Below, one piece after another: positions 1 to 64,000 of a stretch of 64,000 nucleotides of DNA. The stretch covers positions 56,461 to 120,460 of the forward strand of contig CAKUVI010000006.1 in the NCBI GenBank assembly GCA_934699095.1, in the 5' to 3' direction. Positions within the stretch are counted from its first letter, which is position 1. Every line of letters starts with the position of its first letter. A program made the position numbers and the translations under genes. The notes below the pieces were generated by a model. It was not told the DNA's origin. It searched no databases and saw only the letters and a program-made list of their open reading frames with translations. The stretch is from an uncultured Bacteroidales bacterium (lineage in GTDB: Bacteria; Bacteroidota; Bacteroidia; Bacteroidales; WCHB1-69).

Positions 1-3000
1 CACTGGGATTTCAAAACCGTATTGGGAGAAGTTCTGGTGTTCGCAGATGCTGCCTGTAACAGTATAGTTGTAGGTCGGAAGCGTTGATACCATGTGCTGT
101 GCCACCGCGCTGCATCCGTTTGTGCCGGTCACTGTCACTTCATAAAGGGTGTTGTCAGGGGTGACTACTACGGTCTGCGTGCTATCGCCGGTGTTCCATT
201 CATAGCTGATTGCGTTTGTGGAGGCGATTAGCGTTGTGGATTCGTCCTGACAGAGTGAGTTTACACCCAGAATCTGTACGAACGGGGCTGTCAAGGTCGC
301 AACGTTGATTGCTGCTATCGAGGTACAGCCGTAATCGTTGGTGGCGGTCACAGCATAGTTTCCGCCGGTGGTGATGTCGATATGGTCTTCAGTGCTGCCG
401 GTACTCCAAAGGAAGTCGTAGTCGCCCGAGACGGATAACGTTTCGGTGGTGTTCTCACAGATCGTCTCAACGCCATTGAGTGTGATGTATGGCACAGGGT
501 TGTTCACAACGGTGGCCGAGGCGGTGGCCTGGCAACCTGTGAGTGAGGTGGCGGTCACGGTGTATGCGCTGTGCTCAGACACTGTGATCTTCTGTGAAGT
601 GGCCCCGGTGCTCCAGAGATATGTGTGTCCTCCCGAAGCTGTGAGCTCTGTTGAGTCGCCATGGCAGATTGCCAATATGCCGTTGATGTGGACATCCGGC
701 AGCGCTTCCACGTTCACCACTTTGCTCGTTGTTGAATTGCAGCCGTGCTCGTCGTAGCCGGTTACCGTGTATGTTGTGGTCTGGGAAGGCATGATGTCTA
801 TGGATGGTGTGTTCTCGCCGGTGCTCCATGAATACATGACACCGCCGGTGGCTGTGAGCACTTCGGAAGAACCGCTGCAGATCATACCGTCTCCGTCGAT
901 GTTGATGACAGGCTTGCTCCACACAACAATCTCTATTGAGTCGCTGCGCTGGCAGTTGAGGCTGTTCGTGGCTGTAACCTTGTAAACACCTGCAGTGCCG
1001 GTTGTGAGTGTGCTGCCGGTATTGCCGTTGTTCCAAGTGTATGAGTTGCCGCCAGTGACAGATATTGTGGCAGTCTCACCATTGCATATCGAAGCGTTGC
1101 CGCTGAAGATGACAGACGGAAGCACGTTTACATTGACGGTTGCTGTGGCTTGTGACGAACATCCGAATGTGTTGAATGCCATTACAGTGTATGTGGTTGT
1201 CTGATTAGGACTTACAGAAATGTTGGCCACCTGGGCGCCAGTGCTCCACTGGTAGGTGTTGCCTCCCATGGCGGTAAGCACAGTGCTCTCGCCACGGCAG
1301 ATTGTCGTCTGGCCGATGATGCTTACAACAGGAAGCGCCTCCACTACGATGTTCTTGGTCACTGTTGAACTGCACCCGTTAGCGTCATAGCCGGTTACTG
1401 AATATGAGGTTGAGATAGAAGGTGAGATTGTGATTGACGACGAGTTGTCGTTGGTGTTCCATACGTATGTCTGCGCGCCGCCAGCCGACAGCAGGGTGGG
1501 GGTGTTGGCGCAGATGTGGTCGTTGCCGCTTATTGTCACAACAGGATTTGCATTGACAACTATCAGCACAGAGTCGGTGTTGACACAGTTGTAACTGTTG
1601 GAAGCTGTCACCTTGTGATATCCCGGTGTGGAGATATGTGCGGTGGCGGTGGCTTCTCCGGTTGACCATGCATAATTGACGGCTCCCGATGCTGTTATGT
1701 TTGCCATGCTGCCCTGACAGATGGTGCTGTTTCCACTGAATGTTATTGTCGGTAACTCGTTTACAACTATAGACTTGGACGCAGTTGCGGAACATCCGTA
1801 AGCGTTTGTGACAGTCACTATGTAAGTGGTGCTTGCTTCAGGAGATACTGCCAAGCTGCTGCCGGTGGCATCGCCGGTGTTCCAGTTGTACAGGACACCG
1901 CCAGTAGCTGTGAGTGTGGTTGATGAACCCTTGCAGACATTGCTCTCTCCGCTGATTTGAGGCGTAGGAAGCGCGTGTACAACAACGTTTCTCTTGGCTG
2001 TCGCTGAACATCCGTAGTTGTTGGTGGCGGTTACAGTGTACTGGCCGCTTTCTGATACAGTGATAGTTGCCGATGTCTCATCGGTGCTCCATGTGAATTG
2101 GGTGCCCGCACCACTGGTGGCCGTGAGCATCGTGCTGTTGCCTTGACAAGTCTCACCGTTGCCTACGATGCTGACTTGCGGCAGACTCCTTACCACCAAG
2201 TTTGTGCTGTACACTGTAGAGCATTGGTTGGGGTTGGTCACCGTCACGGTGTAGGTCCCGGCATCTTTGACGGTGATCTGGCTCTGGTGGCTGCCCGTTG
2301 ACCAGTAGTAGCTGCAGCCTACAGGTGCGTCTGCCGCTAAGACTGTCTGTTCACCGTTGCAGATCTCGATGTTCTCCGGAACATTTGCTGCAGGCACGGC
2401 GTTGACCACCACATTTGCGTTCAATATTGCTGAACACCCGTTGTCATTGGTCACCGTCACTGTGTATAACCCGGCAGTGGCTGTGCTCAAGTATGGTGAA
2501 TAGATATTGGTGCTCCATTTGTACTGTGTGCCGCCGTTGGCCTGCAAATGTGCGGTGTCTCCCTGACAGATAGTGGTGTTTCCCGTTATGTAAGCTGCAG
2601 GCGGCTGATTTACGATGACGGTCTTCGACGCGGTTGTGGTACATCCGTTATTGTCGGTGACTAACAGGGTGTATGTGGTCGTTGTAGTCGGGTTGACGTT
2701 GATGGTCGCGCCGGTTTGACCGGTGGACCAGTTGTATGTGCTGCCGTTTGAGATGGCTGTGAGTGTTACCGACTCTCCGCTGCAGATGTTGTCGTTGGAG
2801 AGCAATGTAACAACTGGCGCGGGGTTCACAAGCACCGTGGCTGATGTGGAAGCTGTGCATCCGTATTGGTTGGTGACGGTTACGGCATATGTGCCGGTTG
2901 CGTTAACGCTGATGAGTGCAGATGTGTTGCCGTCATCCCAGATGTAGCTGTTGCCGCCCGACGCCCTGAGTGTCGTTGACTGACCCTCGCAGATCGTCAT

Positions 3001-6000
3001 GTTGCCGTTGATTACAGGAGCAGGCATGTTGTACTCGCTTACCGTTGCCGACAATGTGCTCTGACATCCGTTAGAGTTTGTGACTGTCACCGAATATTGC
3101 CCTGGAGCTGAAATTGAAATGTTGTTGGTAGTGCTTCCGTCAAACCACTGATATGAATAGTTCCCCGGATCTGAAACTGCAAGTGTGGTGCTTTGCCCAT
3201 GGCAGAAATATCTGTTGCCGGTGATGGTTGCACTAACCTCATCGCGAGTTACATTCACATTCTTGGTGGCGGAACAGCCGTTGTTGTCTGTACCGGTCAC
3301 TGTATAGGTTCCTGCGTATGAAGCACTAATGGTTTGTGTTGTCTCACCTGAATTCCACTGATATGATGTGCCGCCAGTAGCAGTCAGAGTGGTGCTGCCG
3401 CCTTGACAGAATGTGAGTCGGCCCAAGACGTTGATCTCAGGAAGCTGGTTGACAATGACGTTGACAGTGGCGGTGTTGCTGCAACCGTTGATGTCGGATG
3501 CAGTCACTGTGTAAACACCCTCGGTTGAAACCGTGATCTTCGCAAGGCTGGTCCCGTTGCTCCATGCATATTGGCTGCCGCCAGTGGCGGTCAACACTGT
3601 GTTTCCTCCTGCACAAATGCTGGTGTTGCCTGTGATCTCTGCCGTGGGCAGGTCGTTCACGTTTATGCTTATGTTGCCGGTCTTCTTGCAGCCGTAGATG
3701 TTGGTGACCGTCACTGAATAGTTTGTGGCTGACTGCGGGGTTACTGTCGTGGTGTCGGTGGTGGCACCGTTGCTCCAAACGTAGTCGCTGCCGCCAAAGG
3801 CCTGCAATGTGGTGCTGCTGCCTTTACACAGTGTGGTGCTGCCCGAAATGTTGATCTCCGGTATGTCGGCGTCTATGACATGCACGCTTGCGGTCGTTGA
3901 ACAGTTGTAGGCATTAGTGGTCTTGACGGTGTATGTGCCTGCCAAGGTCACATTGATCGAAGGCGTCGTCTCGCCGCTCGACCATTGGAACACACTGCCC
4001 GTTGACTGGGCTGTTAGCGTCAATGTGTTGCCAGTGCACAGGAATGTGGTGTCGGGAACAATCAACGCCGGCGACTCTTTTACATTCAGTTTCACATAGA
4101 ATACAGAATCGTAGTCAGAAACTGCCGAGGGGGTGAGGAATCTGTAAACACCAGCCGCTGTGAGCACACTGTCGAAGATGGTGTACGGCAGGTCGTTTGA
4201 ACAGATCTCCTTGAATATTGTGTCGTTGTTTATGATTGCAGGATTGACTGTGAGATGAATGGAAACTACACTGTCGCAACCATGTATTGTCTTAAGCGTC
4301 TGTTCATGATAACCGTCAGTGGTGTATGCGCTGTCACCGAAATGATATGGCATCTCGTATTCACCCACGGTAAGGTATATCGTCTCGTCTTGGTATGTCG
4401 GATAGTGTGATACATTCAGTACGATCACACTGTCATAGTCGGCCAAATGGTATGTGAACTCATGCTCGCCGGCTGTTGAAACAGTCTCGCCGAGGAAGCT
4501 GATGGATTCATTGGCGCAGAAGGCAGTGTCCATTCTCACAGTGTAAGTCTGAAGTACGTTCAAATTCAAAGTCACAAGAGTGTCACAACCTCCGTTTGTG
4601 TCCGGGATTCTGAAAGTGTAAACGCCGCTCTCGGTGTAAGAGCTGTCACGGTAGGTGAACGGAATGTCGTTTCTGGTGATGGTGAATTCATCGTTTATCG
4701 TTGGATGCTCGTTGACTGTGAGCATCAGTTTTACACGCGCGCTGTCGCAGCCGAGCTGGTTCTTCACCATCTTGGTGTATGTGCCGCTTGAGTAGTATTT
4801 GCTGCCAAAGAACTCATACGGAACCTCCGAACTGCAGATGGTTGCATATACGGTGTCGTTGACGATGGCTGGCTTGATTGTGAGAATCAGGATGTGCTTG
4901 TCGATGCATTGATAACTGTTGGCTGTTTCAATGGTGTATGTGCCGGATGCTGTGAAAGTGCTGTCATAGAAGGTGTAAGAATCTTCGTTGGTGCAGATTA
5001 CGAGGGTGTCGGTTGATGACGGCTTTCTGGTGAGCTGCAATACCGTGAAATTGGAGCATGCGGTGTCAGGATTGTTGTCGATATAGTACTGTCCGAAGTC
5101 GTTGTATTCGATACCATTATATATATATGGAAGGGAACTCTCGCAGAGAGCCTCCGCAACAGTGTCGAAAACAGGCTGGTTGACGGTGAGGTTGATTGTC
5201 AGTAGGAGGCTGTCGCAGCCGTGGATGTTCTTGAGAGGTTGGTAGTAGGTGCCGGAAGTGTAGTAGGGGATGTCGTGGCACATGAACGGAGCGTCTGCAG
5301 CGCAAATGGTAGTGTCGATTGTTGCGCGGAGCTTCGATGAAGGCAGTGTGCTGATTATCAGCCGTGTTGTGGCCAAGCAACCATGCTCTGTGGTGTGGAG
5401 CACCATGTAGGTGCCAGGACTGTTGAAATTCTGGCCTGCGAAGGAGTATGGTAGCTCGCTCTGGCAGATCTGTACATTCACGGTGTCGCTTACCGTCGGA
5501 TATGTCTCGACTATGTAGGTCTTCACAATCGGGCATCCCTCCGAGTCGTATCCTTGGATGAAGTCGAACGAACCGGGGGTGTCAAACGTGATGTCTTCGT
5601 ATTGGATGGAGGATTCACCCTGGCAGATACCGAGGTTTATGGTGTCGCGTTGACCTTGCATCACGTTGAGTTTCAGCAGGATGAAAGCGCTGTCGCAGCC
5701 CTTGGTCGTGGGAAAGCCGAGCTCGTAGTCGCCCGACTTGTAGAAGAAGTGACCGCTGAAGGTGTATGGCAGGTTGCTGCTGCATATCTTGGCCTCTACA
5801 GTGTCGTGAACACTGTAGCTCTTGCCCAATGTGATGTTGTAAACGTTGAGCACGTCCATGTACACTGTCCCTTGCGAGGTCGAATAGTGCGGTATCCTCA
5901 CAGTCGTGTCGGTGCGGTATGTGACGCCGTTGGCCGGCAACACCAAACTGTCGCATCCGAAGACCGGATGATATACCGTGTCGGTTGTCTGTGCATTGGC

Positions 6001-6072
6001 GCCTCCGCACAACGCTGCGAGGACCATTAACAATGCAATAGCTGATAACTTGTTGTATCTCAGTATTTTCAT
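1..6072 (-). CDS. Giant secreted/cell-surface tandem-repeat protein (adhesin-like). The 5' end is intact and the 3' end runs off the left window edge (>=2024 aa).
   Basis: The complement ATG at 6072 opens a frame with no stop down to nt 1 (6072 nt = 2024 codons). It is absent from the ORF track only because it has no in-window stop; no other minus-strand ORF in this phase is listed. The N-terminus MKILRYNKLSAIALLMVLAALCGGANAQ looks like a signal peptide. It is followed by ~12 x ~53-aa Cys repeats and then 19 x ~71-aa Ig-like repeats. Confidence 0.85.
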   Translation of the reverse strand, partial: MKILRYNKLSAIALLMVLAALCGGANAQTTDTVYHPVFGCDSLVLPANGVTYRTDTTVRIPHYSTSQGTVYMDVLNVYNITLGKSYSVHDTVEAKICSSNLPYTFSGHFFYKSGDYELGFPTTKGCDSAFILLKLNVMQGQRDTINLGICQGESSIQYEDITFDTPGSFDFIQGYDSEGCPIVKTYIVETYPTVSDTVNVQICQSELPYSFAGQNFNSPGTYMVLHTTEHGCLATTRLIISTLPSSKLRATIDTTICAADAPFMCHDIPYYTSGTYYQPLKNIHGCDSLLLTINLTVNQPVFDTVAEALCESSLPYIYNGIEYNDFGQYYIDNNPDTACSNFTVLQLTRKPSSTDTLVICTNEDSYTFYDSTFTASGTYTIETANSYQCIDKHILILTIKPAIVNDTVYATICSSEVPYEFFGSKYYSSGTYTKMVKNQLGCDSARVKLMLTVNEHPTINDEFTITRNDIPFTYRDSSYTESGVYTFRIPDTNGGCDTLVTLNLNVLQTYTVRMDTAFCANESISFLGETVSTAGEHEFTYHLADYDSVIVLNVSHYPTYQDETIYLTVGEYEMPYHFGDSAYTTDGYHEQTLKTIHGCDSVVSIHLTVNPAIINNDTIFKEICSNDLPYTIFDSVLTAAGVYRFLTPSAVSDYDSVFYVKLNVKESPALIVPDTTFLCTGNTLTLTAQSTGSVFQWSSGETTPSINVTLAGTYTVKTTNAYNCSTTASVHVIDADIPEINISGSTTLCKGSSTTLQAFGGSDYVWSNGATTDTTTVTPQSATNYSVTVTNIYGCKKTGNISINVNDLPTAEITGNTSICAGGNTVLTATGGSQYAWSNGTSLAKITVSTEGVYTVTASDINGCSNTATVNVIVNQLPEINVLGRLTFCQGGSTTLTATGGTSYQWNSGETTQTISASYAGTYTVTGTDNNGCSATKNVNVTRDEVSATITGNRYFCHGQSTTLAVSDPGNYSYQWFDGSTTNNISISAPGQYSVTVTNSNGCQSTLSATVSEYNMPAPVINGNMTICEGQSTTLRASGGNSYIWDDGNTSALISVNATGTYAVTVTNQYGCTASTSATVLVNPAPVVTLLSNDNICSGESVTLTAISNGSTYNWSTGQTGATINVNPTTTTTYTLLVTDNNGCTTTASKTVIVNQPPAAYITGNTTICQGDTAHLQANGGTQYKWSTNIYSPYLSTATAGLYTVTVTNDNGCSAILNANVVVNAVPAANVPENIEICNGEQTVLAADAPVGCSYYWSTGSHQSQITVKDAGTYTVTVTNPNQCSTVYSTNLVVRSLPQVSIVGNGETCQGNSTMLTATSGAGTQFTWSTDETSATITVSESGQYTVTATNNYGCSATAKRNVVVHALPTPQISGESNVCKGSSTTLTATGGVLYNWNTGDATGSSLAVSPEASTTYIVTVTNAYGCSATASKSIVVNELPTITFSGNSTICQGSMANITASGAVNYAWSTGEATATAHISTPGYHKVTASNSYNCVNTDSVLIVVNANPVVTISGNDHICANTPTLLSAGGAQTYVWNTNDNSSSITISPSISTSYSVTGYDANGCSSTVTKNIVVEALPVVSIIGQTTICRGESTVLTAMGGNTYQWSTGAQVANISVSPNQTTTYTVMAFNTFGCSSQATATVNVNVLPSVIFSGNASICNGETATISVTGGNSYTWNNGNTGSTLTTGTAGVYKVTATNSLNCQRSDSIEIVVWSKPVINIDGDGMICSGSSEVLTATGGVMYSWSTGENTPSIDIMPSQTTTYTVTGYDEHGCNSTTSKVVNVEALPDVHINGILAICHGDSTELTASGGHTYLWSTGATSQKITVSEHSAYTVTATSLTGCQATASATVVNNPVPYITLNGVETICENTTETLSVSGDYDFLWSTGSTEDHIDITTGGNYAVTATNDYGCTSIAAINVATLTAPFVQILGVNSLCQDESTTLIASTNAISYEWNTGDSTQTVVVTPDNTLYEVTVTGTNGCSAVAQHMVSTLPTYNYTVTGSICEHQNFSQYGFEIPV
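90..4070 (-). repeat. Coding tandem array of 19 diverged ~71-aa (~213 bp) Ig-like/PKD-like repeats in the second module of the giant protein
   Basis: I counted 19 units with the pattern I-x-G-x3-[IL]-C-x-G-x-S-T-x-L-T-A-x-G-G-x2-Y-x-W-S-x-G ... Y-x-V-T-[AV]-T-x3-G-C. An example is LCKGSSTTLQAFGGSDYVWSNGATTDTTTVTPQSATNYSVTVTNIYGCKKTGNISINVN. Boundaries are approximate. Confidence 0.85.
4081..5980 (-). repeat. Coding tandem array of ~12 diverged ~53-aa (~160 bp) repeats in the N-terminal module of the giant protein
   Basis: My translation shows recurring units such as ICSSNLPYTFSGHFFYKSGDYELGFPTTKGCDSAFILLKLNV, ICQSELPYSFAGQNFNSPGTYMVLHTTEHGCLATTRLIIS and ICSSEVPYEFFGSKYYSSGTYTKMVKNQLGCDSARVKLMLTV. 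The rough consensus is DT-x4-IC-x3-LPY-x-F-x-G-x6-G-x-Y-x8-GCDS-x3-L-x-L-x-V. Confidence 0.8.
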
Positions 6073-6123
6073 AATTATTTTGTAATATAGTGTTACCATA
6101 TAGAATATCAACATTAAAATGTG

Positions 6124-6131
6124 CAAAAATA
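6124..6131 (-). promoter_or_regulatory. Bacteroidota -7 promoter box (TATTTTTG) for the giant repeat-protein gene
   Basis: The plus strand reads caaaaata, whose complement TATTTTTG fits TAnnTTTG. It lies ~50 nt upstream of the ATG at 6072, with an A-run upstream (AAAAAATGTATTTTTGCA). Confidence 0.6.
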
Positions 6132-6185
6132 CATTTTTTGCAAGAATGTGGCAAAAAAAAAAATAACGCGTCTGGCAGGTGAAAA

Positions 6186-6932
6186 TTATTTCGTGTCGAA
6201 AATCCTGAATTTGGCGAGATGCCATTTCTGGAGGCGGTATTGCAACGATGTGGCAAGCACACCGAGACCGTACTTGCAACTGCGCCTGAAGTTTATGGAG
6301 GAGGCCTCCGGAAAGTATTTGGTGGGACAGGTCATCTCCCCGATTTCAAAGCCTGCGTGGAATATCTGCGCGATCATCTGGTTGTCGAACACGAAGTCGT
6401 CAGAGTTGTTCATGAAAGGCACTTTTCTGAGCACTTCGGATGAGAATGCGCGGTAGCCTGTGTGATATTCCGAGAGCTTCTCGCCCAGGATGAGGTTCTG
6501 CGCAAAAGTGAGGCATCTGTTGAAGAAGTATTTGTAGTACGGCATTCCGCCTCTCAGCGCGCCGCCGCCCAAGATCCTCGAACCCAACACCACGGGGTAG
6601 AGCCCGTTTGCTATCATGTAGGCCATCGATTCTATAAGCTTAGGAGTGTATTGGTAGTCGGGGTGCAGCATGACCACGATGTCGGCTCCCAATTCCAGCG
6701 CCTTCCGGTAGCAGGTCTTCTGGTTGGCCCCGTAACCCTTGTTGGTGGCGTGCTTCACTATGGTGCCGATGCCGAGCTCCCTCGCCCTGAGAAGCGTGTC
6801 GTCACCGGAGTCATCGTCAACCAGAACCACCTCGTCAACAATGTCCAATGGTATCTCCATGTAGGTCTTCTCCAAGGTCTGAGCCGCATTGAAGGCCGGT
6901 AATACAACAACAATCTTTTTCCCTTTCAACAT
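6186..6932 (-). CDS. Glycosyltransferase family 2 (polyprenol-phosphate sugar synthase-like)
   Basis: 248-aa track ORF with its ATG verified at 6932. It has the GT-A N-terminus KIVVVLPAFNAAQTLEKTY and a VLVDDDSGDDT (DxD-type) motif. Confidence 0.85.
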   Translation of the reverse strand: MLKGKKIVVVLPAFNAAQTLEKTYMEIPLDIVDEVVLVDDDSGDDTLLRARELGIGTIVKHATNKGYGANQKTCYRKALELGADIVVMLHPDYQYTPKLIESMAYMIANGLYPVVLGSRILGGGALRGGMPYYKYFFNRCLTFAQNLILGEKLSEYHTGYRAFSSEVLRKVPFMNNSDDFVFDNQMIAQIFHAGFEIGEMTCPTKYFPEASSINFRRSCKYGLGVLATSLQYRLQKWHLAKFRIFDTK

Positions 6933-6952
6933 ACGAAAAATGTTTTGCGCCG

Positions 6953-6960
6953 CAAAGGTA
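6953..6960 (-). promoter_or_regulatory. -7 promoter box (TACCTTTG) for the GT2 gene
   Basis: The plus strand reads caaaggta, whose complement is TACCTTTG. It lies ~20 nt upstream of the ATG at 6932. Confidence 0.55.
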
Positions 6961-7030
6961 GGATTTTTTCACCAAACGACATAAAATACCCGGAATTTTC
7001 AAAATCTGAACAATAAAACTGAATTTTTAT

Positions 7031-7038
7031 TATTTTTG
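7031..7038 (+). promoter_or_regulatory. -7 promoter box (TATTTTTG) for the 7085 gene
   Basis: TATTTTTG fits TAnnTTTG and lies ~47 nt upstream of the ATG at 7085. Confidence 0.55.
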
Positions 7039-7084
7039 CGCCTGATTTTCTGAAAGATAGAAAAGCCCTATTATCCCTATTTAG

Positions 7085-7687
7085 ATGGAAAAGTTTTATT
7101 TTGCAGATTTCATAAAAGACGACGGAGATGTCAGGGAGAACCTGATGCGGCTTCAGAGGAAATACCCGGCCTCGGCTTTCCTTAACATGTTCTGTCTCAG
7201 CAGTGCGCCACAACAGAAGACACAGCGCGCAAGGATGTTGATGACCATCTTCGACAAAAAGCGTCTCTTGGCCAACAAACTCGAAGTTGAACCTGTGGTC
7301 GCACAGCGCGAGGCCCCTTCAATCAATGTCGTGGAACACAAGAAACACGAAAGCCACGAGCTTAACCCTATTTTTGTTAAACATCCCGTCGCCAACCACG
7401 ACGACCGCCAGGCTCTCATAGACCAACTCATCGAGAAATTTTCAAAAGATGCACCGAAAATCATATATTCTCCTGATGTCCATGATGCCGAAGCTGATTA
7501 CGGCATTGAGAGCTCAAAAGAGGATATGAGTATTGTAAGTGCTTCGTTAGCAGATGTTTACGCTGAACAGGGCTACTATGAGAGAGCTATTCAAATGTAT
7601 GAAATATTAAAGTTGCATTTTCCGGAAAAAAATAGTATCTTTGCCGCCCGAATTGAAGAGTTGCAAAGTAAGGTGTCAAAAGGGTGA
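7085..7687 (+). CDS. Hypothetical protein with a TPR-like C-terminal helix pair
   Basis: 200-aa ORF with its own promoter box. The C-terminus YAEQGYYERAIQMYEILKLHFPEKN resembles a TPR unit. I recognise no other family. Confidence 0.55.
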   Translation: MEKFYFADFIKDDGDVRENLMRLQRKYPASAFLNMFCLSSAPQQKTQRARMLMTIFDKKRLLANKLEVEPVVAQREAPSINVVEHKKHESHELNPIFVKHPVANHDDRQALIDQLIEKFSKDAPKIIYSPDVHDAEADYGIESSKEDMSIVSASLADVYAEQGYYERAIQMYEILKLHFPEKNSIFAARIEELQSKVSKG

Positions 7688-7767
7688 TTTTGGCATGATA
7701 TTTGTAAAGAATAATGGTTCGAAAATAAGTAAAAATAATAACAATAACTAACTAAAAGAAGTAGAAT

Positions 7768-8055
7768 ATGTTTACATTGTGCGTGGTATTAATCATTTTG
7801 GCAAGCATAGTATTGGGATTTGTTGTTCTGATCCAGAATTCCAAAGGCGGCGGCCTCGCGTCAAATTTTGCATCATCAAACCAAGTCATGGGTGTCCGCA
7901 AGACTGCCGACGTGCTTGAAAAGACAACTTGGGGCTTGGCAGCTGGCATCATGCTGCTCTGTTTCGTATGCGCCTTCATATCAAAGAGCGAATACAACAG
8001 CATTCATGGCAACAACACTCAAGTAGAGCAAACAACAGATGCTGCCGAAGAATAA
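7768..8055 (+). CDS. secG: Preprotein translocase subunit SecG
   Basis: 95 aa with two TM segments and the typical LIQNSKGGGLASNFASSNQVMGVRKTAD motif. Confidence 0.85.
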   Translation: MFTLCVVLIILASIVLGFVVLIQNSKGGGLASNFASSNQVMGVRKTADVLEKTTWGLAAGIMLLCFVCAFISKSEYNSIHGNNTQVEQTTDAAEE

Positions 8056-8084
8056 AATATAGAGATTTTATAGCTGTAAACATG

Positions 8085-8113
8085 CAACGCCGCCGGTGTT
8101 GTGTGTTTTTTTT
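8085..8113 (+). terminator. Rho-independent terminator after secG
   Basis: The hairpin caacgcc-gcc-ggtgttg is followed by tgtgtgtttttttt. Confidence 0.5.
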
Positions 8114-8136
8114 GTAGATAATTAAATAGTAGTATA

Positions 8137-9594
8137 ATGAACGTAAAACACGAAAATGCTCCTGGCCAGATCCAGGAACTCGTCATTGAAATCCAAAAAG
8201 CAGATTACGCTGAAAATGTAGAAAAAGCCCTGAAAAAACAACGCCGTGAGGCTTCTGTGCCGGGCTTCCGCAAAGGCAACGCCCCGATGGGCATCATCAA
8301 AAAAATGTATGAGAAAAACATCCTCGTATATGAGGTTGACCGCATTGTCAATGAACAGATCAACAAGTTCTTCGAGGACAACAAGGTCAAATATATCTTC
8401 GAACCAATGCCCGTGGAGGAAAAATCCACCGTTGATTTCGACAACCCTGAAGATTTTGTGTTTACCTACGAATACGCCCTTCGCCCCGATGTGAAGGTTG
8501 ACTACAAAGCCATGCCGGCAGTCACCGACTTCACAATCGTTCCGGCAGAAGAGGAAATCAATGCCTATGTAGGCCAGCTCCGCGAACGCCACGGCAAATA
8601 TGTTAACCCTGAAGAAGTAGCTGAAAATGACAGCATATCTGCAGATTACGGCGGCGAAAGAGAAGCATTCTTCTTCATAAGAGATCTCAAGGATGAAGCC
8701 AAGAAAGAGTTCATCGGCAAAAAGGTTAATGACAAACTCTCAGCTGAGATGCGCAAAGCATTCGCAACCGACGCACAGTTCTCTCGCGCTTTCAATGTCG
8801 AGATGAAAGACCTCAACGATGACGACCCTTACAAGTATGACCTCACTATCAAGCGCATCGGCCGCATTGAACCCGCCGAACTCAACGAGGATTTCTTCAA
8901 GACCGCCTTCCCTGACGGCCGCGTTACTTCAGAAGAAGCACTTAACAATGAGGCTAAATCCGTTCTTGCCCAGCAATACGTCCCTGACGCAGACCGCCTC
9001 TTCATGAACAAGGCCATAGAAACTCTTCTCGACAATGTCACAATCGATATCCCTGAGGATTTTGCAAAACGCTATATCAAGGCTGTACAAAAGGACATGT
9101 CAGACGAAGAACTTGAAAAGGATTTTGACAAGTTTATCCGTTCTTTCAAGTGGCAAATACTTGAAAACGAGGTTGTGGAAGGCGAAGATGTACAGGTTAA
9201 CCGCGCCGATATCGAGGAGTATTTCCGCGACTATTTCGTAAGGAATTATTTCGGCAACTTCAACGCCGACAGCGTTAAGGATCAGCTCGACAAACTCGTT
9301 CAACAGGCTATGGGCAACCAAGAGTATGTAAAGAACGCATACGATATGCTCTACGACCAAAAGCTTATGGGTGTTCTCCGCAAGAAGATGAATATCGAGC
9401 ACAAAGAGGGCGACTTCAAGGCTTTCATCGATGAGGTATCACCTAAAGAGGATAAAAAAGAGACAGAGGCAAAGCCTAAGAAGACCACGAGAAAAAAGGC
9501 CGCTCCAAAGGCTGAGGAGAGCACAGAGGAACCTGCAGCCGAGGAAAAGCCGAAAAAGACAAGAAAAACAACAAAGAAAAACGACAAAGAGTAA
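8137..9594 (+). CDS. tig: Trigger factor with an unusual Lys/Glu/Pro-rich C-terminal tail
   Basis: 485 aa. The N-terminal ribosome-binding region contains the [10 protein letters not shown] signature. It sits upstream of clpP-clpX as in many bacteria. Confidence 0.9.
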
Positions 9595-9596
9595 TT

Positions 9597-10271
9597 ATGA
9601 GAGACGAATTCAGGAACTATGCGCTCAAACAACACGGCATCAGCAGTCTGAAAATGGACCGCTACGTGTCTATGACCCGCAACTATATAACCCCTTACAT
9701 CATAGAGGAACGCCCAATGAACATCACCCAACTCGACGTGTTCTCACGTCTGATGAAGGACAGGATCATATTCATGGGTGTGCCGATAGACGATGACGTG
9801 GCAAACATCATACAAGCCCAATTGCTTTTCCTTGAATCACAGGATTCAGAGCGTGACATCCAGATCTACGTCAACAGTCCTGGCGGTGTTGTTTATGCCG
9901 GTCTCGGTATTTATGACACAATGCAGTACATCAAGCCCGATGTTTCCACCATCTGCACTGGTATGGCCGCTTCTATGGCGGCGGTGCTCATGTGCGCCGG
10001 CACAAAAGGCAAACGCTATGCGCTTCCGCACTCACGCGTCATGATCCACCAACCTATGGGCGGTGCCCAGGGACAGGCATCCGATATTGAAATCGAAGCC
10101 AAGGAGATACAGAAAATCAAGAAGGAACTCTACGAGATCATAGCTTTCCATACAGGCAAAGACTATGACCAGGTTTGGAAAGACAGTGACCGCGATTACT
10201 GGATGACTGCAACTGAGGCTAAGGAATATGGTATGATCGACCAAGTCCTCAATCGTGAGATGAACAAATAA
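9597..10271 (+). CDS. clpP: ATP-dependent Clp protease proteolytic subunit ClpP
   Basis: 224 aa with active-site contexts [10 protein letters not shown] (Ser) and RVMIHQP (His). Confidence 0.95.
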
Positions 10272-11509
10272 TGGCGAAAAAAAATAGTACAGACAGAGTC
10301 TGCAGTTTCTGCGGACGCGAGATACCCGTTGGCAAATATATTGTCGGCGGGTATAATGCTATGATATGCGAGGATTGTATCACCATAGCCAACGACCTTT
10401 TAAAAGAATATGATGCCGAGACAAAGAGAAAGTCTCAGAAGGAATTCAAGGTCAAGCTCCTGAAGCCGAAGGAGATAAAGGCGCGTCTCGATGACTATGT
10501 CATCGGTCAGGAGGAGGCTAAAAAGGTGCTTTCCGTGGCTGTGTATAATCATTATAAGCGTCTGCTCCAAGGTGACGAAAAGGCAGAAGAAGTTGAAATA
10601 GAGAAGTCGAATGTGCTTCTGATAGGCGAGACGGGAACAGGTAAGACATTGTTGGCCAAGACTATAGCCAATCTTCTTGATGTGCCCTTCTGTATAGCTG
10701 ACGCCACGGTGTTCACACAGGCCGGATATGTCGGAGAGGATGTGGAAAGCATTCTCACACGCCTGTTGCAGGCAGCCGACTATGACGTTGCCCGTGCCGA
10801 GCGAGGAATTGTTTTCATCGACGAGATTGACAAGATTGCGCGCAAGGGCTCTGAGAACCCATCCATCACCCGCGATGTTTCCGGTGAGGGCGTGCAACAG
10901 TCGTTGCTCAAACTGCTCGAAGGGTCCATGGTGAATGTCCCTCCGCAAGGCGGTAGAAAACATCCTGAACAGGAGTTCATACAGGTGAACACTAAAAACA
11001 TCCTGTTTATCGGCAGCGGCGCATTCAACAATCTCTCAAACATAATCTGTGAGCGCATGAATACGCACGCTGTGGGCTTTAACACCAAAAATGTGAATTT
11101 CAACCCACAGGAAGCCTTGAAATATGTCAGTGCACAGGACGTTAAGACCTTCGGGTTGATACCTGAACTCTGCGGCCGCTTCCCGGTCATCACCTCGCTG
11201 CAGTCACTCGACCGCGACGCACTTAAGAAGATTCTGGTTGAGCCAAAAAATGCTCTCCTTCGCCAATATCAACTGCTTTTCAAAATGGATAAGATCAACC
11301 TCACATTCACAGACGACTGTATCGACTACATCGTTGACAAGGCTGTGGAGTTGCAGCTCGGGGCGCGTGGCCTTCGCGCAATCGTGGAGAAGATAATGAC
11401 CGATGCCATGTTCGAGTTTCCGAGTGACAACAGGAAGAAAATCGCGGTTGACAAGAAATATGCTCAGGAACATTTCGAGGATACATTTTTTTCTTTTAAA
11501 GACAAATAG
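10271..11509 (+). CDS. clpX: ATP-dependent Clp protease ATP-binding subunit ClpX
   Basis: 412 aa with an N-terminal C4 zinc finger (CSFCGR...CEDC) and Walker A GETGTGKT. Its ATG overlaps the clpP stop. Confidence 0.95.
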
Positions 11510-11514
11510 ACAAA

Positions 11515-12006
11515 ATGGAAGAGAAGAAATACGTACGTCCTTCGTGGGATGAATATTTTATGGAAATAGCCGAGACTGTGAGCAAACGCGCCACTTGCGA
11601 CCGCGGTAGGAGCGGCTGTGTGGTGGTTCGCGACAGACAGATACTTGTCACAGGCTATGTGGGCGCCCCTAAAGGCCTGCCGCACTGCGATGAGGTCGGG
11701 CATCAGCTTAAACAGATGATCCATGAGGACGGTCATGTGACGCAGCACTGCGTGAGAACAGTTCACGCCGAACAAAACGCGATCTGCCAGGCAGCCAAGC
11801 TCGGCATCTCGCTAAACGGCGCCACGCTCTACTGCAGAATGACCCCTTGCCGCACCTGCGCTATGCTTATCATAAATTGCGGCATCGTGCGAGTTGTGTG
11901 CGGAAGCAAATACCACGCCGGAGCAGAATCTGAACAGATGTTCAAAGACGCCGGCGTCAAATTGGAATTCTTCTCCGACCAAGTTGTAAAATACGAAAAC
12001 CAATAA
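11515..12006 (+). CDS. dCMP (deoxycytidylate) deaminase, ComEB-type
   Basis: 163 aa with the zinc-binding motifs HAEQNA and PCRTCA. Confidence 0.85.
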   Translation: MEEKKYVRPSWDEYFMEIAETVSKRATCDRGRSGCVVVRDRQILVTGYVGAPKGLPHCDEVGHQLKQMIHEDGHVTQHCVRTVHAEQNAICQAAKLGISLNGATLYCRMTPCRTCAMLIINCGIVRVVCGSKYHAGAESEQMFKDAGVKLEFFSDQVVKYENQ

Positions 12007-12008
12007 CT

Positions 12009-12785
12009 ATGTCAACATTTCTTTGGGAATCAATAGCTTTCGGCCCGATCCACAGTCGCAGGCTCGGGAGTTCTTTGGGCATTAACCTTATGCCTACAGA
12101 CGAGAAAATATGCACCTTCAACTGCCTTTATTGTGAATGCGGCTGGACATTGGAGAAAAACCTCAACGCCCGTTCCCCTTATCCGCTGGATGAAGTGCTT
12201 GCGGCCATAGAACACAAACTGTCAGACTGCTGCAAAAACGGGACACCAGTTGACAGCATCACTTTTTCAGGCAACGGAGAACCGACTCTCTACCCGTATT
12301 TCGACAAGGTGATAGAGAATCTGCTCGCACTGCGCGACAAATATTATCCACAAGCCGTTATCTCCTGCCTCTCTAACGCCACTCAACTCCTGCGTCCGGA
12401 GGTTTGCTCCGCACTTAAGAAAATAGAGAACCCGATTCTTAAACTCGATGCCGGCTCTCAAAAAATGCTCGATATCGTCAATTCTCCCATCGTGCCCGTT
12501 GACATTGAGGCCGTGACCGATCAACTCTGTTCGTTTAATGGGAAATTGGTGATCCAAACCCTTTTCTTTAGCGGTGAGAAGGACGGAATTCCGTTCAACA
12601 ACGCAGAAGGCGAGGAGTTTGAGAGATGGTATGACCGCATCCTCAAAATCAAACCCGAAAGATTGATGATATACTCTTTGGACCGCGAGACGCCAGCCCT
12701 CAACCTCCATAAATTCGACAAGGATTTCCTGAACACTATTGTCGAAAAACTGAAATCAGACGGATTCGACGCGGTGGCCTATTAA
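12009..12785 (+). CDS. Radical SAM protein of unknown function
   Basis: 258 aa with a CX3CX2C cluster (CTFNCLYC) preceded by FGPIHSRRLGSSLGINL, and a GNGEPT motif. Confidence 0.8.
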   Translation: MSTFLWESIAFGPIHSRRLGSSLGINLMPTDEKICTFNCLYCECGWTLEKNLNARSPYPLDEVLAAIEHKLSDCCKNGTPVDSITFSGNGEPTLYPYFDKVIENLLALRDKYYPQAVISCLSNATQLLRPEVCSALKKIENPILKLDAGSQKMLDIVNSPIVPVDIEAVTDQLCSFNGKLVIQTLFFSGEKDGIPFNNAEGEEFERWYDRILKIKPERLMIYSLDRETPALNLHKFDKDFLNTIVEKLKSDGFDAVAY

Positions 12786-12793
12786 AATATAAT

Positions 12794-14215
12794 ATGGTAA
12801 AAAAAGTTTTTTTGACAGGTGCAACCGGATTGATGGGATGGCAGGGGCTTCAGGAACTGCTGAAGTATCCGGACAAGTACCGTGTCGTTGTCCTCGCCAG
12901 AAAAAGCGACAAGAACGTCAAGAAACTCGCTCCCATTTCCGGCAAGATTGACGTGGTGTGGGGCGATTTGCTGAATTACGACGATGTGCTGCGCGGTGTA
13001 TCGGGCGCTGATTACGTGCTCCACCTCGGGGGCTTGGTCTCTCCCGCCGCCGACTATTATCCTGAAAAAACTTTGCACGTGAATGTCAATGCGGCAAAAA
13101 ATGTGGTTAACGCCGTACTTGCCCAGGATAAACCGGAGAACGTGAAGGTTGTCTATATTGGTTCTGTGGCGCAAACTTCCGACAGGCAGGCGCCTGCACA
13201 TTGGGGGAGGATAGGGGATCCGGTGTCTCCCAGCCAGTTCGACTACTACGGCGTCAGCAAAATTGTTGCCGAAAGGATCTTTGCCGACTCTGGCCTGCCT
13301 AAATGGGTCAGCCTGCGTCAGTCTGGTGTGCTCTATCCCAAAATCGTGAAGAACTTCGACCCGATAATGTTCCATGTGCCCCTCAAAGGCTGCTTGGAGT
13401 GGACTACAATCGAGGATTCTGGAAGACTGTTGGAGCACTTGTGCCGCGACGAAGTGCCAGACTCTTTTTGGAACCACTTTTATAACATAAGCAGCGGCCC
13501 GCAGTACAGGATGACTAACTACGAGTTTGAACGCAGGCTTCTCGATGCGGCATACTGTCCGCCGCCAGAAAAAATCTTCAACACCAACTGGTTCGTGCTC
13601 AAGAATTTCCACGGACACTATTTCCTCGATTCTGACAAATTGGACGAAATACTGCATTTCAGAGAGTATTTGTCTCTCGATGAATATTTCAAAAGACTGA
13701 AGCATAGCCTGCCATGGTATTTTAAGCTGGCTAAGATTGTACCGCCTTCGATTATAAAGGCAGTGTTGGGAAGGCTTGCGAACAAAGAGGATAAGGGCAC
13801 TCAGTATTGGATCAAGCATAACATGGAAAAAGAAATAAGGACATATTATGGCAGTGTTGACAGATACAAGGCGATACCCGACTGGGATGAATTTGATCTT
13901 TCGGAATTGCCATCCGCCGACGAGTCTGTTCATGTATCTCATGGTTACGATGAAAGCAAGCCTTTGTCGGAACTGAGTCTGCCGGAACTGCGTTCTGCTG
14001 CAAAGTTCCGTGGAGGTACTCTTGTGTCGGAGTCCTATTCGGGAAACCCGGAGGAGAAATTGTTGTGGCGGTGTCACAGAGGGCATCAGTTTGAGGCAAC
14101 AGTCAAGCTCGTGCTCGAGGGCGGACATTGGTGCCCGGAATGCATCACCCCGGAATATGATGCGGATGATCTTGCAGAACATTCTGAGTTCTTCGCTCAG
14201 ATACACAACAGATAG
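12794..14215 (+). CDS. NAD(P)-dependent epimerase/dehydratase (extended SDR) with a C-terminal extension ending in a zinc-ribbon-like motif
   Basis: 473 aa with the Rossmann motif TGATGLMG, a catalytic YYGVSK (YxxxK), and a C-terminal WRCHRGH...HWCPEC. Confidence 0.8.
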   Translation: MVKKVFLTGATGLMGWQGLQELLKYPDKYRVVVLARKSDKNVKKLAPISGKIDVVWGDLLNYDDVLRGVSGADYVLHLGGLVSPAADYYPEKTLHVNVNAAKNVVNAVLAQDKPENVKVVYIGSVAQTSDRQAPAHWGRIGDPVSPSQFDYYGVSKIVAERIFADSGLPKWVSLRQSGVLYPKIVKNFDPIMFHVPLKGCLEWTTIEDSGRLLEHLCRDEVPDSFWNHFYNISSGPQYRMTNYEFERRLLDAAYCPPPEKIFNTNWFVLKNFHGHYFLDSDKLDEILHFREYLSLDEYFKRLKHSLPWYFKLAKIVPPSIIKAVLGRLANKEDKGTQYWIKHNMEKEIRTYYGSVDRYKAIPDWDEFDLSELPSADESVHVSHGYDESKPLSELSLPELRSAAKFRGGTLVSESYSGNPEEKLLWRCHRGHQFEATVKLVLEGGHWCPECITPEYDADDLAEHSEFFAQIHNR

Positions 14216-14220
14216 ACATT

Positions 14221-15450
14221 ATGGAACAATACGATAAAAACAGAGATATTTCAATTGACGACTTCGATTATGACCTGCCAGAAGAAAGGATAGCTTTTTT
14301 TCCGGCAGAGCGGCGCGACAGCTCCAAGTTGCTGGTATATGACAAGAGCAGTCAGAAGATAACTGATGCCCATTTCAGCTCACTTCCAGACTATCTCGGA
14401 GATGGCGACATCATAGTGTTCAACGACTCAAAGGTTATTCACGCACGACTTCTCGTTCACAACGACACGGGCGCTGCGATAGAGATATTCTGTCTGGAAC
14501 CGCTCCGCCCTTCAGACGACCCTGCCGTTGCATTTTCACTTTCCGGATGTGTGACATGGAAGTGTATGGTCGGAAATGCACGTAAGTGGAAGCGCCCGCT
14601 CACAATCAACGTGCCGGTTAATGGCAAGGAAATTGTTGTCACGGCGGTCAAAGAACAGGCAGAGGAGGGCGTCTTCGAAGTCACATTCTCATGGGAAGAC
14701 ACTTCGGTCTCTTTTGCCGAATGGATTGAGTGTTACGGAAAGATTCCCTTGCCCCCATACATACGCAGGAGCGCCGACGAAAATGATACTGTACGCTACC
14801 AGACTGTCTATGCCAAGTTCGACGGCTCGGTGGCGGCCCCTACAGCAGGCCTGCATTTCACCCCGGAACTCATCTCAAAGTTGAAGGACAATGGGGTTCA
14901 AACCGAATACGTCACACTGCACGTTGGCGCTGGCACCTTCAAGCCTGTTTCTTCCGAAACGATTGGCGGACATTATATGCATGATGAAAAAATCCTGATA
15001 ACCAGGACATTGGTTGTCAACCTCTTGAAAAACACAGATAAGAGGCTGGTTGCTGTTGGTACCACCGTTACCAGATCCTTGGAGTCGTTGTTTATTGTTG
15101 GCGCAAAACTGCATCTGGGGCTGGACAATCCGTTAAGCGTTGGACAATGGGAGTTCTACGATAACCCGAAGTTCGGGAATGTTTCCAAAGAAGAGTCTCT
15201 CAGGGCAATTGTCAACCATCTTGATTCGATAGGTGAGGATGTGCTTCACGCCGAGACCCGCCTGATCATCCTTCCAACTTTCACAAGGCACATTGTTGAC
15301 GGGCTGATTACAAATTTTCACCAGCCGAAAAGCACACTCCTGCTCCTGATTTCGGATTTCGTCGGTGACAAATGGAGAGACATATACAGTCATGCGCTTG
15401 CAAACGGATATAGATTTCTGAGTTATGGCGACGCCAATCTCTATCTGTGA
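14221..15450 (+). CDS. queA: S-adenosylmethionine:tRNA ribosyltransferase-isomerase QueA
   Basis: 409 aa. The N-terminus FDYDLPEERIAFFPAERRDSSKLLV and the C-terminus FHQPKSTLLLL...RFLSYGDA are typical of QueA. Confidence 0.9.
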   Translation: MEQYDKNRDISIDDFDYDLPEERIAFFPAERRDSSKLLVYDKSSQKITDAHFSSLPDYLGDGDIIVFNDSKVIHARLLVHNDTGAAIEIFCLEPLRPSDDPAVAFSLSGCVTWKCMVGNARKWKRPLTINVPVNGKEIVVTAVKEQAEEGVFEVTFSWEDTSVSFAEWIECYGKIPLPPYIRRSADENDTVRYQTVYAKFDGSVAAPTAGLHFTPELISKLKDNGVQTEYVTLHVGAGTFKPVSSETIGGHYMHDEKILITRTLVVNLLKNTDKRLVAVGTTVTRSLESLFIVGAKLHLGLDNPLSVGQWEFYDNPKFGNVSKEESLRAIVNHLDSIGEDVLHAETRLIILPTFTRHIVDGLITNFHQPKSTLLLLISDFVGDKWRDIYSHALANGYRFLSYGDANLYL

Positions 15451-15516
15451 TCCGGCCGCTTTCCATATATACAAAATTTAAAATAAATAAATGTTGCTAT
15501 TTAGCAAAAAAAATGC

Positions 15517-15524
15517 TACTTTTG
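15517..15524 (+). promoter_or_regulatory. -7 promoter box (TACTTTTG) for the PpiD-like gene
   Basis: Fits TAnnTTTG, is preceded by an A-run, and lies ~48 nt upstream of the ATG at 15572. Confidence 0.55.
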
Positions 15525-15571
15525 CACGCTTTTTTTGAATAATAAAAATAACTAAATAAATATCATAATCT

Positions 15572-17734
15572 ATGGCAGCAATAGGCTCAATTCGTAAGCA
15601 CGGTGTGCTTTTAATGGTGATTATAGGTCTTGCCCTTTTAGCGTTTATATTGGGAGACCTTTCCAACGTTACGAGAACTTTTTCCAACAAGAACACAATG
15701 GCCAAAATCGATGGTAAGAAGTTGGATCAGGTTTACAGCAAGCAATATGAGGAGAACACCGCCCTCATGAAACTGTTGCAAAACAAAAGTTCTTTTGAAG
15801 ACAATGAGACTTATCAAATTCATGAGATGACATGGCAGCAGCTTCTCCAAGACCAGACAATTGACAAGCAACTGGAGAAATTGGGTATGTCATACAGCCC
15901 TCAAATGATCGAGGATTTCAATGAAAACCTCAAGGCATCTCTGAGCACAAAACAACCTAACCAGTTCATCGCTCAGTTCGCACAGGCACTTGCCCAGAAC
16001 TATGGTCCTGAGAATGCGATGGCCATCATTTCAAATATCGACAATTATGCCAATCAGGAAGGCGCTCAGGATATCTACAACGCCTATCAGGCTCTGTTAC
16101 GGTTCGCCCTCAGCGCAGAAAAATCCCAGAAATATTTCGCTCTGGCACAAAATTCTGTGAACTTCTCCGACAATTTGGCAAAAAAACTCGGGCAGGACAA
16201 CACAATGGTGATGGCATCCGTGATGACAGTAAATCCTGAGCTCGCAGCATTCCAGAACCTGAAGGTTGATGTTCCCGAAAGCGAAATCAAAGAGTTCTAC
16301 AAAAACCACAAAGCAGAGATGTTTGACCTCAAAGAGAGCAACCGCGACATCAATGTTGCTGTGTTCCCTATTAATCCTACTGCTGCTGACCTCAAAGACA
16401 TTGAAGACAGCGTAAGAGCAGACTTCGCTCTTTTCCAACAGTCTTCTTTGGCTGAATTCGCCACTTCCAAGGGCGTGGGATTTGTTGACAGTACCTATTA
16501 CAAGGAATCAGACATCACTCTTCCCGAACTTGACAGCCTCATCTTCAAGACAGCTGTCGGAAGCTTCATAGAACCTTTCTCATACGAGAATGTGAAATGG
16601 TATTATGGCAAGGTGTTCGGCTCAGCTCTCCGTCCTGACTCAGTGCTCGTGGCCACCATCGAGCTCCCATTCAAGACAGCCCAATACAAAGAGGCTCCAT
16701 ATTCAAAAAAAGAAGCCCGTCTTTTGGCCGACAGTCTGCGTCAGGTCATCACATCTGGACAGTCTTCAATCTTTGCACTCCAGCCGAACTACCTCTATGG
16801 TCGTGAGCAGGGTGACACAACATTCTGGATTCCTGAACGCGGCACAATGCCGGAACTCTACAATAACCTTCTCACAACACCTGATGGTGGCGTCTATGTT
16901 TACAAAGCTCCAAACGGATACATTGTGTTCCAGGCTTTGAACCGCACTGCCCCAGTTGAAAAACGCCAGTTTGTACTCTACGATCGCGATATCACTGCTT
17001 CCGAGGCAACCGTTAAGAACCTCCGCTCACAAGCCAATGAATTCGCCGCTTCCGTGACAAATAATGAGGAACTTGTGGCTAAAGCCCAAAAACAAGGTAT
17101 TCAAGTTGTGAACGGTGAGCGTGTTACATCAATGGCCGCTAACATAGGTCAACTCCCTTCATGCCGCGACATCGTAAGCTGGTCTTTCGGTGATGACGTT
17201 AAAAAAGACGCCATCTCTGATGTGTTCAATGTTGACAGAATGTATTTTGCCGTTGCTTCTGTTGCGAAGGTAAGAGAGCAGGGCGAACAGAAATACAAGG
17301 ATGTGAAGGATGAAATCAAGACCATCCTCGAACGCAGTGCAAAAGTTGAAAAGGTGGCAGAGCAACTTAACAACGACCTCAAGTCAGGCAATATCCAAAC
17401 TGTCGCCTCTAAATACGGTGTAAGCGTCTCCGACAGCGTTGTGCTGAGTTTTGCAGGCGACTACTACATGAACCGTGGCGTTGACGGAAAGGCCATCGGC
17501 AAAATATTCAACCTCCCTGTAAACAAACCGACAGCAGTGAGCGGCAACAATTTTGCATACGTTGTGAATGTTGTTGAGAACCGTCCGGCACAAAGCACCG
17601 ACAACATAATGCTTCAGAAGAACTACCTGCAGAATGCAGTGCTTGGCAGAGAGCGCAATGAGGGAACTCTTCTCAACTATCTCACATCAAAGGTAAAGGT
17701 TATCGACAACCGCGTCAGATTCTACCAAAAATAA
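15572..17734 (+). CDS. PpiD/SurA-like periplasmic chaperone (membrane-anchored, often annotated as peptidylprolyl isomerase)
   Basis: 720 aa. The N-terminus MAAIGSIRKHGVLLMVIIGLALLAFILGD is the typical PpiD anchor. I could not pick out a clear parvulin motif by eye. Confidence 0.65.
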   Translation: MAAIGSIRKHGVLLMVIIGLALLAFILGDLSNVTRTFSNKNTMAKIDGKKLDQVYSKQYEENTALMKLLQNKSSFEDNETYQIHEMTWQQLLQDQTIDKQLEKLGMSYSPQMIEDFNENLKASLSTKQPNQFIAQFAQALAQNYGPENAMAIISNIDNYANQEGAQDIYNAYQALLRFALSAEKSQKYFALAQNSVNFSDNLAKKLGQDNTMVMASVMTVNPELAAFQNLKVDVPESEIKEFYKNHKAEMFDLKESNRDINVAVFPINPTAADLKDIEDSVRADFALFQQSSLAEFATSKGVGFVDSTYYKESDITLPELDSLIFKTAVGSFIEPFSYENVKWYYGKVFGSALRPDSVLVATIELPFKTAQYKEAPYSKKEARLLADSLRQVITSGQSSIFALQPNYLYGREQGDTTFWIPERGTMPELYNNLLTTPDGGVYVYKAPNGYIVFQALNRTAPVEKRQFVLYDRDITASEATVKNLRSQANEFAASVTNNEELVAKAQKQGIQVVNGERVTSMAANIGQLPSCRDIVSWSFGDDVKKDAISDVFNVDRMYFAVASVAKVREQGEQKYKDVKDEIKTILERSAKVEKVAEQLNNDLKSGNIQTVASKYGVSVSDSVVLSFAGDYYMNRGVDGKAIGKIFNLPVNKPTAVSGNNFAYVVNVVENRPAQSTDNIMLQKNYLQNAVLGRERNEGTLLNYLTSKVKVIDNRVRFYQK

Positions 17735-17766
17735 TCAACAATATACAGAATAGTAATAATACAAGA

Positions 17767-17801
17767 AAAGGATGCACCAAACGATGCATCCTTTCTTTTT
17801 T
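17767..17801 (+). terminator. Rho-independent terminator after the PpiD-like gene
   Basis: The stem aaaggatgca / tgcatccttt (8-nt loop) is followed by cttttttg. Confidence 0.7.
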
Positions 17802-17841
17802 GCCCGATGTGTATGGAGGCAACCGCGGTTACGTCCTTGCC

Positions 17842-17871
17842 GTAGAGACGCGAGCCATGGCACGTCTCTAC
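17842..17871. repeat. Intergenic palindromic element (9-bp perfect stem GTAGAGACG...CGTCTCTAC around a CCATGG-containing loop)
   Basis: gtagagacg cgagccatggca cgtctctac. A second 5-bp inverted repeat, ggcaa...ttgcc, sits at 17815-17841. Confidence 0.6.
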
Positions 17872-18072
17872 AAATATTGTTGCAATTAATCCTACGTTTT
17901 TGTTATACCAATGATTGTACCTAGTGCTTTGAATGATCAATTGTTTAATGTTTACGACTAAATAAATTCCCTTAGGGTTTTTGCCAACATTGTGGTTTTT
18001 GTGTCGTATTTTTGTTGAGTGGAGATAAAAAATATTAATCTGCGAATATTGCCAATAATATAAAAAAAAGAG

Positions 18073-18080
18073 TATATTTG
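18073..18080 (+). promoter_or_regulatory. -7 promoter box (TATATTTG) for the oxidoreductase operon
   Basis: Fits TAnnTTTG and lies ~68 nt upstream of the ATG at 18148. A second candidate box, TATTTTTG, is at 18007-18014. Confidence 0.55.
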
Positions 18081-18147
18081 CAGATTGTTTAGAGAAAGAT
18101 TCAAACAACAAAAAATCAATAAAATAACTAACAAAATTTTAAGAATT

Positions 18148-18378
18148 ATGGCATTTAAAGGAGCTTTAGTTATCGACACTGAGAAGTGTAAAGGTTGTGC
18201 CGTGTGCATAACCGGTTGTCCTCAAGATCCTAAGTGCATAGGCCTTTCAAAGAAGGTGAATGCCAAGGGTTACAACTATTTGGAAATGACAAATCCAGAC
18301 TCATGTATAGGCTGCGCCAGCTGCGCTGTCATCTGTCCAGACGGAGTCATAGAGGTTTATCGCGCCAAGGTTGACTAA
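18148..18378 (+). CDS. 4Fe-4S dicluster ferredoxin-like delta subunit of 2-oxoacid:ferredoxin oxidoreductase (OorD/KorD-like)
   Basis: Two CxxCxxCxxxCP motifs (CKGCAVCITGCP, CIGCASCAVICP). The track ORF starts at 18085. I prefer the ATG at 18148 (MAFKGALV) downstream of the promoter box. Confidence 0.8.
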   Translation: MAFKGALVIDTEKCKGCAVCITGCPQDPKCIGLSKKVNAKGYNYLEMTNPDSCIGCASCAVICPDGVIEVYRAKVD

Positions 18379-18433
18379 TCAAGGGCAAAAGTATTTCGGA
18401 TTATTAACAACAATTAATTAAAACATTATTAAA

Positions 18434-19528
18434 ATGGCAAAAGAATTAGTATTAATGAAGGGAAACCAAGCCATTGCAGAAGCTGCGATCCGTTGCGGTG
18501 CAGATGGTTACTTCGGTTATCCTATTACGCCGCAGTCAGAGGTTTTGGAGCATTTGATGGCGGAGAGACCATACGATGAGAATTCCCCAGCTTATACAGG
18601 AATGACAATTCTTCAAGCAGAGAGTGAATTGGCATCAATCAATATGGTGTATGCTGGTGCTGCAGCAGGCAAGCGCGTCATGACATCATCATCATCCCCC
18701 GGCTTCTCTTTGATGCAAGAGGGCTTGTCATACATCGCAGGCGCAGAGCTTCCTGCAGTGTGCGTCAACGTCGTACGCGGCGGCCCTGGCCTCGGAACCA
18801 TCCAACCTTCACAGTCTGACTATTTCCAGACCACCAAGGGCGGCGGTCACGGCGACTACCGTCTCATCACCCTCGCTCCGGCAACCGTTCAGGAAATGTA
18901 CGATTTCGTTGAGCTCGGTTTCGACTTGGCTTTCAAATACCGCAATCCGGTCGCAATCCTCTCTGACGGTGTGATCGGCCAGGTTATGGAAAAAGTAATG
19001 GTTGACGACTACAAACCACGCTGGACAAACGAATATATCGAAGAACATTGCCCTTGGGCTGCAACAGGTCATCGTTCAACAGGCAAGCACAGAATCGTGA
19101 CTTCACTCGAACTTGAGGCACTCAAACAAGAGGCTATCAACGACCGCATCCAGGCAAAATACAGAAAATGCGAGGAAGAAGACACACGCTACGAAGCAAT
19201 CCAATGCGAGGATGCCGAATATCTGTTCGTGGCTTATGGTTCAGCTGCCCGTATCTGCATGAAATCAATGGAATTGGCCCGCGCTGAGGGTATCAAGGTC
19301 GGCCTCATCCGCCCAATCACACTTTGGCCCTTCCCGACCAAAGCTATCAAGGAAATCGGCGGCCGCATGAAGAAAATCTTGAGCGTTGAAATGAATGCCG
19401 GACAGATGATCGAAGATGTGAGAATGGCTGTTGACTGCAATGTTCCCGTTGAACACTACGGTCGTTACGGTGGCGTTATCCCAACACCGGTAGAAATTCT
19501 CGATGCTTTGAAAAAAATGATTAAATAA
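18434..19528 (+). CDS. 2-oxoacid (likely 2-oxoglutarate):ferredoxin oxidoreductase alpha subunit
   Basis: 364 aa with an N-terminus (KGNQAIAEAAIRCGADGYFGYPITPQSE) typical of the OFOR alpha subunit. The delta-alpha-beta-gamma gene order and subunit sizes match OorDABC-type enzymes. Confidence 0.85.
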   Translation: MAKELVLMKGNQAIAEAAIRCGADGYFGYPITPQSEVLEHLMAERPYDENSPAYTGMTILQAESELASINMVYAGAAAGKRVMTSSSSPGFSLMQEGLSYIAGAELPAVCVNVVRGGPGLGTIQPSQSDYFQTTKGGGHGDYRLITLAPATVQEMYDFVELGFDLAFKYRNPVAILSDGVIGQVMEKVMVDDYKPRWTNEYIEEHCPWAATGHRSTGKHRIVTSLELEALKQEAINDRIQAKYRKCEEEDTRYEAIQCEDAEYLFVAYGSAARICMKSMELARAEGIKVGLIRPITLWPFPTKAIKEIGGRMKKILSVEMNAGQMIEDVRMAVDCNVPVEHYGRYGGVIPTPVEILDALKKMIK

Positions 19529-19546
19529 TTTAAAGTTTTTGAAACA

Positions 19547-20389
19547 ATGACAAGAGAAGATATAATTAAACCCGAAAATTTGGTGTATAAACGCACTCCC
19601 GTCCTCACGGATGCCACAATGCACTATTGTCCAGGCTGCGGTCACGGTGTTGTTCACAGAATCATCGCCGAGGTGATCGAAGAGATGGGCATCCAGAACA
19701 ATGTCATCGGTATCTCACCGGTAGGATGTTCTGTTTTGGCTTACAACTATTTTGATGTTGACTTCGTGGAAGCAGCTCACGGCAGAGCCCCTGCCTGCGC
19801 TTCTGCCATCAAACGTCTCCGTCCCGACACATTCGTGTTCTCTTATCAGGGCGATGGCGACTTGGCATCAATCGGCTGCGCCGAGGTAATGCACGCATGC
19901 AACCGCGGTGAGAATATCACCATGATATTCATCAACAACGGTATCTATGGTATGACCGGCGGTCAGATGGCTCCTACTACCCTCGAAGGTATGGAAACCG
20001 TCACCTGCCCTTACGGCCGTGATCCGAAAATCATGGGACACACCATGCGTATCACAGAGATGCTGGCTCAACTCCCTGGCACATACTATGTTACCCGTCA
20101 GGCTGTTTACACACCGGCAGCTGCCCGCAGATGCAAGAAGGCTATCCGCATGGCTTTCGAAAACCAAAAACTCAACAAGGGCGTTTCTTTCGTGGAAGTT
20201 ACCTCTAACTGTAACTCCGGCTGGAAGATGACACCTGTTCAAGCCAATAAATGGATGGAAGAGAACACCCTTAAGTTCTTCCCACTCGGTGATATGAAAG
20301 TTGACGGCAAATACGATCCTAAGTTCATCGAACGCGTCGGCACATTCGACCAACCGAATGAAACCATCTTTTCATTGAGAAAAAAATAA
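19547..20389 (+). CDS. 2-oxoacid:ferredoxin oxidoreductase beta subunit (TPP-binding)
   Basis: 280 aa with the CPGCGHG motif and the TPP motif GDGD...NNGIYGMTGGQ. Confidence 0.85.
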   Translation: MTREDIIKPENLVYKRTPVLTDATMHYCPGCGHGVVHRIIAEVIEEMGIQNNVIGISPVGCSVLAYNYFDVDFVEAAHGRAPACASAIKRLRPDTFVFSYQGDGDLASIGCAEVMHACNRGENITMIFINNGIYGMTGGQMAPTTLEGMETVTCPYGRDPKIMGHTMRITEMLAQLPGTYYVTRQAVYTPAAARRCKKAIRMAFENQKLNKGVSFVEVTSNCNSGWKMTPVQANKWMEENTLKFFPLGDMKVDGKYDPKFIERVGTFDQPNETIFSLRKK

Positions 20390-20410
20390 TTCACTAAAAT
20401 CCTTAAGAAA

Positions 20411-20962
20411 ATGACTGAAGAAATCATTATAGCAGGCTTTGGCGGACAGGGAGTGCTCTCAATGGGTAAGATTCTCGCTTACGCCGGCATCATGCAAGAT
20501 AAAGAAGTGAGCTGGTTGCCTTCTTACGGTCCTGAAATGCGCGGCGGCACATCAAATGTCACCGTCATCATCAGCGATGAACGCATCTGCTCCCCTTATT
20601 TGAACCAATTCGACACAGCCATCATCCTTAACCAACAGTCAATGGATAAGTTTGAATCAGCTGTTAAACCTGGCGGTCTCTTGATTTATGACCCTAACGG
20701 TATCACAAACCACCCGACCCGCAAGGACATCAACATCTACCAAGTGGCAGCCGCAGACAAGGCTAACGAGATGGGTATCAGCAAACTGTTCAACATGATC
20801 GTGTTGGGCGGCTTCCTGAAAGTTAAACCTCTTGTTACCCCTGAAATGTTGCACAAAGGCCTGGAGAAATCTCTCCCTGCCCGTCACCACGCCCTCATCC
20901 CTAAAAACGAAGAGGCCGTTGAAATCGGTAAACAATTGCTTAAACCTTACCACACTCTGTAA
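20411..20962 (+). CDS. 2-oxoacid:ferredoxin oxidoreductase gamma subunit
   Basis: 183 aa. The N-terminus IIIAGFGGQGVLSMGKILA is typical of the gamma subunit. Confidence 0.85.
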   Translation: MTEEIIIAGFGGQGVLSMGKILAYAGIMQDKEVSWLPSYGPEMRGGTSNVTVIISDERICSPYLNQFDTAIILNQQSMDKFESAVKPGGLLIYDPNGITNHPTRKDINIYQVAAADKANEMGISKLFNMIVLGGFLKVKPLVTPEMLHKGLEKSLPARHHALIPKNEEAVEIGKQLLKPYHTL

Positions 20963-20980
20963 TACAGAGTCATAACTGAA

Positions 20981-21017
20981 GAAGCCTCCGCTGTACAACG
21001 GAGGCTTCTTTTATTTT
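20981..21017 (+). terminator. Rho-independent terminator after the oxidoreductase operon
   Basis: The stem gaagcctccg / cggaggcttc (8-nt loop) is followed by ttttatttt. Confidence 0.75.
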
Positions 21018-21159
21018 GCCTATCTTGACCCGAAACAATGTATATACGCAAATCACCATGTGGCAGCCATAAAGATACACCGTTGAATAGTTGAAAATAA
21101 TATTAAGGATATTCGGCGATTTTTTGGATTTAAAGATTGAATGTTAAATAAAAAAGTGC

Positions 21160-21167
21160 TATATTTG
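21160..21167 (+). promoter_or_regulatory. -7 promoter box (TATATTTG) for the C10 peptidase gene
   Basis: Fits TAnnTTTG and lies ~26 nt upstream of the ATG at 21193. Confidence 0.55.
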
Positions 21168-21192
21168 CACGTTTTTTTTATAAATATTTCGT

Positions 21193-23310
21193 ATGAAAAA
21201 ACTCTCCTTATTAAGCATTATCCTGCTGTTTGCGGCGTTCGTGGCTTCCGCCCAGCGCGTCTCAGAATCTCAGGCATCTTTAGTGTGCAAGAATTTTCTC
21301 ACAGAAAAAGGAAAAACTCCCGACTATCAGTTAAGAATAACAGAAACTTTTACCCAAGAAAACGGCGAATCAGCTTTCTATAGATTCGATATTCCCGACG
21401 GGGGCTTCGTGATTGTTTCTGCCTCAAAAACAACTCCTCCAATCTTGGCCTACTCTTTGTCGAACAATTTTGAACTTATACCCCCGGTGCGTGACCTTTT
21501 TGAGCTTTATAAGGCTGAAATAGAACAGGCTGAAGCCAACAAATGGGACGCCCGTGAAAAAGCTGCAGCTAACTGGAACCACTTCCTTGCCGATGAATTC
21601 AAAGCCAGGGACACTCGCGGCCTGACAGGCGGTCCGCTGCTTACAACCACTTGGGACCAAGGCCGTTACTATAATACCTACTGTCCTTGGGACGTCAATG
21701 CTGGTGCATACTACGACTACCGCGTGCCTAACGGATGTGTTGCCCTCGCATGCTCTCAACTTATAAACTACCACCGCTTCCCTGAAAGCGGTATCGGCGT
21801 GACCACCTACGTTCCTCAAGGCTATCCGAGACAGACCGTCTATTTCTACAAGCACAAATACAACTACGACGCCATGTGTGACCATCCGACCAACTATGCC
21901 AACGAAATCGCAAAGTTAGCCTACCACTTCGGAGTGGCCATCCAAATGAACTACAACTACGACGGCTCCGGCGCCCAAAGTCAACAGGCCAAGGCAAAAC
22001 TTCAATCCGTATTCAACTACGACCAAAGCATCACAACCTATTATCGTGGCAACTACCTTGACACATTGGTGACTGAATTTATCGAAATGCTTAAAAATGA
22101 GATAAATAACAGACGTGTGGTTTATTACTCGGGCTGTAACTCAAGTTATAATTCTTGTCACGCATACCTCCTTGACGGATATGATGAAAACGACCTTTTC
22201 AGCTTGAATTACGGATGGGGCGGCGCGTCAAACGGATACTATGCGATTGATAACTTCGTTGCCGGTCCTACTCACTTTGACTTTGGCTCCGAAACTATTG
22301 TGAACATTTTTCCGTCAGGTGCTGTGGAACCGACTTATTGCCAGGGACATAAGCGCAATACAGCAAGCTTCGGATATGTTGCCGACGGCTCCCCAACAAC
22401 TAAACCCTACCAGTCTAATCCCGATTGCTCTTGGATGGTAGCCGTGCCAGATGCTTATCAATATAACTTCAAATTCGACAGAATCGACCTTAATGAGGGC
22501 GACTATGTCACTATCTACAACGGCCCGACAGAGGAGAGCGGGGTTTTGGTGTCTCTCACAGGCTCTGAACTCCCTCAAAACAACAGCTTCAACGTCTCTG
22601 CCGACAGTGTTTTGATTACCTTCAAGGGAAATACCAACAATACAGACCATTACGGCTTTTTGATATCCTATAGCTCAACTCTCCCCGCCCGAACATGCTC
22701 CGGCACAACTCAGGTTGAGAATGTATGGACCACCACAATCTCGGACGGCTCTCAAGACGGCGAGAATTATATGCCAGAAACTAATTGCACTTGGAACATC
22801 AGACACCAATATATCTCTGGCTATGCTTTTACATTCACAAAGTTTGACCTCGGATACGGTGATTTCGTTGATATCTATAATGCCGGAACCAACCCCGCAA
22901 CTTTCTATAAACGTTTCGACATTAACAATGTGCCGGAAGGCGTATATAACGTGCCTTTCAAACGTATGCAAGTTAAGTTTGTGGCCGACAACTGGGATCA
23001 AAAAGACGGTTTTTCTCTCGGATATTATGCTTTGGCTGCAATTGAAGATTACAACGGCTTGGAAGATCTTACCGTGTATCCGAACCCCGCAACCGACAAT
23101 GTGAACATAGATTTTACAATGAACGAATCAGAAAAGGTTGTGCTCAGTCTGTTCGATATGACAGGAAAAATGCTTCGCAGCATGGATGCCCAAGCATTGA
23201 ATGGCAGCAATCACGTTTCATTTGATGTTTCTGGTCTTGCAAATGGTATCTACGTTCTGGAAATCAATACTGAAAAAGGTAAATCAATAAGAAAAATAAC
23301 TGTCCAATAG
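21193..23310 (+). CDS. C10-family (streptopain/SpeB-like) cysteine peptidase with beta-sandwich domains and a T9SS C-terminal sorting domain
   Basis: 705 aa with a signal peptide. The catalytic Cys context is NGCVALACSQLINYH and the His context is CHAYLLDGYDENDLFSLNYGWGG. The C-terminus LTVYPNPATDNVNIDF...GIYVLEINTEKGKSIRKITVQ is a typical T9SS CTD. Confidence 0.85.
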   Translation: MKKLSLLSIILLFAAFVASAQRVSESQASLVCKNFLTEKGKTPDYQLRITETFTQENGESAFYRFDIPDGGFVIVSASKTTPPILAYSLSNNFELIPPVRDLFELYKAEIEQAEANKWDAREKAAANWNHFLADEFKARDTRGLTGGPLLTTTWDQGRYYNTYCPWDVNAGAYYDYRVPNGCVALACSQLINYHRFPESGIGVTTYVPQGYPRQTVYFYKHKYNYDAMCDHPTNYANEIAKLAYHFGVAIQMNYNYDGSGAQSQQAKAKLQSVFNYDQSITTYYRGNYLDTLVTEFIEMLKNEINNRRVVYYSGCNSSYNSCHAYLLDGYDENDLFSLNYGWGGASNGYYAIDNFVAGPTHFDFGSETIVNIFPSGAVEPTYCQGHKRNTASFGYVADGSPTTKPYQSNPDCSWMVAVPDAYQYNFKFDRIDLNEGDYVTIYNGPTEESGVLVSLTGSELPQNNSFNVSADSVLITFKGNTNNTDHYGFLISYSSTLPARTCSGTTQVENVWTTTISDGSQDGENYMPETNCTWNIRHQYISGYAFTFTKFDLGYGDFVDIYNAGTNPATFYKRFDINNVPEGVYNVPFKRMQVKFVADNWDQKDGFSLGYYALAAIEDYNGLEDLTVYPNPATDNVNIDFTMNESEKVVLSLFDMTGKMLRSMDAQALNGSNHVSFDVSGLANGIYVLEINTEKGKSIRKITVQ

Positions 23311-23319
23311 TATTGCAAA

Positions 23320-24411
23320 ATGGGCAAGAAAGTACTTATGGCGATGAGCGGCGGCATTGACAGCAGTGTCGCTGCGTTGCTTTTATTAGAGCAGGGATTT
23401 GAGCTTGAGGGTGTCACTTTCCGCACTTTCGACTCCATAACTGAGAGCTGTATGGCACGCGAGAAAGGATGCTGTTCTGTGGATGCCATCTTCGAAGCCA
23501 AACATTTGGCCGAAAAGCTTGGATTCCCGCATCATATCCTCGATGTCCGCGACCTGTTCAGGCACACCGTCATACAAGATTTCATCGATCGTTATCTTGA
23601 ATGCAAAACACCGAATCCTTGCGTGTTGTGCAATCCAGTGATAAAGTGGGGCAGAGTTCTTGAACTCGCCGACGAACTTGATTGCGACTATATAGCTACT
23701 GGCCACTATGCCAGAATCTCCACTTGCGGAGACCGTTGTTTCCTCCAAAAAGGAGCCGACACCCTCAAGGACCAAACATATTTTCTGTGGAAACTGACAT
23801 CGGAACAGCTAAAGCGTACCATATTTCCTCTTGGAGATCTTACAAAACAGGAAGTCAGGAAAATAGCCGCCGATCATGGATATGTGAAGCTGTCGCAGAA
23901 AAAGGAGAGTGAAGAGATCTGCTTCGTGACCGATGACAATTATCGTAATTTTCTCAAAAGCGAAGTCCCTGACATTGGTTCAATCCTTCCCAAAGGAGAT
24001 ATTGTTGATACCGAAGGAAAGAAATATGGCGAGCATGATGGATTGTACAACTATACTATCGGTCAGCGCAAAGGCCTCGGCGTGGCGCTTGGCTATCCGG
24101 CATACGTTGTTGACTTGAATAAGGAGAACAACACTCTCGTACTTGGATCACGTGAGAAGCTTTATTCTTCCTCGTGTGTTGTTGGCGAGCTTAATCTTAC
24201 CAAAAATCAAGATTTCGAAAACGGTATCATGGTCAACTGTAAGGTACGTTACCGTAGCGAAGGTTGCGAGGCTAAGCTTCTCCACGCTGATGATGGTTCG
24301 GTAAGAGTTGTTTTCAGCGAGCCGGTGTTCGCCATAACCCCTGGACAGAGTGCTGTTTTCTATGACGGTGACGATCTCTTGGGAGGCGGCATTATCGTTT
24401 CCGCAAAGTGA
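23320..24411 (+). CDS. mnmA: tRNA 2-thiouridine(34) synthase MnmA
   Basis: 363 aa with the PP-loop MSGGIDSSVAA and KDQTYFL motifs. Confidence 0.9.
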   Translation: MGKKVLMAMSGGIDSSVAALLLLEQGFELEGVTFRTFDSITESCMAREKGCCSVDAIFEAKHLAEKLGFPHHILDVRDLFRHTVIQDFIDRYLECKTPNPCVLCNPVIKWGRVLELADELDCDYIATGHYARISTCGDRCFLQKGADTLKDQTYFLWKLTSEQLKRTIFPLGDLTKQEVRKIAADHGYVKLSQKKESEEICFVTDDNYRNFLKSEVPDIGSILPKGDIVDTEGKKYGEHDGLYNYTIGQRKGLGVALGYPAYVVDLNKENNTLVLGSREKLYSSSCVVGELNLTKNQDFENGIMVNCKVRYRSEGCEAKLLHADDGSVRVVFSEPVFAITPGQSAVFYDGDDLLGGGIIVSAK

Positions 24412-24912
24412 TTATTTCAATATGAAATGCACGATATTGCTGTATAAGATTGTGTCGGAGGTGCGCACGGCAAAGAGATAGTCGTAAGGCATATCTTTCT
24501 CCAAATCCCTCAAAACAATCTTGTATTTGTGTGATTCCTGTTCTTTTGCATCAATGACATTCCATTCTTTTGTGCCGCTGTAGCGGTAAAACAGAGAGAC
24601 CCGATCTGTGTTGTTTACCGAAGGGGATGTTGTCAGATTGAAAGTCACCGTTGGGTGAAATCCTGAGCTCAGAGTCCATTTCTTGTCAATCACGATGTCT
24701 TTTTCGGTGAAGGAGAGTAATTCTGAGCCTTTGAATTTCGTGGTTAAGGTGGTCTGGGTGGTGGCTTCCTCACGCATTTTCTTCATCGAGAAACGCCAGT
24801 AAAAATATAATCCGGAGAGGAAAGCTATAATTATCAAAGCAAGAACGATGAAAAATCCGTAATGGGATTCATCATCGTTCGTTTTTTTGCCGTTATAAGG
24901 TGTTATTTGCAT
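24412..24912 (-). CDS. Hypothetical single-pass membrane protein
   Basis: The track ORF is 24412..24975. I prefer the ATG at 24912 (MQITPYNGKK...), 1 nt after the upstream gene's stop. It has one TM segment (FFIVLALIIIAFLSGLYFYW) followed by a beta-rich domain. Confidence 0.55.
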   Translation of the reverse strand: MQITPYNGKKTNDDESHYGFFIVLALIIIAFLSGLYFYWRFSMKKMREEATTQTTLTTKFKGSELLSFTEKDIVIDKKWTLSSGFHPTVTFNLTTSPSVNNTDRVSLFYRYSGTKEWNVIDAKEQESHKYKIVLRDLEKDMPYDYLFAVRTSDTILYSNIVHFILK

Positions 24913-24913
24913 A

Positions 24914-25369
24914 CTAATATGACCTGGAGTACATTTCAATGCGCCAGTGGTCGCCGTGTTCATCGTTGAATTCAATGATGAAGTCGCGTCGCGAGAGTCT
25001 CATCACATTGGCGGTGTAGATGTATCTTTTCCCGCAGAAAGTGTAGTTGAAGTCGATGGTCTTGGCTTTAGGGTCAAGGATGTAGGTTGCAAATGAAGAT
25101 TCGCGGATCTCGCCGTTGAACTTGCCGACAACCCTCATGACGTGGTCGGCATAGAGATAATAGAAGGTCTCGGGTTTATAGGCGGTGTATTCGGTATCTT
25201 CAATCTCTTTGCCATTGAGGAATGTGTGTGTGACCTGCCATGAGTTCACTATCCTGTATTCGCTTGAGTAGAGACTGGGGACACCTTCCGGATAGTTCTC
25301 GCAGCCGGAGAGTGCAAACATGGCTGTGAAGGTCAGGACGATAAGGGCTATTCTTGATGTCTTTTTCAT
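24914..25369 (-). CDS. Lipoprotein, lipocalin-like small beta-barrel (hypothetical)
   Basis: 151 aa with a lipoprotein signal ending in LSGC. The sequence is Trp- and beta-strand-rich. The family assignment is tentative. Confidence 0.55.
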   Translation of the reverse strand: MKKTSRIALIVLTFTAMFALSGCENYPEGVPSLYSSEYRIVNSWQVTHTFLNGKEIEDTEYTAYKPETFYYLYADHVMRVVGKFNGEIRESSFATYILDPKAKTIDFNYTFCGKRYIYTANVMRLSRRDFIIEFNDEHGDHWRIEMYSRSY

Positions 25370-25378
25370 TTTCAGCTA

Positions 25379-26062
25379 TTATTTTCGTAATTCTTTCACT
25401 AAGATATCCATGCCAATTGTGGCTTTTTCCTCAATAAAGGATATTTTTGGAGATGCGGACGCTGGTATTTTAGGGTCTATGAGGTATATTTTGGCGTTAT
25501 GCGGAGCATAGTGTACGAGGCCTGCGGCAGGGTACACGGCCAGTGAGGTGCCGACGATTACGAGTATGTCGCATTTTTCCACTTCGCGGGCTGCATCTTC
25601 CAGCAATGGGACGGCCTCGCCGAACCACACGATAAACGGGCGCAGGCGCGAGCCGTCGGCAGCGCGCGACCCCTTGACGATGTCGTCGTAGCCTATGTCT
25701 ATGACGTCAGTCTTGCTCTCGTTGCAGGCTTTCGTCAACTCGCCATGCAGGTGGATGACTTTCGTGGAACCTGCACGCTCGTGAAGATTGTCAACGTTCT
25801 GTGTGACAACTGTCACATCAAAGTCTTTCTCCAAATCTGCAACCAAAAGGTGAGCCTTGTTCGGCTTGCACCCCTCAAGCTGCCTCCTTCGCTCATTGTA
25901 GAAGTCGATTATGAGATCCGGATTCCTGTACCAACCGTCAATTGATGCGACATCCTCAACGTTATGGTTCTCCCAAAGCCCATCGCTGTCGCGGAAAGTG
26001 CTGATTCCGCTCTCAGCGCTTATTCCTGCCCCTGTTAAAAACACAATCCTTTTTTTGCTCAT
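25379..26062 (-). CDS. cobB: NAD-dependent protein deacylase (Sir2 family, CobB-type)
   Basis: 227 aa with GAGISAESGISTFRDSDGLWE, QNVDNLHERAG and HLHGEL motifs. Confidence 0.9.
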   Translation of the reverse strand: MSKKRIVFLTGAGISAESGISTFRDSDGLWENHNVEDVASIDGWYRNPDLIIDFYNERRRQLEGCKPNKAHLLVADLEKDFDVTVVTQNVDNLHERAGSTKVIHLHGELTKACNESKTDVIDIGYDDIVKGSRAADGSRLRPFIVWFGEAVPLLEDAAREVEKCDILVIVGTSLAVYPAAGLVHYAPHNAKIYLIDPKIPASASPKISFIEEKATIGMDILVKELRK

Positions 26063-26085
26063 TTTTTTTCTTTTTATATTAAACG

Positions 26086-26093
26086 CAAAAATA
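26086..26093 (-). promoter_or_regulatory. -7 promoter box (TATTTTTG) for cobB
   Basis: The plus strand reads caaaaata. It lies ~24 nt upstream of the ATG at 26062 and is divergent from the box at 26106. Confidence 0.5.
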
Positions 26094-26105
26094 TGAAATT
26101 TTGTC

Positions 26106-26113
26106 TATATTTG
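26106..26113 (+). promoter_or_regulatory. -7 promoter box (TATATTTG) for the DUF4230-like pair
   Basis: Fits TAnnTTTG and lies ~23 nt upstream of the ATG at 26136. Confidence 0.55.
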
Positions 26114-26135
26114 CAAATAAAACTTAAGATTTGAA

Positions 26136-26750
26136 ATGAAATTAGATTCCAATCAAAAATCAGTGATTTTCCTGCTGGTCTGCGTCCTTCTGCTTTTCAC
26201 GGCTCTGCTTGTCCCGTACAAGAGAGTTCAGGAAAAATCCTTTAATAAAAAGGAGATACTCGGAGTTCTCAAAGAACAGAGCAAAATAGCCACCACTGAG
26301 GTCTCCATCAGGAAAATGGGCGTTTACGATTCAGAAACGGAAATTAAATCCCTTAACCCGTCAAAATGGAAGCTTGGGATGCGTGTGTGCGTAGTGCCCG
26401 TGGATGTTAAAATCCGTTATGGTATTGATCTCGAAAAACTGAACGACAGCGATATTGAGATTCTGAAGGGCGACTCTGTGAGAATTCATCTTCCGTCCCC
26501 TGAAATAATCGACAAGGGCTTTGTGCCTACAACCGATAATAATGAGGTTGTGGTGTTGAAGACAGGCCTGCGCGATGATGTGGGCGAATCCACAATCCAG
26601 GAGATTAAAAACCTTGCATTTGAAGATGTTATTGCACAGGAAAAGGATATTAAGGACAAGATTTCAGATGAAATCAAAAACAATACAGAGGTTGTCTTCA
26701 CTTCTGTTTTATCACAAATGGGTTTGACACCTGTCTTCGTATATGAATAA
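26136..26750 (+). CDS. Membrane-anchored hypothetical protein (DUF4230-like)
   Basis: 204 aa with an N-terminal TM segment. The motif VDVKIRYGIDLEKLNDSDIEI...IHLPSPEII resembles DUF4230 as I recall it. Confidence 0.55.
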   Translation: MKLDSNQKSVIFLLVCVLLLFTALLVPYKRVQEKSFNKKEILGVLKEQSKIATTEVSIRKMGVYDSETEIKSLNPSKWKLGMRVCVVPVDVKIRYGIDLEKLNDSDIEILKGDSVRIHLPSPEIIDKGFVPTTDNNEVVVLKTGLRDDVGESTIQEIKNLAFEDVIAQEKDIKDKISDEIKNNTEVVFTSVLSQMGLTPVFVYE

Positions 26751-27354
26751 TAAGATGGTTATGAACACAAGATTTTTCAAGATATTCGGTTTGATATGCC
26801 TTGTTTTGGCCGCTTTCTGTCTGTATTCCAAATTTTCATCGAAGGATGATCCCGATGCTATCAAAATAGAGGATACACCAGCGGTTATAGAATCAACCCG
26901 CCCGATAGGTGTGCTTTATTTATACACAGCTGTCGTGGAAGAGTATGCCAATGATGCCTTCTATGGAAGTGGCATCGGAAGCTCGTTGTTAGGCAAAGGC
27001 AACGGAGTGCTGAAACGCAAGCATTCCTGCGTGCAGATACTGAAGCAACAGGTTAACCTGACCATGGATATGAATAGTGTTAAGTACGAGCCGATTGCTA
27101 ACACCGACACTGTGATCGTGAGCCTCCCTGATGTTGATTTTTCACAGTCAACAATCGGTTCCTGGTTCAAATCCGACAGCGAAAGCGAGGAACGTGCCGT
27201 GGAGTACGATTCCAAACCGTTAATTGAGCGTGTTGAGAGAAAAATCGAGTCGAAATACAACACTATAGACAACAGGAACAAAGCCCGTCAACAGGCTGAG
27301 AATGTGCTTTCAGAGTTTCTTCAAAGAGAAGGGAAAATCGCGGTCTTCAATTAA
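26743..27354 (+). CDS. Membrane-anchored hypothetical protein (second DUF4230-like paralog)
   Basis: 203 aa with an N-terminal TM segment. It overlaps the upstream gene by 8 nt. Alternative ATGs are at 26755 and 26761. Confidence 0.5.
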   Translation: MNNKMVMNTRFFKIFGLICLVLAAFCLYSKFSSKDDPDAIKIEDTPAVIESTRPIGVLYLYTAVVEEYANDAFYGSGIGSSLLGKGNGVLKRKHSCVQILKQQVNLTMDMNSVKYEPIANTDTVIVSLPDVDFSQSTIGSWFKSDSESEERAVEYDSKPLIERVERKIESKYNTIDNRNKARQQAENVLSEFLQREGKIAVFN

Positions 27355-28397
27355 AATGTCCTGTTTTCTTTAGGAGGGAAGAAAACAGAAGCCAAGATGC
27401 TGACGGCCAGAATGGAGATGATGACAACCAAGGATGTCACAATTCCTATCTCTATGTGAAGGAGAGGCAGGAACATCTTGACACCAATAAATGTCAACAA
27501 TACCGACAAGCCGATTCTCAGATATGCGAATTTGTCCATGATGCTCTCCAACATGAAAAACATTGATCTTAAGCCCAATATAGCAAAGATATTGGAGAAG
27601 AAGACAATGTGCGGGTCGTGAGTTACGGAGAAAATGGCAGGGATTGAGTCGAATGCGAATATGATGTCGGAGAATTCTATGATCAAAAGCACAACGAAAA
27701 GCGGTGTGCAGAGCCATCTTCCATCGATTTTGGTGAAGAAATCATGACCGGAAAAAGCAGAAGTGCTGAGTTTGTGCTTTGTCATGAATTTTACAACCGG
27801 GTGGTTTTCAACGTCAACAGTCTCTTTCTTGTTCCTTTCAAGGAACATCTTGATTCCGGAATAGATAAGAATACCACCGAAGATGAGCAGCAGCCAATGG
27901 AATCGCTGGATGAGTGCGGAGGCAGTGAATATGAATATGAAACGCAGCACAATGGCCCCCAAAATACCATAGAACAGAACCCTGTGGTAGTATTGCTTTT
28001 CAACCCCGAACGACATGAAGATCATGATCATCACGAAGATGTTGTCGATTGAAAGCGAGAGTTCTATGAGATAACCTGTTATATATTCAAGAGAAAGTTG
28101 CTTTTTGTATGCTTTCAGATTCTCTTCAAATGACAAGGCGTCATCGTATGTCACGCCATGTTCATATAGTTCATTCTGGGCGATGAGATGGTCTTTGTCG
28201 TGCACGTTCACGATAAAGTCGCCCTTAGTTCTCAAAAAGATAAAGAATATCAATGAGAGTGAAATCCATAGTGCAGTCCAACCCGCTGACTCTTTGAAGG
28301 TTACAATATGATCTTTCTTGTGAAGTACTCCAAGGTCAAGGAACATCAGAAATGATACAAAAACGATAAAGATCAGTAAAAACAGGTTTTCAGTCAT
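27351..28397 (-). CDS. TerC-family integral membrane protein
   Basis: 348 aa, multi-pass, with the conserved TerC motifs LSLSIDNIFV and EFSDIIFAFDSIPAIF. Confidence 0.85.
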   Translation of the reverse strand: MTENLFLLIFIVFVSFLMFLDLGVLHKKDHIVTFKESAGWTALWISLSLIFFIFLRTKGDFIVNVHDKDHLIAQNELYEHGVTYDDALSFEENLKAYKKQLSLEYITGYLIELSLSIDNIFVMIMIFMSFGVEKQYYHRVLFYGILGAIVLRFIFIFTASALIQRFHWLLLIFGGILIYSGIKMFLERNKKETVDVENHPVVKFMTKHKLSTSAFSGHDFFTKIDGRWLCTPLFVVLLIIEFSDIIFAFDSIPAIFSVTHDPHIVFFSNIFAILGLRSMFFMLESIMDKFAYLRIGLSVLLTFIGVKMFLPLLHIEIGIVTSLVVIISILAVSILASVFFPPKENRTF

Positions 28398-28485
28398 AGT
28401 TGATAAATTTGGCTGCGAAAATACATTTTTTGTCTGATAATCAGTTTTAAAATGTTGGAAAATTCAGAATTCATTCAGATATGAG

Positions 28486-31245
28486 TCATAGTGAAGATTT
28501 CATGGTGTGGCGGCCGCTTCCGAGAGTCTGTTTTTTGTAGCCTTCGCGGGTTGGCAGCCAAACATCTGCGGATGTATTTGCAGGAATGAGGATGTTCCAG
28601 GTGAAGTTCTTGCCTTTGCGTACCCATTTGCTTTCGATCCTTCCTGAAACTGAATTATAGGCGCAGTTCACGTGGTTGAGACCGTTGATGGGGTAGGGTT
28701 TGAGCTCTATTTTGCTGTATCCGGGCTCTTTGGCGCGTATTCCGCCTAAATATTCATATTCCCAAAGAATCAGGTCGCCGAGCAGCATCACGTGGTTGCC
28801 TGAGTTCATGTAAGGGGCGGCGGTGTTGCCGTTCCAGAGTTCCCAGATGGTGGTGGCCCCGTTCTTGGCCATGTAGCCCCAGCTCGGGTATGTGTCGTCG
28901 GTGGCGATTTTCAGGGCCAAGTCGCCGCGTCCCATCTCCGTCAGTGTGCGCATCAGCACTTGAATTCCGATCACGCCTGTGGATACGTGCCCGCCGAATT
29001 CGCCTACAGTTTTGTCTATGATGTTGGCAAAAACCTTGTCTTCCAAGCCTTTCGGTACCATGCCGAACCAAAGGGGAAGGATGTTTGCAGTCACCGTATT
29101 GTTGTCGTAGCGGTATGTGTCAGGGTTGAAGTATTTTTTGTTATAGGATTCTGTCACATATTTTATGTCGTTCCTGAATAGGACAGAATCATCGTCATAG
29201 CCGAGGAGTTTTGCGAAATGTGCCATTTTATTGGCTAAGAAGCAATAGAAGGGGGTGGAGATTACAGCGGCTTTGGTTTTGCGTGCGGTGTCTAAGGCGT
29301 GCACCAGTTCAAGCGATTCTGGTGGCATGCACCAGTCGCCGTAGCAGTCGCGGGTGAGGATGCCATCGTGCATATAGCTGTTTTTCATGTGCAGAATCCA
29401 GCGTTTCATGGCGTCGTAGTGCTCTTTGATGGGCTGTATGTCGCCGAAGCGTGTGTATAGCATGTCGGCTACGGTGATGATAGCGCCTGGCCAGGTCATG
29501 TTGTCGGTGTAGTGCCTCCAGTAATTGGGCCAGATGTCGCATAGAGAACCGCTGTGCCACTGGCTGTCCTCGCCGTCGGTGAGCCATTTTGCGTAAAGAT
29601 GATGGTTGTTGAAGATATATGATTCGCCGTAGTTTCCGGTGGTGCGGTCGCCAGTCCAGCCCATGCGCTCGTCGCGCTGCGGGCAGTCGGTGGGCATGCT
29701 CCTATAGTTGCCACGGATGCCCCAGTAGGCGTTGCGGTACACCTGGTTCATGACCTTGTTGGAGGTTTCAAACTCACCGGTTGTGGCCATCTCGTCGTAG
29801 AAGACAAGCCCTTTGAAGTCGCCGACAGATGGCGTGTTGCGCATTCCGCTGATTTCTACATAGCGGAATCCGTGGTAAACGAACGTGGGGTGCCAGGTGG
29901 CGTCTGCCGATGAGGATACGAAACGGTCGGTGGTCTCCGCACCGCGCAGATTGTCGCGATAGATGTTGCTGTCGGCTTTGATTGATTCTGCGAAGCGCAA
30001 TGTTATAGTGTCACCGCTGCGTTGCCCCGCAACTCTCATCTGCAGATAACCAACCATGTTCTGACCCATGTCAACGATCCATTTGTCGCCCTTTCTGAAC
30101 ACCGCAACGGGCGTCAACTCATCTTGTATCTTGATGTTGGGGTTCGACTGCGCCTCCAATTTGCCTTCCGGAGGGTGTACGGTGAATACGGGTATCCAGG
30201 ATGAGTCGTCGTATCCAACAGTTGACCAGTCGCCGAGCTCCAAACGCTGGTCATAGGTCTCCCCGTCAAATTCGTTGAGGGAGCGTATCGGGCCGTTGTT
30301 GGTGATTTTCCAGCTGTCGTTGCTGACGATGCGCTCGGTGCTGCCGTCTTTATAGGTGACCTCCAGTTGCAGTATCATTCGGGGCCGGCCGTAGTGCATG
30401 ACGTGCGTCTCGCCGCCCCATTCGTTCTCGCCGCGGTTGTAGCGCATAGCAAAGTAACGCCCTCCGGCCAATATTATGCCGAGCGCATTGTCACCCTTGT
30501 GCAATTGCTCTGTCACATCGTAGGCGTTGAAATAGACGCGTTTGCGGTAATCAGAGAGCGCAGGCTTGAAAATCTCCTCCGTCGCGACTTCGTTGCCGTT
30601 GAGAAATGCGCTGTACTGCCCTAAACCGCATACATAGAGCCGCGCTTCGCTGATTTCGTCGCGCAGGTTGAACTCTTTTCGTATGTAGCGCGCCGCAATG
30701 CGCGTGCGACGCACCAAACTGTCGTCGTCAAACTCATGACCTATCCACAATGCACTCCAGTCTTCCTGTTCTAACAAGCTGATTTCAAAATAGTTGATTG
30801 AGCTTGATAATTCCAATTTCCCCACTTCTCCGTTTGAAGGGCTCGCCGATTTGCTATAGTCAACCGTTGCGTAAATTCGCCAGTATGCTCTGTCCCTGCT
30901 GTGAAGCTTTTTCCCTTCGTATGGAATATACAGCATTTGATCAGAATTCACCGTCTTTGAATCCCATAGATCACCGACGCCTCTCTCAGCCATTTGCTTC
31001 GACGAAGCCACGATGATACGATAGGATGTCTGATGTACGTTGAAGGCGCCTTCTGCACGGTAATTCCAACTGAAACGCGGTGTGCCGGTTGCCAAAGGCA
31101 TCCGTCCATCCTGCATTTCTACCGTGGCGTTAACTATCTCTATTGATGTTTTGGTTTGAATCTTGTCTCTGCTGTCGGATACTTTCCCATCTGCTATGAA
31201 TGTTAAAAGAAGACAGATTATTGTAAAGAAATAATGCTTTTTCAT
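28486..31245 (-). CDS. Alpha-L-rhamnosidase (GH78)
   Basis: 919 aa with a signal peptide and motifs FRYVEISG and DCPQRDERMGWTGD, typical of bacterial rhamnosidases. Confidence 0.85.
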   Translation of the reverse strand: MKKHYFFTIICLLLTFIADGKVSDSRDKIQTKTSIEIVNATVEMQDGRMPLATGTPRFSWNYRAEGAFNVHQTSYRIIVASSKQMAERGVGDLWDSKTVNSDQMLYIPYEGKKLHSRDRAYWRIYATVDYSKSASPSNGEVGKLELSSSINYFEISLLEQEDWSALWIGHEFDDDSLVRRTRIAARYIRKEFNLRDEISEARLYVCGLGQYSAFLNGNEVATEEIFKPALSDYRKRVYFNAYDVTEQLHKGDNALGIILAGGRYFAMRYNRGENEWGGETHVMHYGRPRMILQLEVTYKDGSTERIVSNDSWKITNNGPIRSLNEFDGETYDQRLELGDWSTVGYDDSSWIPVFTVHPPEGKLEAQSNPNIKIQDELTPVAVFRKGDKWIVDMGQNMVGYLQMRVAGQRSGDTITLRFAESIKADSNIYRDNLRGAETTDRFVSSSADATWHPTFVYHGFRYVEISGMRNTPSVGDFKGLVFYDEMATTGEFETSNKVMNQVYRNAYWGIRGNYRSMPTDCPQRDERMGWTGDRTTGNYGESYIFNNHHLYAKWLTDGEDSQWHSGSLCDIWPNYWRHYTDNMTWPGAIITVADMLYTRFGDIQPIKEHYDAMKRWILHMKNSYMHDGILTRDCYGDWCMPPESLELVHALDTARKTKAAVISTPFYCFLANKMAHFAKLLGYDDDSVLFRNDIKYVTESYNKKYFNPDTYRYDNNTVTANILPLWFGMVPKGLEDKVFANIIDKTVGEFGGHVSTGVIGIQVLMRTLTEMGRGDLALKIATDDTYPSWGYMAKNGATTIWELWNGNTAAPYMNSGNHVMLLGDLILWEYEYLGGIRAKEPGYSKIELKPYPINGLNHVNCAYNSVSGRIESKWVRKGKNFTWNILIPANTSADVWLPTREGYKKQTLGSGRHTMKSSL

Positions 31246-31262
31246 AAGATATGATTTTTATG

Positions 31263-32867
31263 TCAGAAACCTGCAAAATTGAAGAAAAGAGGCGGCAAAA
31301 GGAGGAAGAATCCGAGGATTATCAAGGCAAGTATGAATTTCCAGATAAACTGGAACCATTTTGAGTAGGGGATGCGCGCAACCCCGAGCACACCTATCAG
31401 GACACCTGATGTGGGGGTTATCATGTTGGTGAAGCCGTCACCAAATTGGAATGCCAATACCGTGAGCTGGCGTGGTATGCTCATCAAGTCTGACCATTCG
31501 GTCATCATGGGTATTGTGAGCGCAGCCTTCGCCGAACCTGACGGAATGATGAGGTTCAACAGGTTCTGCATGACGTACATGGTGGCGGTGCTGCCAATGC
31601 GGCCTGCCCCTTGCAGACTTTCGGCTACAGCGTAAAGAATTGTGTCAATGATTTTTCCGTCTTCCAAAATTACAATTATACCGCCTGCCAATCCAACAAT
31701 CAAGGCCGCCGACAAGATGTCTTTGCACCCGTTGAGGAACTCCTTGAATATGGTGTCAAACGACATTCCGAAAGCAAATCCCGACAAGATGCCCATCACG
31801 AAGAACAGACCTGCTATCTCCATCACATACCAATCATACCCCAGAACTCCGGCGACCAGTCCGAGAATTGTGATGAGCAATATCATAAGCACCAGATGAT
31901 GGACAGATTTTTTAGTGGCAAAGAAGCCGAGAATGACGAATAATGCTGCTATGATCGGGAAAACAACAATGTTTCTCGAGCCTAATCCTACAGAAATGTT
32001 GGTTGTGGGGAGTTTAATTGCAAGAAAGACGAGCAGAAGAGACAATGCGGAATAAACAATCCAAGCTTTTGTGCCGGATTTCACCATTGATTGATTGTCC
32101 TCATTGGACGAGGCCTTGTCACGCCAGTAGCTGTCTATATCGTAGGTCAGGGATTTTTGCGGGTTATGTTTGATATAGTTGGCGTAAATAATGGTGAAGA
32201 TGATTGCGATAAGTGTGAGTATGCACCAGCAGATAAAGCGGTAGCCGATGCCTGAGAATGTTGGCAGTCCGGCCAAACCTTGGGCAATGCCGATTGTGAA
32301 GGGGTTCAGCATCGCTCCGGCAAAACCCACGTGCGCTGCCACGTAGCACATCAGCACGCCCACTATCGAATCGTAACCCATGGAGACGGCCAAAGGCACA
32401 AACACTACAATGAAGGCTATTGTCTCCTCACTCATACCGAAAATTGAACCGAACAAACTGAACATCAGCATGATGGCTATGATGAGTATGTTGTTTATCC
32501 CTATTTTCCCGAGAATTCGGTTCTTCTGCAGTCGTTGCATGTCGTTCAGGAAAAAACCGATGCCTCTGTTAATGGCATCCGTCTGGTTCATTATCCAGAA
32601 TGCACCGCCAATCATCAAAATGAAAACTATTATTGATGACGTTCTCTCAAAGCCCTTGAAAAAAGCGGTGAAAACCTGCCATGTCTGTGGTGATTGTTCA
32701 ACTTTGTGATAAGAATCAGGCACCACAATGTTGCGATCATGGCCATCTACACTGACGGTCTGCCGGTCGAACTGTCCGCCGGGGACTATCCATGTGAGCA
32801 CTGCGCACACCACGATGATGGCGAATACGATGGTGAATGTGTTGGGTATCTTGAAGTTTGTCTTCAT
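31263..32867 (-). CDS. YfcC-family transporter (DcuC/anaerobic C4-dicarboxylate carrier superfamily)
   Basis: 534-aa multi-pass membrane protein. The N-terminus KIPNTFTIVFAIIVVCAVLTWIVPGGQFDR is typical of YfcC proteins. Confidence 0.75.
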   Translation of the reverse strand: MKTNFKIPNTFTIVFAIIVVCAVLTWIVPGGQFDRQTVSVDGHDRNIVVPDSYHKVEQSPQTWQVFTAFFKGFERTSSIIVFILMIGGAFWIMNQTDAINRGIGFFLNDMQRLQKNRILGKIGINNILIIAIMLMFSLFGSIFGMSEETIAFIVVFVPLAVSMGYDSIVGVLMCYVAAHVGFAGAMLNPFTIGIAQGLAGLPTFSGIGYRFICWCILTLIAIIFTIIYANYIKHNPQKSLTYDIDSYWRDKASSNEDNQSMVKSGTKAWIVYSALSLLLVFLAIKLPTTNISVGLGSRNIVVFPIIAALFVILGFFATKKSVHHLVLMILLITILGLVAGVLGYDWYVMEIAGLFFVMGILSGFAFGMSFDTIFKEFLNGCKDILSAALIVGLAGGIIVILEDGKIIDTILYAVAESLQGAGRIGSTATMYVMQNLLNLIIPSGSAKAALTIPMMTEWSDLMSIPRQLTVLAFQFGDGFTNMITPTSGVLIGVLGVARIPYSKWFQFIWKFILALIILGFFLLLPPLFFNFAGF

Positions 32868-32874
32868 AGGCGGA

Positions 32875-33825
32875 CTATTTTTTCAGATGAACAAGGGCTG
32901 CAGCGCCTAATATGGCTGCGTCATTGTCGTCTAACTGAGATAATTCTATTTCAACTCTGTCTTTATAAATGAAGAGCAGTTGTTCTTTGAAATATCTCTT
33001 CAAAGGGTCGAGTAGGGGAGCGCCTACTTTAGTTGGACCGCCCATGAGGAATATTTTCGCCGGATTTGAGAATGCAGCGGCGTTGGCCAGACCAATGGCA
33101 AGTATTTTGGCAGTTCTGTTGAAAGTCTCAATGGCAATGGCATTACCTTCGTTGGCCAGCATGCCAACATCGCGGCTTGTTATGTTGTCAAGGTCGATAT
33201 TGGATGGGATATTGTCCGGGTGTTGTGCTGTCAACTCCTTGAAAGTCTGGCAGATGCCGCGTGCTGATGTGTATGTCTCGAGGCATCCGCGCCGTCCGCA
33301 GGTGCACTCTCTGCCATCTGGGAATATGGTGATGTGACCGAGTTCGCCTGCCATGCAGTTCTGGCCGTGCACGATGCGGCCGTCGGTGAAGAAGCCGCTG
33401 CCGACTCCGGTGCCGAGGGTGACCATCACGAAGTTGTCGCACTCCTTTGCCCCGCCGTAGATGCGCTCGCCCAAGGCGGCGGCGTCGGCATCGTTCGACA
33501 GCACGGTGGTTGTGTTCAACGCCCGCCCGATAGCATCGCACATCGGTATGCACTCCTTGATGCGCAAATTAGCGGTGTTAGCCTCTATCTGCCCCGTGAC
33601 ATAGTTGGCGTTCGGCGCACCGATGCCTATGCCATTTACATCAGTAACGCCGTTGTCTCTGAGTATTCTCCTTATCACTGATATGATGTCCTCGATGAAA
33701 ACATCACCTTTGAAGTAATCCTGCGTTTTGAGGGCCTCGCGCGAAACCACCTTGCCTTCCGCATTGACCAAACCCACAACGGTGTTGGTGCCCCCTATGT
33801 CTATTCCGATTGCGTAATGATTCAT
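32875..33825 (-). CDS. ROK-family sugar kinase
   Basis: 316 aa with the ATP-binding motif GIDIGGTNT and the ROK zinc motif GHI...CTCGRRGCLE. Confidence 0.85.
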   Translation of the reverse strand: MNHYAIGIDIGGTNTVVGLVNAEGKVVSREALKTQDYFKGDVFIEDIISVIRRILRDNGVTDVNGIGIGAPNANYVTGQIEANTANLRIKECIPMCDAIGRALNTTTVLSNDADAAALGERIYGGAKECDNFVMVTLGTGVGSGFFTDGRIVHGQNCMAGELGHITIFPDGRECTCGRRGCLETYTSARGICQTFKELTAQHPDNIPSNIDLDNITSRDVGMLANEGNAIAIETFNRTAKILAIGLANAAAFSNPAKIFLMGGPTKVGAPLLDPLKRYFKEQLLFIYKDRVEIELSQLDDNDAAILGAAALVHLKK

Positions 33826-35411
33826 GATAGTTGTTTCTTAGTTGTTAAAATCTCTATTATGTTGAAAATCAAATTCATGCCAATAGTGCACATGATTATG
33901 AACAATGGTAAGCTCGATATTAAATATCGTGACCTCGTTTCAAATGTGAGCTGGAACAGTATTAGCATTATCAATGCTATCATGATAATACTGAAACTCT
34001 TGTGATATCTGTTAAATGCTGCAAGAAAAACCAAAATCAGACATCCGTACCAGATAGCATTTATGAAATTGCTCCATAAATCATAGTGCCTGCCTTCAAA
34101 TTCTCTGTTGTAGTAGATGCTTTTGGTGAATTTCGACAAAGATGGGATGACTTCAGGGTGAAGTTCCTTGTAAAATTCCCCTTCATACCCCCAATTGAAG
34201 GTGCCGTCATAAAATGTCAGCATGGTCTTGCCGCTTAAATGTCTGAATGTCCCTTTGAACCCCATGTTGTGGATTCTGCTCAAGGCCTTACTGAACTCTG
34301 CCTTGTTGCGTTCGCGGTTGGTGGAGAACTCTCGAGCATACGTCACATCGTCAGCATTCCAAACCCCGTACCCGCTCTTGTTCATCCCCATCATGAAATA
34401 ATGCGCAGCACCGAATTCTTTCTGGCTCCCGCTTTGAAACATTCTGCAACATACCGTTGTCAAGGCAAGACTGATTACAATGCCTAAAAATAGCGCTGAG
34501 GTGTTATGTACGACAATCCTTTTGAATGAGCGGAAACGATGTCTGTTTTGCAGGATTCTCACAGTCTCATACAACACAATCGCTATAAAAACAAAGGAGT
34601 TATGAGGCTTTATCTTGAATCCGATGACTGCAACCACAGCCATCAAAAACCATCTCAGCTTCTGGTGGCTGCCGAAACAATCGCAGGTGTAAATCCATAC
34701 CAGTGATGTGGGAAAAATGATGCTGAATGCATCGGAATAGGGTATAGACATCCATGGGGTCAGACCTGCCACGATAGTATAAAGGAATGCTGAATATGCC
34801 GCTATATCTCTTTTCCTGAATATTGCGAAGACGGTCTGGTAGATCATCAGCATGGCAAAGGTGCTCAAAATATTCTGGACGACAAGAACGGAGAAGAAGT
34901 CGTATCTGCCGAGATGAAGAGGCTTGCAGATCCATAGGATAACTGCGTAAATTTCAGTGATGAAGATGTTGTTAGGGCACTCCTGATAATACCATTGGTT
35001 GGCTTTAGTGCCGTCATAAGCCATCGAGCGTGCAGTGTCCATTATGATCTGAACATCCCATCCGGTGGAAAAGAAGTAGCTGAAAACAATAGCTGAAGTG
35101 AGAACGAAGAACAAAACTCCATATACAAGAAGGTTTCTCCTTTGCATCTTCGGGTTGGCGCCTTTGTTCCTGAAAACAAGGTGGAAAGGGATGAAAAGCA
35201 GACAAATTGAAAAGAATCCAATAATTGCAAGTATTGGACGGGGGGGTGAGGTCTGCAGGAAAAACCAGTAGCTGTTAACCAATTTGAAGCTGTCGCCGAA
35301 GAGGACAATGAGGGTGACAAACAGCATCATCGTTGCAAAACAGCCAAAGACAAGCCAATCAAACGGACTTTTCCGCAGGGTGATATGTGAATTATTGTAG
35401 GGTTCCAACAA
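33822..35411 (-). CDS. Polytopic membrane protein, GT-C-fold glycosyltransferase-like (ArnT/PMT-like); start codon uncertain
   Basis: 529-aa multi-pass protein whose stop overlaps the ROK ATG (ATGA). The track start at 35411 is a TTG. The next in-frame ATG is at 35330, inside the first TM helix. Confidence 0.5.
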   Translation of the reverse strand: MLEPYNNSHITLRKSPFDWLVFGCFATMMLFVTLIVLFGDSFKLVNSYWFFLQTSPPRPILAIIGFFSICLLFIPFHLVFRNKGANPKMQRRNLLVYGVLFFVLTSAIVFSYFFSTGWDVQIIMDTARSMAYDGTKANQWYYQECPNNIFITEIYAVILWICKPLHLGRYDFFSVLVVQNILSTFAMLMIYQTVFAIFRKRDIAAYSAFLYTIVAGLTPWMSIPYSDAFSIIFPTSLVWIYTCDCFGSHQKLRWFLMAVVAVIGFKIKPHNSFVFIAIVLYETVRILQNRHRFRSFKRIVVHNTSALFLGIVISLALTTVCCRMFQSGSQKEFGAAHYFMMGMNKSGYGVWNADDVTYAREFSTNRERNKAEFSKALSRIHNMGFKGTFRHLSGKTMLTFYDGTFNWGYEGEFYKELHPEVIPSLSKFTKSIYYNREFEGRHYDLWSNFINAIWYGCLILVFLAAFNRYHKSFSIIMIALIMLILFQLTFETRSRYLISSLPLFIIMCTIGMNLIFNIIEILTTKKQLS

Positions 35412-35427
35412 CAGTCATTTTGAACCG

Positions 35428-35435
35428 CAAAGATA
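35428..35435 (-). promoter_or_regulatory. -7 promoter box (TATCTTTG) for the GT-C-like/ROK/YfcC/GH78 gene string
   Basis: The plus strand reads caaagata. It lies ~17 nt upstream of the TTG at 35411. Confidence 0.5.
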
Positions 35436-35484
35436 CAAATTTTCCTGCCAATCCCCAAATATTCAATACCGAGTTTGGCGGATT

Positions 35485-35658
35485 TTAGTCGTTCCGCTTT
35501 GCCTGTTTCATTGTCTTGGGCAGCCGTCCGGCCTTTTTCAAAGCTGAGTGTAGAATCCACTCTATCTGTCCGTTAGTGCTGCGAAAATCGTCGGTTGCCC
35601 ATTTTTCAATAGCATCGAATATCTCTTTCTCAACTCTGAGCGCGAAGTTTTTTTTCAT
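35485..35658 (-). CDS. Small ribbon-helix-helix (Arc/MetJ-like) DNA-binding protein, 57 aa; not in the supplied ORF track
   Basis: The complement ATG at 35658 gives MKKNFALRVEKEIFDAIEKWATDDFRSTNGQIEWILHSALKKAGRLPKTMKQAKRND, with a TAA stop at 35485-35487. The pattern is beta-strand (FALRV), helix, helix. The start lies 1 nt after the SPFH gene's stop. Confidence 0.7.
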   Translation of the reverse strand: MKKNFALRVEKEIFDAIEKWATDDFRSTNGQIEWILHSALKKAGRLPKTMKQAKRND

Positions 35659-35659
35659 T

Positions 35660-36631
35660 TTATTGGTAAAGAGTGCCGGTATTTATGACGGGAGAAGCGG
35701 ATTCGTCGGCGCAGAGCACCACCAGGAGGTTTGATACCATGGCGGCCTTCCGTTCTTCGTCCAATTCCACTATTTTGTCGTCTGAGAGTTTTTTCAGGGC
35801 AAGGTCCACCATGCTGACCGCGCCCTCGACTATCTTCTCGCGGGCCGAGATGATAGCGTCGGCCTGCTGACGGCGCAGCATCACGCTTGCTATTTCGGCG
35901 GCGTATGCAAGATAGTTGATGCGGGCCTCCACAACCTCAATTCCGGCAATCCACAAGTGCTTGCGCAATTCATTTTCGAGCACTTCGTTGATTTCGTCAC
36001 CGCCGGAGCGCAAGGTCATGCCAGTGTCGTTGCGGTCTATGTTGTCGTATGCATACAAACCCGCCACTTTGCGAAGAGCCGCGTCGCTCTGCACCCGCAC
36101 GAATGAATCGAAACTTTTCACCGATTTCAAAGATGTTTCCGTGATAGTGCTACGTACTTCGGAATCAACCTCGAAACAAGCCTTGTAGGTGTCGCTTATC
36201 TTCCACACCAAGACTAATCCGATCATTATCGGATTGCCGTTCTTGTCGTTTACTTTGATGGGCTCAATATCCATGTTCTTGGCTCTCAAAGACAACTTTT
36301 CCTTGCTGTATAATGGGTTGACCCAGAAAAAGCCGTTCTGCTTCACTGTTCCGGAATATTTTCCGAAGAAAGTAAGCACTCTGGATTCGTTCGGCTGAAC
36401 TGTCATGAATCCTATCAGATGCAAAATATAGGCAATAAAAAGCAGAAAGCCTGCCAGTACTGGCAACAAAACCCACGAGTTTACACTGCCGTCAGGGTCT
36501 GTGATTAAATCGAGCTTCGAAAGTCGGAAGACAAGCCAGATGGAAAAAATCAATAAAATCAAGTTTATCAACAGATGAGTAAATCCGTTGTTCGCTGAGG
36601 TCATTTCTTTATTAAACTCTTTGGATTCCAT
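35660..36631 (-). CDS. SPFH/Band-7 domain membrane protein
   Basis: The track ORF is 35660..36685 (TTG start). A promoter box lies at 36683-36690, so I use the ATG at 36631 (MESKEFNK...). It has two N-terminal TM segments followed by an SPFH domain (VQPNESRVLTFFGKYSGTVKQNGFFWVNP). Confidence 0.8.
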   Translation of the reverse strand: MESKEFNKEMTSANNGFTHLLINLILLIFSIWLVFRLSKLDLITDPDGSVNSWVLLPVLAGFLLFIAYILHLIGFMTVQPNESRVLTFFGKYSGTVKQNGFFWVNPLYSKEKLSLRAKNMDIEPIKVNDKNGNPIMIGLVLVWKISDTYKACFEVDSEVRSTITETSLKSVKSFDSFVRVQSDAALRKVAGLYAYDNIDRNDTGMTLRSGGDEINEVLENELRKHLWIAGIEVVEARINYLAYAAEIASVMLRRQQADAIISAREKIVEGAVSMVDLALKKLSDDKIVELDEERKAAMVSNLLVVLCADESASPVINTGTLYQ

Positions 36632-36682
36632 AATGTTAAGTGTTTTATTAATAATTAAAATGATATCATTTTGATATTGTTG

Positions 36683-36690
36683 CAAAAATA
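36683..36690 (-). promoter_or_regulatory. -7 promoter box (TATTTTTG) for the SPFH-RHH pair
   Basis: The plus strand reads caaaaata. It lies ~52 nt upstream of the ATG at 36631. Confidence 0.55.
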
Positions 36691-36953
36691 ATAAAAAAAC
36701 AATAACATCCTAAATTTTTTTTGAAATAGAAAGGTGTGGATTTTTTTCGGTCTTTGTAGTGAGTGACAGAGACGCTCGACGGAAGGTTTCTAAGCGTTGA
36801 CTGTAATTTCCTGACTATTTACCCTTAATTGTCCTGTTTATCGCAGAATGACATTTTTGAAGAATTTAATTAGGAATTATTGATGAAAATGTTATTGTCA
36901 GGAATCAAAAATATTATCTCAAAAGAATTTTAACGGAAAGCAATTTTTTTTTG

Positions 36954-36961
36954 TACCTTTG
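36954..36961 (+). promoter_or_regulatory. -7 promoter box (TACCTTTG) for the GH97 gene
   Basis: Fits TAnnTTTG. It is only 5 nt before the ATG at 36966, which suggests the real start is the ATG at 36981 (MKKHLLLMLF...). Confidence 0.5.
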
Positions 36962-36965
36962 CTGA

Positions 36966-39032
36966 ATGAAAATTTCTGTTATGAAAAAGCACCTCCTTCT
37001 GATGCTGTTTTGCGGACTGTCCCTTGCCTTGTCCGCGCAAAAAGAGAGCCTTACTTCACCGGACGGGAAGCTGATTGTGCTGATATATAACGCGTCCGGC
37101 CAGCTTCAATATTCAGTCTATACGGCTGGTTTTGTTGAAAATTCGCCACTGTTGAGCAACTGCGATATAGGTATGGAACTGGGCGACGGAACATTGTTGG
37201 GCCGAAACCCCAAAGTGACCAAAACAGAACGGAGAAGTGTCAATCGGGAGGTTGATGCGTGTTTCTATCGGAAGAATAAAGTGAAAGACGAATACAACGA
37301 GCTGAAAATCAGCTTTAAAGGAAACTATCAAGTTGTTTTTAGAGCTTACAATTCAGGTGTCGCCTATCGTTTTGTCACGAACAGGAAGGATTCCTTATTT
37401 GTGAAGCACGAAATAGCGGAGTTCAATTTTCCATTTGACTATTACAAGGCTTTTATACCGTATGTTAACAGGAAACCTGCGGAGAATGGGGATTTTTCGG
37501 AACAGTACTGTACTTCTTTTGAAAACCTCTATACCGACACGCTGCTTCGCCACATGGAAGACAACCGTCTGGCCTTTTTGCCCTTGTTGGTCAGACAAGA
37601 GTATTACGAGATTGGTGAAAGTGATTTGGGTAAATCGGGTAGTTTGCGCAGACGCTTCGCCGTCATCACCGAGGCCGACCTCCACGACTATCCTGGCATG
37701 TACCTCAAGCACACCGAGGGCAACTCGATGATTGGCTATTTCGCGCCGCTGCCGAAAACCTGGGAACAGGGCGGGCACAACAACTTGCAGTATGTGGTGA
37801 ATGAACGCCACGACTACATTGCCAAGACTGCCGGCACGCGGGCGTTCCCGTGGCGCGTGATTGCCATCACCATGGAAGACAAGGACTTGGTTGACAACGA
37901 CCTCGTCTATCTGCTCTCCGAACCCTCGAAAGTGGTTGACATCTCGTGGATTAAGCCTGGCAAAGTGGCATGGGACTGGTGGAACATGTGGAACATCTGG
38001 GGCGTGGACTTCGAGTCGGGCATCAACAACGAAACCTACAAATACTATGTCGATTTCGCGGCCGAAAAGGGCATTGAATATGTGATTTTGGACGAAGGCT
38101 GGGCGGTGAACGGCAAGGCCGACCTGTTCCAGGTGGTGCCTGAAATCGACCTGCCGATGCTGGTGAAATACGCCGAATCCAAGGGCGTGGGCATCGTGCT
38201 GTGGGCAGGTTACGCCGCCATGGATCAGGACATGGAGCGCGTCTGCAAGCACTACGCCGACATGGGCGTGAAGGGCTTCAAGGTCGATTTCATGGACCGC
38301 GACGACCAGATTGTGGTCAACTTCTACGAACGCATGGCCGCCACCGCTGCCAAATACCACCTCTTCATCGATTTCCACGGGGCGTACAAGCCCACGGGAC
38401 TGAGCCGCACCTATCCCAACGTGCTCAACTACGAGGGCGTGTTCGGGTTGGAGCAGTGCAAATGGGCCGACAGCAAGACCGATATGGTGAAGTATGAGGT
38501 CACGATTCCCTTCATCCGCATGTTGGCCGGACCGATGGACTTCACGCAGGGGGCGATGCGCAACGCCGCAAAGTGGTGTTACGCCCCAGTCTGGAGCGAG
38601 CCGATGAGCCAGGGCACCCGTTGCCGGCAATTGGCTGAGTACGTGATTTTTGACGCGCCTTTTGCCATGCTCTGCGACGCACCCACGGCCTACCTGCGCG
38701 AGCCCGAATGTACGGAGTTCATCGCCAAGGTGCCCACCGTGTGGGACGAAACACACATTTTGGACGGCAGGGTAGGAGAATATGTGGTTTCTGCCAAGCG
38801 CAAGGGCGACACATGGTACATCGGCGCCATCACCGACTGGGAACGCCGCACTTTCGAAATCGACATCAAGGCCTTAGGCATCACCTCCGGCACCGTGACG
38901 ATGTTCATCGATGGTCCCAACGCCCACAAGAAAGGCATTGACTACCAAAAGAAAACCGTGGCTGTTCCCGCCGACGGGAAGCTGAAAGTGGAGCTGGCAC
39001 CGGGCGGGGGTGCGGCACTTGAGATTCACTAA
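36966..39032 (+). CDS. Glycoside hydrolase family 97 (alpha-glucosidase/alpha-galactosidase type)
   Basis: 688 aa with a signal peptide and motifs KGIEYVILDEGW, GVKGFKVDFMDRDDQ and FHGAYKPTGLSRTYPN. The likely true start is 36981. Confidence 0.85.
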   Translation: MKISVMKKHLLLMLFCGLSLALSAQKESLTSPDGKLIVLIYNASGQLQYSVYTAGFVENSPLLSNCDIGMELGDGTLLGRNPKVTKTERRSVNREVDACFYRKNKVKDEYNELKISFKGNYQVVFRAYNSGVAYRFVTNRKDSLFVKHEIAEFNFPFDYYKAFIPYVNRKPAENGDFSEQYCTSFENLYTDTLLRHMEDNRLAFLPLLVRQEYYEIGESDLGKSGSLRRRFAVITEADLHDYPGMYLKHTEGNSMIGYFAPLPKTWEQGGHNNLQYVVNERHDYIAKTAGTRAFPWRVIAITMEDKDLVDNDLVYLLSEPSKVVDISWIKPGKVAWDWWNMWNIWGVDFESGINNETYKYYVDFAAEKGIEYVILDEGWAVNGKADLFQVVPEIDLPMLVKYAESKGVGIVLWAGYAAMDQDMERVCKHYADMGVKGFKVDFMDRDDQIVVNFYERMAATAAKYHLFIDFHGAYKPTGLSRTYPNVLNYEGVFGLEQCKWADSKTDMVKYEVTIPFIRMLAGPMDFTQGAMRNAAKWCYAPVWSEPMSQGTRCRQLAEYVIFDAPFAMLCDAPTAYLREPECTEFIAKVPTVWDETHILDGRVGEYVVSAKRKGDTWYIGAITDWERRTFEIDIKALGITSGTVTMFIDGPNAHKKGIDYQKKTVAVPADGKLKVELAPGGGAALEIH

Positions 39033-39046
39033 CAGTCACTTGGACT

Positions 39047-39589
39047 ATGCAGAACGGATACGATAAGGAAGTTGACGAACATGTCCTGCTGCGCAACAAA
39101 CCGAGTTCTGGTGGAGCGATAGCCGACTGCATCGGGTTGGGTATGGTGTTGTTGTTTTATGTCCCGTTCGTCGTATTTATGTTCGAAGACGGTTGGGACT
39201 GGTTTTTATACGATGTCGGGGATTTTTTCCTATGTTTGTCTTTAATTGTCGCACCTGGTTATGGTATATTCTTGGTAATCAGTAATATCCATTGGGAATT
39301 ATTTGGCGGCGAAACCGTTTTTTATTCAAAGTCTGACATTTACATCCAACAGAAAAGGATGTGGCGTCGCGATGTGGTGATTCCGTGGGAATGTGTGATG
39401 AGTGTTGAACCGTATGACGAGCCGGTTTGGTTAGCGCTTGTCCCCACTAAGGATCCCACTGTGTGTCTTACATATAAAACTCCGGATAAAAAGACTCGCA
39501 AAATCCGGTTCGGGTTCAAGCTCAACGAGAAGCAACGTACTTATGTGGTTGAGCGAATACGGGATTTGCTGGTGGAGAGTTTTGTGTGA
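39047..39589 (+). CDS. Hypothetical membrane protein
   Basis: 180 aa, 14 nt after the GH97 stop. It has two predicted TM helices followed by a small soluble domain. I recognise no family. Confidence 0.5.
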   Translation: MQNGYDKEVDEHVLLRNKPSSGGAIADCIGLGMVLLFYVPFVVFMFEDGWDWFLYDVGDFFLCLSLIVAPGYGIFLVISNIHWELFGGETVFYSKSDIYIQQKRMWRRDVVIPWECVMSVEPYDEPVWLALVPTKDPTVCLTYKTPDKKTRKIRFGFKLNEKQRTYVVERIRDLLVESFV

Positions 39590-39624
39590 TGATTACCAAG
39601 ACATTTTTATTATCAATATTCTGA

Positions 39625-39636
39625 AAACGTACGTTT
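39625..39636. promoter_or_regulatory. Perfect 12-bp palindrome AAACGTACGTTT (copy 1 of 3)
   Basis: Read directly from ctgAAAACGTACGTTTattt. It is identical to the copy at 62205-62216. Confidence 0.6.
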
Positions 39637-39669
39637 ATTTTTAACCAATTACAATATTCCTCCTAATTA

Positions 39670-39697
39670 GAAGAGTGGACTGGGAAGAGTGGACTGG
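39670..39697. repeat. Perfect tandem duplication of a 14-bp unit (GAAGAGTGGACTGG x2)
   Basis: Read directly from gaagagtggactgg gaagagtggactgg, immediately upstream of the terminator hairpin. Confidence 0.85.
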
Positions 39698-39700
39698 TTG

Positions 39701-39737
39701 AAAAAAAGCCCCGTGGGTCACTCCCCACGGGGCTTTC
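39701..39737 (-). terminator. Rho-independent terminator (strong for the minus-strand lipoprotein gene, weaker in the plus direction)
   Basis: The 11-bp stem agccccgtggg / cccacggggct is flanked by aaaaaaa on the plus strand, which is a T-run for the minus-strand transcript. Confidence 0.75.
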
Positions 39738-39762
39738 CAGTTATTTGTTGACATTCGTCTTC

Positions 39763-40620
39763 CTAATTGTAATAGTATGTCTCGATGCGCTTCATAGAAA
39801 TACCCAAAGATTCAACATTCCAAGTGCGTTCTGTTGGATATTTGTCATCGTACTTGTATTCATATTTATTTTGGACGATGGTTTCCATGCCCATGATCAT
39901 AAGAACTGTGGTCTCTTCAATGACATTGTTGGCAGAATACAGACCTTCTATTGTCCTAAGTGAGTTGTCGGTGTAGAGGCCGTTAAGTGGGTTGATCATA
40001 TCGTCATGCTTCCAGGTGTTTGTTACGCTCAGTACGCCGTTTGAATAGGTTTCCATTTTTGTGACATTATTGCCGTCCCAAGTGAGTTTATAGGTTGTGG
40101 TGGATTTTGTAGAAGAAGGTTTGATTTGTTCAGCCACTTCAGAAGGAAGTACAAATCTCAGTATGTTCAAGCCTGTCATGGATTTCGACTCAACAGGACT
40201 CAGTGTGATTTCTGTAACGTTTCCGTCAATTTTCTTGAAAGTGTAAACATCCTCTTCGTCAAATTCTTCACTTACACGGGTGATCTTCACCAGATCCTTG
40301 CCTTCGTAGATGAACTTGAAGTCGTTAGAAAACTGTGAGTATTTAACATGCAAAGACTCGATGCGTTTTTTAGAATCGTATTTGAAATTCACAGTGCTGA
40401 TCAAATCGCCACTGCCAGTCTTTGTGATTATGCTGGAAAGCAGCTTTCCATCCCATTGCCATTCCTCAACTTCGGAAACAATTGTTCCTGCATCAGTGAT
40501 GGATGCGCGTTCGATTTTGTCTAATTTTTTCTTGGGAAGATATTGGCCTTCCTTGTGGCAGGAAGAAAACAAGAAAATCCCGACAAGCAAAAATGCGATT
40601 AAATTGAATGTTTTTCTCAT
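39763..40620 (-). CDS. Hypothetical lipoprotein
   Basis: 285 aa with a lipoprotein signal (LFSSC). The sequence is beta-rich. I recognise no family. Confidence 0.6.
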   Translation of the reverse strand: MRKTFNLIAFLLVGIFLFSSCHKEGQYLPKKKLDKIERASITDAGTIVSEVEEWQWDGKLLSSIITKTGSGDLISTVNFKYDSKKRIESLHVKYSQFSNDFKFIYEGKDLVKITRVSEEFDEEDVYTFKKIDGNVTEITLSPVESKSMTGLNILRFVLPSEVAEQIKPSSTKSTTTYKLTWDGNNVTKMETYSNGVLSVTNTWKHDDMINPLNGLYTDNSLRTIEGLYSANNVIEETTVLMIMGMETIVQNKYEYKYDDKYPTERTWNVESLGISMKRIETYYYN

Positions 40621-40698
40621 AATTGTTTTTTTATGTGATTATTGATATAATGTCGAAAATACAAATCTACAAAAATTACACTAAAATTTATAACGATG

Positions 40699-40706
40699 CA
40701 AAAATA
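40699..40706 (-). promoter_or_regulatory. -7 promoter box (TATTTTTG) for the lipoprotein gene
   Basis: The plus strand reads caaaaata. It lies ~79 nt upstream of the ATG at 40620. Confidence 0.45.
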
Positions 40707-40836
40707 AAAAAAATTATTCCATACCCTTAAAAAATGTTGCTATTCATTTATGATGTGGGAAGCAGATGCGCAGAAAGAAATAATTTTTTGTCTAAAAAAT
40801 CGTATCTTCGCAAACAATTTAAAAAATGGTATTCTT

Positions 40837-41223
40837 ATGAAGAAAGTATTGATAATCAGTATTTTGTCATTATTTGTCACCTGCATTTACGCGCAGGATG
40901 TTATGAAAAAACTTCCCGACGGCACTTATGTTGTGAACACCACTACGATAGCCAAAGACGTGAACGGGTACAACGGTGCCACTCCGGTGGAAATATACAT
41001 CAAGAACGATGTCATAACCAAAGTAGTGCCGCTCAAAAACGAAGAGACACCGCGTTTCTTTGACAGAGTCAAACAGGAAATGATCTCAAAATATTCCAAT
41101 ATCTCTGTAAAAAAATTCTCGAAGAAAAAACCTGATGCCGTGACTGGCGCTACATATTCTTCAAAAGCAGTGCAGGAAAACGTCCAAAGAGGCTTGGATT
41201 ATTATAAAAAACACAAAAAATAG
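40837..41223 (+). CDS. Small secreted FMN-binding domain protein
   Basis: The track ORF is 40750..41223. I prefer the ATG at 40837 (MKKVLIISILSLFVTCIYAQ signal peptide). The FMN_bind-type flavinylation motif DAVTGATYSS is present. Confidence 0.7.
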   Translation: MKKVLIISILSLFVTCIYAQDVMKKLPDGTYVVNTTTIAKDVNGYNGATPVEIYIKNDVITKVVPLKNEETPRFFDRVKQEMISKYSNISVKKFSKKKPDAVTGATYSSKAVQENVQRGLDYYKKHKK

Positions 41224-41301
41224 TATTTTATTTGAACTTATCATTTATTTTTCCATTTCAAGAAAAGAATAAAATGATTTGGATTTTTAACAAAAAAAAT
41301 C

Positions 41302-41309
41302 TATCTTTG
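41302..41309 (+). promoter_or_regulatory. -7 promoter box (TATCTTTG) for kdd
   Basis: Fits TAnnTTTG and lies ~59 nt upstream of the ATG at 41368. Confidence 0.55.
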
Positions 41310-41367
41310 CAACCTCAAAAAATAGACGTATCAAAAGAATTAAAATAAACACCAAAAAAAAACATCT

Positions 41368-42441
41368 ATGCAGAAAAAAGGTAATAAATACGGTACCCAC
41401 CGCGTGATTGAACCAAAGGGTGTTCTTCCACAGCCGGCAAATAAGATTGACAATAACATGGACGAGATCTATGACAACGAGATTCTCATAGACGTTCAGA
41501 CCTTGAACATTGACTCAGCTTCGTTCACCGACATCCACAATTATGCCAAACAACAGGCAGGTGAAGGCGCAAGCAGAGAGGCTGTGATGGAAGAAGTGAA
41601 GAAAGAGATGCTTCTTAACGTTGAGTTGCAGGGCAAACACCGCAACCGCCGCACAGGCTCAGGTGGTATGCTCCTCGGACGCGTTGAGAAAATCGGTGAC
41701 GCCCTTAAAGGCAAAATCGACCTCAAAGAGGGCGACAAAATAGCCACATTGGTGTCTTTGTCACTCACCCCTCTCCGTATTGACGAAATCCTTGAAATCC
41801 GCGAGGATGTTGACCAAGTTGACATCAAGGGTAAGGCTATCCTCTTCGAAAGCGGTATTTATGCCAAGATTCCTGATGATCTTCCTGAAAAGCTCGCCTT
41901 GTCGGCATTGGACGTTGCAGGTGCTCCTGCCCAGACCGCCAAGTTGTGCAAACCAGGCGACACTGTGCTCATCATCGGTGCAGGCGGCAAGTCTGGTATG
42001 CTTTGCTGCTATGAGGCTATGAAACGCGTCGGCGTGACAGGTTGCGTCATCGGTATGTGCCACAGCCAGAAATCAACAGAGCGTCTTCAAAAACTCGGTT
42101 TCTGCAACTATGTGTTCGCAGGCAATGCAGCTGACCCAGTTGCTTCTATGGAAAAAATCGCCGAACTCACAAACGGCAAAATGGCCGACATCACCATCAA
42201 CAATGTCAATATTCCTGACACTGAGATGACATCTGTGCTCTGCACAAAGGACGACGGCCTCGTTTACTTCTTCTCAATGGCAACATCTTTCACAAAGGCC
42301 GCCCTCGGTGCTGAAGGCGTTGGCGCTGATGTTACCATGATCATCGGTAACGGTTATACGAAAGGTCATGCTGAGATCACTCTCCAAGAGCTCCGCGAAA
42401 ACAAAGAACTTCGCGACCTCTTCACTGAGCTCTACGCATAA
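41368..42441 (+). CDS. kdd: L-erythro-3,5-diaminohexanoate dehydrogenase-like protein (Kdd family)
   Basis: 357 aa. The N-terminus KYGTHRVIEPKGVLPQPANKIDN...ILIDVQTLNIDSASF and the Rossmann motif LIIGAGGKSG match my memory of Kdd from the lysine-fermentation pathway. A database search is needed to confirm. Confidence 0.65.
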   Translation: MQKKGNKYGTHRVIEPKGVLPQPANKIDNNMDEIYDNEILIDVQTLNIDSASFTDIHNYAKQQAGEGASREAVMEEVKKEMLLNVELQGKHRNRRTGSGGMLLGRVEKIGDALKGKIDLKEGDKIATLVSLSLTPLRIDEILEIREDVDQVDIKGKAILFESGIYAKIPDDLPEKLALSALDVAGAPAQTAKLCKPGDTVLIIGAGGKSGMLCCYEAMKRVGVTGCVIGMCHSQKSTERLQKLGFCNYVFAGNAADPVASMEKIAELTNGKMADITINNVNIPDTEMTSVLCTKDDGLVYFFSMATSFTKAALGAEGVGADVTMIIGNGYTKGHAEITLQELRENKELRDLFTELYA

Positions 42442-42484
42442 TCTTCCCTATAATAAACCATTAGTAATAATTATCTTAAAAAAT

Positions 42485-42520
42485 AAAGCGGTGTGTAACG
42501 AGCACCGCTTTATCTTTTTT
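42485..42520. terminator. Bidirectional rho-independent terminator between convergent kdd and ddh
   Basis: The stem aaagcggtg / caccgcttt (9-nt loop) has an A-run upstream and a T-run downstream. Confidence 0.75.
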
Positions 42521-43376
42521 AAACCAACGAGCGAATCAACTGTTCTTCGTCACCCTCAAGAAGGTAGATCGGCGGAATCTCTATCAACGTGTAGCATCCG
42601 TAGCGGCCCTCGCTGCGCAAGCGTACCGCTGCGCGCGCAGTCGATACCAGCACCTGGCCAGTGAGCGCCGGATTGTTGATTGACATGTTGAACTCAAAAC
42701 ACTGGTTGTGTGTATCGCCACTGACACCGGAACGGACCAAATTCACACCATGCGCTACATTGTTGAGTTTGTCAATAGACTCGACTTCAACAACATGGGT
42801 TTCGTCGTGTGCGAAGTAATCGTCTTTTAGGATGTCCTGTTCAACAGTCTTGAAATCTGCACCCTGCTCTAATTCCACATACACCATCCTGCGGTGAATT
42901 CCGGTGCCTAAAGGAATAGTCATCGACAAGGCATCTTTAACACCTGCAATAGCCTTGGCGGCCACGGTGTGACCCATGCTGCGCCCTGGTCCGAAGTTGG
43001 TGTATGTCAATCCTTTAGGAGCCATAGCCATGAGCAGTGCCCTGATTGCTGAATCTGTGCCGGGGTCCCATCCTGAAGCTATCACACTCACGGCCTTGTG
43101 CTCTTTCGACACACCCATGAGATCGCTTCTCAAACCGTGTATCTGCCCATGAATGTCAAAGCTGTCAACTGTACAGATTCCCTTTGCCAGAAGTTTTTCG
43201 GCAAACGGCTTTACCTCGCGAGTGGGCGTGCAGAGCGCCACCACATCGGCGTCAATATTGTCCAAATTGTCGTTATGATGGTAAATACCAGCCAACTGCA
43301 TGTCGCCAGAGGCAAGAACTGCCTGTTCAACAGCCTTTCCTATATTTCCATAACCAATAATTGCTATTCTGATCAT
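42519..43376 (-). CDS. ddh: meso-Diaminopimelate D-dehydrogenase family protein
   Basis: 285 aa with IAIIGYGNIGKAVE, SGWDPG and FGPGRSMGH motifs. The sequence is collinear with Corynebacterium Ddh as I remember it. Confidence 0.8.
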   Translation of the reverse strand: MIRIAIIGYGNIGKAVEQAVLASGDMQLAGIYHHNDNLDNIDADVVALCTPTREVKPFAEKLLAKGICTVDSFDIHGQIHGLRSDLMGVSKEHKAVSVIASGWDPGTDSAIRALLMAMAPKGLTYTNFGPGRSMGHTVAAKAIAGVKDALSMTIPLGTGIHRRMVYVELEQGADFKTVEQDILKDDYFAHDETHVVEVESIDKLNNVAHGVNLVRSGVSGDTHNQCFEFNMSINNPALTGQVLVSTARAAVRLRSEGRYGCYTLIEIPPIYLLEGDEEQLIRSLV

Positions 43377-43396
43377 CTTCTTAGTATTTATTTGAT

Positions 43397-44410
43397 TTAA
43401 ATGTTAGTGTCACTTACAACATCATAGACAGGCACGTTGAAGACGCCTCGCATTGCCTCCTTCAGCGTTTCTGAAGGCATTTTAAAACCGCTTGGTGCAA
43501 CAGGATTCACTGTTACCGCCAGAAGTTTTGGCCTTTTTAGGACATAAAGCTCTCCGCCCTTGCTTTGGAACAGGCGCAGGGCCATCGGGGTTACAAATAT
43601 CTTCGTGAAATCTTTCACGATCACCACAGTGTCCTTGATTTCAGGTTGTTGCTTTAAGAAATTCAACATCATATCAGTCAGGATTCCGCTTACAAAAAAG
43701 ACTGTGCCAGATGAGAAAAGTTGGTCTCTGTACTTCTCTGTCAGCAATGATGACGGAATATCCAATGATACGAACCCATCCTCGTGTACGGCAAAGATTC
43801 CTTTCTCTTCCTGCATCAAGGAATCTGAAAAAGCAACCTGATATTCAGGAAGTTCCATTAATTCATGAAGTGCAGATGTTTTATTTACGATGGAGTTCAG
43901 ATCTGGGGCGAGTGCGGTTCCCACGGCGAGTACCAGTCCGTCGGTGAGTAGGGGAGAGGCATGGCTCTTGCGAGAAAGTGCGCCATCGACAATTGAAATG
44001 TCGGCGCCATACTCGTCAGAAAACTCCACAAATTGACGCACCCCTGAAGATGTTGACGGTCCTGAGAGAATAACCTTGCCAGGTATCAGCACCTGTGCCG
44101 TTACAAGGCGTCCTAAGGATGTACTGTTTTCCAATATATCTAAAATATTGGAAGTCAATAGTTTCTGACGATAATGATATTCTGTTGTGACGAAGATTGA
44201 TTTCTCGGCAAGTTCTATTTCGGGTTTTTCGGTGTGGGTTACCAGGTCGGTTTTTTCGCCATCGATACCGACAGAAGTGACCGCCACTATCTTGCCAAGT
44301 CTTTTCAGTTCAGACAACAGATAGTTCAGGCAGACTGTTTTGCCCGTATTTTTCGCCATTCCGATTATAGATACGGAGCGGTGAGGCAGTATGTAGTCGA
44401 TCAAAGGCAT
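43397..44410 (-). CDS. Uncharacterised P-loop NTPase-like protein
   Basis: 337 aa with a Walker-A-like motif, IIGMAKNTGKT, near the N-terminus and a possible Walker B, DISIVDGA. It lies 7 nt downstream of pepP and 20 nt upstream of ddh. Confidence 0.6.
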   Translation of the reverse strand: MPLIDYILPHRSVSIIGMAKNTGKTVCLNYLLSELKRLGKIVAVTSVGIDGEKTDLVTHTEKPEIELAEKSIFVTTEYHYRQKLLTSNILDILENSTSLGRLVTAQVLIPGKVILSGPSTSSGVRQFVEFSDEYGADISIVDGALSRKSHASPLLTDGLVLAVGTALAPDLNSIVNKTSALHELMELPEYQVAFSDSLMQEEKGIFAVHEDGFVSLDIPSSLLTEKYRDQLFSSGTVFFVSGILTDMMLNFLKQQPEIKDTVVIVKDFTKIFVTPMALRLFQSKGGELYVLKRPKLLAVTVNPVAPSGFKMPSETLKEAMRGVFNVPVYDVVSDTNI

Positions 44411-44417
44411 TTCAAAA

Positions 44418-45710
44418 TCAGAAATTGTCTTTCATCAGTTGTTCAATTTCGTCAACTTCCACGGGGAGTTCGGCCATCAGGTCGATAGGTTTGTCGGCCA
44501 CCACCACGTCGGTTTCAATGCGGACACCGATGCCTTCTTCTGCAATGTAGATGCCCGGTTCGCAGCTGAGCACGTTGCCCGGCTGGAACGTCCAGTGGCG
44601 TTCACCCACATCATGCACATCAAGACCGATGAAATGACTTGTGTTGTGCATGTAGTATTTTTTGAAAAGTGGGGATTCAGGGTCTTGGTTCTCAACATCT
44701 TGTTCAGTGTAAAGCCCCAATTTGACCAGCTCTTCATCCATTCTCTTAAAAACAAAATCATTGATTTTGTGGATAGTCATACCTGGTTTGAAGAGCGGTA
44801 TTGTATCCTTGTAGATGGAAAGAACAGCCTCATATACGGCACGTTGTCGTGGAGAGAACTTGCCATTGACAGGAATTGTACGAGAACAGTCGCCGGCATA
44901 ATTTGCATATTCCGCGCCGAAATCCATCAGAAGCAGATCACCGTCATTCATGATCTTGTCGTTTTTGATATAGTGAAGGATGCATGTGTCGGGACCGGAG
45001 GCGACAATTGGCGCAAATGAGTGAGTTGTTGCTCCGTTGCGAATCATCTCGTAAGTCAGTTCGGCCTCGATTTCGTATTCATATTTACCGGGTTTTACAG
45101 CCTTTGCTGCGCGAAGAAAGGCTTTCCCAGTAATGTCGCATGCCTTTTTCAAAGTGGCCAGCTCTTCTGCGCTTTTCTGCACTCTCAACGGTTTGATGAT
45201 CGGAGCGAGTCGGCAGAATTTGTGCAAAGGGTATTCGTGAACCAACTTGTCGGCAAATCGGACTTCCTTGGTCGGGAAGGAGCTCCTCATGCGCGGATCC
45301 TCGTGGATGTTTAGGTAGGCGCGCCGCGAATGGAGCAGCAGGTCGTTCAATATGTCCTCAAAATCATCAATGAACATGACAGTCTTGATGCCGGAGAGCT
45401 TAGAAGCCGCCTCTTTGGAAAGCCTGTGACCGAACCATATTATTTTTTCAGGAGATGGATTCTTGATGAAAAGAATCTCACGATAATCGGGATTAGGGTG
45501 CCATGGAGCCAAGGCGAGGGCAGTGTCCTCCTGGTCTATTCCACAAAGATATAGAAGGTCAGAGTTCTGACGGAAGGGATGTGCGGTGTCGCCACATCTC
45601 GGATATTCATCGTGTGAGACTAAAACCGCAATTGAATCCTGCGGCAGTTCCGATATTACATTCTGTCTGTTTCTGATGTAAAAATCTTGAGCTAATGGTT
45701 CGTAACGCAT
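44418..45710 (-). CDS. Xaa-Pro aminopeptidase (M24B, PepP-like)
   Basis: The track ORF is 44418..45734 (TTG start) and overlaps a promoter box. I use the ATG at 45710 (MRYEPLAQ...). The metal-ligand motifs DFGAEY..YAGDCSRT, HFIGLDVHD and EPGIY are present. Confidence 0.85.
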   Translation of the reverse strand: MRYEPLAQDFYIRNRQNVISELPQDSIAVLVSHDEYPRCGDTAHPFRQNSDLLYLCGIDQEDTALALAPWHPNPDYREILFIKNPSPEKIIWFGHRLSKEAASKLSGIKTVMFIDDFEDILNDLLLHSRRAYLNIHEDPRMRSSFPTKEVRFADKLVHEYPLHKFCRLAPIIKPLRVQKSAEELATLKKACDITGKAFLRAAKAVKPGKYEYEIEAELTYEMIRNGATTHSFAPIVASGPDTCILHYIKNDKIMNDGDLLLMDFGAEYANYAGDCSRTIPVNGKFSPRQRAVYEAVLSIYKDTIPLFKPGMTIHKINDFVFKRMDEELVKLGLYTEQDVENQDPESPLFKKYYMHNTSHFIGLDVHDVGERHWTFQPGNVLSCEPGIYIAEEGIGVRIETDVVVADKPIDLMAELPVEVDEIEQLMKDNF

Positions 45711-45731
45711 AATGTTGTTTTTTTCGGAATG

Positions 45732-45739
45732 CAAAGATA
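45732..45739 (-). promoter_or_regulatory. -7 promoter box (TATCTTTG) for pepP / P-loop gene / ddh
   Basis: The plus strand reads caaagata. It lies ~22 nt upstream of the ATG at 45710. Confidence 0.5.
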
Positions 45740-45763
45740 AAAAAAATCTTCAGACTAAAATTG

Positions 45764-46147
45764 TCAAAAGGTGAACAGATAGTTCATTGTGAAATTCCAT
45801 ATTGTGACCACACCGATGGCCAGAACCTTGGAGAGATAGAAATTCAATTTCATTCTTCCGTGAAGAAGATATACCACCAAATTGTTGATTCCCAAACCGA
45901 TTAGTGACACTATGAAAAACTTTCCGTATTCAAGTGTGATGTTTTTGTTGGTGCTTTGGAATGTCCATACTCTGTTCCAGATGTAATTGTTTGTGGCGGC
46001 AAGCACAAAGCCTATTGAGTTAGCCAGGTATTTGTTCCACTTTAGCTTCTCCTTGCAAAACCATGTGATGCCGAAGTCAACGGCAGTGCCCGACAGCCCA
46101 ACCACACTGAATTTCAGGAATTTGAATATCAAAGCGCTGTTAATCAT
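45764..46147 (-). CDS. GtrA-family membrane protein
   Basis: 127 aa with 4 TM segments. The N-terminus FLKFSVVGLSGTAVDFGITW is typical of GtrA. Confidence 0.8.
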   Translation of the reverse strand: MINSALIFKFLKFSVVGLSGTAVDFGITWFCKEKLKWNKYLANSIGFVLAATNNYIWNRVWTFQSTNKNITLEYGKFFIVSLIGLGINNLVVYLLHGRMKLNFYLSKVLAIGVVTIWNFTMNYLFTF

Positions 46148-47804
46148 GGATTTTGATCTTAAATGGTTTTGAGTTTACGGATCGGTTGATGACGTTGTCC
46201 AAGCAAATAACCACCTGGGCATCAGGAATATATCTTACCGTAGTAGTACATTTCAGACTGCCGCCCGCGGGTATCACGAGGTCTGCCGGCAGTGGGCAGG
46301 TCACCGGAAAAGATTTGTTGTCTTTCAAAAATACTGTGTGCACTGTTACCGGAAACTCTTGGTTCCCGAAGTGAAAATCTTCATCGTATGGATTTAACAA
46401 AGTCATATCAAGGTGAAGTGAGTTGTCAGCTACACTGTAATTGTCCACAATGACTTGGATTCTGTTGGTGCCCTGAAAAGATTCTGTTTTATGAATATAA
46501 AATTCAATTCTTTGCGTTTTAACCAGTTCAAAGCCTTCTTTTTTACGATTTTTGTATTTGTGAGGGCTATAGCTTATGATGCAGGCCGGTTTCCCTTGGA
46601 GATTTCTGTCGAATTGCCATAGGTCGAACTGGGTCTTTCTGTTATACAAAGAGCTGATTTGCATTGATTTATCTCCAGTATAGAAAGAGTATAGAGAAGG
46701 TGCCTGGAATGATCCGACAAATACGGCGGGTTTTCCTTCGCAATATTCATGAATCACATCATAGGCATGTTTTTCGCCGAATTCGTTGGAAAGTCCGCGG
46801 CTTAGCATGAACGGAGCTGCCACTCTAACAATCAAAATCAGGAAAACGAAGGGTGTCACTCCGTAAGCGAGCCATTTTCGGTTCTCGTCTTTTCGGAGTT
46901 CCTGCCAGAGGATCGTGATCATCGGGATGGAGGCTGCAACCGTCCAGTGTGGCTCTGCATGTCCTTTCAGGGTCATAAGCCAGAAAAAAACTATAAAGCC
47001 GGTCAATGTGAAGATTGCTGCCCGTTCGTAGGTGTTGCCTGACTTACGGTTTTTCCAACAGAACCAAATGGCGAGGCAGAGGCTTGCAGGATTATAAACG
47101 AGCAGTTGGTTGGGCAGATATTCAAGCAAGTACTTGATATTGAAACCAGAGTTTCGTCCTATCAGGTGGTATTGGAAGCTTGGAAAACCGTTGTGAACCT
47201 GCCATAGGATATGCGGCACAAAAAGTATGGCGGCCACGAGCACGGCAGTCCATACTCTTTTGTCCCTCAGCAACTTGAGATTGGAAAGAAGGACAAAACC
47301 TATCACAAGCACGGCCATGTATTTGCTGTAGAGCATGGCGGAGAGTGCAACGCCCATGGCCACAGCGACCGGCCATGACGGGTTGTCGGTGTATTTTCGG
47401 TACAGAAAGAAGAACAGGGCTGTAAAGAAGAGCAGTGGGGCATCGGGAGTTGTTATGAATCCATATACAGAGAACATTATTAGCGATGAAGCCACAATGA
47501 AGAATACACACACATCGCGTGAGCTGCGTTCTTTCCCGGGAAGTGATTTCCATGTGAGGAGCAAAGTCCCGCAATGGAGTATAACTGTGGCGAAGCGGAC
47601 GCCAAGATTATTGTGGAACAGAATTGAGCTGAATGCCGTGAGCAATGCAACCATCGGTGGATGATCGTAATATCCCCAATCAAGGTGACGGCCATAGAGG
47701 GCATAATAAGCCTCATCTGCATGTATAGGTGTGAAAACAGCCTGCAGCAAATCGGCAATCATCCATATAATCAACAGAATACAGAATAGTCTTTGCGGCT
47801 TCAT
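46140..47804 (-). CDS. GT-C glycosyltransferase (family 39/83, ArnT/PMT-like)
   Basis: The track ORF is 46140..47834 (TTG start). I prefer the ATG at 47804 (MKPQRLFCILLIIW...). It has the motif HADEAYYALYGRHLDWGYYDHPPM and many TM segments. It overlaps gtrA by 8 nt. Confidence 0.75.
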   Translation of the reverse strand: MKPQRLFCILLIIWMIADLLQAVFTPIHADEAYYALYGRHLDWGYYDHPPMVALLTAFSSILFHNNLGVRFATVILHCGTLLLTWKSLPGKERSSRDVCVFFIVASSLIMFSVYGFITTPDAPLLFFTALFFFLYRKYTDNPSWPVAVAMGVALSAMLYSKYMAVLVIGFVLLSNLKLLRDKRVWTAVLVAAILFVPHILWQVHNGFPSFQYHLIGRNSGFNIKYLLEYLPNQLLVYNPASLCLAIWFCWKNRKSGNTYERAAIFTLTGFIVFFWLMTLKGHAEPHWTVAASIPMITILWQELRKDENRKWLAYGVTPFVFLILIVRVAAPFMLSRGLSNEFGEKHAYDVIHEYCEGKPAVFVGSFQAPSLYSFYTGDKSMQISSLYNRKTQFDLWQFDRNLQGKPACIISYSPHKYKNRKKEGFELVKTQRIEFYIHKTESFQGTNRIQVIVDNYSVADNSLHLDMTLLNPYDEDFHFGNQEFPVTVHTVFLKDNKSFPVTCPLPADLVIPAGGSLKCTTTVRYIPDAQVVICLDNVINRSVNSKPFKIKIHD

Positions 47805-47862
47805 ATTGGCCGCGAAGGTACACAATATTTTCAAAACAGATCAATCCTTGCCTGAAAAATGT

Positions 47863-47870
47863 TATCTTTG
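47863..47870 (+). promoter_or_regulatory. -7 promoter box (TATCTTTG) for pfk
   Basis: Fits TAnnTTTG and lies ~15 nt upstream of the ATG at 47885. Confidence 0.55.
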
Positions 47871-47884
47871 CCAAATTTTTGATT

Positions 47885-48988
47885 ATGGCACATAAGATAT
47901 TGATAGCCACTGGTGGTGGCGACTGCCCTGGACTTAATGCAGTGATTCGCGGCATAGTCAAGAGGGCAAGTCTCGAAAAGGAAGAATGGAAAGTTTACGG
48001 ATGTATTGAGTCTTTCAACGGAATCCTAAAGGATGATGTGGAGATAGTGGAACTTACGGAAAGCATGGTTTCCGGTCTTCATGTCAAGGGCGGAACAATC
48101 ATAAAGACTACCAACAAGGGCGGCCCATTCCATTTCCCGGTGAGACAGCCGGACGGCTCTTGGGTTATGGAGGACAGGTCAATGCTCATGAAAAAACGTT
48201 TCGAGAACATGGGCTTCGATGCTATCGTAAATGTTGGCGGCGACGGTTCTCAAAGCATTTCCCTCAAGCTTCAGAATATGGGCATTCCGGTTGTAGGTGT
48301 GCCGAAAACCATCGACAACGACCTTTCGAGCACCGACTTCACGTTCGGTTTCCAGACGGCCGTCCAGATTGCAACTGAGGCTTTCGACAAGTTGGTTACA
48401 ACGGCAGAGAGTCACAACCGTGTCTTCATTATGGAAGTCATGGGACGTGATGCCGGCTGGATTGCCCTGCACACGGCCCTTGCAGGCGGTGCCGATGTCT
48501 GCATCATCCCTGAAATACCGTACAACCCTGAAGTCATAGCACGCAAGATCGAAACACGCTACAAGAACGGCATGGGATTCTGCAATATTGTGATTGCCGA
48601 GGGTGCCAAGCGCATCGGCGGAGACGTGACAGGACAGGCCCCTACAGCTGTCGGCGACCAACATATCAAATTGGGAGGCGTGGGCGACGTGCTTCGCCAG
48701 GAACTCATGGCCCTTGGCATTGAACACGATATCCGCGTCACCGTTCTCGGTCACCTGCAACGCGGCGGCACGCCTGTGGCCTACGACCGTATCCTTGCAA
48801 CCGAATTCGGTGTGAAAGCTTTTGAATTAGTCAAGGAGAAGAAATATGGGAACTTGGTGGTTTACAGACATCCGAATATTTCATACGTGCCGATAGAAGA
48901 GGCTATTAAAGAACCGCATTTGGTAAGTCCCGATGACTATTTGGTAAAGGCCGCTAAGGGAATCGGAATGGTCTTTGGAGATGAATAA
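47885..48988 (+). CDS. pfkA: 6-phosphofructokinase (PFK-A family; phosphoryl donor not assignable by eye)
   Basis: The track start at 47879 is a TTG, and the ATG at 47885 gives MAHKILIATGGGDCPGLNAVIRG. The signature is mixed: GGDGS (ATP-type Gly) together with PKTIDND (Lys, as in PPi-type enzymes). Confidence 0.9.
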   Translation: MAHKILIATGGGDCPGLNAVIRGIVKRASLEKEEWKVYGCIESFNGILKDDVEIVELTESMVSGLHVKGGTIIKTTNKGGPFHFPVRQPDGSWVMEDRSMLMKKRFENMGFDAIVNVGGDGSQSISLKLQNMGIPVVGVPKTIDNDLSSTDFTFGFQTAVQIATEAFDKLVTTAESHNRVFIMEVMGRDAGWIALHTALAGGADVCIIPEIPYNPEVIARKIETRYKNGMGFCNIVIAEGAKRIGGDVTGQAPTAVGDQHIKLGGVGDVLRQELMALGIEHDIRVTVLGHLQRGGTPVAYDRILATEFGVKAFELVKEKKYGNLVVYRHPNISYVPIEEAIKEPHLVSPDDYLVKAAKGIGMVFGDE

Positions 48989-48989
48989 T

Positions 48990-49020
48990 GAAAAAGCCCG
49001 CAAACGCGGGCTTTTTTTTA
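48990..49020. terminator. Bidirectional rho-independent terminator between pfk and the PCMD-like gene
   Basis: aaaaagcccgcaaacgcgggctttttttt, with a 7-bp GC-rich stem flanked by A- and T-runs. Confidence 0.8.
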
Positions 49021-50043
49021 TCTTTCGGCTTGTAATTCTTCGTTGTTGTGGAACCTCACTGTGTAGGTCTGCTCCCCGTCATCGTGAACAACCGTCAAAG
49101 TAGCGGTGTGTCCATTTTCAACTGTAGGATTCTCGATTACCACTTTTGCGTGCGGTGACTGCGGTTCAGCTGTTAGTTGTATGTCTGAGCTGTTGTTGCA
49201 GTATAGGTCATAAACAAGCACATCCGGGTTGAAGTTAGGGAGATTCTCGCCATCAATCTTGATGTATGAAAGCCGCTTGTTGTATATCATTTTGATGTCG
49301 TCAACCACTAATTTGTCGCCGTTGCTGCCGCCTTTGGTGATCTTGTTGGTAGAGAATGAGGCGAGAATGTAAGAAGGTGTACGGGTGGTGGATTTAACGA
49401 GATTGTTCTGCTCGTCATAGTATTTGAAGGCGAATTTATAGCGGTGCCATTTCTTGTCATTGGGATCCTTGACTTCACAGAAAGCGTTGCCTATCTTACC
49501 TTTTTGGGCTGATGCTGAGTTGTGGACTGATATGTCGCGATAAGCTGTGTTGGTGTGCAGGTGGAATTTGGCGATAGCAACGTTAGAGGGCTTTTTCATG
49601 TCAAATTTGAGCCAGAAATAAACAGAATCGGGACGTCCGGTGAACTTCATGGCTGCGTTGTGGCCCATTTTGTTGTCTTTGTCGGTGTAGTTGTAGTTCG
49701 CCTCGCTTTTGTTGTCGGGAGTGGCGAATAGCATCTGTCCGGTTGTGATCACCCCATTAACGAGGTTGCCGGCTATAGAGGTGGCGTAGAGTTCGCATCC
49801 GTAGCCGCTGTGACCGGTGACACGGTTGCTGTGGTTTTTACGCATAGGGCCGCAACCCCAAGAATATACTCCTTTCAGTTGACAGTCGCCTTCGGCAAAC
49901 GAGTGCCAGTATTTTGGTATTGCATTTCCGTTTTCAGTGGATGTCCATTGTTCGAAATTACTGTTGGGCATCTGTGTCTGGGCAATGCTGAAACTTGCTA
50001 AAGTTACCGCAAGAAGTCCGAGAATAAGTTTTTTCTTGTTCAT
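49018..50043 (-). CDS. Secreted PCMD-domain-like protein with a C-terminal cadherin-like beta-sandwich
   Basis: 341 aa with a signal peptide. The N-terminus NSNFEQW...IPKYWHSF resembles the putative carbohydrate metabolism domain. The C-terminus LSYIKIDGENLPNFNPDVLVYDL resembles cadherin-like domains. The family call is tentative. Confidence 0.55.
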   Translation of the reverse strand: MNKKKLILGLLAVTLASFSIAQTQMPNSNFEQWTSTENGNAIPKYWHSFAEGDCQLKGVYSWGCGPMRKNHSNRVTGHSGYGCELYATSIAGNLVNGVITTGQMLFATPDNKSEANYNYTDKDNKMGHNAAMKFTGRPDSVYFWLKFDMKKPSNVAIAKFHLHTNTAYRDISVHNSASAQKGKIGNAFCEVKDPNDKKWHRYKFAFKYYDEQNNLVKSTTRTPSYILASFSTNKITKGGSNGDKLVVDDIKMIYNKRLSYIKIDGENLPNFNPDVLVYDLYCNNSSDIQLTAEPQSPHAKVVIENPTVENGHTATLTVVHDDGEQTYTVRFHNNEELQAER

Positions 50044-50076
50044 CTTTGTGAAAATTATTGTAGGACAACGTGATTT

Positions 50077-51231
50077 TTAAAATTTTATTGTCTGTACGAA
50101 TTCCGAGAAATAGACACGCCAGTTGCGCCATGTGTGCCCGCCTATGGAGTTGTACATGGTGTACGGGATGTGTTTGCGTTGCATTTTTTTTCTGAAGATG
50201 TTGATCTGCAGGTGGAACAGGTCACCTACGCCGCCTCCGATCCAATAGCGTGAGAAGAGGTCGTGCGGCAGCTGTTTTTTCTTCACCACTGGTGAGAAAA
50301 GGCCAACGTACCTGAATGTGCTGTCGTACATGTTTGCCAGGTTAGCCGCCTGCTTCGCCCCAGCCGACAGTCCGGCAGCTGCACGGCCGCCTTTGACAGG
50401 CGAGAAACGGTATTTTGAGCAGAGAAAGCTGTCAATGCCTTTGAATTCATACTCGAATTCTTTCTTGTTCCAAGAGGGGTAGAGCAGTATGTTCTTGACC
50501 AATCCAACATTCTCTTTTTGGGAGATGAGGCATTCCGGGTTTGCATCGGGCATCACCAGAATCATCGGTATGGCTCGTCCGTCGTCTATGAGATTGTCGA
50601 GTATCTGGGTTGCGCGACCGCGCTCGCTCCAGGCATTCTCATTGCCATTCAGGCCATGGATGAGGTACAATACAGGATAAGTGCTTGTGGTGTCGTTGTA
50701 ATATTGAGGAGGCGTGTAAACGAGCATGTTGCGGTTTTTGCCGCCCTTGGGGTTCTTGTACACTACGGTGTCCACCCTTCCTTTGAGGGAGTCAGTCACA
50801 TAAAGGTTTGACTGAGGTGTGCCGGATATCACAAACATGCTCAGTTTCTCGGTCCTTACGCGTACGGAGTCCGGATTTGTGGGGTCAGGCATGTTGCGGC
50901 CGTCAACGTTGAACTGATAAGTGTAAACTTCAGGGCTGAGCGGTGGGGTGGTGTAGTGCCAGTTGCCGGTGGAGTCCTTGCTCATCTTCGCCTTATGGTA
51001 GTTTTCCCTCTTGATGGTTCTGGTCTCACGGCGCAGCCTGCAATCACATATCACCTTCACGCTGCGCGCCTTAGGATTGGCATAACAGAACGCTACAGAC
51101 CCGTCTTCGTTTACAACTGTGGAGTCTGTGTGGTGCGTCTGTGCGTCTGTGGTAGTGAGTGTCAGGCAGAAAGTGATAAGTGCGATTAACCTATACCAAT
51201 TTAGATTTTTCATGATCCCTGATGGCTTCAT
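50077..51231 (-). CDS. Esterase-family alpha/beta hydrolase with an N-terminal E-set/CBM48-like domain
   Basis: 384 aa with the YPVLYLIHGLNGNENAW motif of the putative esterase family and a GLSAG nucleophile elbow. An alternative ATG at 51213 gives a cleaner signal peptide. Confidence 0.75.
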   Translation of the reverse strand: MKPSGIMKNLNWYRLIALITFCLTLTTTDAQTHHTDSTVVNEDGSVAFCYANPKARSVKVICDCRLRRETRTIKRENYHKAKMSKDSTGNWHYTTPPLSPEVYTYQFNVDGRNMPDPTNPDSVRVRTEKLSMFVISGTPQSNLYVTDSLKGRVDTVVYKNPKGGKNRNMLVYTPPQYYNDTTSTYPVLYLIHGLNGNENAWSERGRATQILDNLIDDGRAIPMILVMPDANPECLISQKENVGLVKNILLYPSWNKKEFEYEFKGIDSFLCSKYRFSPVKGGRAAAGLSAGAKQAANLANMYDSTFRYVGLFSPVVKKKQLPHDLFSRYWIGGGVGDLFHLQINIFRKKMQRKHIPYTMYNSIGGHTWRNWRVYFSEFVQTIKF

Positions 51232-52375
51232 TCAACATTTCCTCAAATTTTGTGATAGAATTGTCGATGCTGTATTTTTCGGCTGATTTCGAATACACAG
51301 CTTCCATTCTAAGGCGTTCTTCAGTGTTGTCAAGCCAGTAGTCGATTGCACGGGCGAGGTCTTTAGGGTCGCCTGCCTTGAAGAGGCTGCGCTCATCGAG
51401 GGCGAACTGGGTTGTCGCAGAGAGCTTGCTGTTGGCGATTACCGGCACAAGACCGGTTGCAAAAGCCTCAATGCAGGAGATGGCCTCAGACTCCATGTCA
51501 GCAGCATGGACGTAAAGGTCGGCCTGAGACAGAAGCGTGATCAGCTCGTCGCGTTTCACATATACGAATTGCGGTTCCAGCGGCAGTGACTTGCCCTGGC
51601 GCTCGTATCTCTCCAACATTGGTCCGCGGCCTGCGAATATCAGTTGGATGCGGTCTGCATATTTCGAATATGGCACTGCATGGATGATGAGTTCCTGCTG
51701 CTTTTCGCGGGTCAGACGGCCCACCATCATGATGAGTATCTTGCCCTTGTATTGGTTGTAAGTCTCTGGACGTGTCTCTTGGATGTTGCGCTTGCCCGCT
51801 TCGATGAACTCCGACTGTATGCCGTTGCTGATGACGTGAAGCTTGGCCTTGTAGCCTCTCTCCTTGATGGTGTCGGCCATGAATTGGGAAGGACAGTGTA
51901 CGTGTTGGAAGTTGTCGTACATGTGGCGGCGGAATAGGCCGTACAGCATGTTGGTGATCCAGGTCACTTTGTGCAAGCCGATGTTAGCGGTGAGGCTCTC
52001 AGGCTGCATGTGATAGGCACCGGTGCAGGGCTTACCTATCTGCATGGCATAGCGCTGGGCCACAATCTCCAGACGGAACGGAAGAAAACAGTGCACGATG
52101 TCTGCCCACTCAACTGCCTTGTGGATGGTCTTGAGAGTCTCCTTGCCATAGAACTTGGCGAAGTTGAAGTTGTGCTTGTTCATCAACGGCTGGAAAATCG
52201 GCATGTGGAAATAGCGTACGGAAAACAGGTTGACGTCTGTCTCCCCCGATTCGTTCGCCGCTAAAATCCGCACCTCGTGACCGCGCTTTCTCAATTCCTT
52301 GGCATAACGCTGCGCTGAAATGCTTGTGCCGTTGTTGTTTGTGTAATAGGTGTCAATAACAAATAATATCTTCAT
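51191..52375 (-). CDS. Glycosyltransferase family 4 (GT-B fold)
   Basis: 394 aa. The N-terminus MKILFVIDTYYTNNNGTSISAQRYAKELRKRGHEVRILA and a C-terminal E-x7-E region (ESEAISCIEA) are present. Confidence 0.85.
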   Translation of the reverse strand: MKILFVIDTYYTNNNGTSISAQRYAKELRKRGHEVRILAANESGETDVNLFSVRYFHMPIFQPLMNKHNFNFAKFYGKETLKTIHKAVEWADIVHCFLPFRLEIVAQRYAMQIGKPCTGAYHMQPESLTANIGLHKVTWITNMLYGLFRRHMYDNFQHVHCPSQFMADTIKERGYKAKLHVISNGIQSEFIEAGKRNIQETRPETYNQYKGKILIMMVGRLTREKQQELIIHAVPYSKYADRIQLIFAGRGPMLERYERQGKSLPLEPQFVYVKRDELITLLSQADLYVHAADMESEAISCIEAFATGLVPVIANSKLSATTQFALDERSLFKAGDPKDLARAIDYWLDNTEERLRMEAVYSKSAEKYSIDNSITKFEEMLNEAIRDHEKSKLV

Positions 52376-52519
52376 CTCTTAATGTTTTTTCTACATATTG
52401 ATGCTGAACTACGTATTAAAACTCTCGAAAAAAAGAAATAAATTCTTCTTTTCTTTGCATCTGTCAAGTGCGTTCAAGTAGTGTTAATTAGATAGTTAGC
52501 CATCCATAGATCAACCCTG

Positions 52520-52527
52520 CAAAAATA
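52520..52527 (-). promoter_or_regulatory. -7 promoter box (TATTTTTG) for the GT4/esterase/PCMD string
   Basis: The plus strand reads caaaaata. It lies ~145 nt upstream of the ATG at 52375, and the extended sequence AAAAAATGTATTTTTGCA is shared with the box at 6124. Confidence 0.5.
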
Positions 52528-52614
52528 CATTTTTTTCTATTATCTCTAAACACCTAATATCAAAACGTTCTTTTGACTTTCAAAAGTGCTGAGATAAAAC
52601 ATTGACTGAATTTA

Positions 52615-52626
52615 AATCGTACGTTT
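52615..52626. promoter_or_regulatory. Near-palindrome AATCGTACGTTT (11/12 match to AAACGTACGTTT; copy 2 of 3)
   Basis: Read directly from tttaAATCGTACGTTTgaat. It sits between divergent promoter boxes at 52520 (-) and 52653 (+). Confidence 0.5.
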
Positions 52627-52652
52627 GAATCGGTCGGTAATGATTATTATTG

Positions 52653-52660
52653 TAATTTTG
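52653..52660 (+). promoter_or_regulatory. -7 promoter box (TAATTTTG) for the WG-repeat/uvrA-like pair
   Basis: Fits TAnnTTTG and lies ~19 nt upstream of the ATG at 52679. Confidence 0.5.
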
Positions 52661-52678
52661 CAATAATGTTGAGTTTTA

Positions 52679-54226
52679 ATGTTTGATATGCTTAAACATC
52701 TGAGCAATAGTGTTTTATGTGTGATGTTTTTGAGTGTGCTGATCCTTGGTTTTACTATGGCAGATGCTCAAGACAACATACCGTATATAGAAACCGAAAT
52801 CCAAGATGTGACACCATATCATATCCAGTACCGATTATTGCATAATGACGAATGCCATCATGTGTATATATACAAAGACCGAGGTGACGAAGTTGAGTTG
52901 ATGTCAAAAATGTTCGGGCTGTCTTACGAGGATGTCGTGTTCCATTGGGGATGGCGTTTCGATTCTATATGGTCTCACTTTTGGACTGACTTAAAGCCAA
53001 GAAAAGAATACACCATTTGGTCTGTTCCGGCAGATTCATCAGACCGACTTTTCAATTTTGTCGGCACCTCTTTTATGACCGCTCCTATAGGTGGGCATGG
53101 TAAGTCTTCAATACAGGTGTACAGCAGTTTTATAACAGACACTGCTTCATATGTGGTGTGCGAGCCTAACGCTGAAACTTGTGGATATCATAATGGTATC
53201 GTATCTGCATCTTGGTACGAAAAACTCGGTCTTGACTCGTTATGCAGTATAATTAACAGATTTCCCGCGATCTACCAGACTGACAGGTGGGGACGCCTTC
53301 TGCTAAACCACGGTACGCGCTATTGCATGATTGCCTTCGGCCAAAATGCCGATGGAGTGCCAGGCGACACTACAGTGCACTGGTTCACAACGCCTGGAGA
53401 TTTGCAGGTTAATGAACTTGACACCATACCTGTTATCTCATATTGCTCTTCTGAAGACAATACATTAGACATACCGCAAGAATTTCTCAATCAATATATT
53501 GTCAGGATTAGCAAACCAGACAGATCGAAAATGCTACAGGAAGTTTTGCTTGGAGATGAGAATGTAATATTTGCCTCGCTTCCTGTTGGTGATTATTTTG
53601 TTGAGGTGATCAGGAAAGATGATGGAAAAATAATAAAGGAGATACGTATCTACAACAGAAAAAAGGAAGTTGTTGTTGAAACACACAAAGAAAACGAAGG
53701 CTTTACATGGACAAAACTTCGTCAGGACTACCTATACGCTGTCGGGGATTCTTCGGGAAAGGCCATAACACCGTTCGTGTTCACACGGTTAGACTATACA
53801 GATGGCTTTTTTAAGGGCAGAACCCATTCAGGAAAAAGACTTTACGATGTAATTCTTACAAAACAAGGTGATTATTTGATAGGTCCCGACCGCGGCTATG
53901 ACTACATTAATTACAATGGATTTGAAAATACTTTTTGGTTCTCGAAAAACAGGAAAATGGGTATTTGCGATTCACGTGGAAAGAATATAATCGCCCCGAT
54001 TTATGACGATATTGTCAGTTGGGAACTCTACTATGAAGTGAATCAAAATGGTTTGAAAGGTTGTGTTGACAAAAGCGGGCGAGTGATATTTCAACCTCAA
54101 TTTGATAGTTTTGAAAAGGACAAATATGGGTTCAAGGCGATGAAAGGCGGGGTGGAGTATTATATAGATTCAAAAGGCAAAGTTTTAGGTACATCAGATC
54201 AAGAAACAGAACTAATAGAGGAATAG
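52679..54226 (+). CDS. Secreted hypothetical protein with C-terminal WG/KWG-type beta-propeller-like repeats
   Basis: 515 aa with a signal peptide (LILGFTMADAQ). The C-terminal repeats (KMGICDSRGKNIIAPIYDDI, LKGCVDKSGRVIFQPQFDSF, VEYYIDSKGKVLG) fit the WG-containing repeat pattern. The gene is visibly AT-rich. Confidence 0.65.
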   Translation: MFDMLKHLSNSVLCVMFLSVLILGFTMADAQDNIPYIETEIQDVTPYHIQYRLLHNDECHHVYIYKDRGDEVELMSKMFGLSYEDVVFHWGWRFDSIWSHFWTDLKPRKEYTIWSVPADSSDRLFNFVGTSFMTAPIGGHGKSSIQVYSSFITDTASYVVCEPNAETCGYHNGIVSASWYEKLGLDSLCSIINRFPAIYQTDRWGRLLLNHGTRYCMIAFGQNADGVPGDTTVHWFTTPGDLQVNELDTIPVISYCSSEDNTLDIPQEFLNQYIVRISKPDRSKMLQEVLLGDENVIFASLPVGDYFVEVIRKDDGKIIKEIRIYNRKKEVVVETHKENEGFTWTKLRQDYLYAVGDSSGKAITPFVFTRLDYTDGFFKGRTHSGKRLYDVILTKQGDYLIGPDRGYDYINYNGFENTFWFSKNRKMGICDSRGKNIIAPIYDDIVSWELYYEVNQNGLKGCVDKSGRVIFQPQFDSFEKDKYGFKAMKGGVEYYIDSKGKVLGTSDQETELIEE

Positions 54227-54228
54227 TG

Positions 54229-56757
54229 ATGATAACAGAAGGAAATAAGGAAGGAGAACATTATAGTAAAGAACAAAAGCCGGACAGCATTCGAGTTCAT
54301 GGAGCACGGGTGCACAATCTCAAAAACATAGATGTAAACGTCCCGTTGCACAAGATCGTGGCGGTTGCGGGTGTGTCAGGTTCTGGCAAGTCGTCGTTGG
54401 CATTGGGTGTGCTGTATGCCGAGGGGTCGCGCCGTTACCTGGAGTCGCTCTCTACTTACACCCGCCGCCGCATGACGCAGGCAGCAAAGGCGGATGTTGA
54501 CGAGATATTGTATGTGCCGGCCGCTCTCGCGCTGCACCAGCGGCCGTCGGTGCCTGGCATCCGCTCCACTTTCGGCACCGGCACGGAGCTGCTCAACAGT
54601 CTGCGCCTGATGTACTCACGCTTGGCGGAGCACCGCTGTCCTAACGGGCATTATCTGCGTCCGTCGTTGGCTGTTGCGGCCGGTCAGGAGTCGGTGTGTC
54701 CGGAGTGTGGCGAACATTTCTACGCGCCGGGAGCCGAGGAACTCGCCTTCAACAGTCAGGGTGCCTGCCGACATTGTGGCGGCACAGGCATGGTGCGCAC
54801 CGTTGACATCGCAACCCTCGTGCCAGACCAGTCGCTCTCTATCGACCAAGGCGCCGTGGCACCTTGGAACAGCCTCATGTGGTCGCTCATGACCGATGTG
54901 TGCCGCGCCATGGGTGTCCGCACCGATGTCCCTTTCTGCGAACTTACTGACAAAGAGAAGGATATTGTCTATAACGGACCTGCTGAGAAAAAACATATTC
55001 TCTACAAGTCGAAGAATTCGAATGTTTCTGGGGAGATGGATTTCACGTACTATAATGCAGTATATACTGTGGAGAATGCATTGGCCAAGGTGAAAGATGA
55101 GAAAGGCATGAAGAGGGTTGAGAAGTTCCTCAGGGAGGATGTCTGCCCGGAATGCCACGGCACACGTCTCTCGGAAGCGGCTCGGGCACCACGTCTGCGC
55201 TGCATCGGTCTTGACGAGGCCTGTACCATGACTCTGTCGCAGCTCTCTGAATGGGTTGACGGTGTGCCGGCTTCGCTCCCTGAAGAGATGCGCCCGATGG
55301 CCGAGAGCATCTGCGAGTCGTTCCGCACTGCCGCCGCCCGCCTCATGGACCTCGGGCTCGGATACCTTACCCTCGACCGCGCCGCCTCGACTCTCTCAAC
55401 GGGCGAACGGCAACGTATGCAATTGGCACGCGCAGTGCGCAACCGCACAACAGGAGTACTCTATGTCCTTGACGAACCGTCCATTGGACTGCATCCATCT
55501 AACATCGTGGGCCTCAATGGCGTGATGCACGACCTCGTGGCCGACGGCAATACGGTGCTCTTGGTTGACCACGACACACAGATACTTCAAGAAGCCGATT
55601 GGATGATTGAACTCGGACCGGAAGCCGGTGCCAACGGAGGAAGAGTGATTGCTGAAGGTACTGTTGATGACATTGTCGCTAATCCTGAATCCCAAATAGG
55701 ACCTTTCCTCAATAAAAATCAAGTTCACGGATGGAATGAGTCTGATGCCGACAGTCTGTTTGAATTCGGAAAGATTCATCTTTCAACAAAAATGATACAT
55801 ACCGTAAAGCCTTTGGAGGTGGATATTCCCAAAGGAAAACTCACGGTTGTGACCGGCGTGTCGGGCTCCGGCAAGACCACAATGATATTGGAGAGCCTTG
55901 TGCCGGCATTAGAGGCGATGACAGCAAAGAAGCAGATGCCAGGACATGTAGCCGGAATATCAGCGGACGGCATTGAACATGTAAAACTCATCGATGCTTC
56001 GCCTATAGGCGTAAACGTGCGTTCCACGGTGGCTACATACGCAAACGTACATGACGAACTGCGCAAGATATATGCCCGTTCAGCAGAAGCCAAAAAGCGC
56101 GGCTATAATGCTGGCGATTTCTCCTACAATACCGGAATCCTGCGCTGCCCCGTCTGCGACGGGACAGGGTCGATAAGCCTTGATGTACAGTTTTTGCCGG
56201 ATGTTGATATCCCTTGTCCTGATTGCAGGGGCTCGCGCTATTCGAAGGCGGCATATAGTGTGCACCACACGAACAAGTGCGATGAAACACGCTCGCTGCC
56301 CGAATTGATGGACATGGACGTGCGTTCTGCAATGGATTTCTGCAGGGATATGAAAAATGTTTACCCAAAACTTGAGGTCCTCAACAGTCTCGGGTTGGGC
56401 TATCTTACCCTCGGTGAAGAGACCCCAAGCCTGTCGGGCGGTGAAGCGCAACGCCTGAAGTTGGCCACTGAGATGGGCCGCCTCCAGCATGATTCGGTGT
56501 TTGTGTTCGACGAACCTACAATCGGACTCCACCCGTTGGATGTACGTACACTGTTGCAAGTGTTTGACACTCTGATAAAAAACGGTGCCACAGTGGTGGT
56601 TATTGAACACGACCTTGACGTTATCCGAGCCGCTGACTATATCATTGATATGGGGCCTGGCGGCGGCGACGACGGCGGAAGAATCGTTGCCACCGGCACA
56701 CCCTTGCAAGTGGCTCATAACAAAAACAGCATAACAGGTTCTTTCCTGCTATGCTGA
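54229..56757 (+). CDS. UvrA-family ABC ATPase paralog lacking the UvrB-binding domain (class II-like UvrA)
   Basis: The track start at 54226 is a GTG and the ATG is at 54229. It has two ABC modules ([21 protein letters not shown]; signatures [24 protein letters not shown]). Only ~17 aa separate the CPNGH and CPECG zinc ligands, where canonical UvrA carries the ~140-aa UvrB-binding domain. Confidence 0.85.
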
Positions 56758-56786
56758 ATTTGTGTCTGACTTCTGGTACAGAAAGT

Positions 56787-59396
56787 CTATTTCAACACGG
56801 CATTGAGCATCATCTCACCCAAGCCGATGTGGTAGCCTTCTGACACGAACAGTATGTTGCCGAGTTTGTCAACAACAAGACAAACAGGCCTTTCTCCCGT
56901 GGTGTGGCTCATGAATCCGTCGTGGACGGCATTGTTCAAAGCATCGGTAATGCATGAAGTGACATCTCCGGTGGCTTTGGTGATGACTTCCAAATTTGCC
57001 GGCTGATTTTTTTCCTTCTTCCAATTGTTGTTGGGCGACACGAAGAAAATCTTGCCTCCCCACGTCTCATAATCCTTCTGTTTGGCAGCCATCTCTTTCG
57101 CCAAATGGTTTGTCGGCTCCGATCCTGGCAGTACAAGGCAGAGGATCATCTTGTCTTTGCCCGATTCAGAAATCAGCTGCGCCAAACTCTTCCCGTTGAT
57201 TTTAGCGGTTGTCAGGTTTATCCTGCCGAAGTTGTTGGTGCGAGGTGTCAACTCTGGTATGGTAACTGTCAGATCGTAGTGATCTTGGGCCTTGAGTGTG
57301 AAAAACTTAAGTTGAGATTGTACTTCGCCATCGCTGTAACGGTTGCCGGTTGACAAGCAGTAGTTGCCAGCTGGAAGGTTGAGCGTATAGTGACTTTTCT
57401 CCACCCTTGGGTCTCCCTCAAAATCGTATGAAACGTATTCACCGTTTTCGAAACGTTGGATAGTGTAGTGGATATAGTAGGTGTAGTTGTCAGGATTATG
57501 GATTGTGAGATTTGCAAGTTTGTCTTGCGGAACAACCTCTTTGTTTTCAAATGTGAACTCCTGCCAAGTGCTGTTTGTCCATACGTAGATGTTGTTGGAG
57601 GCGTTGTCGAGGTAGCATGGAATGTTGCAGCTGCGGCATGCCGCAACGAAGAAAATGTCACGGGAGTGAGCATCGGAACGTTTGGTCTTCAACACACCCA
57701 TCGGGCTGATAGGACAATTGTAATAGTTGCATAGCGGGTCAACAGTGATGAATTTTTTTGTCCAGTTGAAGATAGACTGAGCGGTAGGTGCAGGATCGGG
57801 GAGTGCTTCAGAGAAAAACATGAAAAGGTCAGATCTCCAATCTCTGATCAGTTCGTTTGAGATACGGGCCGGCAAAATACCTTTTACAAATATGTCTTTT
57901 GGTAATTTGGTGTTTCTGTGGTACTTCAGCTGTTTTTCTAAAGTTTCTGCCTCGGTATCGCGCAAATCTTTGTCTGCCAAAGCGTTAACGAACTCTTTGA
58001 GATATAGTCCGTCCTCTTTTTTGCTGTGATTTTGGAGAAATTTTATGATTTCAGCATGATTGCCCTCGCTACGATGTATTATATCAAAGAACTCGTCATC
58101 GCTGAAATATTCGTTGTGATACTTGGCTGTCTGTTGTCTTGTGGGGAATGTGGCGCGATAGGCCTCTCTTTTTTTGTCTTCTTTGGCTAATCTTTTGTCG
58201 CAAGCTGCTTGAGCTGAGGTACTTACAAAAGAATTCAAGGGCTTTCCTGCTGGCGGGTTCATGTCTAAAAGTTTAGGAATAGAGATCTCGCTAGACAAGG
58301 TCGCTTCCTCAAAGTCTTTGAGAATCAAGACTAAATGGTTCTGTTTGCGCAGGTCAAGTTTCGACCAAGCGAAGTCGTTGCTCTGTTTGGCCCACACTAA
58401 CAGGTCGCCGAGTCCGGTGTTCAGCTTGGCACGCCCGTCTTTGTCTGTTTTCACCTCGGCAAGCGTATAATATTCGGCGTAATTGTATAGTTTGAAGCAT
58501 ACAGATGCGTTTTTGGCCGGTCTGTGCAGTTTGTCGTAAACGGTGACGTATGCGGTGGTTGTGTCGGCGTAGTTTGAAAGGAGATTGATGCAGGAATAAT
58601 AGGGGGTCTGTTTGTTCACTTCTTCAGATCCGTTGTATTTGCCGAAAACATTGGTGTGAACCATCATTGTTCGGGTGGATACGTTTGCGAACCAGCCCAT
58701 GTTAAGAGCTGGTGCAGGTTCGCAGGCGCCGAGGAAGTACCATTTGCCGTCAACCCAAACTTCCACCCAGGCGTGGTTGTCGTCGCAGTGTGCCCAGCGC
58801 GGGGTATAGCACTGGCGTGCGGGAATTCCCACAGCGCGCAAGGCAGTCACAGTGAGAGTGCTCTCTTCGCCGCAACGCCCGTGCGATGTGCGCAACGTGG
58901 CCAAAGGCGCCGATGTGCGGGCATCGGCCGGCTGGTAGTCAACATATTCATGGCACCAGTGGTTCACCTCAAGTGCCGCATCATACATGCTCATGTCTTT
59001 GATGCGATTTTTCAGCTGGTGGAAGATGTATGAGCGCGCCGTGTCCAAATTCTCGTTGTTCACCCTGTAAACCAATACAAAATGACGGAATACATCCTCC
59101 GGAACTTTAGCACCCCATGAAAATGTCTTGCGTGCTTCGCATGCTATCGCCACTTGCTGCTCGAAAAACGACAAATCGTAGTCGGCAAGATCGCTTTGCG
59201 GCATGTATGCATACAAGAATTTCAGATAATTTGCAGTCTCTTTGTCGTATGAGTTGATTTTCGTGATTAAGGCTTCAGTGACACCGTCCCTGTTATTGAA
59301 ATCCTGTTCAACTGTCTTCCAATAATCAGTTTGAGAAGTGGCGGTGAATATTGTTACAATAGTTACAAATGAGATGATGACTGTTTTTTTGAGCAT
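56787..59396 (-). CDS. Secreted transglutaminase-like (Cys-His-Asp papain-fold) domain protein, large multidomain
   Basis: 869 aa with a signal peptide and the core GRCGEESTLTVTALRAVGIPARQCYTPRWAHCDDNHAWVEVWVDGKWYFLGACEP. It lies 12 nt downstream of the DUF5689-like gene. Confidence 0.75.
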   Translation of the reverse strand: MLKKTVIISFVTIVTIFTATSQTDYWKTVEQDFNNRDGVTEALITKINSYDKETANYLKFLYAYMPQSDLADYDLSFFEQQVAIACEARKTFSWGAKVPEDVFRHFVLVYRVNNENLDTARSYIFHQLKNRIKDMSMYDAALEVNHWCHEYVDYQPADARTSAPLATLRTSHGRCGEESTLTVTALRAVGIPARQCYTPRWAHCDDNHAWVEVWVDGKWYFLGACEPAPALNMGWFANVSTRTMMVHTNVFGKYNGSEEVNKQTPYYSCINLLSNYADTTTAYVTVYDKLHRPAKNASVCFKLYNYAEYYTLAEVKTDKDGRAKLNTGLGDLLVWAKQSNDFAWSKLDLRKQNHLVLILKDFEEATLSSEISIPKLLDMNPPAGKPLNSFVSTSAQAACDKRLAKEDKKREAYRATFPTRQQTAKYHNEYFSDDEFFDIIHRSEGNHAEIIKFLQNHSKKEDGLYLKEFVNALADKDLRDTEAETLEKQLKYHRNTKLPKDIFVKGILPARISNELIRDWRSDLFMFFSEALPDPAPTAQSIFNWTKKFITVDPLCNYYNCPISPMGVLKTKRSDAHSRDIFFVAACRSCNIPCYLDNASNNIYVWTNSTWQEFTFENKEVVPQDKLANLTIHNPDNYTYYIHYTIQRFENGEYVSYDFEGDPRVEKSHYTLNLPAGNYCLSTGNRYSDGEVQSQLKFFTLKAQDHYDLTVTIPELTPRTNNFGRINLTTAKINGKSLAQLISESGKDKMILCLVLPGSEPTNHLAKEMAAKQKDYETWGGKIFFVSPNNNWKKEKNQPANLEVITKATGDVTSCITDALNNAVHDGFMSHTTGERPVCLVVDKLGNILFVSEGYHIGLGEMMLNAVLK

Positions 59397-59408
59397 GACA
59401 AATGGTTT

Positions 59409-60704
59409 TTAGTTGTTTTTTCCGGAATTCATTATCTTGATTCCCCTTACGGCCCAGCGTGTTCCGTCAGCCGAGCCGTTCTTCCTGTATCTCATGGCTA
59501 TGCGGAAGTTGCTGTTGTTGACTTGGCTTAAAGCAAGAGCATTGCTGAGGGCGAATGCACTCGGGTAGTTGTTGATGTTCGGCGTGAAGGCATGCCAATC
59601 GCCCTCGTCGAATGTCCCGCCATTGTATGTGGTGGAATAGTAAACCTGGTAATATGTTGCAGGACTGCCGCCCACGTTGTTCTGATGGTCGAGATAAAGC
59701 ACGGCATTGGCAAATTCATCAATGTGCAAAGCCGGTGAAATCAGCCAGTCGTCGCACTCGGAACTGCTGTTGTTGTGATAGATGAAGTCGTTGCCTCCAA
59801 AGGTCTGGAATTTCCAAGACTGGTTGTCAGGATATTGCGACCATCCACCGGTTGTGAGACTGTTGTTGTTGAAGGTGATGTCTTCAATGGTGGATTCTGG
59901 AACAACTGAACTCGGTTGTATGTCGTCCTTTGTACGGAGAGTGAGCTGATAATCGCTGTTGTAAACGCTCAGGATGCCATAGAGACAATACTCCTTTGAG
60001 GCGTCAATCACAGTGTTGCGGAAAAGTGCGTAGTTGCTGGTGCGCACCACCACCGTGGCTCCGTTGACAGTGATGTTGCGGTCTGTGGTGAAATCATTGT
60101 CTGCCAAGGGCTGGCCGTTGTCGGCTGCATCAAACTTGCATCCGTTGATCTTTACAAGGCAGTTGACGTTCTCTGCGGTCAGGTCGTTGGCACCCGTGAT
60201 TTCTATCGGGTTGGCGATGAGAGGGTTCTTGAGATCTGGCAGACCATCCTTGCTGATGTATCTTGATATGAAATGCTGTTGTATCCTGCCTACTGAACCA
60301 TCGTATTTCCATCCAATCTGATATTTGTTGTGATAATCGCCGACAATAAGTCCTGCACAATTAAGGTAAACAGTCTGGCCGACAGGATATTCGTTGAAAA
60401 GGCTTGTGCGGTCGAGGGCTATCTCGATGCCGCCGGTTTCATCTTGCACAGTGATATATTTGTAGCAGTTGCCTCCTTGGTCGGAGCTCACAACCACAGC
60501 CTTCACAACAAAGGTTTCATCATATCTGCAAATGGAATCCTGACTGCCGGTCCCTAACGAAGGGTGCATGGCTTTGATGTCTGCAATGGTTTTGTTGGCA
60601 GCCGGACCGTCATAAACGGGTATCTCCAATTCTGGGGCCTCCCAACGGTTACAACTGAACAACAAGGTTGCCAATGATATTATGAATAATGAAGATTTTT
60701 TCAT
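59409..60704 (-). CDS. Surface lipoprotein: N-terminal OB-fold-like (DUF5689-like) region plus a C-terminal choice-of-anchor-J-like domain
   Basis: 431 aa with a lipoprotein signal (LLFSC). The motif VVSSDQGGNCYKYITVQDETGGIEIAL...YPVGQTVYLNCAGLIVGDY fits my memory of DUF5689. The C-terminus GGWSQY...CDDWLISPAL fits choice-of-anchor J. Confidence 0.6.
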   Translation of the reverse strand: MKKSSLFIISLATLLFSCNRWEAPELEIPVYDGPAANKTIADIKAMHPSLGTGSQDSICRYDETFVVKAVVVSSDQGGNCYKYITVQDETGGIEIALDRTSLFNEYPVGQTVYLNCAGLIVGDYHNKYQIGWKYDGSVGRIQQHFISRYISKDGLPDLKNPLIANPIEITGANDLTAENVNCLVKINGCKFDAADNGQPLADNDFTTDRNITVNGATVVVRTSNYALFRNTVIDASKEYCLYGILSVYNSDYQLTLRTKDDIQPSSVVPESTIEDITFNNNSLTTGGWSQYPDNQSWKFQTFGGNDFIYHNNSSSECDDWLISPALHIDEFANAVLYLDHQNNVGGSPATYYQVYYSTTYNGGTFDEGDWHAFTPNINNYPSAFALSNALALSQVNNSNFRIAMRYRKNGSADGTRWAVRGIKIMNSGKNN

Positions 60705-60741
60705 AGGTGTTTGAATTTCAATTTGTTATGATGATTAATGA

Positions 60742-61995
60742 TTATTTTGACAAGCCTTTGATTGCAATATTGGATATGTACCACGATGATTTGTCGCAGT
60801 CGTGGCGGAAGGCCATTCTGAACGTCGGTGAAGCGGCTTCGGCAGGAAGTGCCACAGAAACATCGCTCTGGGCCGTTGATCCGGAGTACTGAGACAGGTC
60901 AATCTGAGTCCATTGGGTTGTGGTGGGGTCGCCGGTGTAGTTGGTCGTGTAGTAGCAACGCATTTTTTCAGGGAAGAATGTTTTCGGGGCGCGGTGCGTG
61001 AAGTTGAGCGTGGGCTCTTGCACACCGCTCATGTTGATGGCCGGGGAAATGAGCCACTTGTCCTGAACCTCCGATGGATTGATGGAGAAGCCGCTGAAGC
61101 TGCTGTTGCTCAAAGTGTACCACTCATTGCCAGTTCCGCTCTGCGTCCAGCCGTTGTCGAAAGCTGTTGTGTAGTCGCTGACAGAATAGATGGTCTGCAT
61201 CGTCTGTGGCACAGAGAAGTTCTCGAGGTCGTCAAGACTGCTGATGACAAGTTGGACTGTGCTGTTGTAGCGGGTGAGGATGCCGGTGATATTGCCGACT
61301 CCCACGGGCAGCGTAGTGCCTGCAAATTTCGCGTAGTTGCTGGTCCGCAGGGTGATGGTTGACCCGTCCGTCATCTTGATGTCATGGCTGGTGGCTGCAT
61401 TCGGCTCGGAGAAGGTGGCGATGCCTCCCTCTACGAATGACGCTCCTTCCAATCGTACCAAACGGTTGTAATATTCGGTTGGAATGTCGTTGGCGCCAGG
61501 TATGCTCGTGAAGACTATGGTAGGGGAGACAGGCTGCGGGGTTCCGTCTATGAAGATGTACTTATAGGCCTTGTTGCTCGGTATGGCCTGCATAGAACCG
61601 TTAACCCACATGCCAAGCTGATGTAGCTTGCGGTAGTCGCCGATGTGCAGTCCGTCGCACTTCACATACACACGCTGTCCGACCTTGTACTTGTTGTATA
61701 GGGCGGTGCTGTTGATTTTGATCTGGATTCCGGCGGTGCCGTCCTCGATGTTGATGGATTTGTAGTTGTTGCCCCACTCGTCGGAGGTGGTTACAATTCC
61801 GGTGATGATTGTGCCCGCTGGAATGGTGTCGTAGGAATCCAAATCCCCGCACTCATGCAGCGACAGCAATTCGGCAATTGTCATGTTTGCTTCCCCGTCA
61901 AATGTAGGCACCGGGGCAATGTCAGGTTCCAGGTTGCAACCTTGTAGAAAAAGGCATCCTATTATAATAATCGATGCTAAATGTCTGAATTTCAT
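60742..61995 (-). CDS. Surface lipoprotein, paralog of 59409..60704 (DUF5689-like plus choice-of-anchor-J-like)
   Basis: 417 aa with a lipoprotein signal (FLQGC). It has the same architecture: VTTSDEWGNNYKSINIEDGTAGIQIKI...YKVGQRVYVKCDGLHIGDY, and a C-terminal NGWTQS...DKWLISPAI. Confidence 0.6.
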   Translation of the reverse strand: MKFRHLASIIIIGCLFLQGCNLEPDIAPVPTFDGEANMTIAELLSLHECGDLDSYDTIPAGTIITGIVTTSDEWGNNYKSINIEDGTAGIQIKINSTALYNKYKVGQRVYVKCDGLHIGDYRKLHQLGMWVNGSMQAIPSNKAYKYIFIDGTPQPVSPTIVFTSIPGANDIPTEYYNRLVRLEGASFVEGGIATFSEPNAATSHDIKMTDGSTITLRTSNYAKFAGTTLPVGVGNITGILTRYNSTVQLVISSLDDLENFSVPQTMQTIYSVSDYTTAFDNGWTQSGTGNEWYTLSNSSFSGFSINPSEVQDKWLISPAINMSGVQEPTLNFTHRAPKTFFPEKMRCYYTTNYTGDPTTTQWTQIDLSQYSGSTAQSDVSVALPAEAASPTFRMAFRHDCDKSSWYISNIAIKGLSK

Positions 61996-62010
61996 ATACT
62001 TAATTGTTTG

Positions 62011-62051
62011 TTTATTCTTTCTGTGAAACTTTTATTCTTTCTATGTAAAAC
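62011..62051 (-). repeat. Imperfect 20-bp tandem direct repeat in the 5' leader of the DUF5689-like operon
   Basis: tttattctttctgtgaaac / tttattctttctatgtaaaac, with the first 12 nt identical. It lies between the -7 box (62090) and the ATG (61995). Confidence 0.7.
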
Positions 62052-62089
62052 AATAAACTGTTCAAAACAGTCCACTTTGTTTTAAACTG

Positions 62090-62097
62090 CAAAAATA
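62090..62097 (-). promoter_or_regulatory. -7 promoter box (TATTTTTG) for the DUF5689-like/transglutaminase operon
   Basis: The plus strand reads caaaaata. It lies ~95 nt upstream of the ATG at 61995. Confidence 0.5.
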
Positions 62098-62204
62098 ATA
62101 TTTTCCAGCTTCAATGATATATTATACCAAATAAAAAAATCTCATGAGGACGATATCTTCCATATTGTATTTCTGACTGTTTGTCTTCGGCATATTTCTG
62201 ATAG

Positions 62205-62216
62205 AAACGTACGTTT
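62205..62216. promoter_or_regulatory. Perfect 12-bp palindrome AAACGTACGTTT (copy 3 of 3) in a divergent intergenic region
   Basis: Read directly from atagAAACGTACGTTTtccc. It is identical to 39625-39636 and lies between divergent promoter boxes at 62090 (-) and 62334 (+). Confidence 0.6.
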
Positions 62217-62333
62217 TCCCAAAACAGTATTGGTGATGCTTGATGACAACCGCGGGACGCGTTTGCCTACATTTACATCGATTAAACTTTTTTTACAAAA
62301 AAATGTCAAAGCGTGTTGTATGAATAAAAAATG

Positions 62334-62341
62334 TATATTTG
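62334..62341 (+). promoter_or_regulatory. -7 promoter box (TATATTTG) for the right-edge surface-protein gene
   Basis: AAAAAATGTATATTTGCAGG. It lies ~141 nt upstream of the ATG at 62482, giving a long leader. Confidence 0.5.
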
Positions 62342-62481
62342 CAGGTTAACTAATATTTGTTAAAAGGCTACTAACTACAAGGATCTCAGAACTTAACGAC
62401 GCTGACTTTACTGTATTTTCTTCCAAAATCGACACATTAACGTAACACAATAACAATTTTTATTAACAAAAACCAAAAAAG

Positions 62482-64000
62482 ATGAAGAAAATTTTTACAT
62501 TTTTCGTTGCGCTCGTAGCCTTCGCAGTAAGTGCTCGCGCTCAGGCAACCATCATCTTGGAAGCACACAATGTGTGGAATGATGGAACAGGTTACCAACT
62601 TCTCCTCGATGCAGACCATAGCACCTATGGTACTACAATCCCTGAAACAGGTCCGCTTACCACTTCAGGTGACGCTGATGCTTCAGTTTACGCTCAATTC
62701 GAATACAAGGTTCCGACAAACGCCGACGGTTCACTTACAACACAAAACATGGTCATGGACGGAACTGCAACAATCGAAATTCCGGCAGGTACCTACGACT
62801 ATGTAGTGGTTAACCCGACTCCCGACGACAGAGTTTGGATTGCATCAGGCACAGAAAGCCGCGGTGACGACTACACATTCGAGAACGGTAAGATTTACCA
62901 CTTCTCAGTTACTCTTAATGGAAACAACGACTTGGTGACACTCACTGTTACAACTATCCCCACAGAGCCCACAATCATCGCTTCACCTGAGGCTCTTGCT
63001 TTTGGCAACGTTATTTTAGGGAACAATGCAACACAGTCTATTTCAGTTTCATCCTACCAAATCACTTCAGGTATCACAGCTACAGTTGAGGCTCCTTTCA
63101 GCGTTTCTACAGATGGAACAACATTTGCCACAACAGCTACATTGTCTTCTGAAGGCGGCACACTCTACGTTCGCTACACTCCTGAAACAGTTGGCAGCGA
63201 CAACGGTACTCTCACTCTCGCAGCCGGCGATGTTACTACTACTGTTGCCCTCACAGGTGCAGCACTTGACTGCGGTAACAACCCGATCCCTTACATCTTT
63301 AACTTCGACAACGATGCAATGGCATCATGCTGGGAGTCAATCGATGCTAACGGAGACGGTAAGCTCTTCCAAATCGTAACCGGTTCAGCTTATGCATATT
63401 ACAATTACAGCTCAACAGAAGCTGCTAACGACTATCTCGTTTCTCCTGTTTTCGCACTCGACGGCAACCAACTTCTCTCTTTCGACTATCGCGCAGCAAG
63501 CACAAGCTATCCTGAAAGATTCGAAGTTCTCGCATGGGGTGCAGACACCATAGCACTCACTAGCCCTATCGATGTAACCACCTCCACTGCCACAACCCAG
63601 TACATCGACCTCTCAGAATTGAACGGAAACTACAAAATCGTTTTCCACTGCATCTCTGACGCAAACATGTACAATTTCTACATCTCAAACTTCAAGATTG
63701 ACATCAACGGCACATCAATGACCGTAAATCCTGAAGCTATTGACTTCGCCATTGTTCCTATGAACACCACTTCTGATGCTCAGACTGTTGAAATGACATG
63801 CATCAACGTAACTGATCCTGTTACATTGACAACAACAGCTCCTTTCGAAGTATCATTGGACGGCGCTTCTTACGCTGCAACTGCAACTATCCCTGCAAGC
63901 ACAGAATCTGTTGTTAACCATACAGTTTATGTAAGATTTGCTCCTACAGCTGTTGGCGATTTCTCAGAAAATCTCACAATCGCAGCCGGCGAAATCACAA
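62482..64000 (+). CDS. Secreted surface protein, 3' end runs off the right window edge (>=506 aa): DUF2436-like N-terminal domain, Ig-like domains and a choice-of-anchor-J/cleaved-adhesin-like domain
   Basis: The ATG at 62482 gives MKKIFTFFVALVAFAVSARAQ (signal peptide), and the frame stays open to nt 64000. It is not in the ORF track because it has no in-window stop. ATIILEAHNVWNDGTGYQLLLDADHSTYG matches my memory of DUF2436. CWESIDANGDGKLFQ...NDYLVSPVF fits the choice-of-anchor-J / cleaved-adhesin motif. Confidence 0.8.
   Translation, partial: MKKIFTFFVALVAFAVSARAQATIILEAHNVWNDGTGYQLLLDADHSTYGTTIPETGPLTTSGDADASVYAQFEYKVPTNADGSLTTQNMVMDGTATIEIPAGTYDYVVVNPTPDDRVWIASGTESRGDDYTFENGKIYHFSVTLNGNNDLVTLTVTTIPTEPTIIASPEALAFGNVILGNNATQSISVSSYQITSGITATVEAPFSVSTDGTTFATTATLSSEGGTLYVRYTPETVGSDNGTLTLAAGDVTTTVALTGAALDCGNNPIPYIFNFDNDAMASCWESIDANGDGKLFQIVTGSAYAYYNYSSTEAANDYLVSPVFALDGNQLLSFDYRAASTSYPERFEVLAWGADTIALTSPIDVTTSTATTQYIDLSELNGNYKIVFHCISDANMYNFYISNFKIDINGTSMTVNPEAIDFAIVPMNTTSDAQTVEMTCINVTDPVTLTTTAPFEVSLDGASYAATATIPASTESVVNHTVYVRFAPTAVGDFSENLTIAAGEIT

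Follow-up and report, generated by a model that had tools for sequence, protein, structure and literature searches.

A probable rearranged variant of a DNA-uptake module in an uncultured Bacteroidales genome

Two lipoprotein genes, here named LipA and LipB, form the core of a locus that probably represents a known DNA-uptake module in rearranged form. The locus lies in a 64-kb stretch of DNA (the window) from an uncultured gut Bacteroidales bacterium. On the basis of shared Pfam and NCBIfam domains, LipA and LipB are assigned to the DdbD/RA0C_RS04920 family. In Riemerella anatipestifer, natural transformation requires both RA0C_RS04920 (DUF5689 and choice-of-anchor J/DUF5017) and the barrel encoded next to it, RA0C_RS04915 (PMC8459023). 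In Bacteroides thetaiotaomicron, the ddb locus (ddbABCDEF) is required for DNA depletion, and its DUF5689 protein, DdbD, is a predicted DdbC binder that resembles the p202 HIN domain (bioRxiv 10.1101/2025.03.18.642099 / PMC12478041). The literature infers DNA binding for proteins of the DdbD family. The initial annotation stated that none of the genes at this locus has an assigned function; this is outdated, as lipoproteins combining DUF5689 and choice-of-anchor J constitute this genetically studied family (PMC8459023; bioRxiv 10.1101/2025.03.18.642099).

Gene arrangement and domain content

The open reading frames of the window include a tightly spaced trio of minus-strand genes, separated by gaps of 12 and 37 nt, opposite a divergent gene encoding a secreted protein (Table 1). 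A single −7 box precedes the trio, and a strong terminator hairpin, which overlaps the end of a convergent uvrA-like gene, follows it. This arrangement agrees with the earlier description of three packed genes behind one promoter box and suggests co-transcription. Profile searches recovered all of the domains originally assigned, namely DUF5689 and choice-of-anchor J in both lipoproteins, Transglut_core in the third protein of the trio, and DUF2436 with choice-of-anchor J in the divergent fourth. Scores for choice-of-anchor J (NF038128) exceed the curated cut-off in LipA, LipB and the DUF2436 protein. As previously noted, no SusC/SusD pair is found in the window, nor is any other TonB-dependent transporter.

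Table 1. Features of the locus (positions in the window)
Feature	Position	Strand	Basis or remark
LipA, 417-aa lipoprotein, first gene of the transcription unit	60742..61995	−	ORF, profiles
LipB, 431-aa lipoprotein	59409..60704	−	ORF, profiles, AF2 model
Transglutaminase-like multidomain protein, 869 aa, exported	56787..59396	−	ORF, profiles
Intrinsic-terminator-like hairpin, 12-bp stem and T run	56727..56756	−	just 3′ of the transglutaminase-like stop codon
DUF2436 protein, N-terminal 506 aa of 1027	62482..64000	+	ATG 62482; ORF leaves the window
Divergent control region, 486 nt	61996..62481	.	29.8% GC
−7 box TATTTTTG	62090..62097	−	Bacteroidetes TAnnTTTG
−7 box TATATTTG	62334..62341	+	Bacteroidetes TAnnTTTG
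18-nt leader repeat, copy 1	62011..62028		
18-nt leader repeat, copy 2	62031..62048		
Perfect 12-nt palindrome AAACGTACGTTT	62205..62216		

The shared control region is AT-rich and about as long as first described (~480 bp), with two leader repeats and one −7 box for each direction. The perfect palindrome reported in it is present and is statistically unremarkable alone, a 12-nt palindrome arising in 24% of shuffles of the AT-rich spacer.

The lipoprotein pair and the transporter of its relatives

LipA carries DUF5689, a tandem OB-like domain, in its N-terminal half and a choice-of-anchor J jelly roll in its C-terminal half. LipB shares this architecture and is 31% identical to LipA across the full length, in line with the original view of the two as paralogues. 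Both proteins match the DUF5689 profile (PF18942) over its whole length (E 3.2e-56 for LipA and 1.2e-54 for LipB), LipB and LipA score 46.6 and 42.5 bits against NF038128 (cut-off 30), and LipA shows an additional weak match to the OB-fold tRNA_anti-codon profile. Putative lipoprotein signals can be read from the sequences as a hydrophobic h-region that ends in LFLQGC (LipA) or LLFSC (LipB), the invariant Cys being followed by Asn in each case. The sequences from the lipid-anchor Cys onward, CNLEPD and CNRWEAPE, do not match the strict surface-export motif C(x/xx)(D/E)(D/E) given in the ddb paper; exposure at the cell surface is presumed here. Against the NCBIfam lipoprotein family NF052645, which is named after the Riemerella gene M949_1556, the two lipoproteins score 144 and 117 bits (cut-off 475), which makes them full-length homologues of this family that fall outside the subfamily itself.

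The AF2 model of LipB (pLDDT 85) was compared with known structures by Foldseek. The N-terminal half matches the p204 HINab-dsDNA complex (5z7d, E 3e-6) and p202 HIN1 (4l5q, E 6e-5), while the C-terminal half matches jelly rolls of the Eph-LBD/CBM-like kind, including the chondroitinase carbohydrate-binding domain 8jiy. As modeled for LipB, the DUF5689 part is a HIN-like tandem-OB fold; together with the profile matches, this bears out the OB-like N-terminal half proposed in the initial annotation. Both genes are under purifying selection (dN/dS 0.10–0.13 for LipA and 0.11–0.13 for LipB), and the differences in L157 number 19 synonymous to 9 non-synonymous. The arrangement lacking the barrel gene recurs in diverged strains.

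In relatives, the conserved unit is a gene for a ~850-aa TonB-dependent transporter followed by LipA and LipB. Of 49 informative metagenome loci, 48 show this order, as do four more relatives (L085–L087 and L092). At a more remote locus (L160), a homologue of the barrel gene likewise precedes a DUF5689 gene. The barrel is identified as a TonB-dependent transporter from its model and from remote homologues that carry CarboxypepD_reg and Plug domains: although the model is of low confidence (pLDDT 48), its best 50 Foldseek matches are all TonB-dependent transporters (FhuA, E 5e-13). A nuclease-like Exo_endo_phos_3 gene is divergent from the barrel gene in 9 loci and fused to it in P0458, a linkage restricted to a more distant clade. 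Solitary orphan LipB genes occur in other lineages (L100, L101 and L093).

The window and the ~7 kb beyond it on the identical contig L001 contain no transporter gene, and Pfam searches of the region's genes and of the window's large ORFs gave no match to SusD or TonB_dep_Rec. The control region, which occupies the position of the transporter gene in relatives, retains zero similarity to the barrel gene. No secreted nuclease gene lies near LipA and LipB in the window. Lacking both transporter and nuclease in cis, the locus could not perform a function of the ddb or Riemerella type unless the partners are encoded elsewhere.

We propose that LipA and LipB are outer-membrane lipoproteins in which a HIN-like tandem-OB module, most likely binding nucleic acid without sequence specificity, is joined to a choice-of-anchor J jelly roll. 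The pair presumably caps a DdbC-type TonB-dependent transporter in relatives, in the manner of SusD-like lids, and would pass DNA or oligonucleotides from outside the cell into the barrel, to be imported as a nutrient or for transformation. A rearrangement in the window lineage probably took the transporter gene out of the operon and left LipA preceded by a new promoter region and, in divergent orientation, a T9SS adhesin-like gene. Since their genes are intact and under purifying selection, LipA and LipB are most likely still functional, whether through a transporter gene at another site in the genome or by binding DNA on their own. The original guess at nucleic-acid capture gains support from the HIN-like fold of the LipB model and from the DNA-uptake genetics of DUF5689 proteins.

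The transglutaminase-like and DUF2436 genes

The 869-aa protein has an SPI-type signal and lacks both a lipobox and a T9SS C-terminal domain (CTD); it is therefore probably periplasmic rather than surface-located. Its Transglut_core domain (PF01841, E 2.4e-28, 99 bits; core residues 128–221) is followed by an Ig-like domain (residues 284–359) and, at the C-terminus, a thioredoxin-like domain that lacks CxxC. The Cys-His-Asp core attributed to it earlier holds in two of its three residues: Cys175 (in GRCGE) and His208 (in HAW) do not vary among 11 sequences that reach down to 47% identity, but the catalytic Asp, in PNGase (2f4m) as in 3isr, aligns with the invariant Gly223 (WYFLGACEP). The invariant E226 or D216 might conceivably take its place.

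The transglutaminase-like family is widespread in Bacteroidales (more than 598 GTDB species loci), and its usual upstream neighbor is cutC (33 of 80 GTDB loci). DUF5689 genes adjoin it in 1 of 80 such loci, within one small clade, and are absent beside relatives at 67–74% identity. The gene probably became attached downstream of the module in a common ancestor of this clade, as a member of an exported Cys-His enzyme family that is probably co-transcribed here and would stand outside the DNA-uptake mechanism. Within the clade, which is monophyletic, the adjacency of LipB and the transglutaminase-like gene is kept even where the barrel or LipA has been lost or a GATase gene has been inserted; this retention could reflect selection rather than inertia.

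The full length of the DUF2436 protein, 1027 aa, is known from contig L001. A signal peptide and a DUF2436 jelly roll (E 7.5e-52) are followed by repeated choice-of-anchor D and J modules and, outside the window, by a Por_Secre_tail CTD (PF18962, E 9e-14; TIGR04183, E 7e-12). By its domains the product is an ordinary T9SS modular surface protein, a type A cargo. The divergent gene was seen in the window lineage only. In L019 and L040, the transglutaminase-like gene is followed by small genes that encode DUF2436 and a CTD.

Alternative readings and known systems

The initial annotation treated the four genes as a single functional cluster and regarded an association not conserved outside this genome as chance adjacency. 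The lipoprotein pair is conserved, whereas the four genes together are not a conserved unit; given the 1 of 80 loci and the relatives cited above, the transglutaminase-like and DUF2436 genes fall on the side of chance adjacency. A single dedicated surface system, in which the lipoproteins serve to capture a polymer, the transglutaminase-like enzyme acts on that polymer or on the lipoproteins by processing or cross-linking, and the DUF2436 adhesin is co-regulated, is accordingly an unlikely reading. The close spacing with one −7 box and one terminator, the persistence of the LipB-transglutaminase adjacency, the choice-of-anchor J module common to the other three proteins and the small DUF2436 genes of L019 and L040 are all consistent with it. 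They are outweighed by the 79 of 80 loci of the transglutaminase family that lack DUF5689 neighbors, with cutC the usual neighbor, by the lack of a transglutaminase homologue in the retrieved flanks of all 63 metagenome loci found by LipB alignment (0/63), by the lineage-restricted DUF2436 gene and by the probable periplasmic location of the enzyme. A similarly small chance attaches to the possibility that LipA and LipB, freed from a dedicated transporter, act as stand-alone surface binders of eDNA, for example in attachment to an eDNA matrix or in feeding a generic importer, within a new operon with the transglutaminase-like enzyme and co-regulated with the T9SS adhesin. If true, this would be a new use of a DNA-uptake lid.

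The lipoproteins might instead bind a glycan or another non-nucleic-acid surface polymer, with choice-of-anchor J as a carbohydrate-binding module and the DNA link of the family incidental. The carbohydrate-binding jelly rolls matched by the LipB C-terminal domain and the weak full-length matches to the M949_1556 family point this way, disruption of M949_1556 having altered LPS antigenicity. We consider this improbable in view of the HIN-like fold, the transformation and DNA-depletion genetics of DUF5689 proteins and their transporters, the nuclease-like EEP gene linked or fused to the barrel, and the lack of any module-linked glycoside hydrolase in 50 or more loci. Least probable is that the pair is a decaying, functionless remnant of transporter loss: a missing transporter and the orphan LipB genes elsewhere would fit decay, but both reading frames are intact and carry what look like good lipoprotein signals, their −7 box is present, the arrangement is stable across strains, and dN/dS values of ~0.1 and the L157 differences argue for continued constraint. 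A rearranged DNA-uptake module remains our preferred interpretation.

Like DdbD, the LipA and LipB orthologues are DUF5689 proteins encoded beside a TonB-dependent transporter, and the p202 HIN-type AlphaFold fold of DdbD is matched by the result for LipB. The ddb locus differs in having one DUF5689 protein rather than two paralogous lipoproteins; here, a transglutaminase-like gene lies downstream, and the transporter and any DdbA, DdbB or DdbF nuclease are missing in cis. In the related clade, the transporter has a Lys-rich/acidic N-terminus and, unlike DdbC, no CarboxypepD_reg domain. The Riemerella pair resembles the present system in the architecture of RA0C_RS04920 and in the order of barrel and lipoprotein seen in relatives of LipA and LipB, and Pfam recognizes RA0C_RS04915 through CarboxypepD_reg only, as with the remote barrel homologues. 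It belongs, however, to a competence context in Flavobacteriales, whereas no evidence of competence attaches to the present gut Bacteroidales organism, whose locus lacks the barrel gene. With SusC/SusD loci, the ancestral three-gene module shares the logic of a surface lipoprotein lid on a TonB-dependent barrel, but not the TPR-like SusD fold, a SusC-type Pfam barrel match or glycoside hydrolases, and the window has no barrel.

The HIN-200 domains (p202, p204, AIM2 and IFI16) share tandem OB folds with LipB; these are eukaryotic innate-immunity proteins with ~10% sequence identity to LipB, so the likeness is one of fold only. The transglutaminase-like protein resembles transglutaminase-like cysteine proteases and PNGase (PF01841; 3isr, 2f4m) in its core and its Cys and His motifs, and its Ig-like domain is a close match (E 7e-16) to a Bacteroides domain, 3e8v, which was described at deposition as possibly belonging to the transglutaminase family. 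It differs in the Gly at the canonical Asp position, its multidomain length, its redox-inactive thioredoxin-like C-terminus and its usual partner, cutC. Like the gingipain/HagA-type T9SS surface proteins of Porphyromonas gingivalis (PMC11448926), the DUF2436 protein combines a DUF2436 jelly roll in its N-terminal part with a C-terminal T9SS sorting domain, although it has choice-of-anchor D and J repeats in place of peptidase C25 or cleaved-adhesin domains.

Lipoproteins of a probable DNA-uptake family

LipA and LipB, the two predicted minus-strand lipoproteins of the window, each contain a DUF5689 domain (E 3e-56 and 1e-54, respectively) and, like the protein encoded on the plus strand, a choice-of-anchor J domain that scores over the curated cut-off. 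These domain calls, which the initial annotation had made together with those of Transglut_core and DUF2436, were all recovered by profile searches, and its coordinates for the three minus-strand ORFs were re-derived exactly. The two lipoproteins are full-length paralogues (31% identity), each with a hydrophobic signal that runs up to a Cys (LQGC/N in LipA, LFSC/N in LipB) that is invariant among homologues.

The LipB AlphaFold2 model (mean pLDDT 85) was compared with known structures using Foldseek. Its N-terminal half matches the p204 HINab–dsDNA complex (5z7d, E 3e-6) and p202 HIN1 (4l5q, E 6e-5), and for its C-terminal half the matches are Eph-LBD/CBM-like jelly rolls. In LipA, a profile search gave a weak OB-fold match.

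The family to which LipA and LipB belong, that of the DdbD / RA0C_RS04920-type lipoproteins, now has a function. In Riemerella anatipestifer, RA0C_RS04920 (DUF5689 plus choice-of-anchor J) and the adjoining barrel RA0C_RS04915, in which CarboxypepD_reg is the sole recognised domain, are both essential for natural transformation (PMC8459023). In Bacteroides thetaiotaomicron, depletion of extracellular DNA requires the ddbABCDEF locus, whose DUF5689 protein DdbD is a predicted binder of the TonB-dependent transporter DdbC and has a model resembling the dsDNA-binding HIN domain of p202 (bioRxiv 10.1101/2025.03.18.642099). The HIN-like fold of that published model was recovered independently for LipB. 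The initial annotation had guessed at capture of a polymer, either nucleic acid or glycan. Nucleic-acid capture now appears to be the best-supported reading because of the HIN-like fold predicted for LipB and the weak OB-fold match in LipA, alongside the literature on RA0C_RS04920 and DdbD.

A conserved barrel–LipA–LipB unit and its rearrangement

LipB orthologues with 51–75% identity are found in the order ~850-aa protein, LipA, LipB, all on the same strand (L085, L086 and L087). A scan of metagenome contigs with LipB yielded 63 loci, of which 49 had enough upstream DNA to be informative; the three-gene order is present in 48 of these 49, and LipB stands alone in the other. The conserved unit is consequently not the divergent four-gene cluster proposed earlier but barrel–LipA–LipB.

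The ~850-aa protein is predicted to be a TonB-dependent transporter, an assignment derived solely from fold search and remote homologues. Its AlphaFold2 model is poor (pLDDT 48), and all 50 of the best Foldseek matches to that model are TonB-dependent transporters (FhuA, E 5e-13 over ~740 columns). Among 2072 relatives collected by profile search, distant members of 900–940 aa carry CarboxypepD_reg and Plug above Pfam thresholds, and one such relative (L160) is directly followed by a DUF5689 gene. The barrel itself has no significant domain in Pfam or NCBIfam, with Plug reaching only E 0.04–0.08, and its sequence profile has no match in the PDB. In the clade close to the window, CarboxypepD_reg is replaced by a low-complexity N-terminus, first Lys-rich and then acidic. 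The barrels of L085 (5979-8522), L086 (6123-8684), L087 (6160-8694) and L092 (4820-7381) all lack CarboxypepD_reg and carry, after the signal peptide, a Lys-rich stretch (e.g., KGKNKKQK) and then one that is acidic and of low complexity. In a putative DNA importer, such a polycationic tail is curious.

A gene for Exo_endo_phos_3, a domain of the nuclease/phosphatase superfamily, is transcribed divergently from the barrel gene at nine loci that belong to a single subclade; the loci listed for it are L087 (5005-6030), L136-L144 and L151. In the barrel-family protein P0458 (1158 aa) this domain and the transporter form a single chain, with the domain at the N-terminus. Orphan LipB-type genes also occur, following a Porin_10 family gene in L093 (3946-7268), and by themselves next to a TolC-like gene in L100 (2315-3715) and L101. 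DUF5689 lipoproteins of this type, hereafter lids, have therefore lost their dedicated barrel more than once.

The window is one locus that lacks the barrel. None of its ORFs contains a transporter-like domain, and tblastn of three barrel proteins against it gave no match better than E 0.28. The 7 kb that an identical contig adds past the window hold genes for the DUF2436 protein, for a BNR protein, for an aldose epimerase and for others. L092 contains barrel–LipA–LipB–transglutaminase, and a blastn alignment with the window is confined to the three shared coding regions (~68% nucleotide identity), with no alignment upstream of LipA. The barrel-less order is also found in the diverged strains L157, L158 and L159. 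L001-L004 are identical to the window and have no power for a test of selection; dN/dS was calculated against L157-L159 and is 0.10–0.13 for LipA and LipB (window versus L157, for example, 19 synonymous and 9 non-synonymous differences). The two genes are therefore maintained and not decaying. Between the window and L158, dS is 0.17 in the transglutaminase-like gene and 0.02–0.04 in the adjoining LipA and LipB, a contrast that suggests mosaicism by recombination, with a breakpoint close to where LipB meets the transglutaminase-like gene.

Neighbouring genes and control region

The transglutaminase-like protein (Transglut_core at aa 128-221, E 2.4e-28) belongs to a family of uniform length, ~870 aa, found in more than 598 species-level GTDB loci, including those of Dysgonomonas, Muribaculaceae and Lentimicrobium; the nearest GTDB relative is 73% identical. 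It had been presented as a partner of the lipoproteins, but DUF5689 genes adjoin it in a single one of 80 fetched GTDB loci (L005), and relatives of 67–74% identity (L088, L090, L006 and L007) lack this adjacency. The commonest upstream neighbour is cutC (33 of the 80 loci L005-L084), on the same strand with gene ends that overlap or abut; cutC linkage is likewise recorded for L088 (3098-6542). Farther upstream there is often a gene for an asparaginase, and both a type-I asparaginase and a Na/Pi cotransporter are often encoded near the pair. No literature linking this family with cutC was found. The cutC linkage and the PNGase-like core hint at a role unrelated to DNA.

The loci in which LipB and the transglutaminase-like gene are adjacent (the window, L158, L005, L092 and L093) form one clade in a neighbour-joining tree, which points to one relocation event and later rearrangements: the barrel was lost in the window lineage, and L093 has the order Porin_10–LipB–GATase–transglutaminase. 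The flank downstream of the transglutaminase-like gene is rearrangement-prone. In the window this flank holds a convergent gene for a UvrA-like ABC ATPase (843 aa, a second-class UvrA paralogue), which shares the hairpin at 56727-56756; in one strain (L159, 5830-6288) it is replaced by an IS200-type Y1 transposase gene.

The transglutaminase-like core aligns with 3isr and with the PNGase 2f4m. Of the Cys-His-Asp triad proposed for it, Cys175 and His208 are invariant across 11 sequences reaching down to 47% identity; where the reference enzymes have their catalytic Asp, however, this protein has Gly223, also invariant, so the triad is not confirmed. An Ig-like domain matches PDB 3e8v (E 7e-16), deposited as a “possible transglutaminase-family protein,” and the C-terminal domain is thioredoxin-like (2m72, E 6e-4) without a CxxC motif. 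The protein had been called secreted; because it has an SPI-type signal and neither lipobox nor T9SS domain, a periplasmic location seems at least as likely.

The plus-strand gene (DUF2436, E 7.5e-52) encodes a modular T9SS cargo protein. In identical contigs that extend past the window, from human-gut metagenomes (Hadza and others), it is 1027 aa long and runs from a DUF2436 jelly roll, a fold that has been solved (PMC11448926), through repeated choice-of-anchor D and J modules to a T9SS sorting domain. It resembles LipB only in a stretch of 66 residues within the J module, and its divergent position from LipA is found in the window lineage only. In two distant genomes (L019 12736-13476 and L040 10382-11119) a gene for a 246-aa protein with DUF2436 and a T9SS CTD lies directly 3′ of the transglutaminase-like gene, a second, independent co-occurrence of the two families. 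Elsewhere in the window, a streptopain-like C10 peptidase with a Spi-inhibitor-like propeptide and a CUB domain also carries a T9SS sorting domain; the organism therefore has a type IX secretion system.

Features of the locus and related sites in the window
Feature	Coordinates	Strand	Remarks
C10 peptidase gene	21193-23310		
Palindrome, second copy	39625-39636		convergent intergenic spacer
UvrA-like ATPase gene	54226-56757		
Hairpin	56756-56727	-	12-bp stem and T run, 3′ of transglutaminase-like gene
Transglutaminase-like gene	56787-59396	-	ORF, 869 aa
LipB	59409-60704	-	ORF, 431 aa
LipA	60742-61995	-	ORF, 417 aa
Two 18-nt direct repeats	62011-62048		LipA leader
-7 box (TAnnTTTG)	62090-62097	-	Bacteroidetes type, ~95 nt upstream of LipA ATG
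Perfect palindrome AAACGTACGTTT	62205-62216		LipA/DUF2436 spacer
-7 box (TAnnTTTG)	62334-62341	+	Bacteroidetes type, ~141 nt upstream of DUF2436 gene ATG
DUF2436 gene	62482 (ATG), continues past window end	+	signal peptide at start

The three minus-strand genes are separated by 12 and 37 nt. A single transcription unit is plausible because neither gap contains a minus-strand TAnnTTTG box and a T-run hairpin stands 3′ of the last gene. These -7 boxes and this hairpin are the only transcription signals relied upon; scans for sigma-70-type promoters and terminators gave no surplus over shuffles, and Rfam returned no credible RNA family over 56600-62600. The LipA/DUF2436 spacer (486 nt, GC 29.8%) does contain the perfect palindrome reported earlier, but a 12-nt palindrome also turns up in 24% of shuffled versions of this AT-rich sequence, so that it is not evidence of an operator on its own. 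The two copies in the window have 14 nt (GAAAACGTACGTTT) in common in one orientation, and AAACGTACGTTT occurs three times in an unrelated Bacteroidia locus (L076: 2566, 2673 and 8564). A regulator site is one possible role for it, a methylation/restriction motif another.

Interpretation of the locus

The DdbCD / RA0C_RS04915-04920-type module for DNA uptake at the outer membrane is present here in rearranged form: the lids are a paralogous pair, neither a transporter nor a nuclease is encoded in cis, and two unrelated genes became neighbours in a narrow lineage. Probably, the lids use their HIN-like halves to bind DNA and either serve a transporter encoded elsewhere in the genome or act alone, and the transglutaminase-like enzyme would be co-transcribed with them through an accident of gene order.

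A genuine four-gene surface system, to which the close spacing of the minus-strand genes and the J module shared across the divergent spacer could be assigned, is unlikely given the neighbourhoods of the two partner families in other genomes. It is likewise improbable that the lids bind glycan rather than DNA; the CBM-like jelly roll of the LipB C-terminal half stands here beside the HIN-like N-terminal half. That the pair is a decaying remnant, left behind when the barrel was lost, is very unlikely in view of the low dN/dS in diverged barrel-less strains.

The maintenance of lids at a barrel-less locus has several implications. Lids can persist under purifying selection once the transporter gene has left the operon; whether such lids work with another barrel or unaided could be tested in the natural “lid-only” genotype that the locus provides. 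The widespread transglutaminase-like family, usually cutC-linked, emerges with a Cys-His core and a Gly at the Asp position. Current understanding is not overturned; rather, the map of a young field is refined. The DdbCD / RA0C_RS04915-04920 system, by which DNA crosses the outer membrane of Bacteroidota, has come to light recently, and uncultured rumen and gut Bacteroidales harbor a distinct subtype of it, with two paralogous DUF5689 lids and a transporter without the usual N-terminal domain.

Follow-up and report, generated by a model that had tools for sequence, protein, structure and literature searches.

Short palindromes between genes of a gut Bacteroidales genome are probably empty docking sites for a small invertible, mobile cassette

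The stretch of DNA analysed here in its entirety (64 kb, hereafter the window) comes from an uncultured Bacteroidales bacterium and is densely packed with genes, a simple gene model assigning 94.3% of it to coding sequence and 5.7% to intergenic DNA. That intergenic fraction harbors all three copies of a 12-bp palindrome. The motif AAACGTACGTTT is found exactly at 39625-39636 (site 1) and at 62205-62216 (site 3), while AATCGTACGTTT, a copy with one mismatch, is found at 52615-52626 (site 2). Site 2 separates a GT4 glycosyltransferase operon from a divergent operon encoding a 515-aa WG-repeat protein and a UvrA-like protein, and site 3 separates a DUF5689-DUF5689-transglutaminase operon from a divergent DUF2436/T9SS gene. 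A first-pass annotation of this DNA had listed the same three copies, two exact and one mismatched, had described all of them as intergenic, and had placed two of them between divergent promoter boxes. Our window scan and gene model agree on each point, the boxes being matches to the Bacteroidetes-type -7 pattern TAnnTTTG on both sides of sites 2 and 3. The relevant features are as follows.

39625-39636, no strand assigned: site 1, perfect palindrome, between convergent gene ends
39705-39736, minus strand: terminator hairpin of a 285-aa lipoprotein gene (39763-40620, minus strand), 13-bp arms, 100% complementary
52520-52527, minus strand: -7 box TATTTTTG, TAnnTTTG match, upstream of the GT4 operon (51191-52375, minus strand)
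52615-52626, no strand assigned: site 2, AATCG-TA-CGTTT, central TA at 52620-52621, putative empty docking site
52653-52660, plus strand: -7 box TAATTTTG, TAnnTTTG match, upstream of the 515-aa WG-repeat gene (52679-54226) and the UvrA-like gene
62090-62097, minus strand: -7 box TATTTTTG, TAnnTTTG match, upstream of the DUF5689 operon (gene at 60742-61995, minus strand), about 113 bp from the site 3 centre
62205-62216, no strand assigned: site 3, perfect palindrome AAACG-TA-CGTTT, central TA at 62210-62211, putative empty docking site
62334-62341, plus strand: -7 box TATATTTG, TAnnTTTG match, upstream of the DUF2436/Por_Secre_tail gene starting at 62482, about 123 bp from the site 3 centre

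The Por_Secre_tail domain in a full-length copy of the DUF2436 protein (contig L008) identifies it as cargo of type IX secretion. It is not the only secreted protein in the window, since 21193-23310 encodes a second one, a C10-family (streptopain-like) peptidase with an I69 inhibitor prodomain, CUB domains and a type IX secretion C-terminal domain. At the edge of the window, a very large ORF on the minus strand (1-6225) runs off the window start, spans at least 2074 aa inside the window and contains internal repeats of about 207-216 bp (roughly 70 aa) that fall into families D1-D4; its product is probably a giant repetitive surface protein. As for the -7 pattern, the right half of the site 2 palindrome together with the next base (52620-52627) reads TACGTTTG and itself fits TAnnTTTG, a fit limited to the lineage of the window, the sister clade having C for the final G.

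How surprising is the recurrence of such a motif? The first-pass annotation had put the expectation for a specified 12-mer at about 0.004, a post hoc figure, given that 565 different 12-mers are present two or more times in the window. Its broader point, that the recurrence is non-random, was upheld by simulation. The window has 22 palindromic 12-mer positions, and AAACGTACGTTT alone recurs. When intergenic DNA was simulated with Markov models of order 1 and order 2 (6000 sets per order), a 12-bp palindrome with at least four G/C common to two intergenic segments appeared in 0.03% of the order-1 sets and in none of the order-2 sets, and no simulated set of either order contained a third near-copy. 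The recurrence of the palindrome in intergenic DNA is not due to chance (P about 3e-4 or less). One could still see in the three copies a functionless AT-flanked palindrome that recurred fortuitously, given the many repeated 12-mers and the fact that the motif was picked after the sequence had been read. However, shared palindromes of this composition are found in at most 0.03% of the simulations, and two of the three sites are the exact insertion points of a cassette in sister strains (see below), which makes this reading hardly credible.

Other simple explanations of the motif were considered as well. CGTACG, ACGT and GTAC are present in the window at the counts expected from Markov models, with no avoidance, and this rules out a restriction-site signature. 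The sole other ACGTACGT in the window, at 11531-11538, lies 16 nt inside a deoxycytidylate-deaminase-like gene, has different flanks (ATACGTACGTCC) and falls outside the motif family. The Mpi-dependent invertible promoters of Bacteroides fragilis have the inverted-repeat core ARACGTWCGT, to which the annotation had likened the palindrome. The likeness is exact, since the core AAACGTACGT fits this consensus on either strand at sites 1 and 3 (39625 and 62205), the only two matches in the window. A literature check for the ARACGTWCGT and hixC strings gave no match, the key papers lying beyond its reach. The annotation was also right that a partner repeat is missing nearby, none being present in the window within 1.5 kb of sites 1, 2 or 3. 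By contrast, the similarity that it saw between the flanks of the two perfect copies does not extend into a longer common repeat, and comparison of the flanks of the three sites in the window revealed no shared repeat beyond the 12-mer.

We compared the window with other assemblies of the species, from Hadza and other human-gut sources, including the metagenome-assembled genome (MAG) GCA_045225055.1. Alleles in which a site is occupied were reached through variants of the flanking proteins within 90% clusters, which led to contigs of a sister clade whose flanks are 96.5% identical to those of the window. The places shown from 22, 17 and 17 contigs with flanking genes are all collinear with the window, so that an island, or a large inversion, between sites 1 and 3 can be excluded. 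A local difference was seen between the UvrA-like and transglutaminase genes. Only 30 bp separate them in the window (~56757-56787); in the sister strains, tandem repeats of about 88 bp form an array there, together with an ORF of 88 aa and a 152-aa transposase gene of the IS200-like Y1 type (L043, 15276-16300; L044, 5665-6386; L082, 4277-5008). Outside the species, the closest relatives have DUF5689 proteins that are 57-68% identical, and the palindrome was not found upstream of the orthologues in these relatives. They are too distant for the missing motif to be informative, and cross-species footprinting consequently failed.

Site 1 is the least eventful of the three. Because of the hairpin at 39705-39736, it belongs to a terminator region rather than a promoter region. 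It is empty in 7/7 places shown, which stand for 22 contigs and represent five distinct haplotypes, and no occupied form was found among them. In two of the seven places it is mutated (AAACCTACGTTT in L004 and AAACGTAGGGTT in L007); the palindrome thereby contributes three substitutions, that is, 3 of the about 14 variable positions in the 180-bp intergenic alignment, while its flanks are about 93-97% conserved. Between site 1 and the terminator hairpin lies a strain-variable indel, a 14-bp unit (GAAGAGTGGACTGG) that is tandemly duplicated at 39668-39695 in the window and in L001 and L005, and single-copy in L002-L004, L006 and L007.

These observations bear on the possibility that the palindrome is the operator of a dimeric transcription factor that co-regulates surface-protein and glycosylation operons, insertion of a cassette there being incidental. 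A perfect palindrome in two divergent promoter regions is what one would look for in an operator, and extended palindromes in unrelated metagenome contigs (described below) lie about 100 bp upstream of genes for ABC-transporter binding proteins and flank a sigma70-like promoter match. However, the spacing to the promoter differs from site to site, the distance to the -7 box being 32 bp from the centre of site 2 (to TAATTTTG) and about 113-123 bp to both boxes at site 3, with no promoter at site 1. Moreover, site 1 is broken in 2/7 places, no regulator gene turned up among the window genes scanned with Pfam, and an operator does not predict the cassette junctions. That the orthologous upstream regions of relatives (57-67% protein identity) are without the motif carries little weight, owing to the distance of these relatives. 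The first-pass annotation had judged an operator at least as likely as a recombination site. With inconsistent spacing to promoters and a mutated site 1, that judgement is not supported, and we consider an operator improbable; the link to recombination that it had also proposed holds up, since sister strains carry a cassette with AAWCGTACG repeats at sites 2 and 3.

The clearest example is site 3. Where the window reads GATAGAAACGTACGTTTTCCC, the sister-strain contig L043 reads ...GATAGAAACGTACGTT/ATTGTTAAGC...(529 bp)...GGCTTAATTTAAT/CGTACGTTTTTCC..., slashes marking the junctions, which corresponds to a net insertion of 529 bp of non-coding DNA inside CGTACG. The left junction of L043 is found again in L044-L047, L054 and L082, most contigs ending inside the insert. 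A single orientation of the cassette was seen at this site, in 7/7 contigs.

Site 2 exists in three states. It is empty in the sister-strain contig L033, as it is in the window. In orientation A, the GT4 side (L034, L035, L040, L041 and L042) reads ...AAWCGTACG/ATTTTGTTAAGCATTTT..., which is the left end of the cassette, and the 515-aa side (L053, L054, L084 and L085) reads ...GGCTTAACAAAAT/CGTACGTTTCAATCGG. In orientation B, the GT4 side (L036-L038) has the reverse complement of the cassette right end and the 515-aa side (L082 and L083) has the reverse complement of the left end. For each orientation, both junctions can be read from one source: L036 (GT4 side) and L082 (515-aa side) come from the single MAG GCA_045225055.1 for orientation B, and L041 and L084 from the single sample SRR24639056 for orientation A. 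The cassettes found in the two orientations are close copies, identical at 99/99 positions of the right end and 134/145 positions of the left end. All three states occur within the sister clade on flanks that are 99.0-99.5% identical, and the state of the site is independent of flank similarity, which indicates that turnover is fast. Both orientations were not seen within any single sample at site 2, and, instead of a flip in place, the A and B forms could also reflect a cassette that left and re-inserted, or separate insertion events at a target that is symmetric. As at site 3, there is micro-variation directly at the junctions of site 2. One contig (L054, 1-40) has a right junction that is without the 5 nt between GCTTAA and CGTACG (GGCTTAAC/CGTACG), either an imprecise recombination product or an artefact of the contig end. 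Given the 32-bp distance noted above, a cassette docked at site 2 would abut the -33 region of the 515-aa operon promoter.

The cassette is bounded by inverted repeats of 18-21 bp with the structure AAWCGTACG-ATTTTG-TTAAGC, those at site 2 being a perfect 18-bp repeat (CGTACGATTTTGTTAAGC), or a 21-bp repeat with one mismatch when AAW is counted. Each junction consists of an outer half-site, the central TA and an inner half-site, whereas the palindrome in the window consists of outer half, TA and outer half, which would make it an empty attB-like site or an excision product. CGTACG is present at both junctions, and a 2-6-bp duplication and a conservative crossover core fit this equally well. 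The cassette is multi-copy, the copies at sites 2 and 3 being about 87% identical, and the contigs of many assemblies break inside it. No credible ORF was found in it, no Rfam family scored above threshold (the best, Gut-1, reached 23.7 bits against a threshold of 50) and no match was found in plasmid and phage collections. If transcribed, it would fold into a strong RNA structure (z = -5.3), although the terminal repeats account for part of this. The cassette subtype at site 2 has one TAnnTTTG box (TACTTTTG) followed by a terminator-like hairpin, and the site 3 cassette has none on either strand, so the latter is probably not a classical promoter inverton. Cassette ends were found neither in the window nor in loci of the window lineage, and the flanks in the window contain no cassette sequence beyond the 12-mer. 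With no such remnant, both a virgin target and an excision scar are compatible with the sites of the window. In a rumen Bacteroidales MAG of a different genus (L012), a 57-nt stretch at 18842-18898 is 79% identical to the cassette interior and keeps the hairpin pairing, and AAAAGTACGTTT is found about 210 nt downstream (19109-19120). No inverted-repeat partner is recognisable for this segment, which may be a decayed relative of the cassette.

Could the cassette simply be a miniature transposable element? It might be a MITE, a non-autonomous IS moved by a DDE transposase encoded elsewhere that favours targets with symmetry. The target-site duplication would then be CGTACG, or the GTAC or TA within it, the true terminal repeats would be ATTTTGTTAAGC...GCTTAACAAAAT, and the palindromes in the window would be preferred targets that have not been used. 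Much about the cassette is in keeping with this: its terminal inverted repeats, multiple copies, non-coding nature, size of about 0.5 kb and tendency to break assemblies, its presence/absence polymorphism with clean empty sites, and the CGTACG at both junctions that a duplication would give. IS200-like elements do occur in the sister strains, and symmetric target consensus sequences with a duplication are known for IS10 and IS481. However, one cassette subtype is found at one site in both orientations on 99.5%-identical backgrounds, along with an empty allele, which would need repeated precise excision and re-insertion, and this is unusual for DDE elements. In addition, the target AAWCG-TA-CGWTT is common to the ends of the element itself, as attB and attP would be, target preference alone offers no explanation for the enrichment of the 12-mer in intergenic DNA, and no transposase partner was seen. 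Within the limited search space of the fetched loci, plasmid and phage collections and a metagenome pattern scan, no autonomous element turned up that combines these termini with a transposase. On balance, we think a MITE rather unlikely.

Taken with the occupied alleles, the architecture of the sites points instead to site-specific recombination, and the palindrome is probably a recombination site in its empty state, the partner of a small cassette that is both invertible and mobile. On this docking-site model, the partner repeat would be missing from the window because the sites of the window strain are empty. A recombinase encoded elsewhere would bind the sites and exchange strands within CGTACG, probably at the central TA. 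This would lead to inversion, to excision of the cassette as a circle with the junction GCTTAACAAAAT-CGTACG-ATTTTGTTAAGC (expected sequence, GCTTAACAAAATCGTACGATTTTGTTAAGC), and to re-integration at AAWCGTACGTTT sites. Since the core is self-complementary, it has no polarity, and the cassette could dock, flip or leave. For serine recombinases, a self-complementary TA core without polarity is expected to permit deletion and integration besides inversion. The model does not by itself account for three such rare 12-mers within 23 kb.

Which enzyme would act at these sites? Pfam scans and precomputed Pfam hits revealed no recombinase, resolvase or HTH regulator domain in the window genes (the partial ORF at 1-6225 excluded), and tblastn with Hin and with Gin from phage Mu found no Hin/Gin-like ORF in about 1 Mb of fetched DNA. 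With no recombinase gene nearby, the enzyme would act in trans. The sites can be laid out as 12-2-12 around TA (TTAACAAAATCG-TA-CGATTTTGTTAA), and the inner half TTAACAAAATCG agrees with the gix half-site of phage Mu, TTATCCAAAACC, at 8/12 positions, a modest, AT-rich likeness that is possible by chance. A 12-6-12 layout fits as well, and a tyrosine-recombinase site of this form would suit the sequence equally. Bacteroides tyrosine invertases usually act locally (PMC7641763), and in B. fragilis a single serine enzyme, Mpi, serves at least 13 scattered loci as master invertase (PMC5903667). From the 12-2-12 layout, the gix likeness, the TA core, the lack of an adjacent recombinase gene and the precedent of Mpi, we favour a Hin/Gin/Mpi-like serine invertase as the putative enzyme, while a serine recombinase, a tyrosine recombinase or a transposase would all be compatible with the cassette data. 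In its most ambitious form, the proposal is a mobile-inverton system in which one trans-acting master recombinase of the host would excise, invert and re-insert a family of small non-coding cassettes, some of them with promoters, at 12-bp sites that are self-complementary. We put this forward tentatively, as a possibility rather than an expectation.

Viewed against what is known, the cassette and its docking sites are a variant of site-specific inversion and insertion systems. The Mpi regions are similar in having a Bacteroidales host, short segments upstream of surface-structure genes, inverted repeats and no adjacent recombinase (PMC5903667). They also share the core, which here fits ARACGTWCGT, and a segment found in both orientations, here at site 2 and in sister strains only. 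In contrast to the Mpi regions, the window strain has single 12-bp palindromes that enclose no invertible segment. The cassette behaves as a mobile element, near-identical strains differing at more than one locus in whether they carry it, the copy at site 3 has no recognisable promoter, and no Mpi homologue was found in the fetched DNA. The hix/gix sites of the Hin/Gin/Cin/Pin (Din-family) invertases, 26 bp long with 12-bp half-sites and a 2-bp crossover, have a layout that also fits the cassette sites, including one well-conserved and one poorer half at each cassette junction. They differ in that the central TA is self-complementary here while gix has TC, and that no invertase gene lies beside the segment.

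Two kinds of non-autonomous element also invite comparison. MITEs with strict targets, such as the Correia elements of Neisseria (TA duplication, unknown transposase) and IS481-type elements that insert into 6-bp palindromes, resemble the cassette in being small, non-coding, multi-copy, strain-variable, assembly-disrupting and intergenic near promoters, with terminal repeats. Unlike them, the cassette has a 12-bp palindromic target that resembles its own termini, and the same copy is found flipped on near-identical backgrounds. The elements that exploit XerCD/dif are likewise non-autonomous, with an enzyme encoded elsewhere, a short dyad-symmetric chromosomal site and clean empty and filled alleles. 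The cassette is distinct from these in having several chromosomal sites instead of one dif, an unrelated site sequence and either orientation.

Related sites may exist well outside the species studied here. When metagenomes were scanned for one arm of the repeat, most of the 27 hits were single coding matches without a partner repeat, and a viral pattern scan gave chance or coding matches only. The metagenome hits also included four unrelated JGI contigs (GC 42-56%) with the full 30-32-bp perfect palindrome GCTTAA-N6-CGTACG-N6-TTAAGC built around AAACGTACGTTT, the perfect palindromes extending over 30-52 bp. These come in pairs 137 or 297 bp apart, enclosing segments that are promoter-like or AT-rich, near lipoprotein or ABC-transporter genes.

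L055, 1356-1520: palindrome pair
L079, 2004-2165: palindrome pair
L076, 3676-4002: palindrome pair
L081, 810-1136: palindrome pair

In L055 and L079, homologous segments of ~130 bp lie between the two sites, each with a sigma70-like promoter match (TTGACG-N17-TAATAT), and they align at 82% in reverse complement and 63% directly. In L076 and L081, the two palindromes are 297 bp apart, between divergent paralogous genes for ABC-transporter binding proteins. These contigs suggest that the site grammar GCTTAA-N6-CGTACG-N6-TTAAGC may be used more widely than in this species, and if the mobile-inverton reading is true, the system would be widespread.

What would this mean for the organism? In the window strain, the three sites are probably latent switch positions beside surface-protein and glycosylation operons rather than active regulators. 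If the cassette is a MITE, it would be a case of unusually strict palindromic target choice. If a trans-acting invertase is responsible, the breaks of metagenome assemblies at cassette sites would have a biological cause, and inversion, deletion and integration would all be open to one enzyme by virtue of the self-complementary crossover core. Such a system would be a natural means of exchanging cassettes and might serve as a tool for Bacteroidales genome engineering. The short motif AAWCGTACGWTT would then mark latent switch positions in genomes that look static. Invertible promoters of gut Bacteroidales are usually regarded as loci that stay in place and change orientation only; here, the unit that flips is itself gained or lost at 12-bp palindromes between 99%-identical strains, beside glycosylation genes and genes of secreted and surface proteins. 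If the mobile-inverton reading holds, strains less than 1% apart would differ in the occupancy and orientation of cassettes at the promoters of their surface genes.
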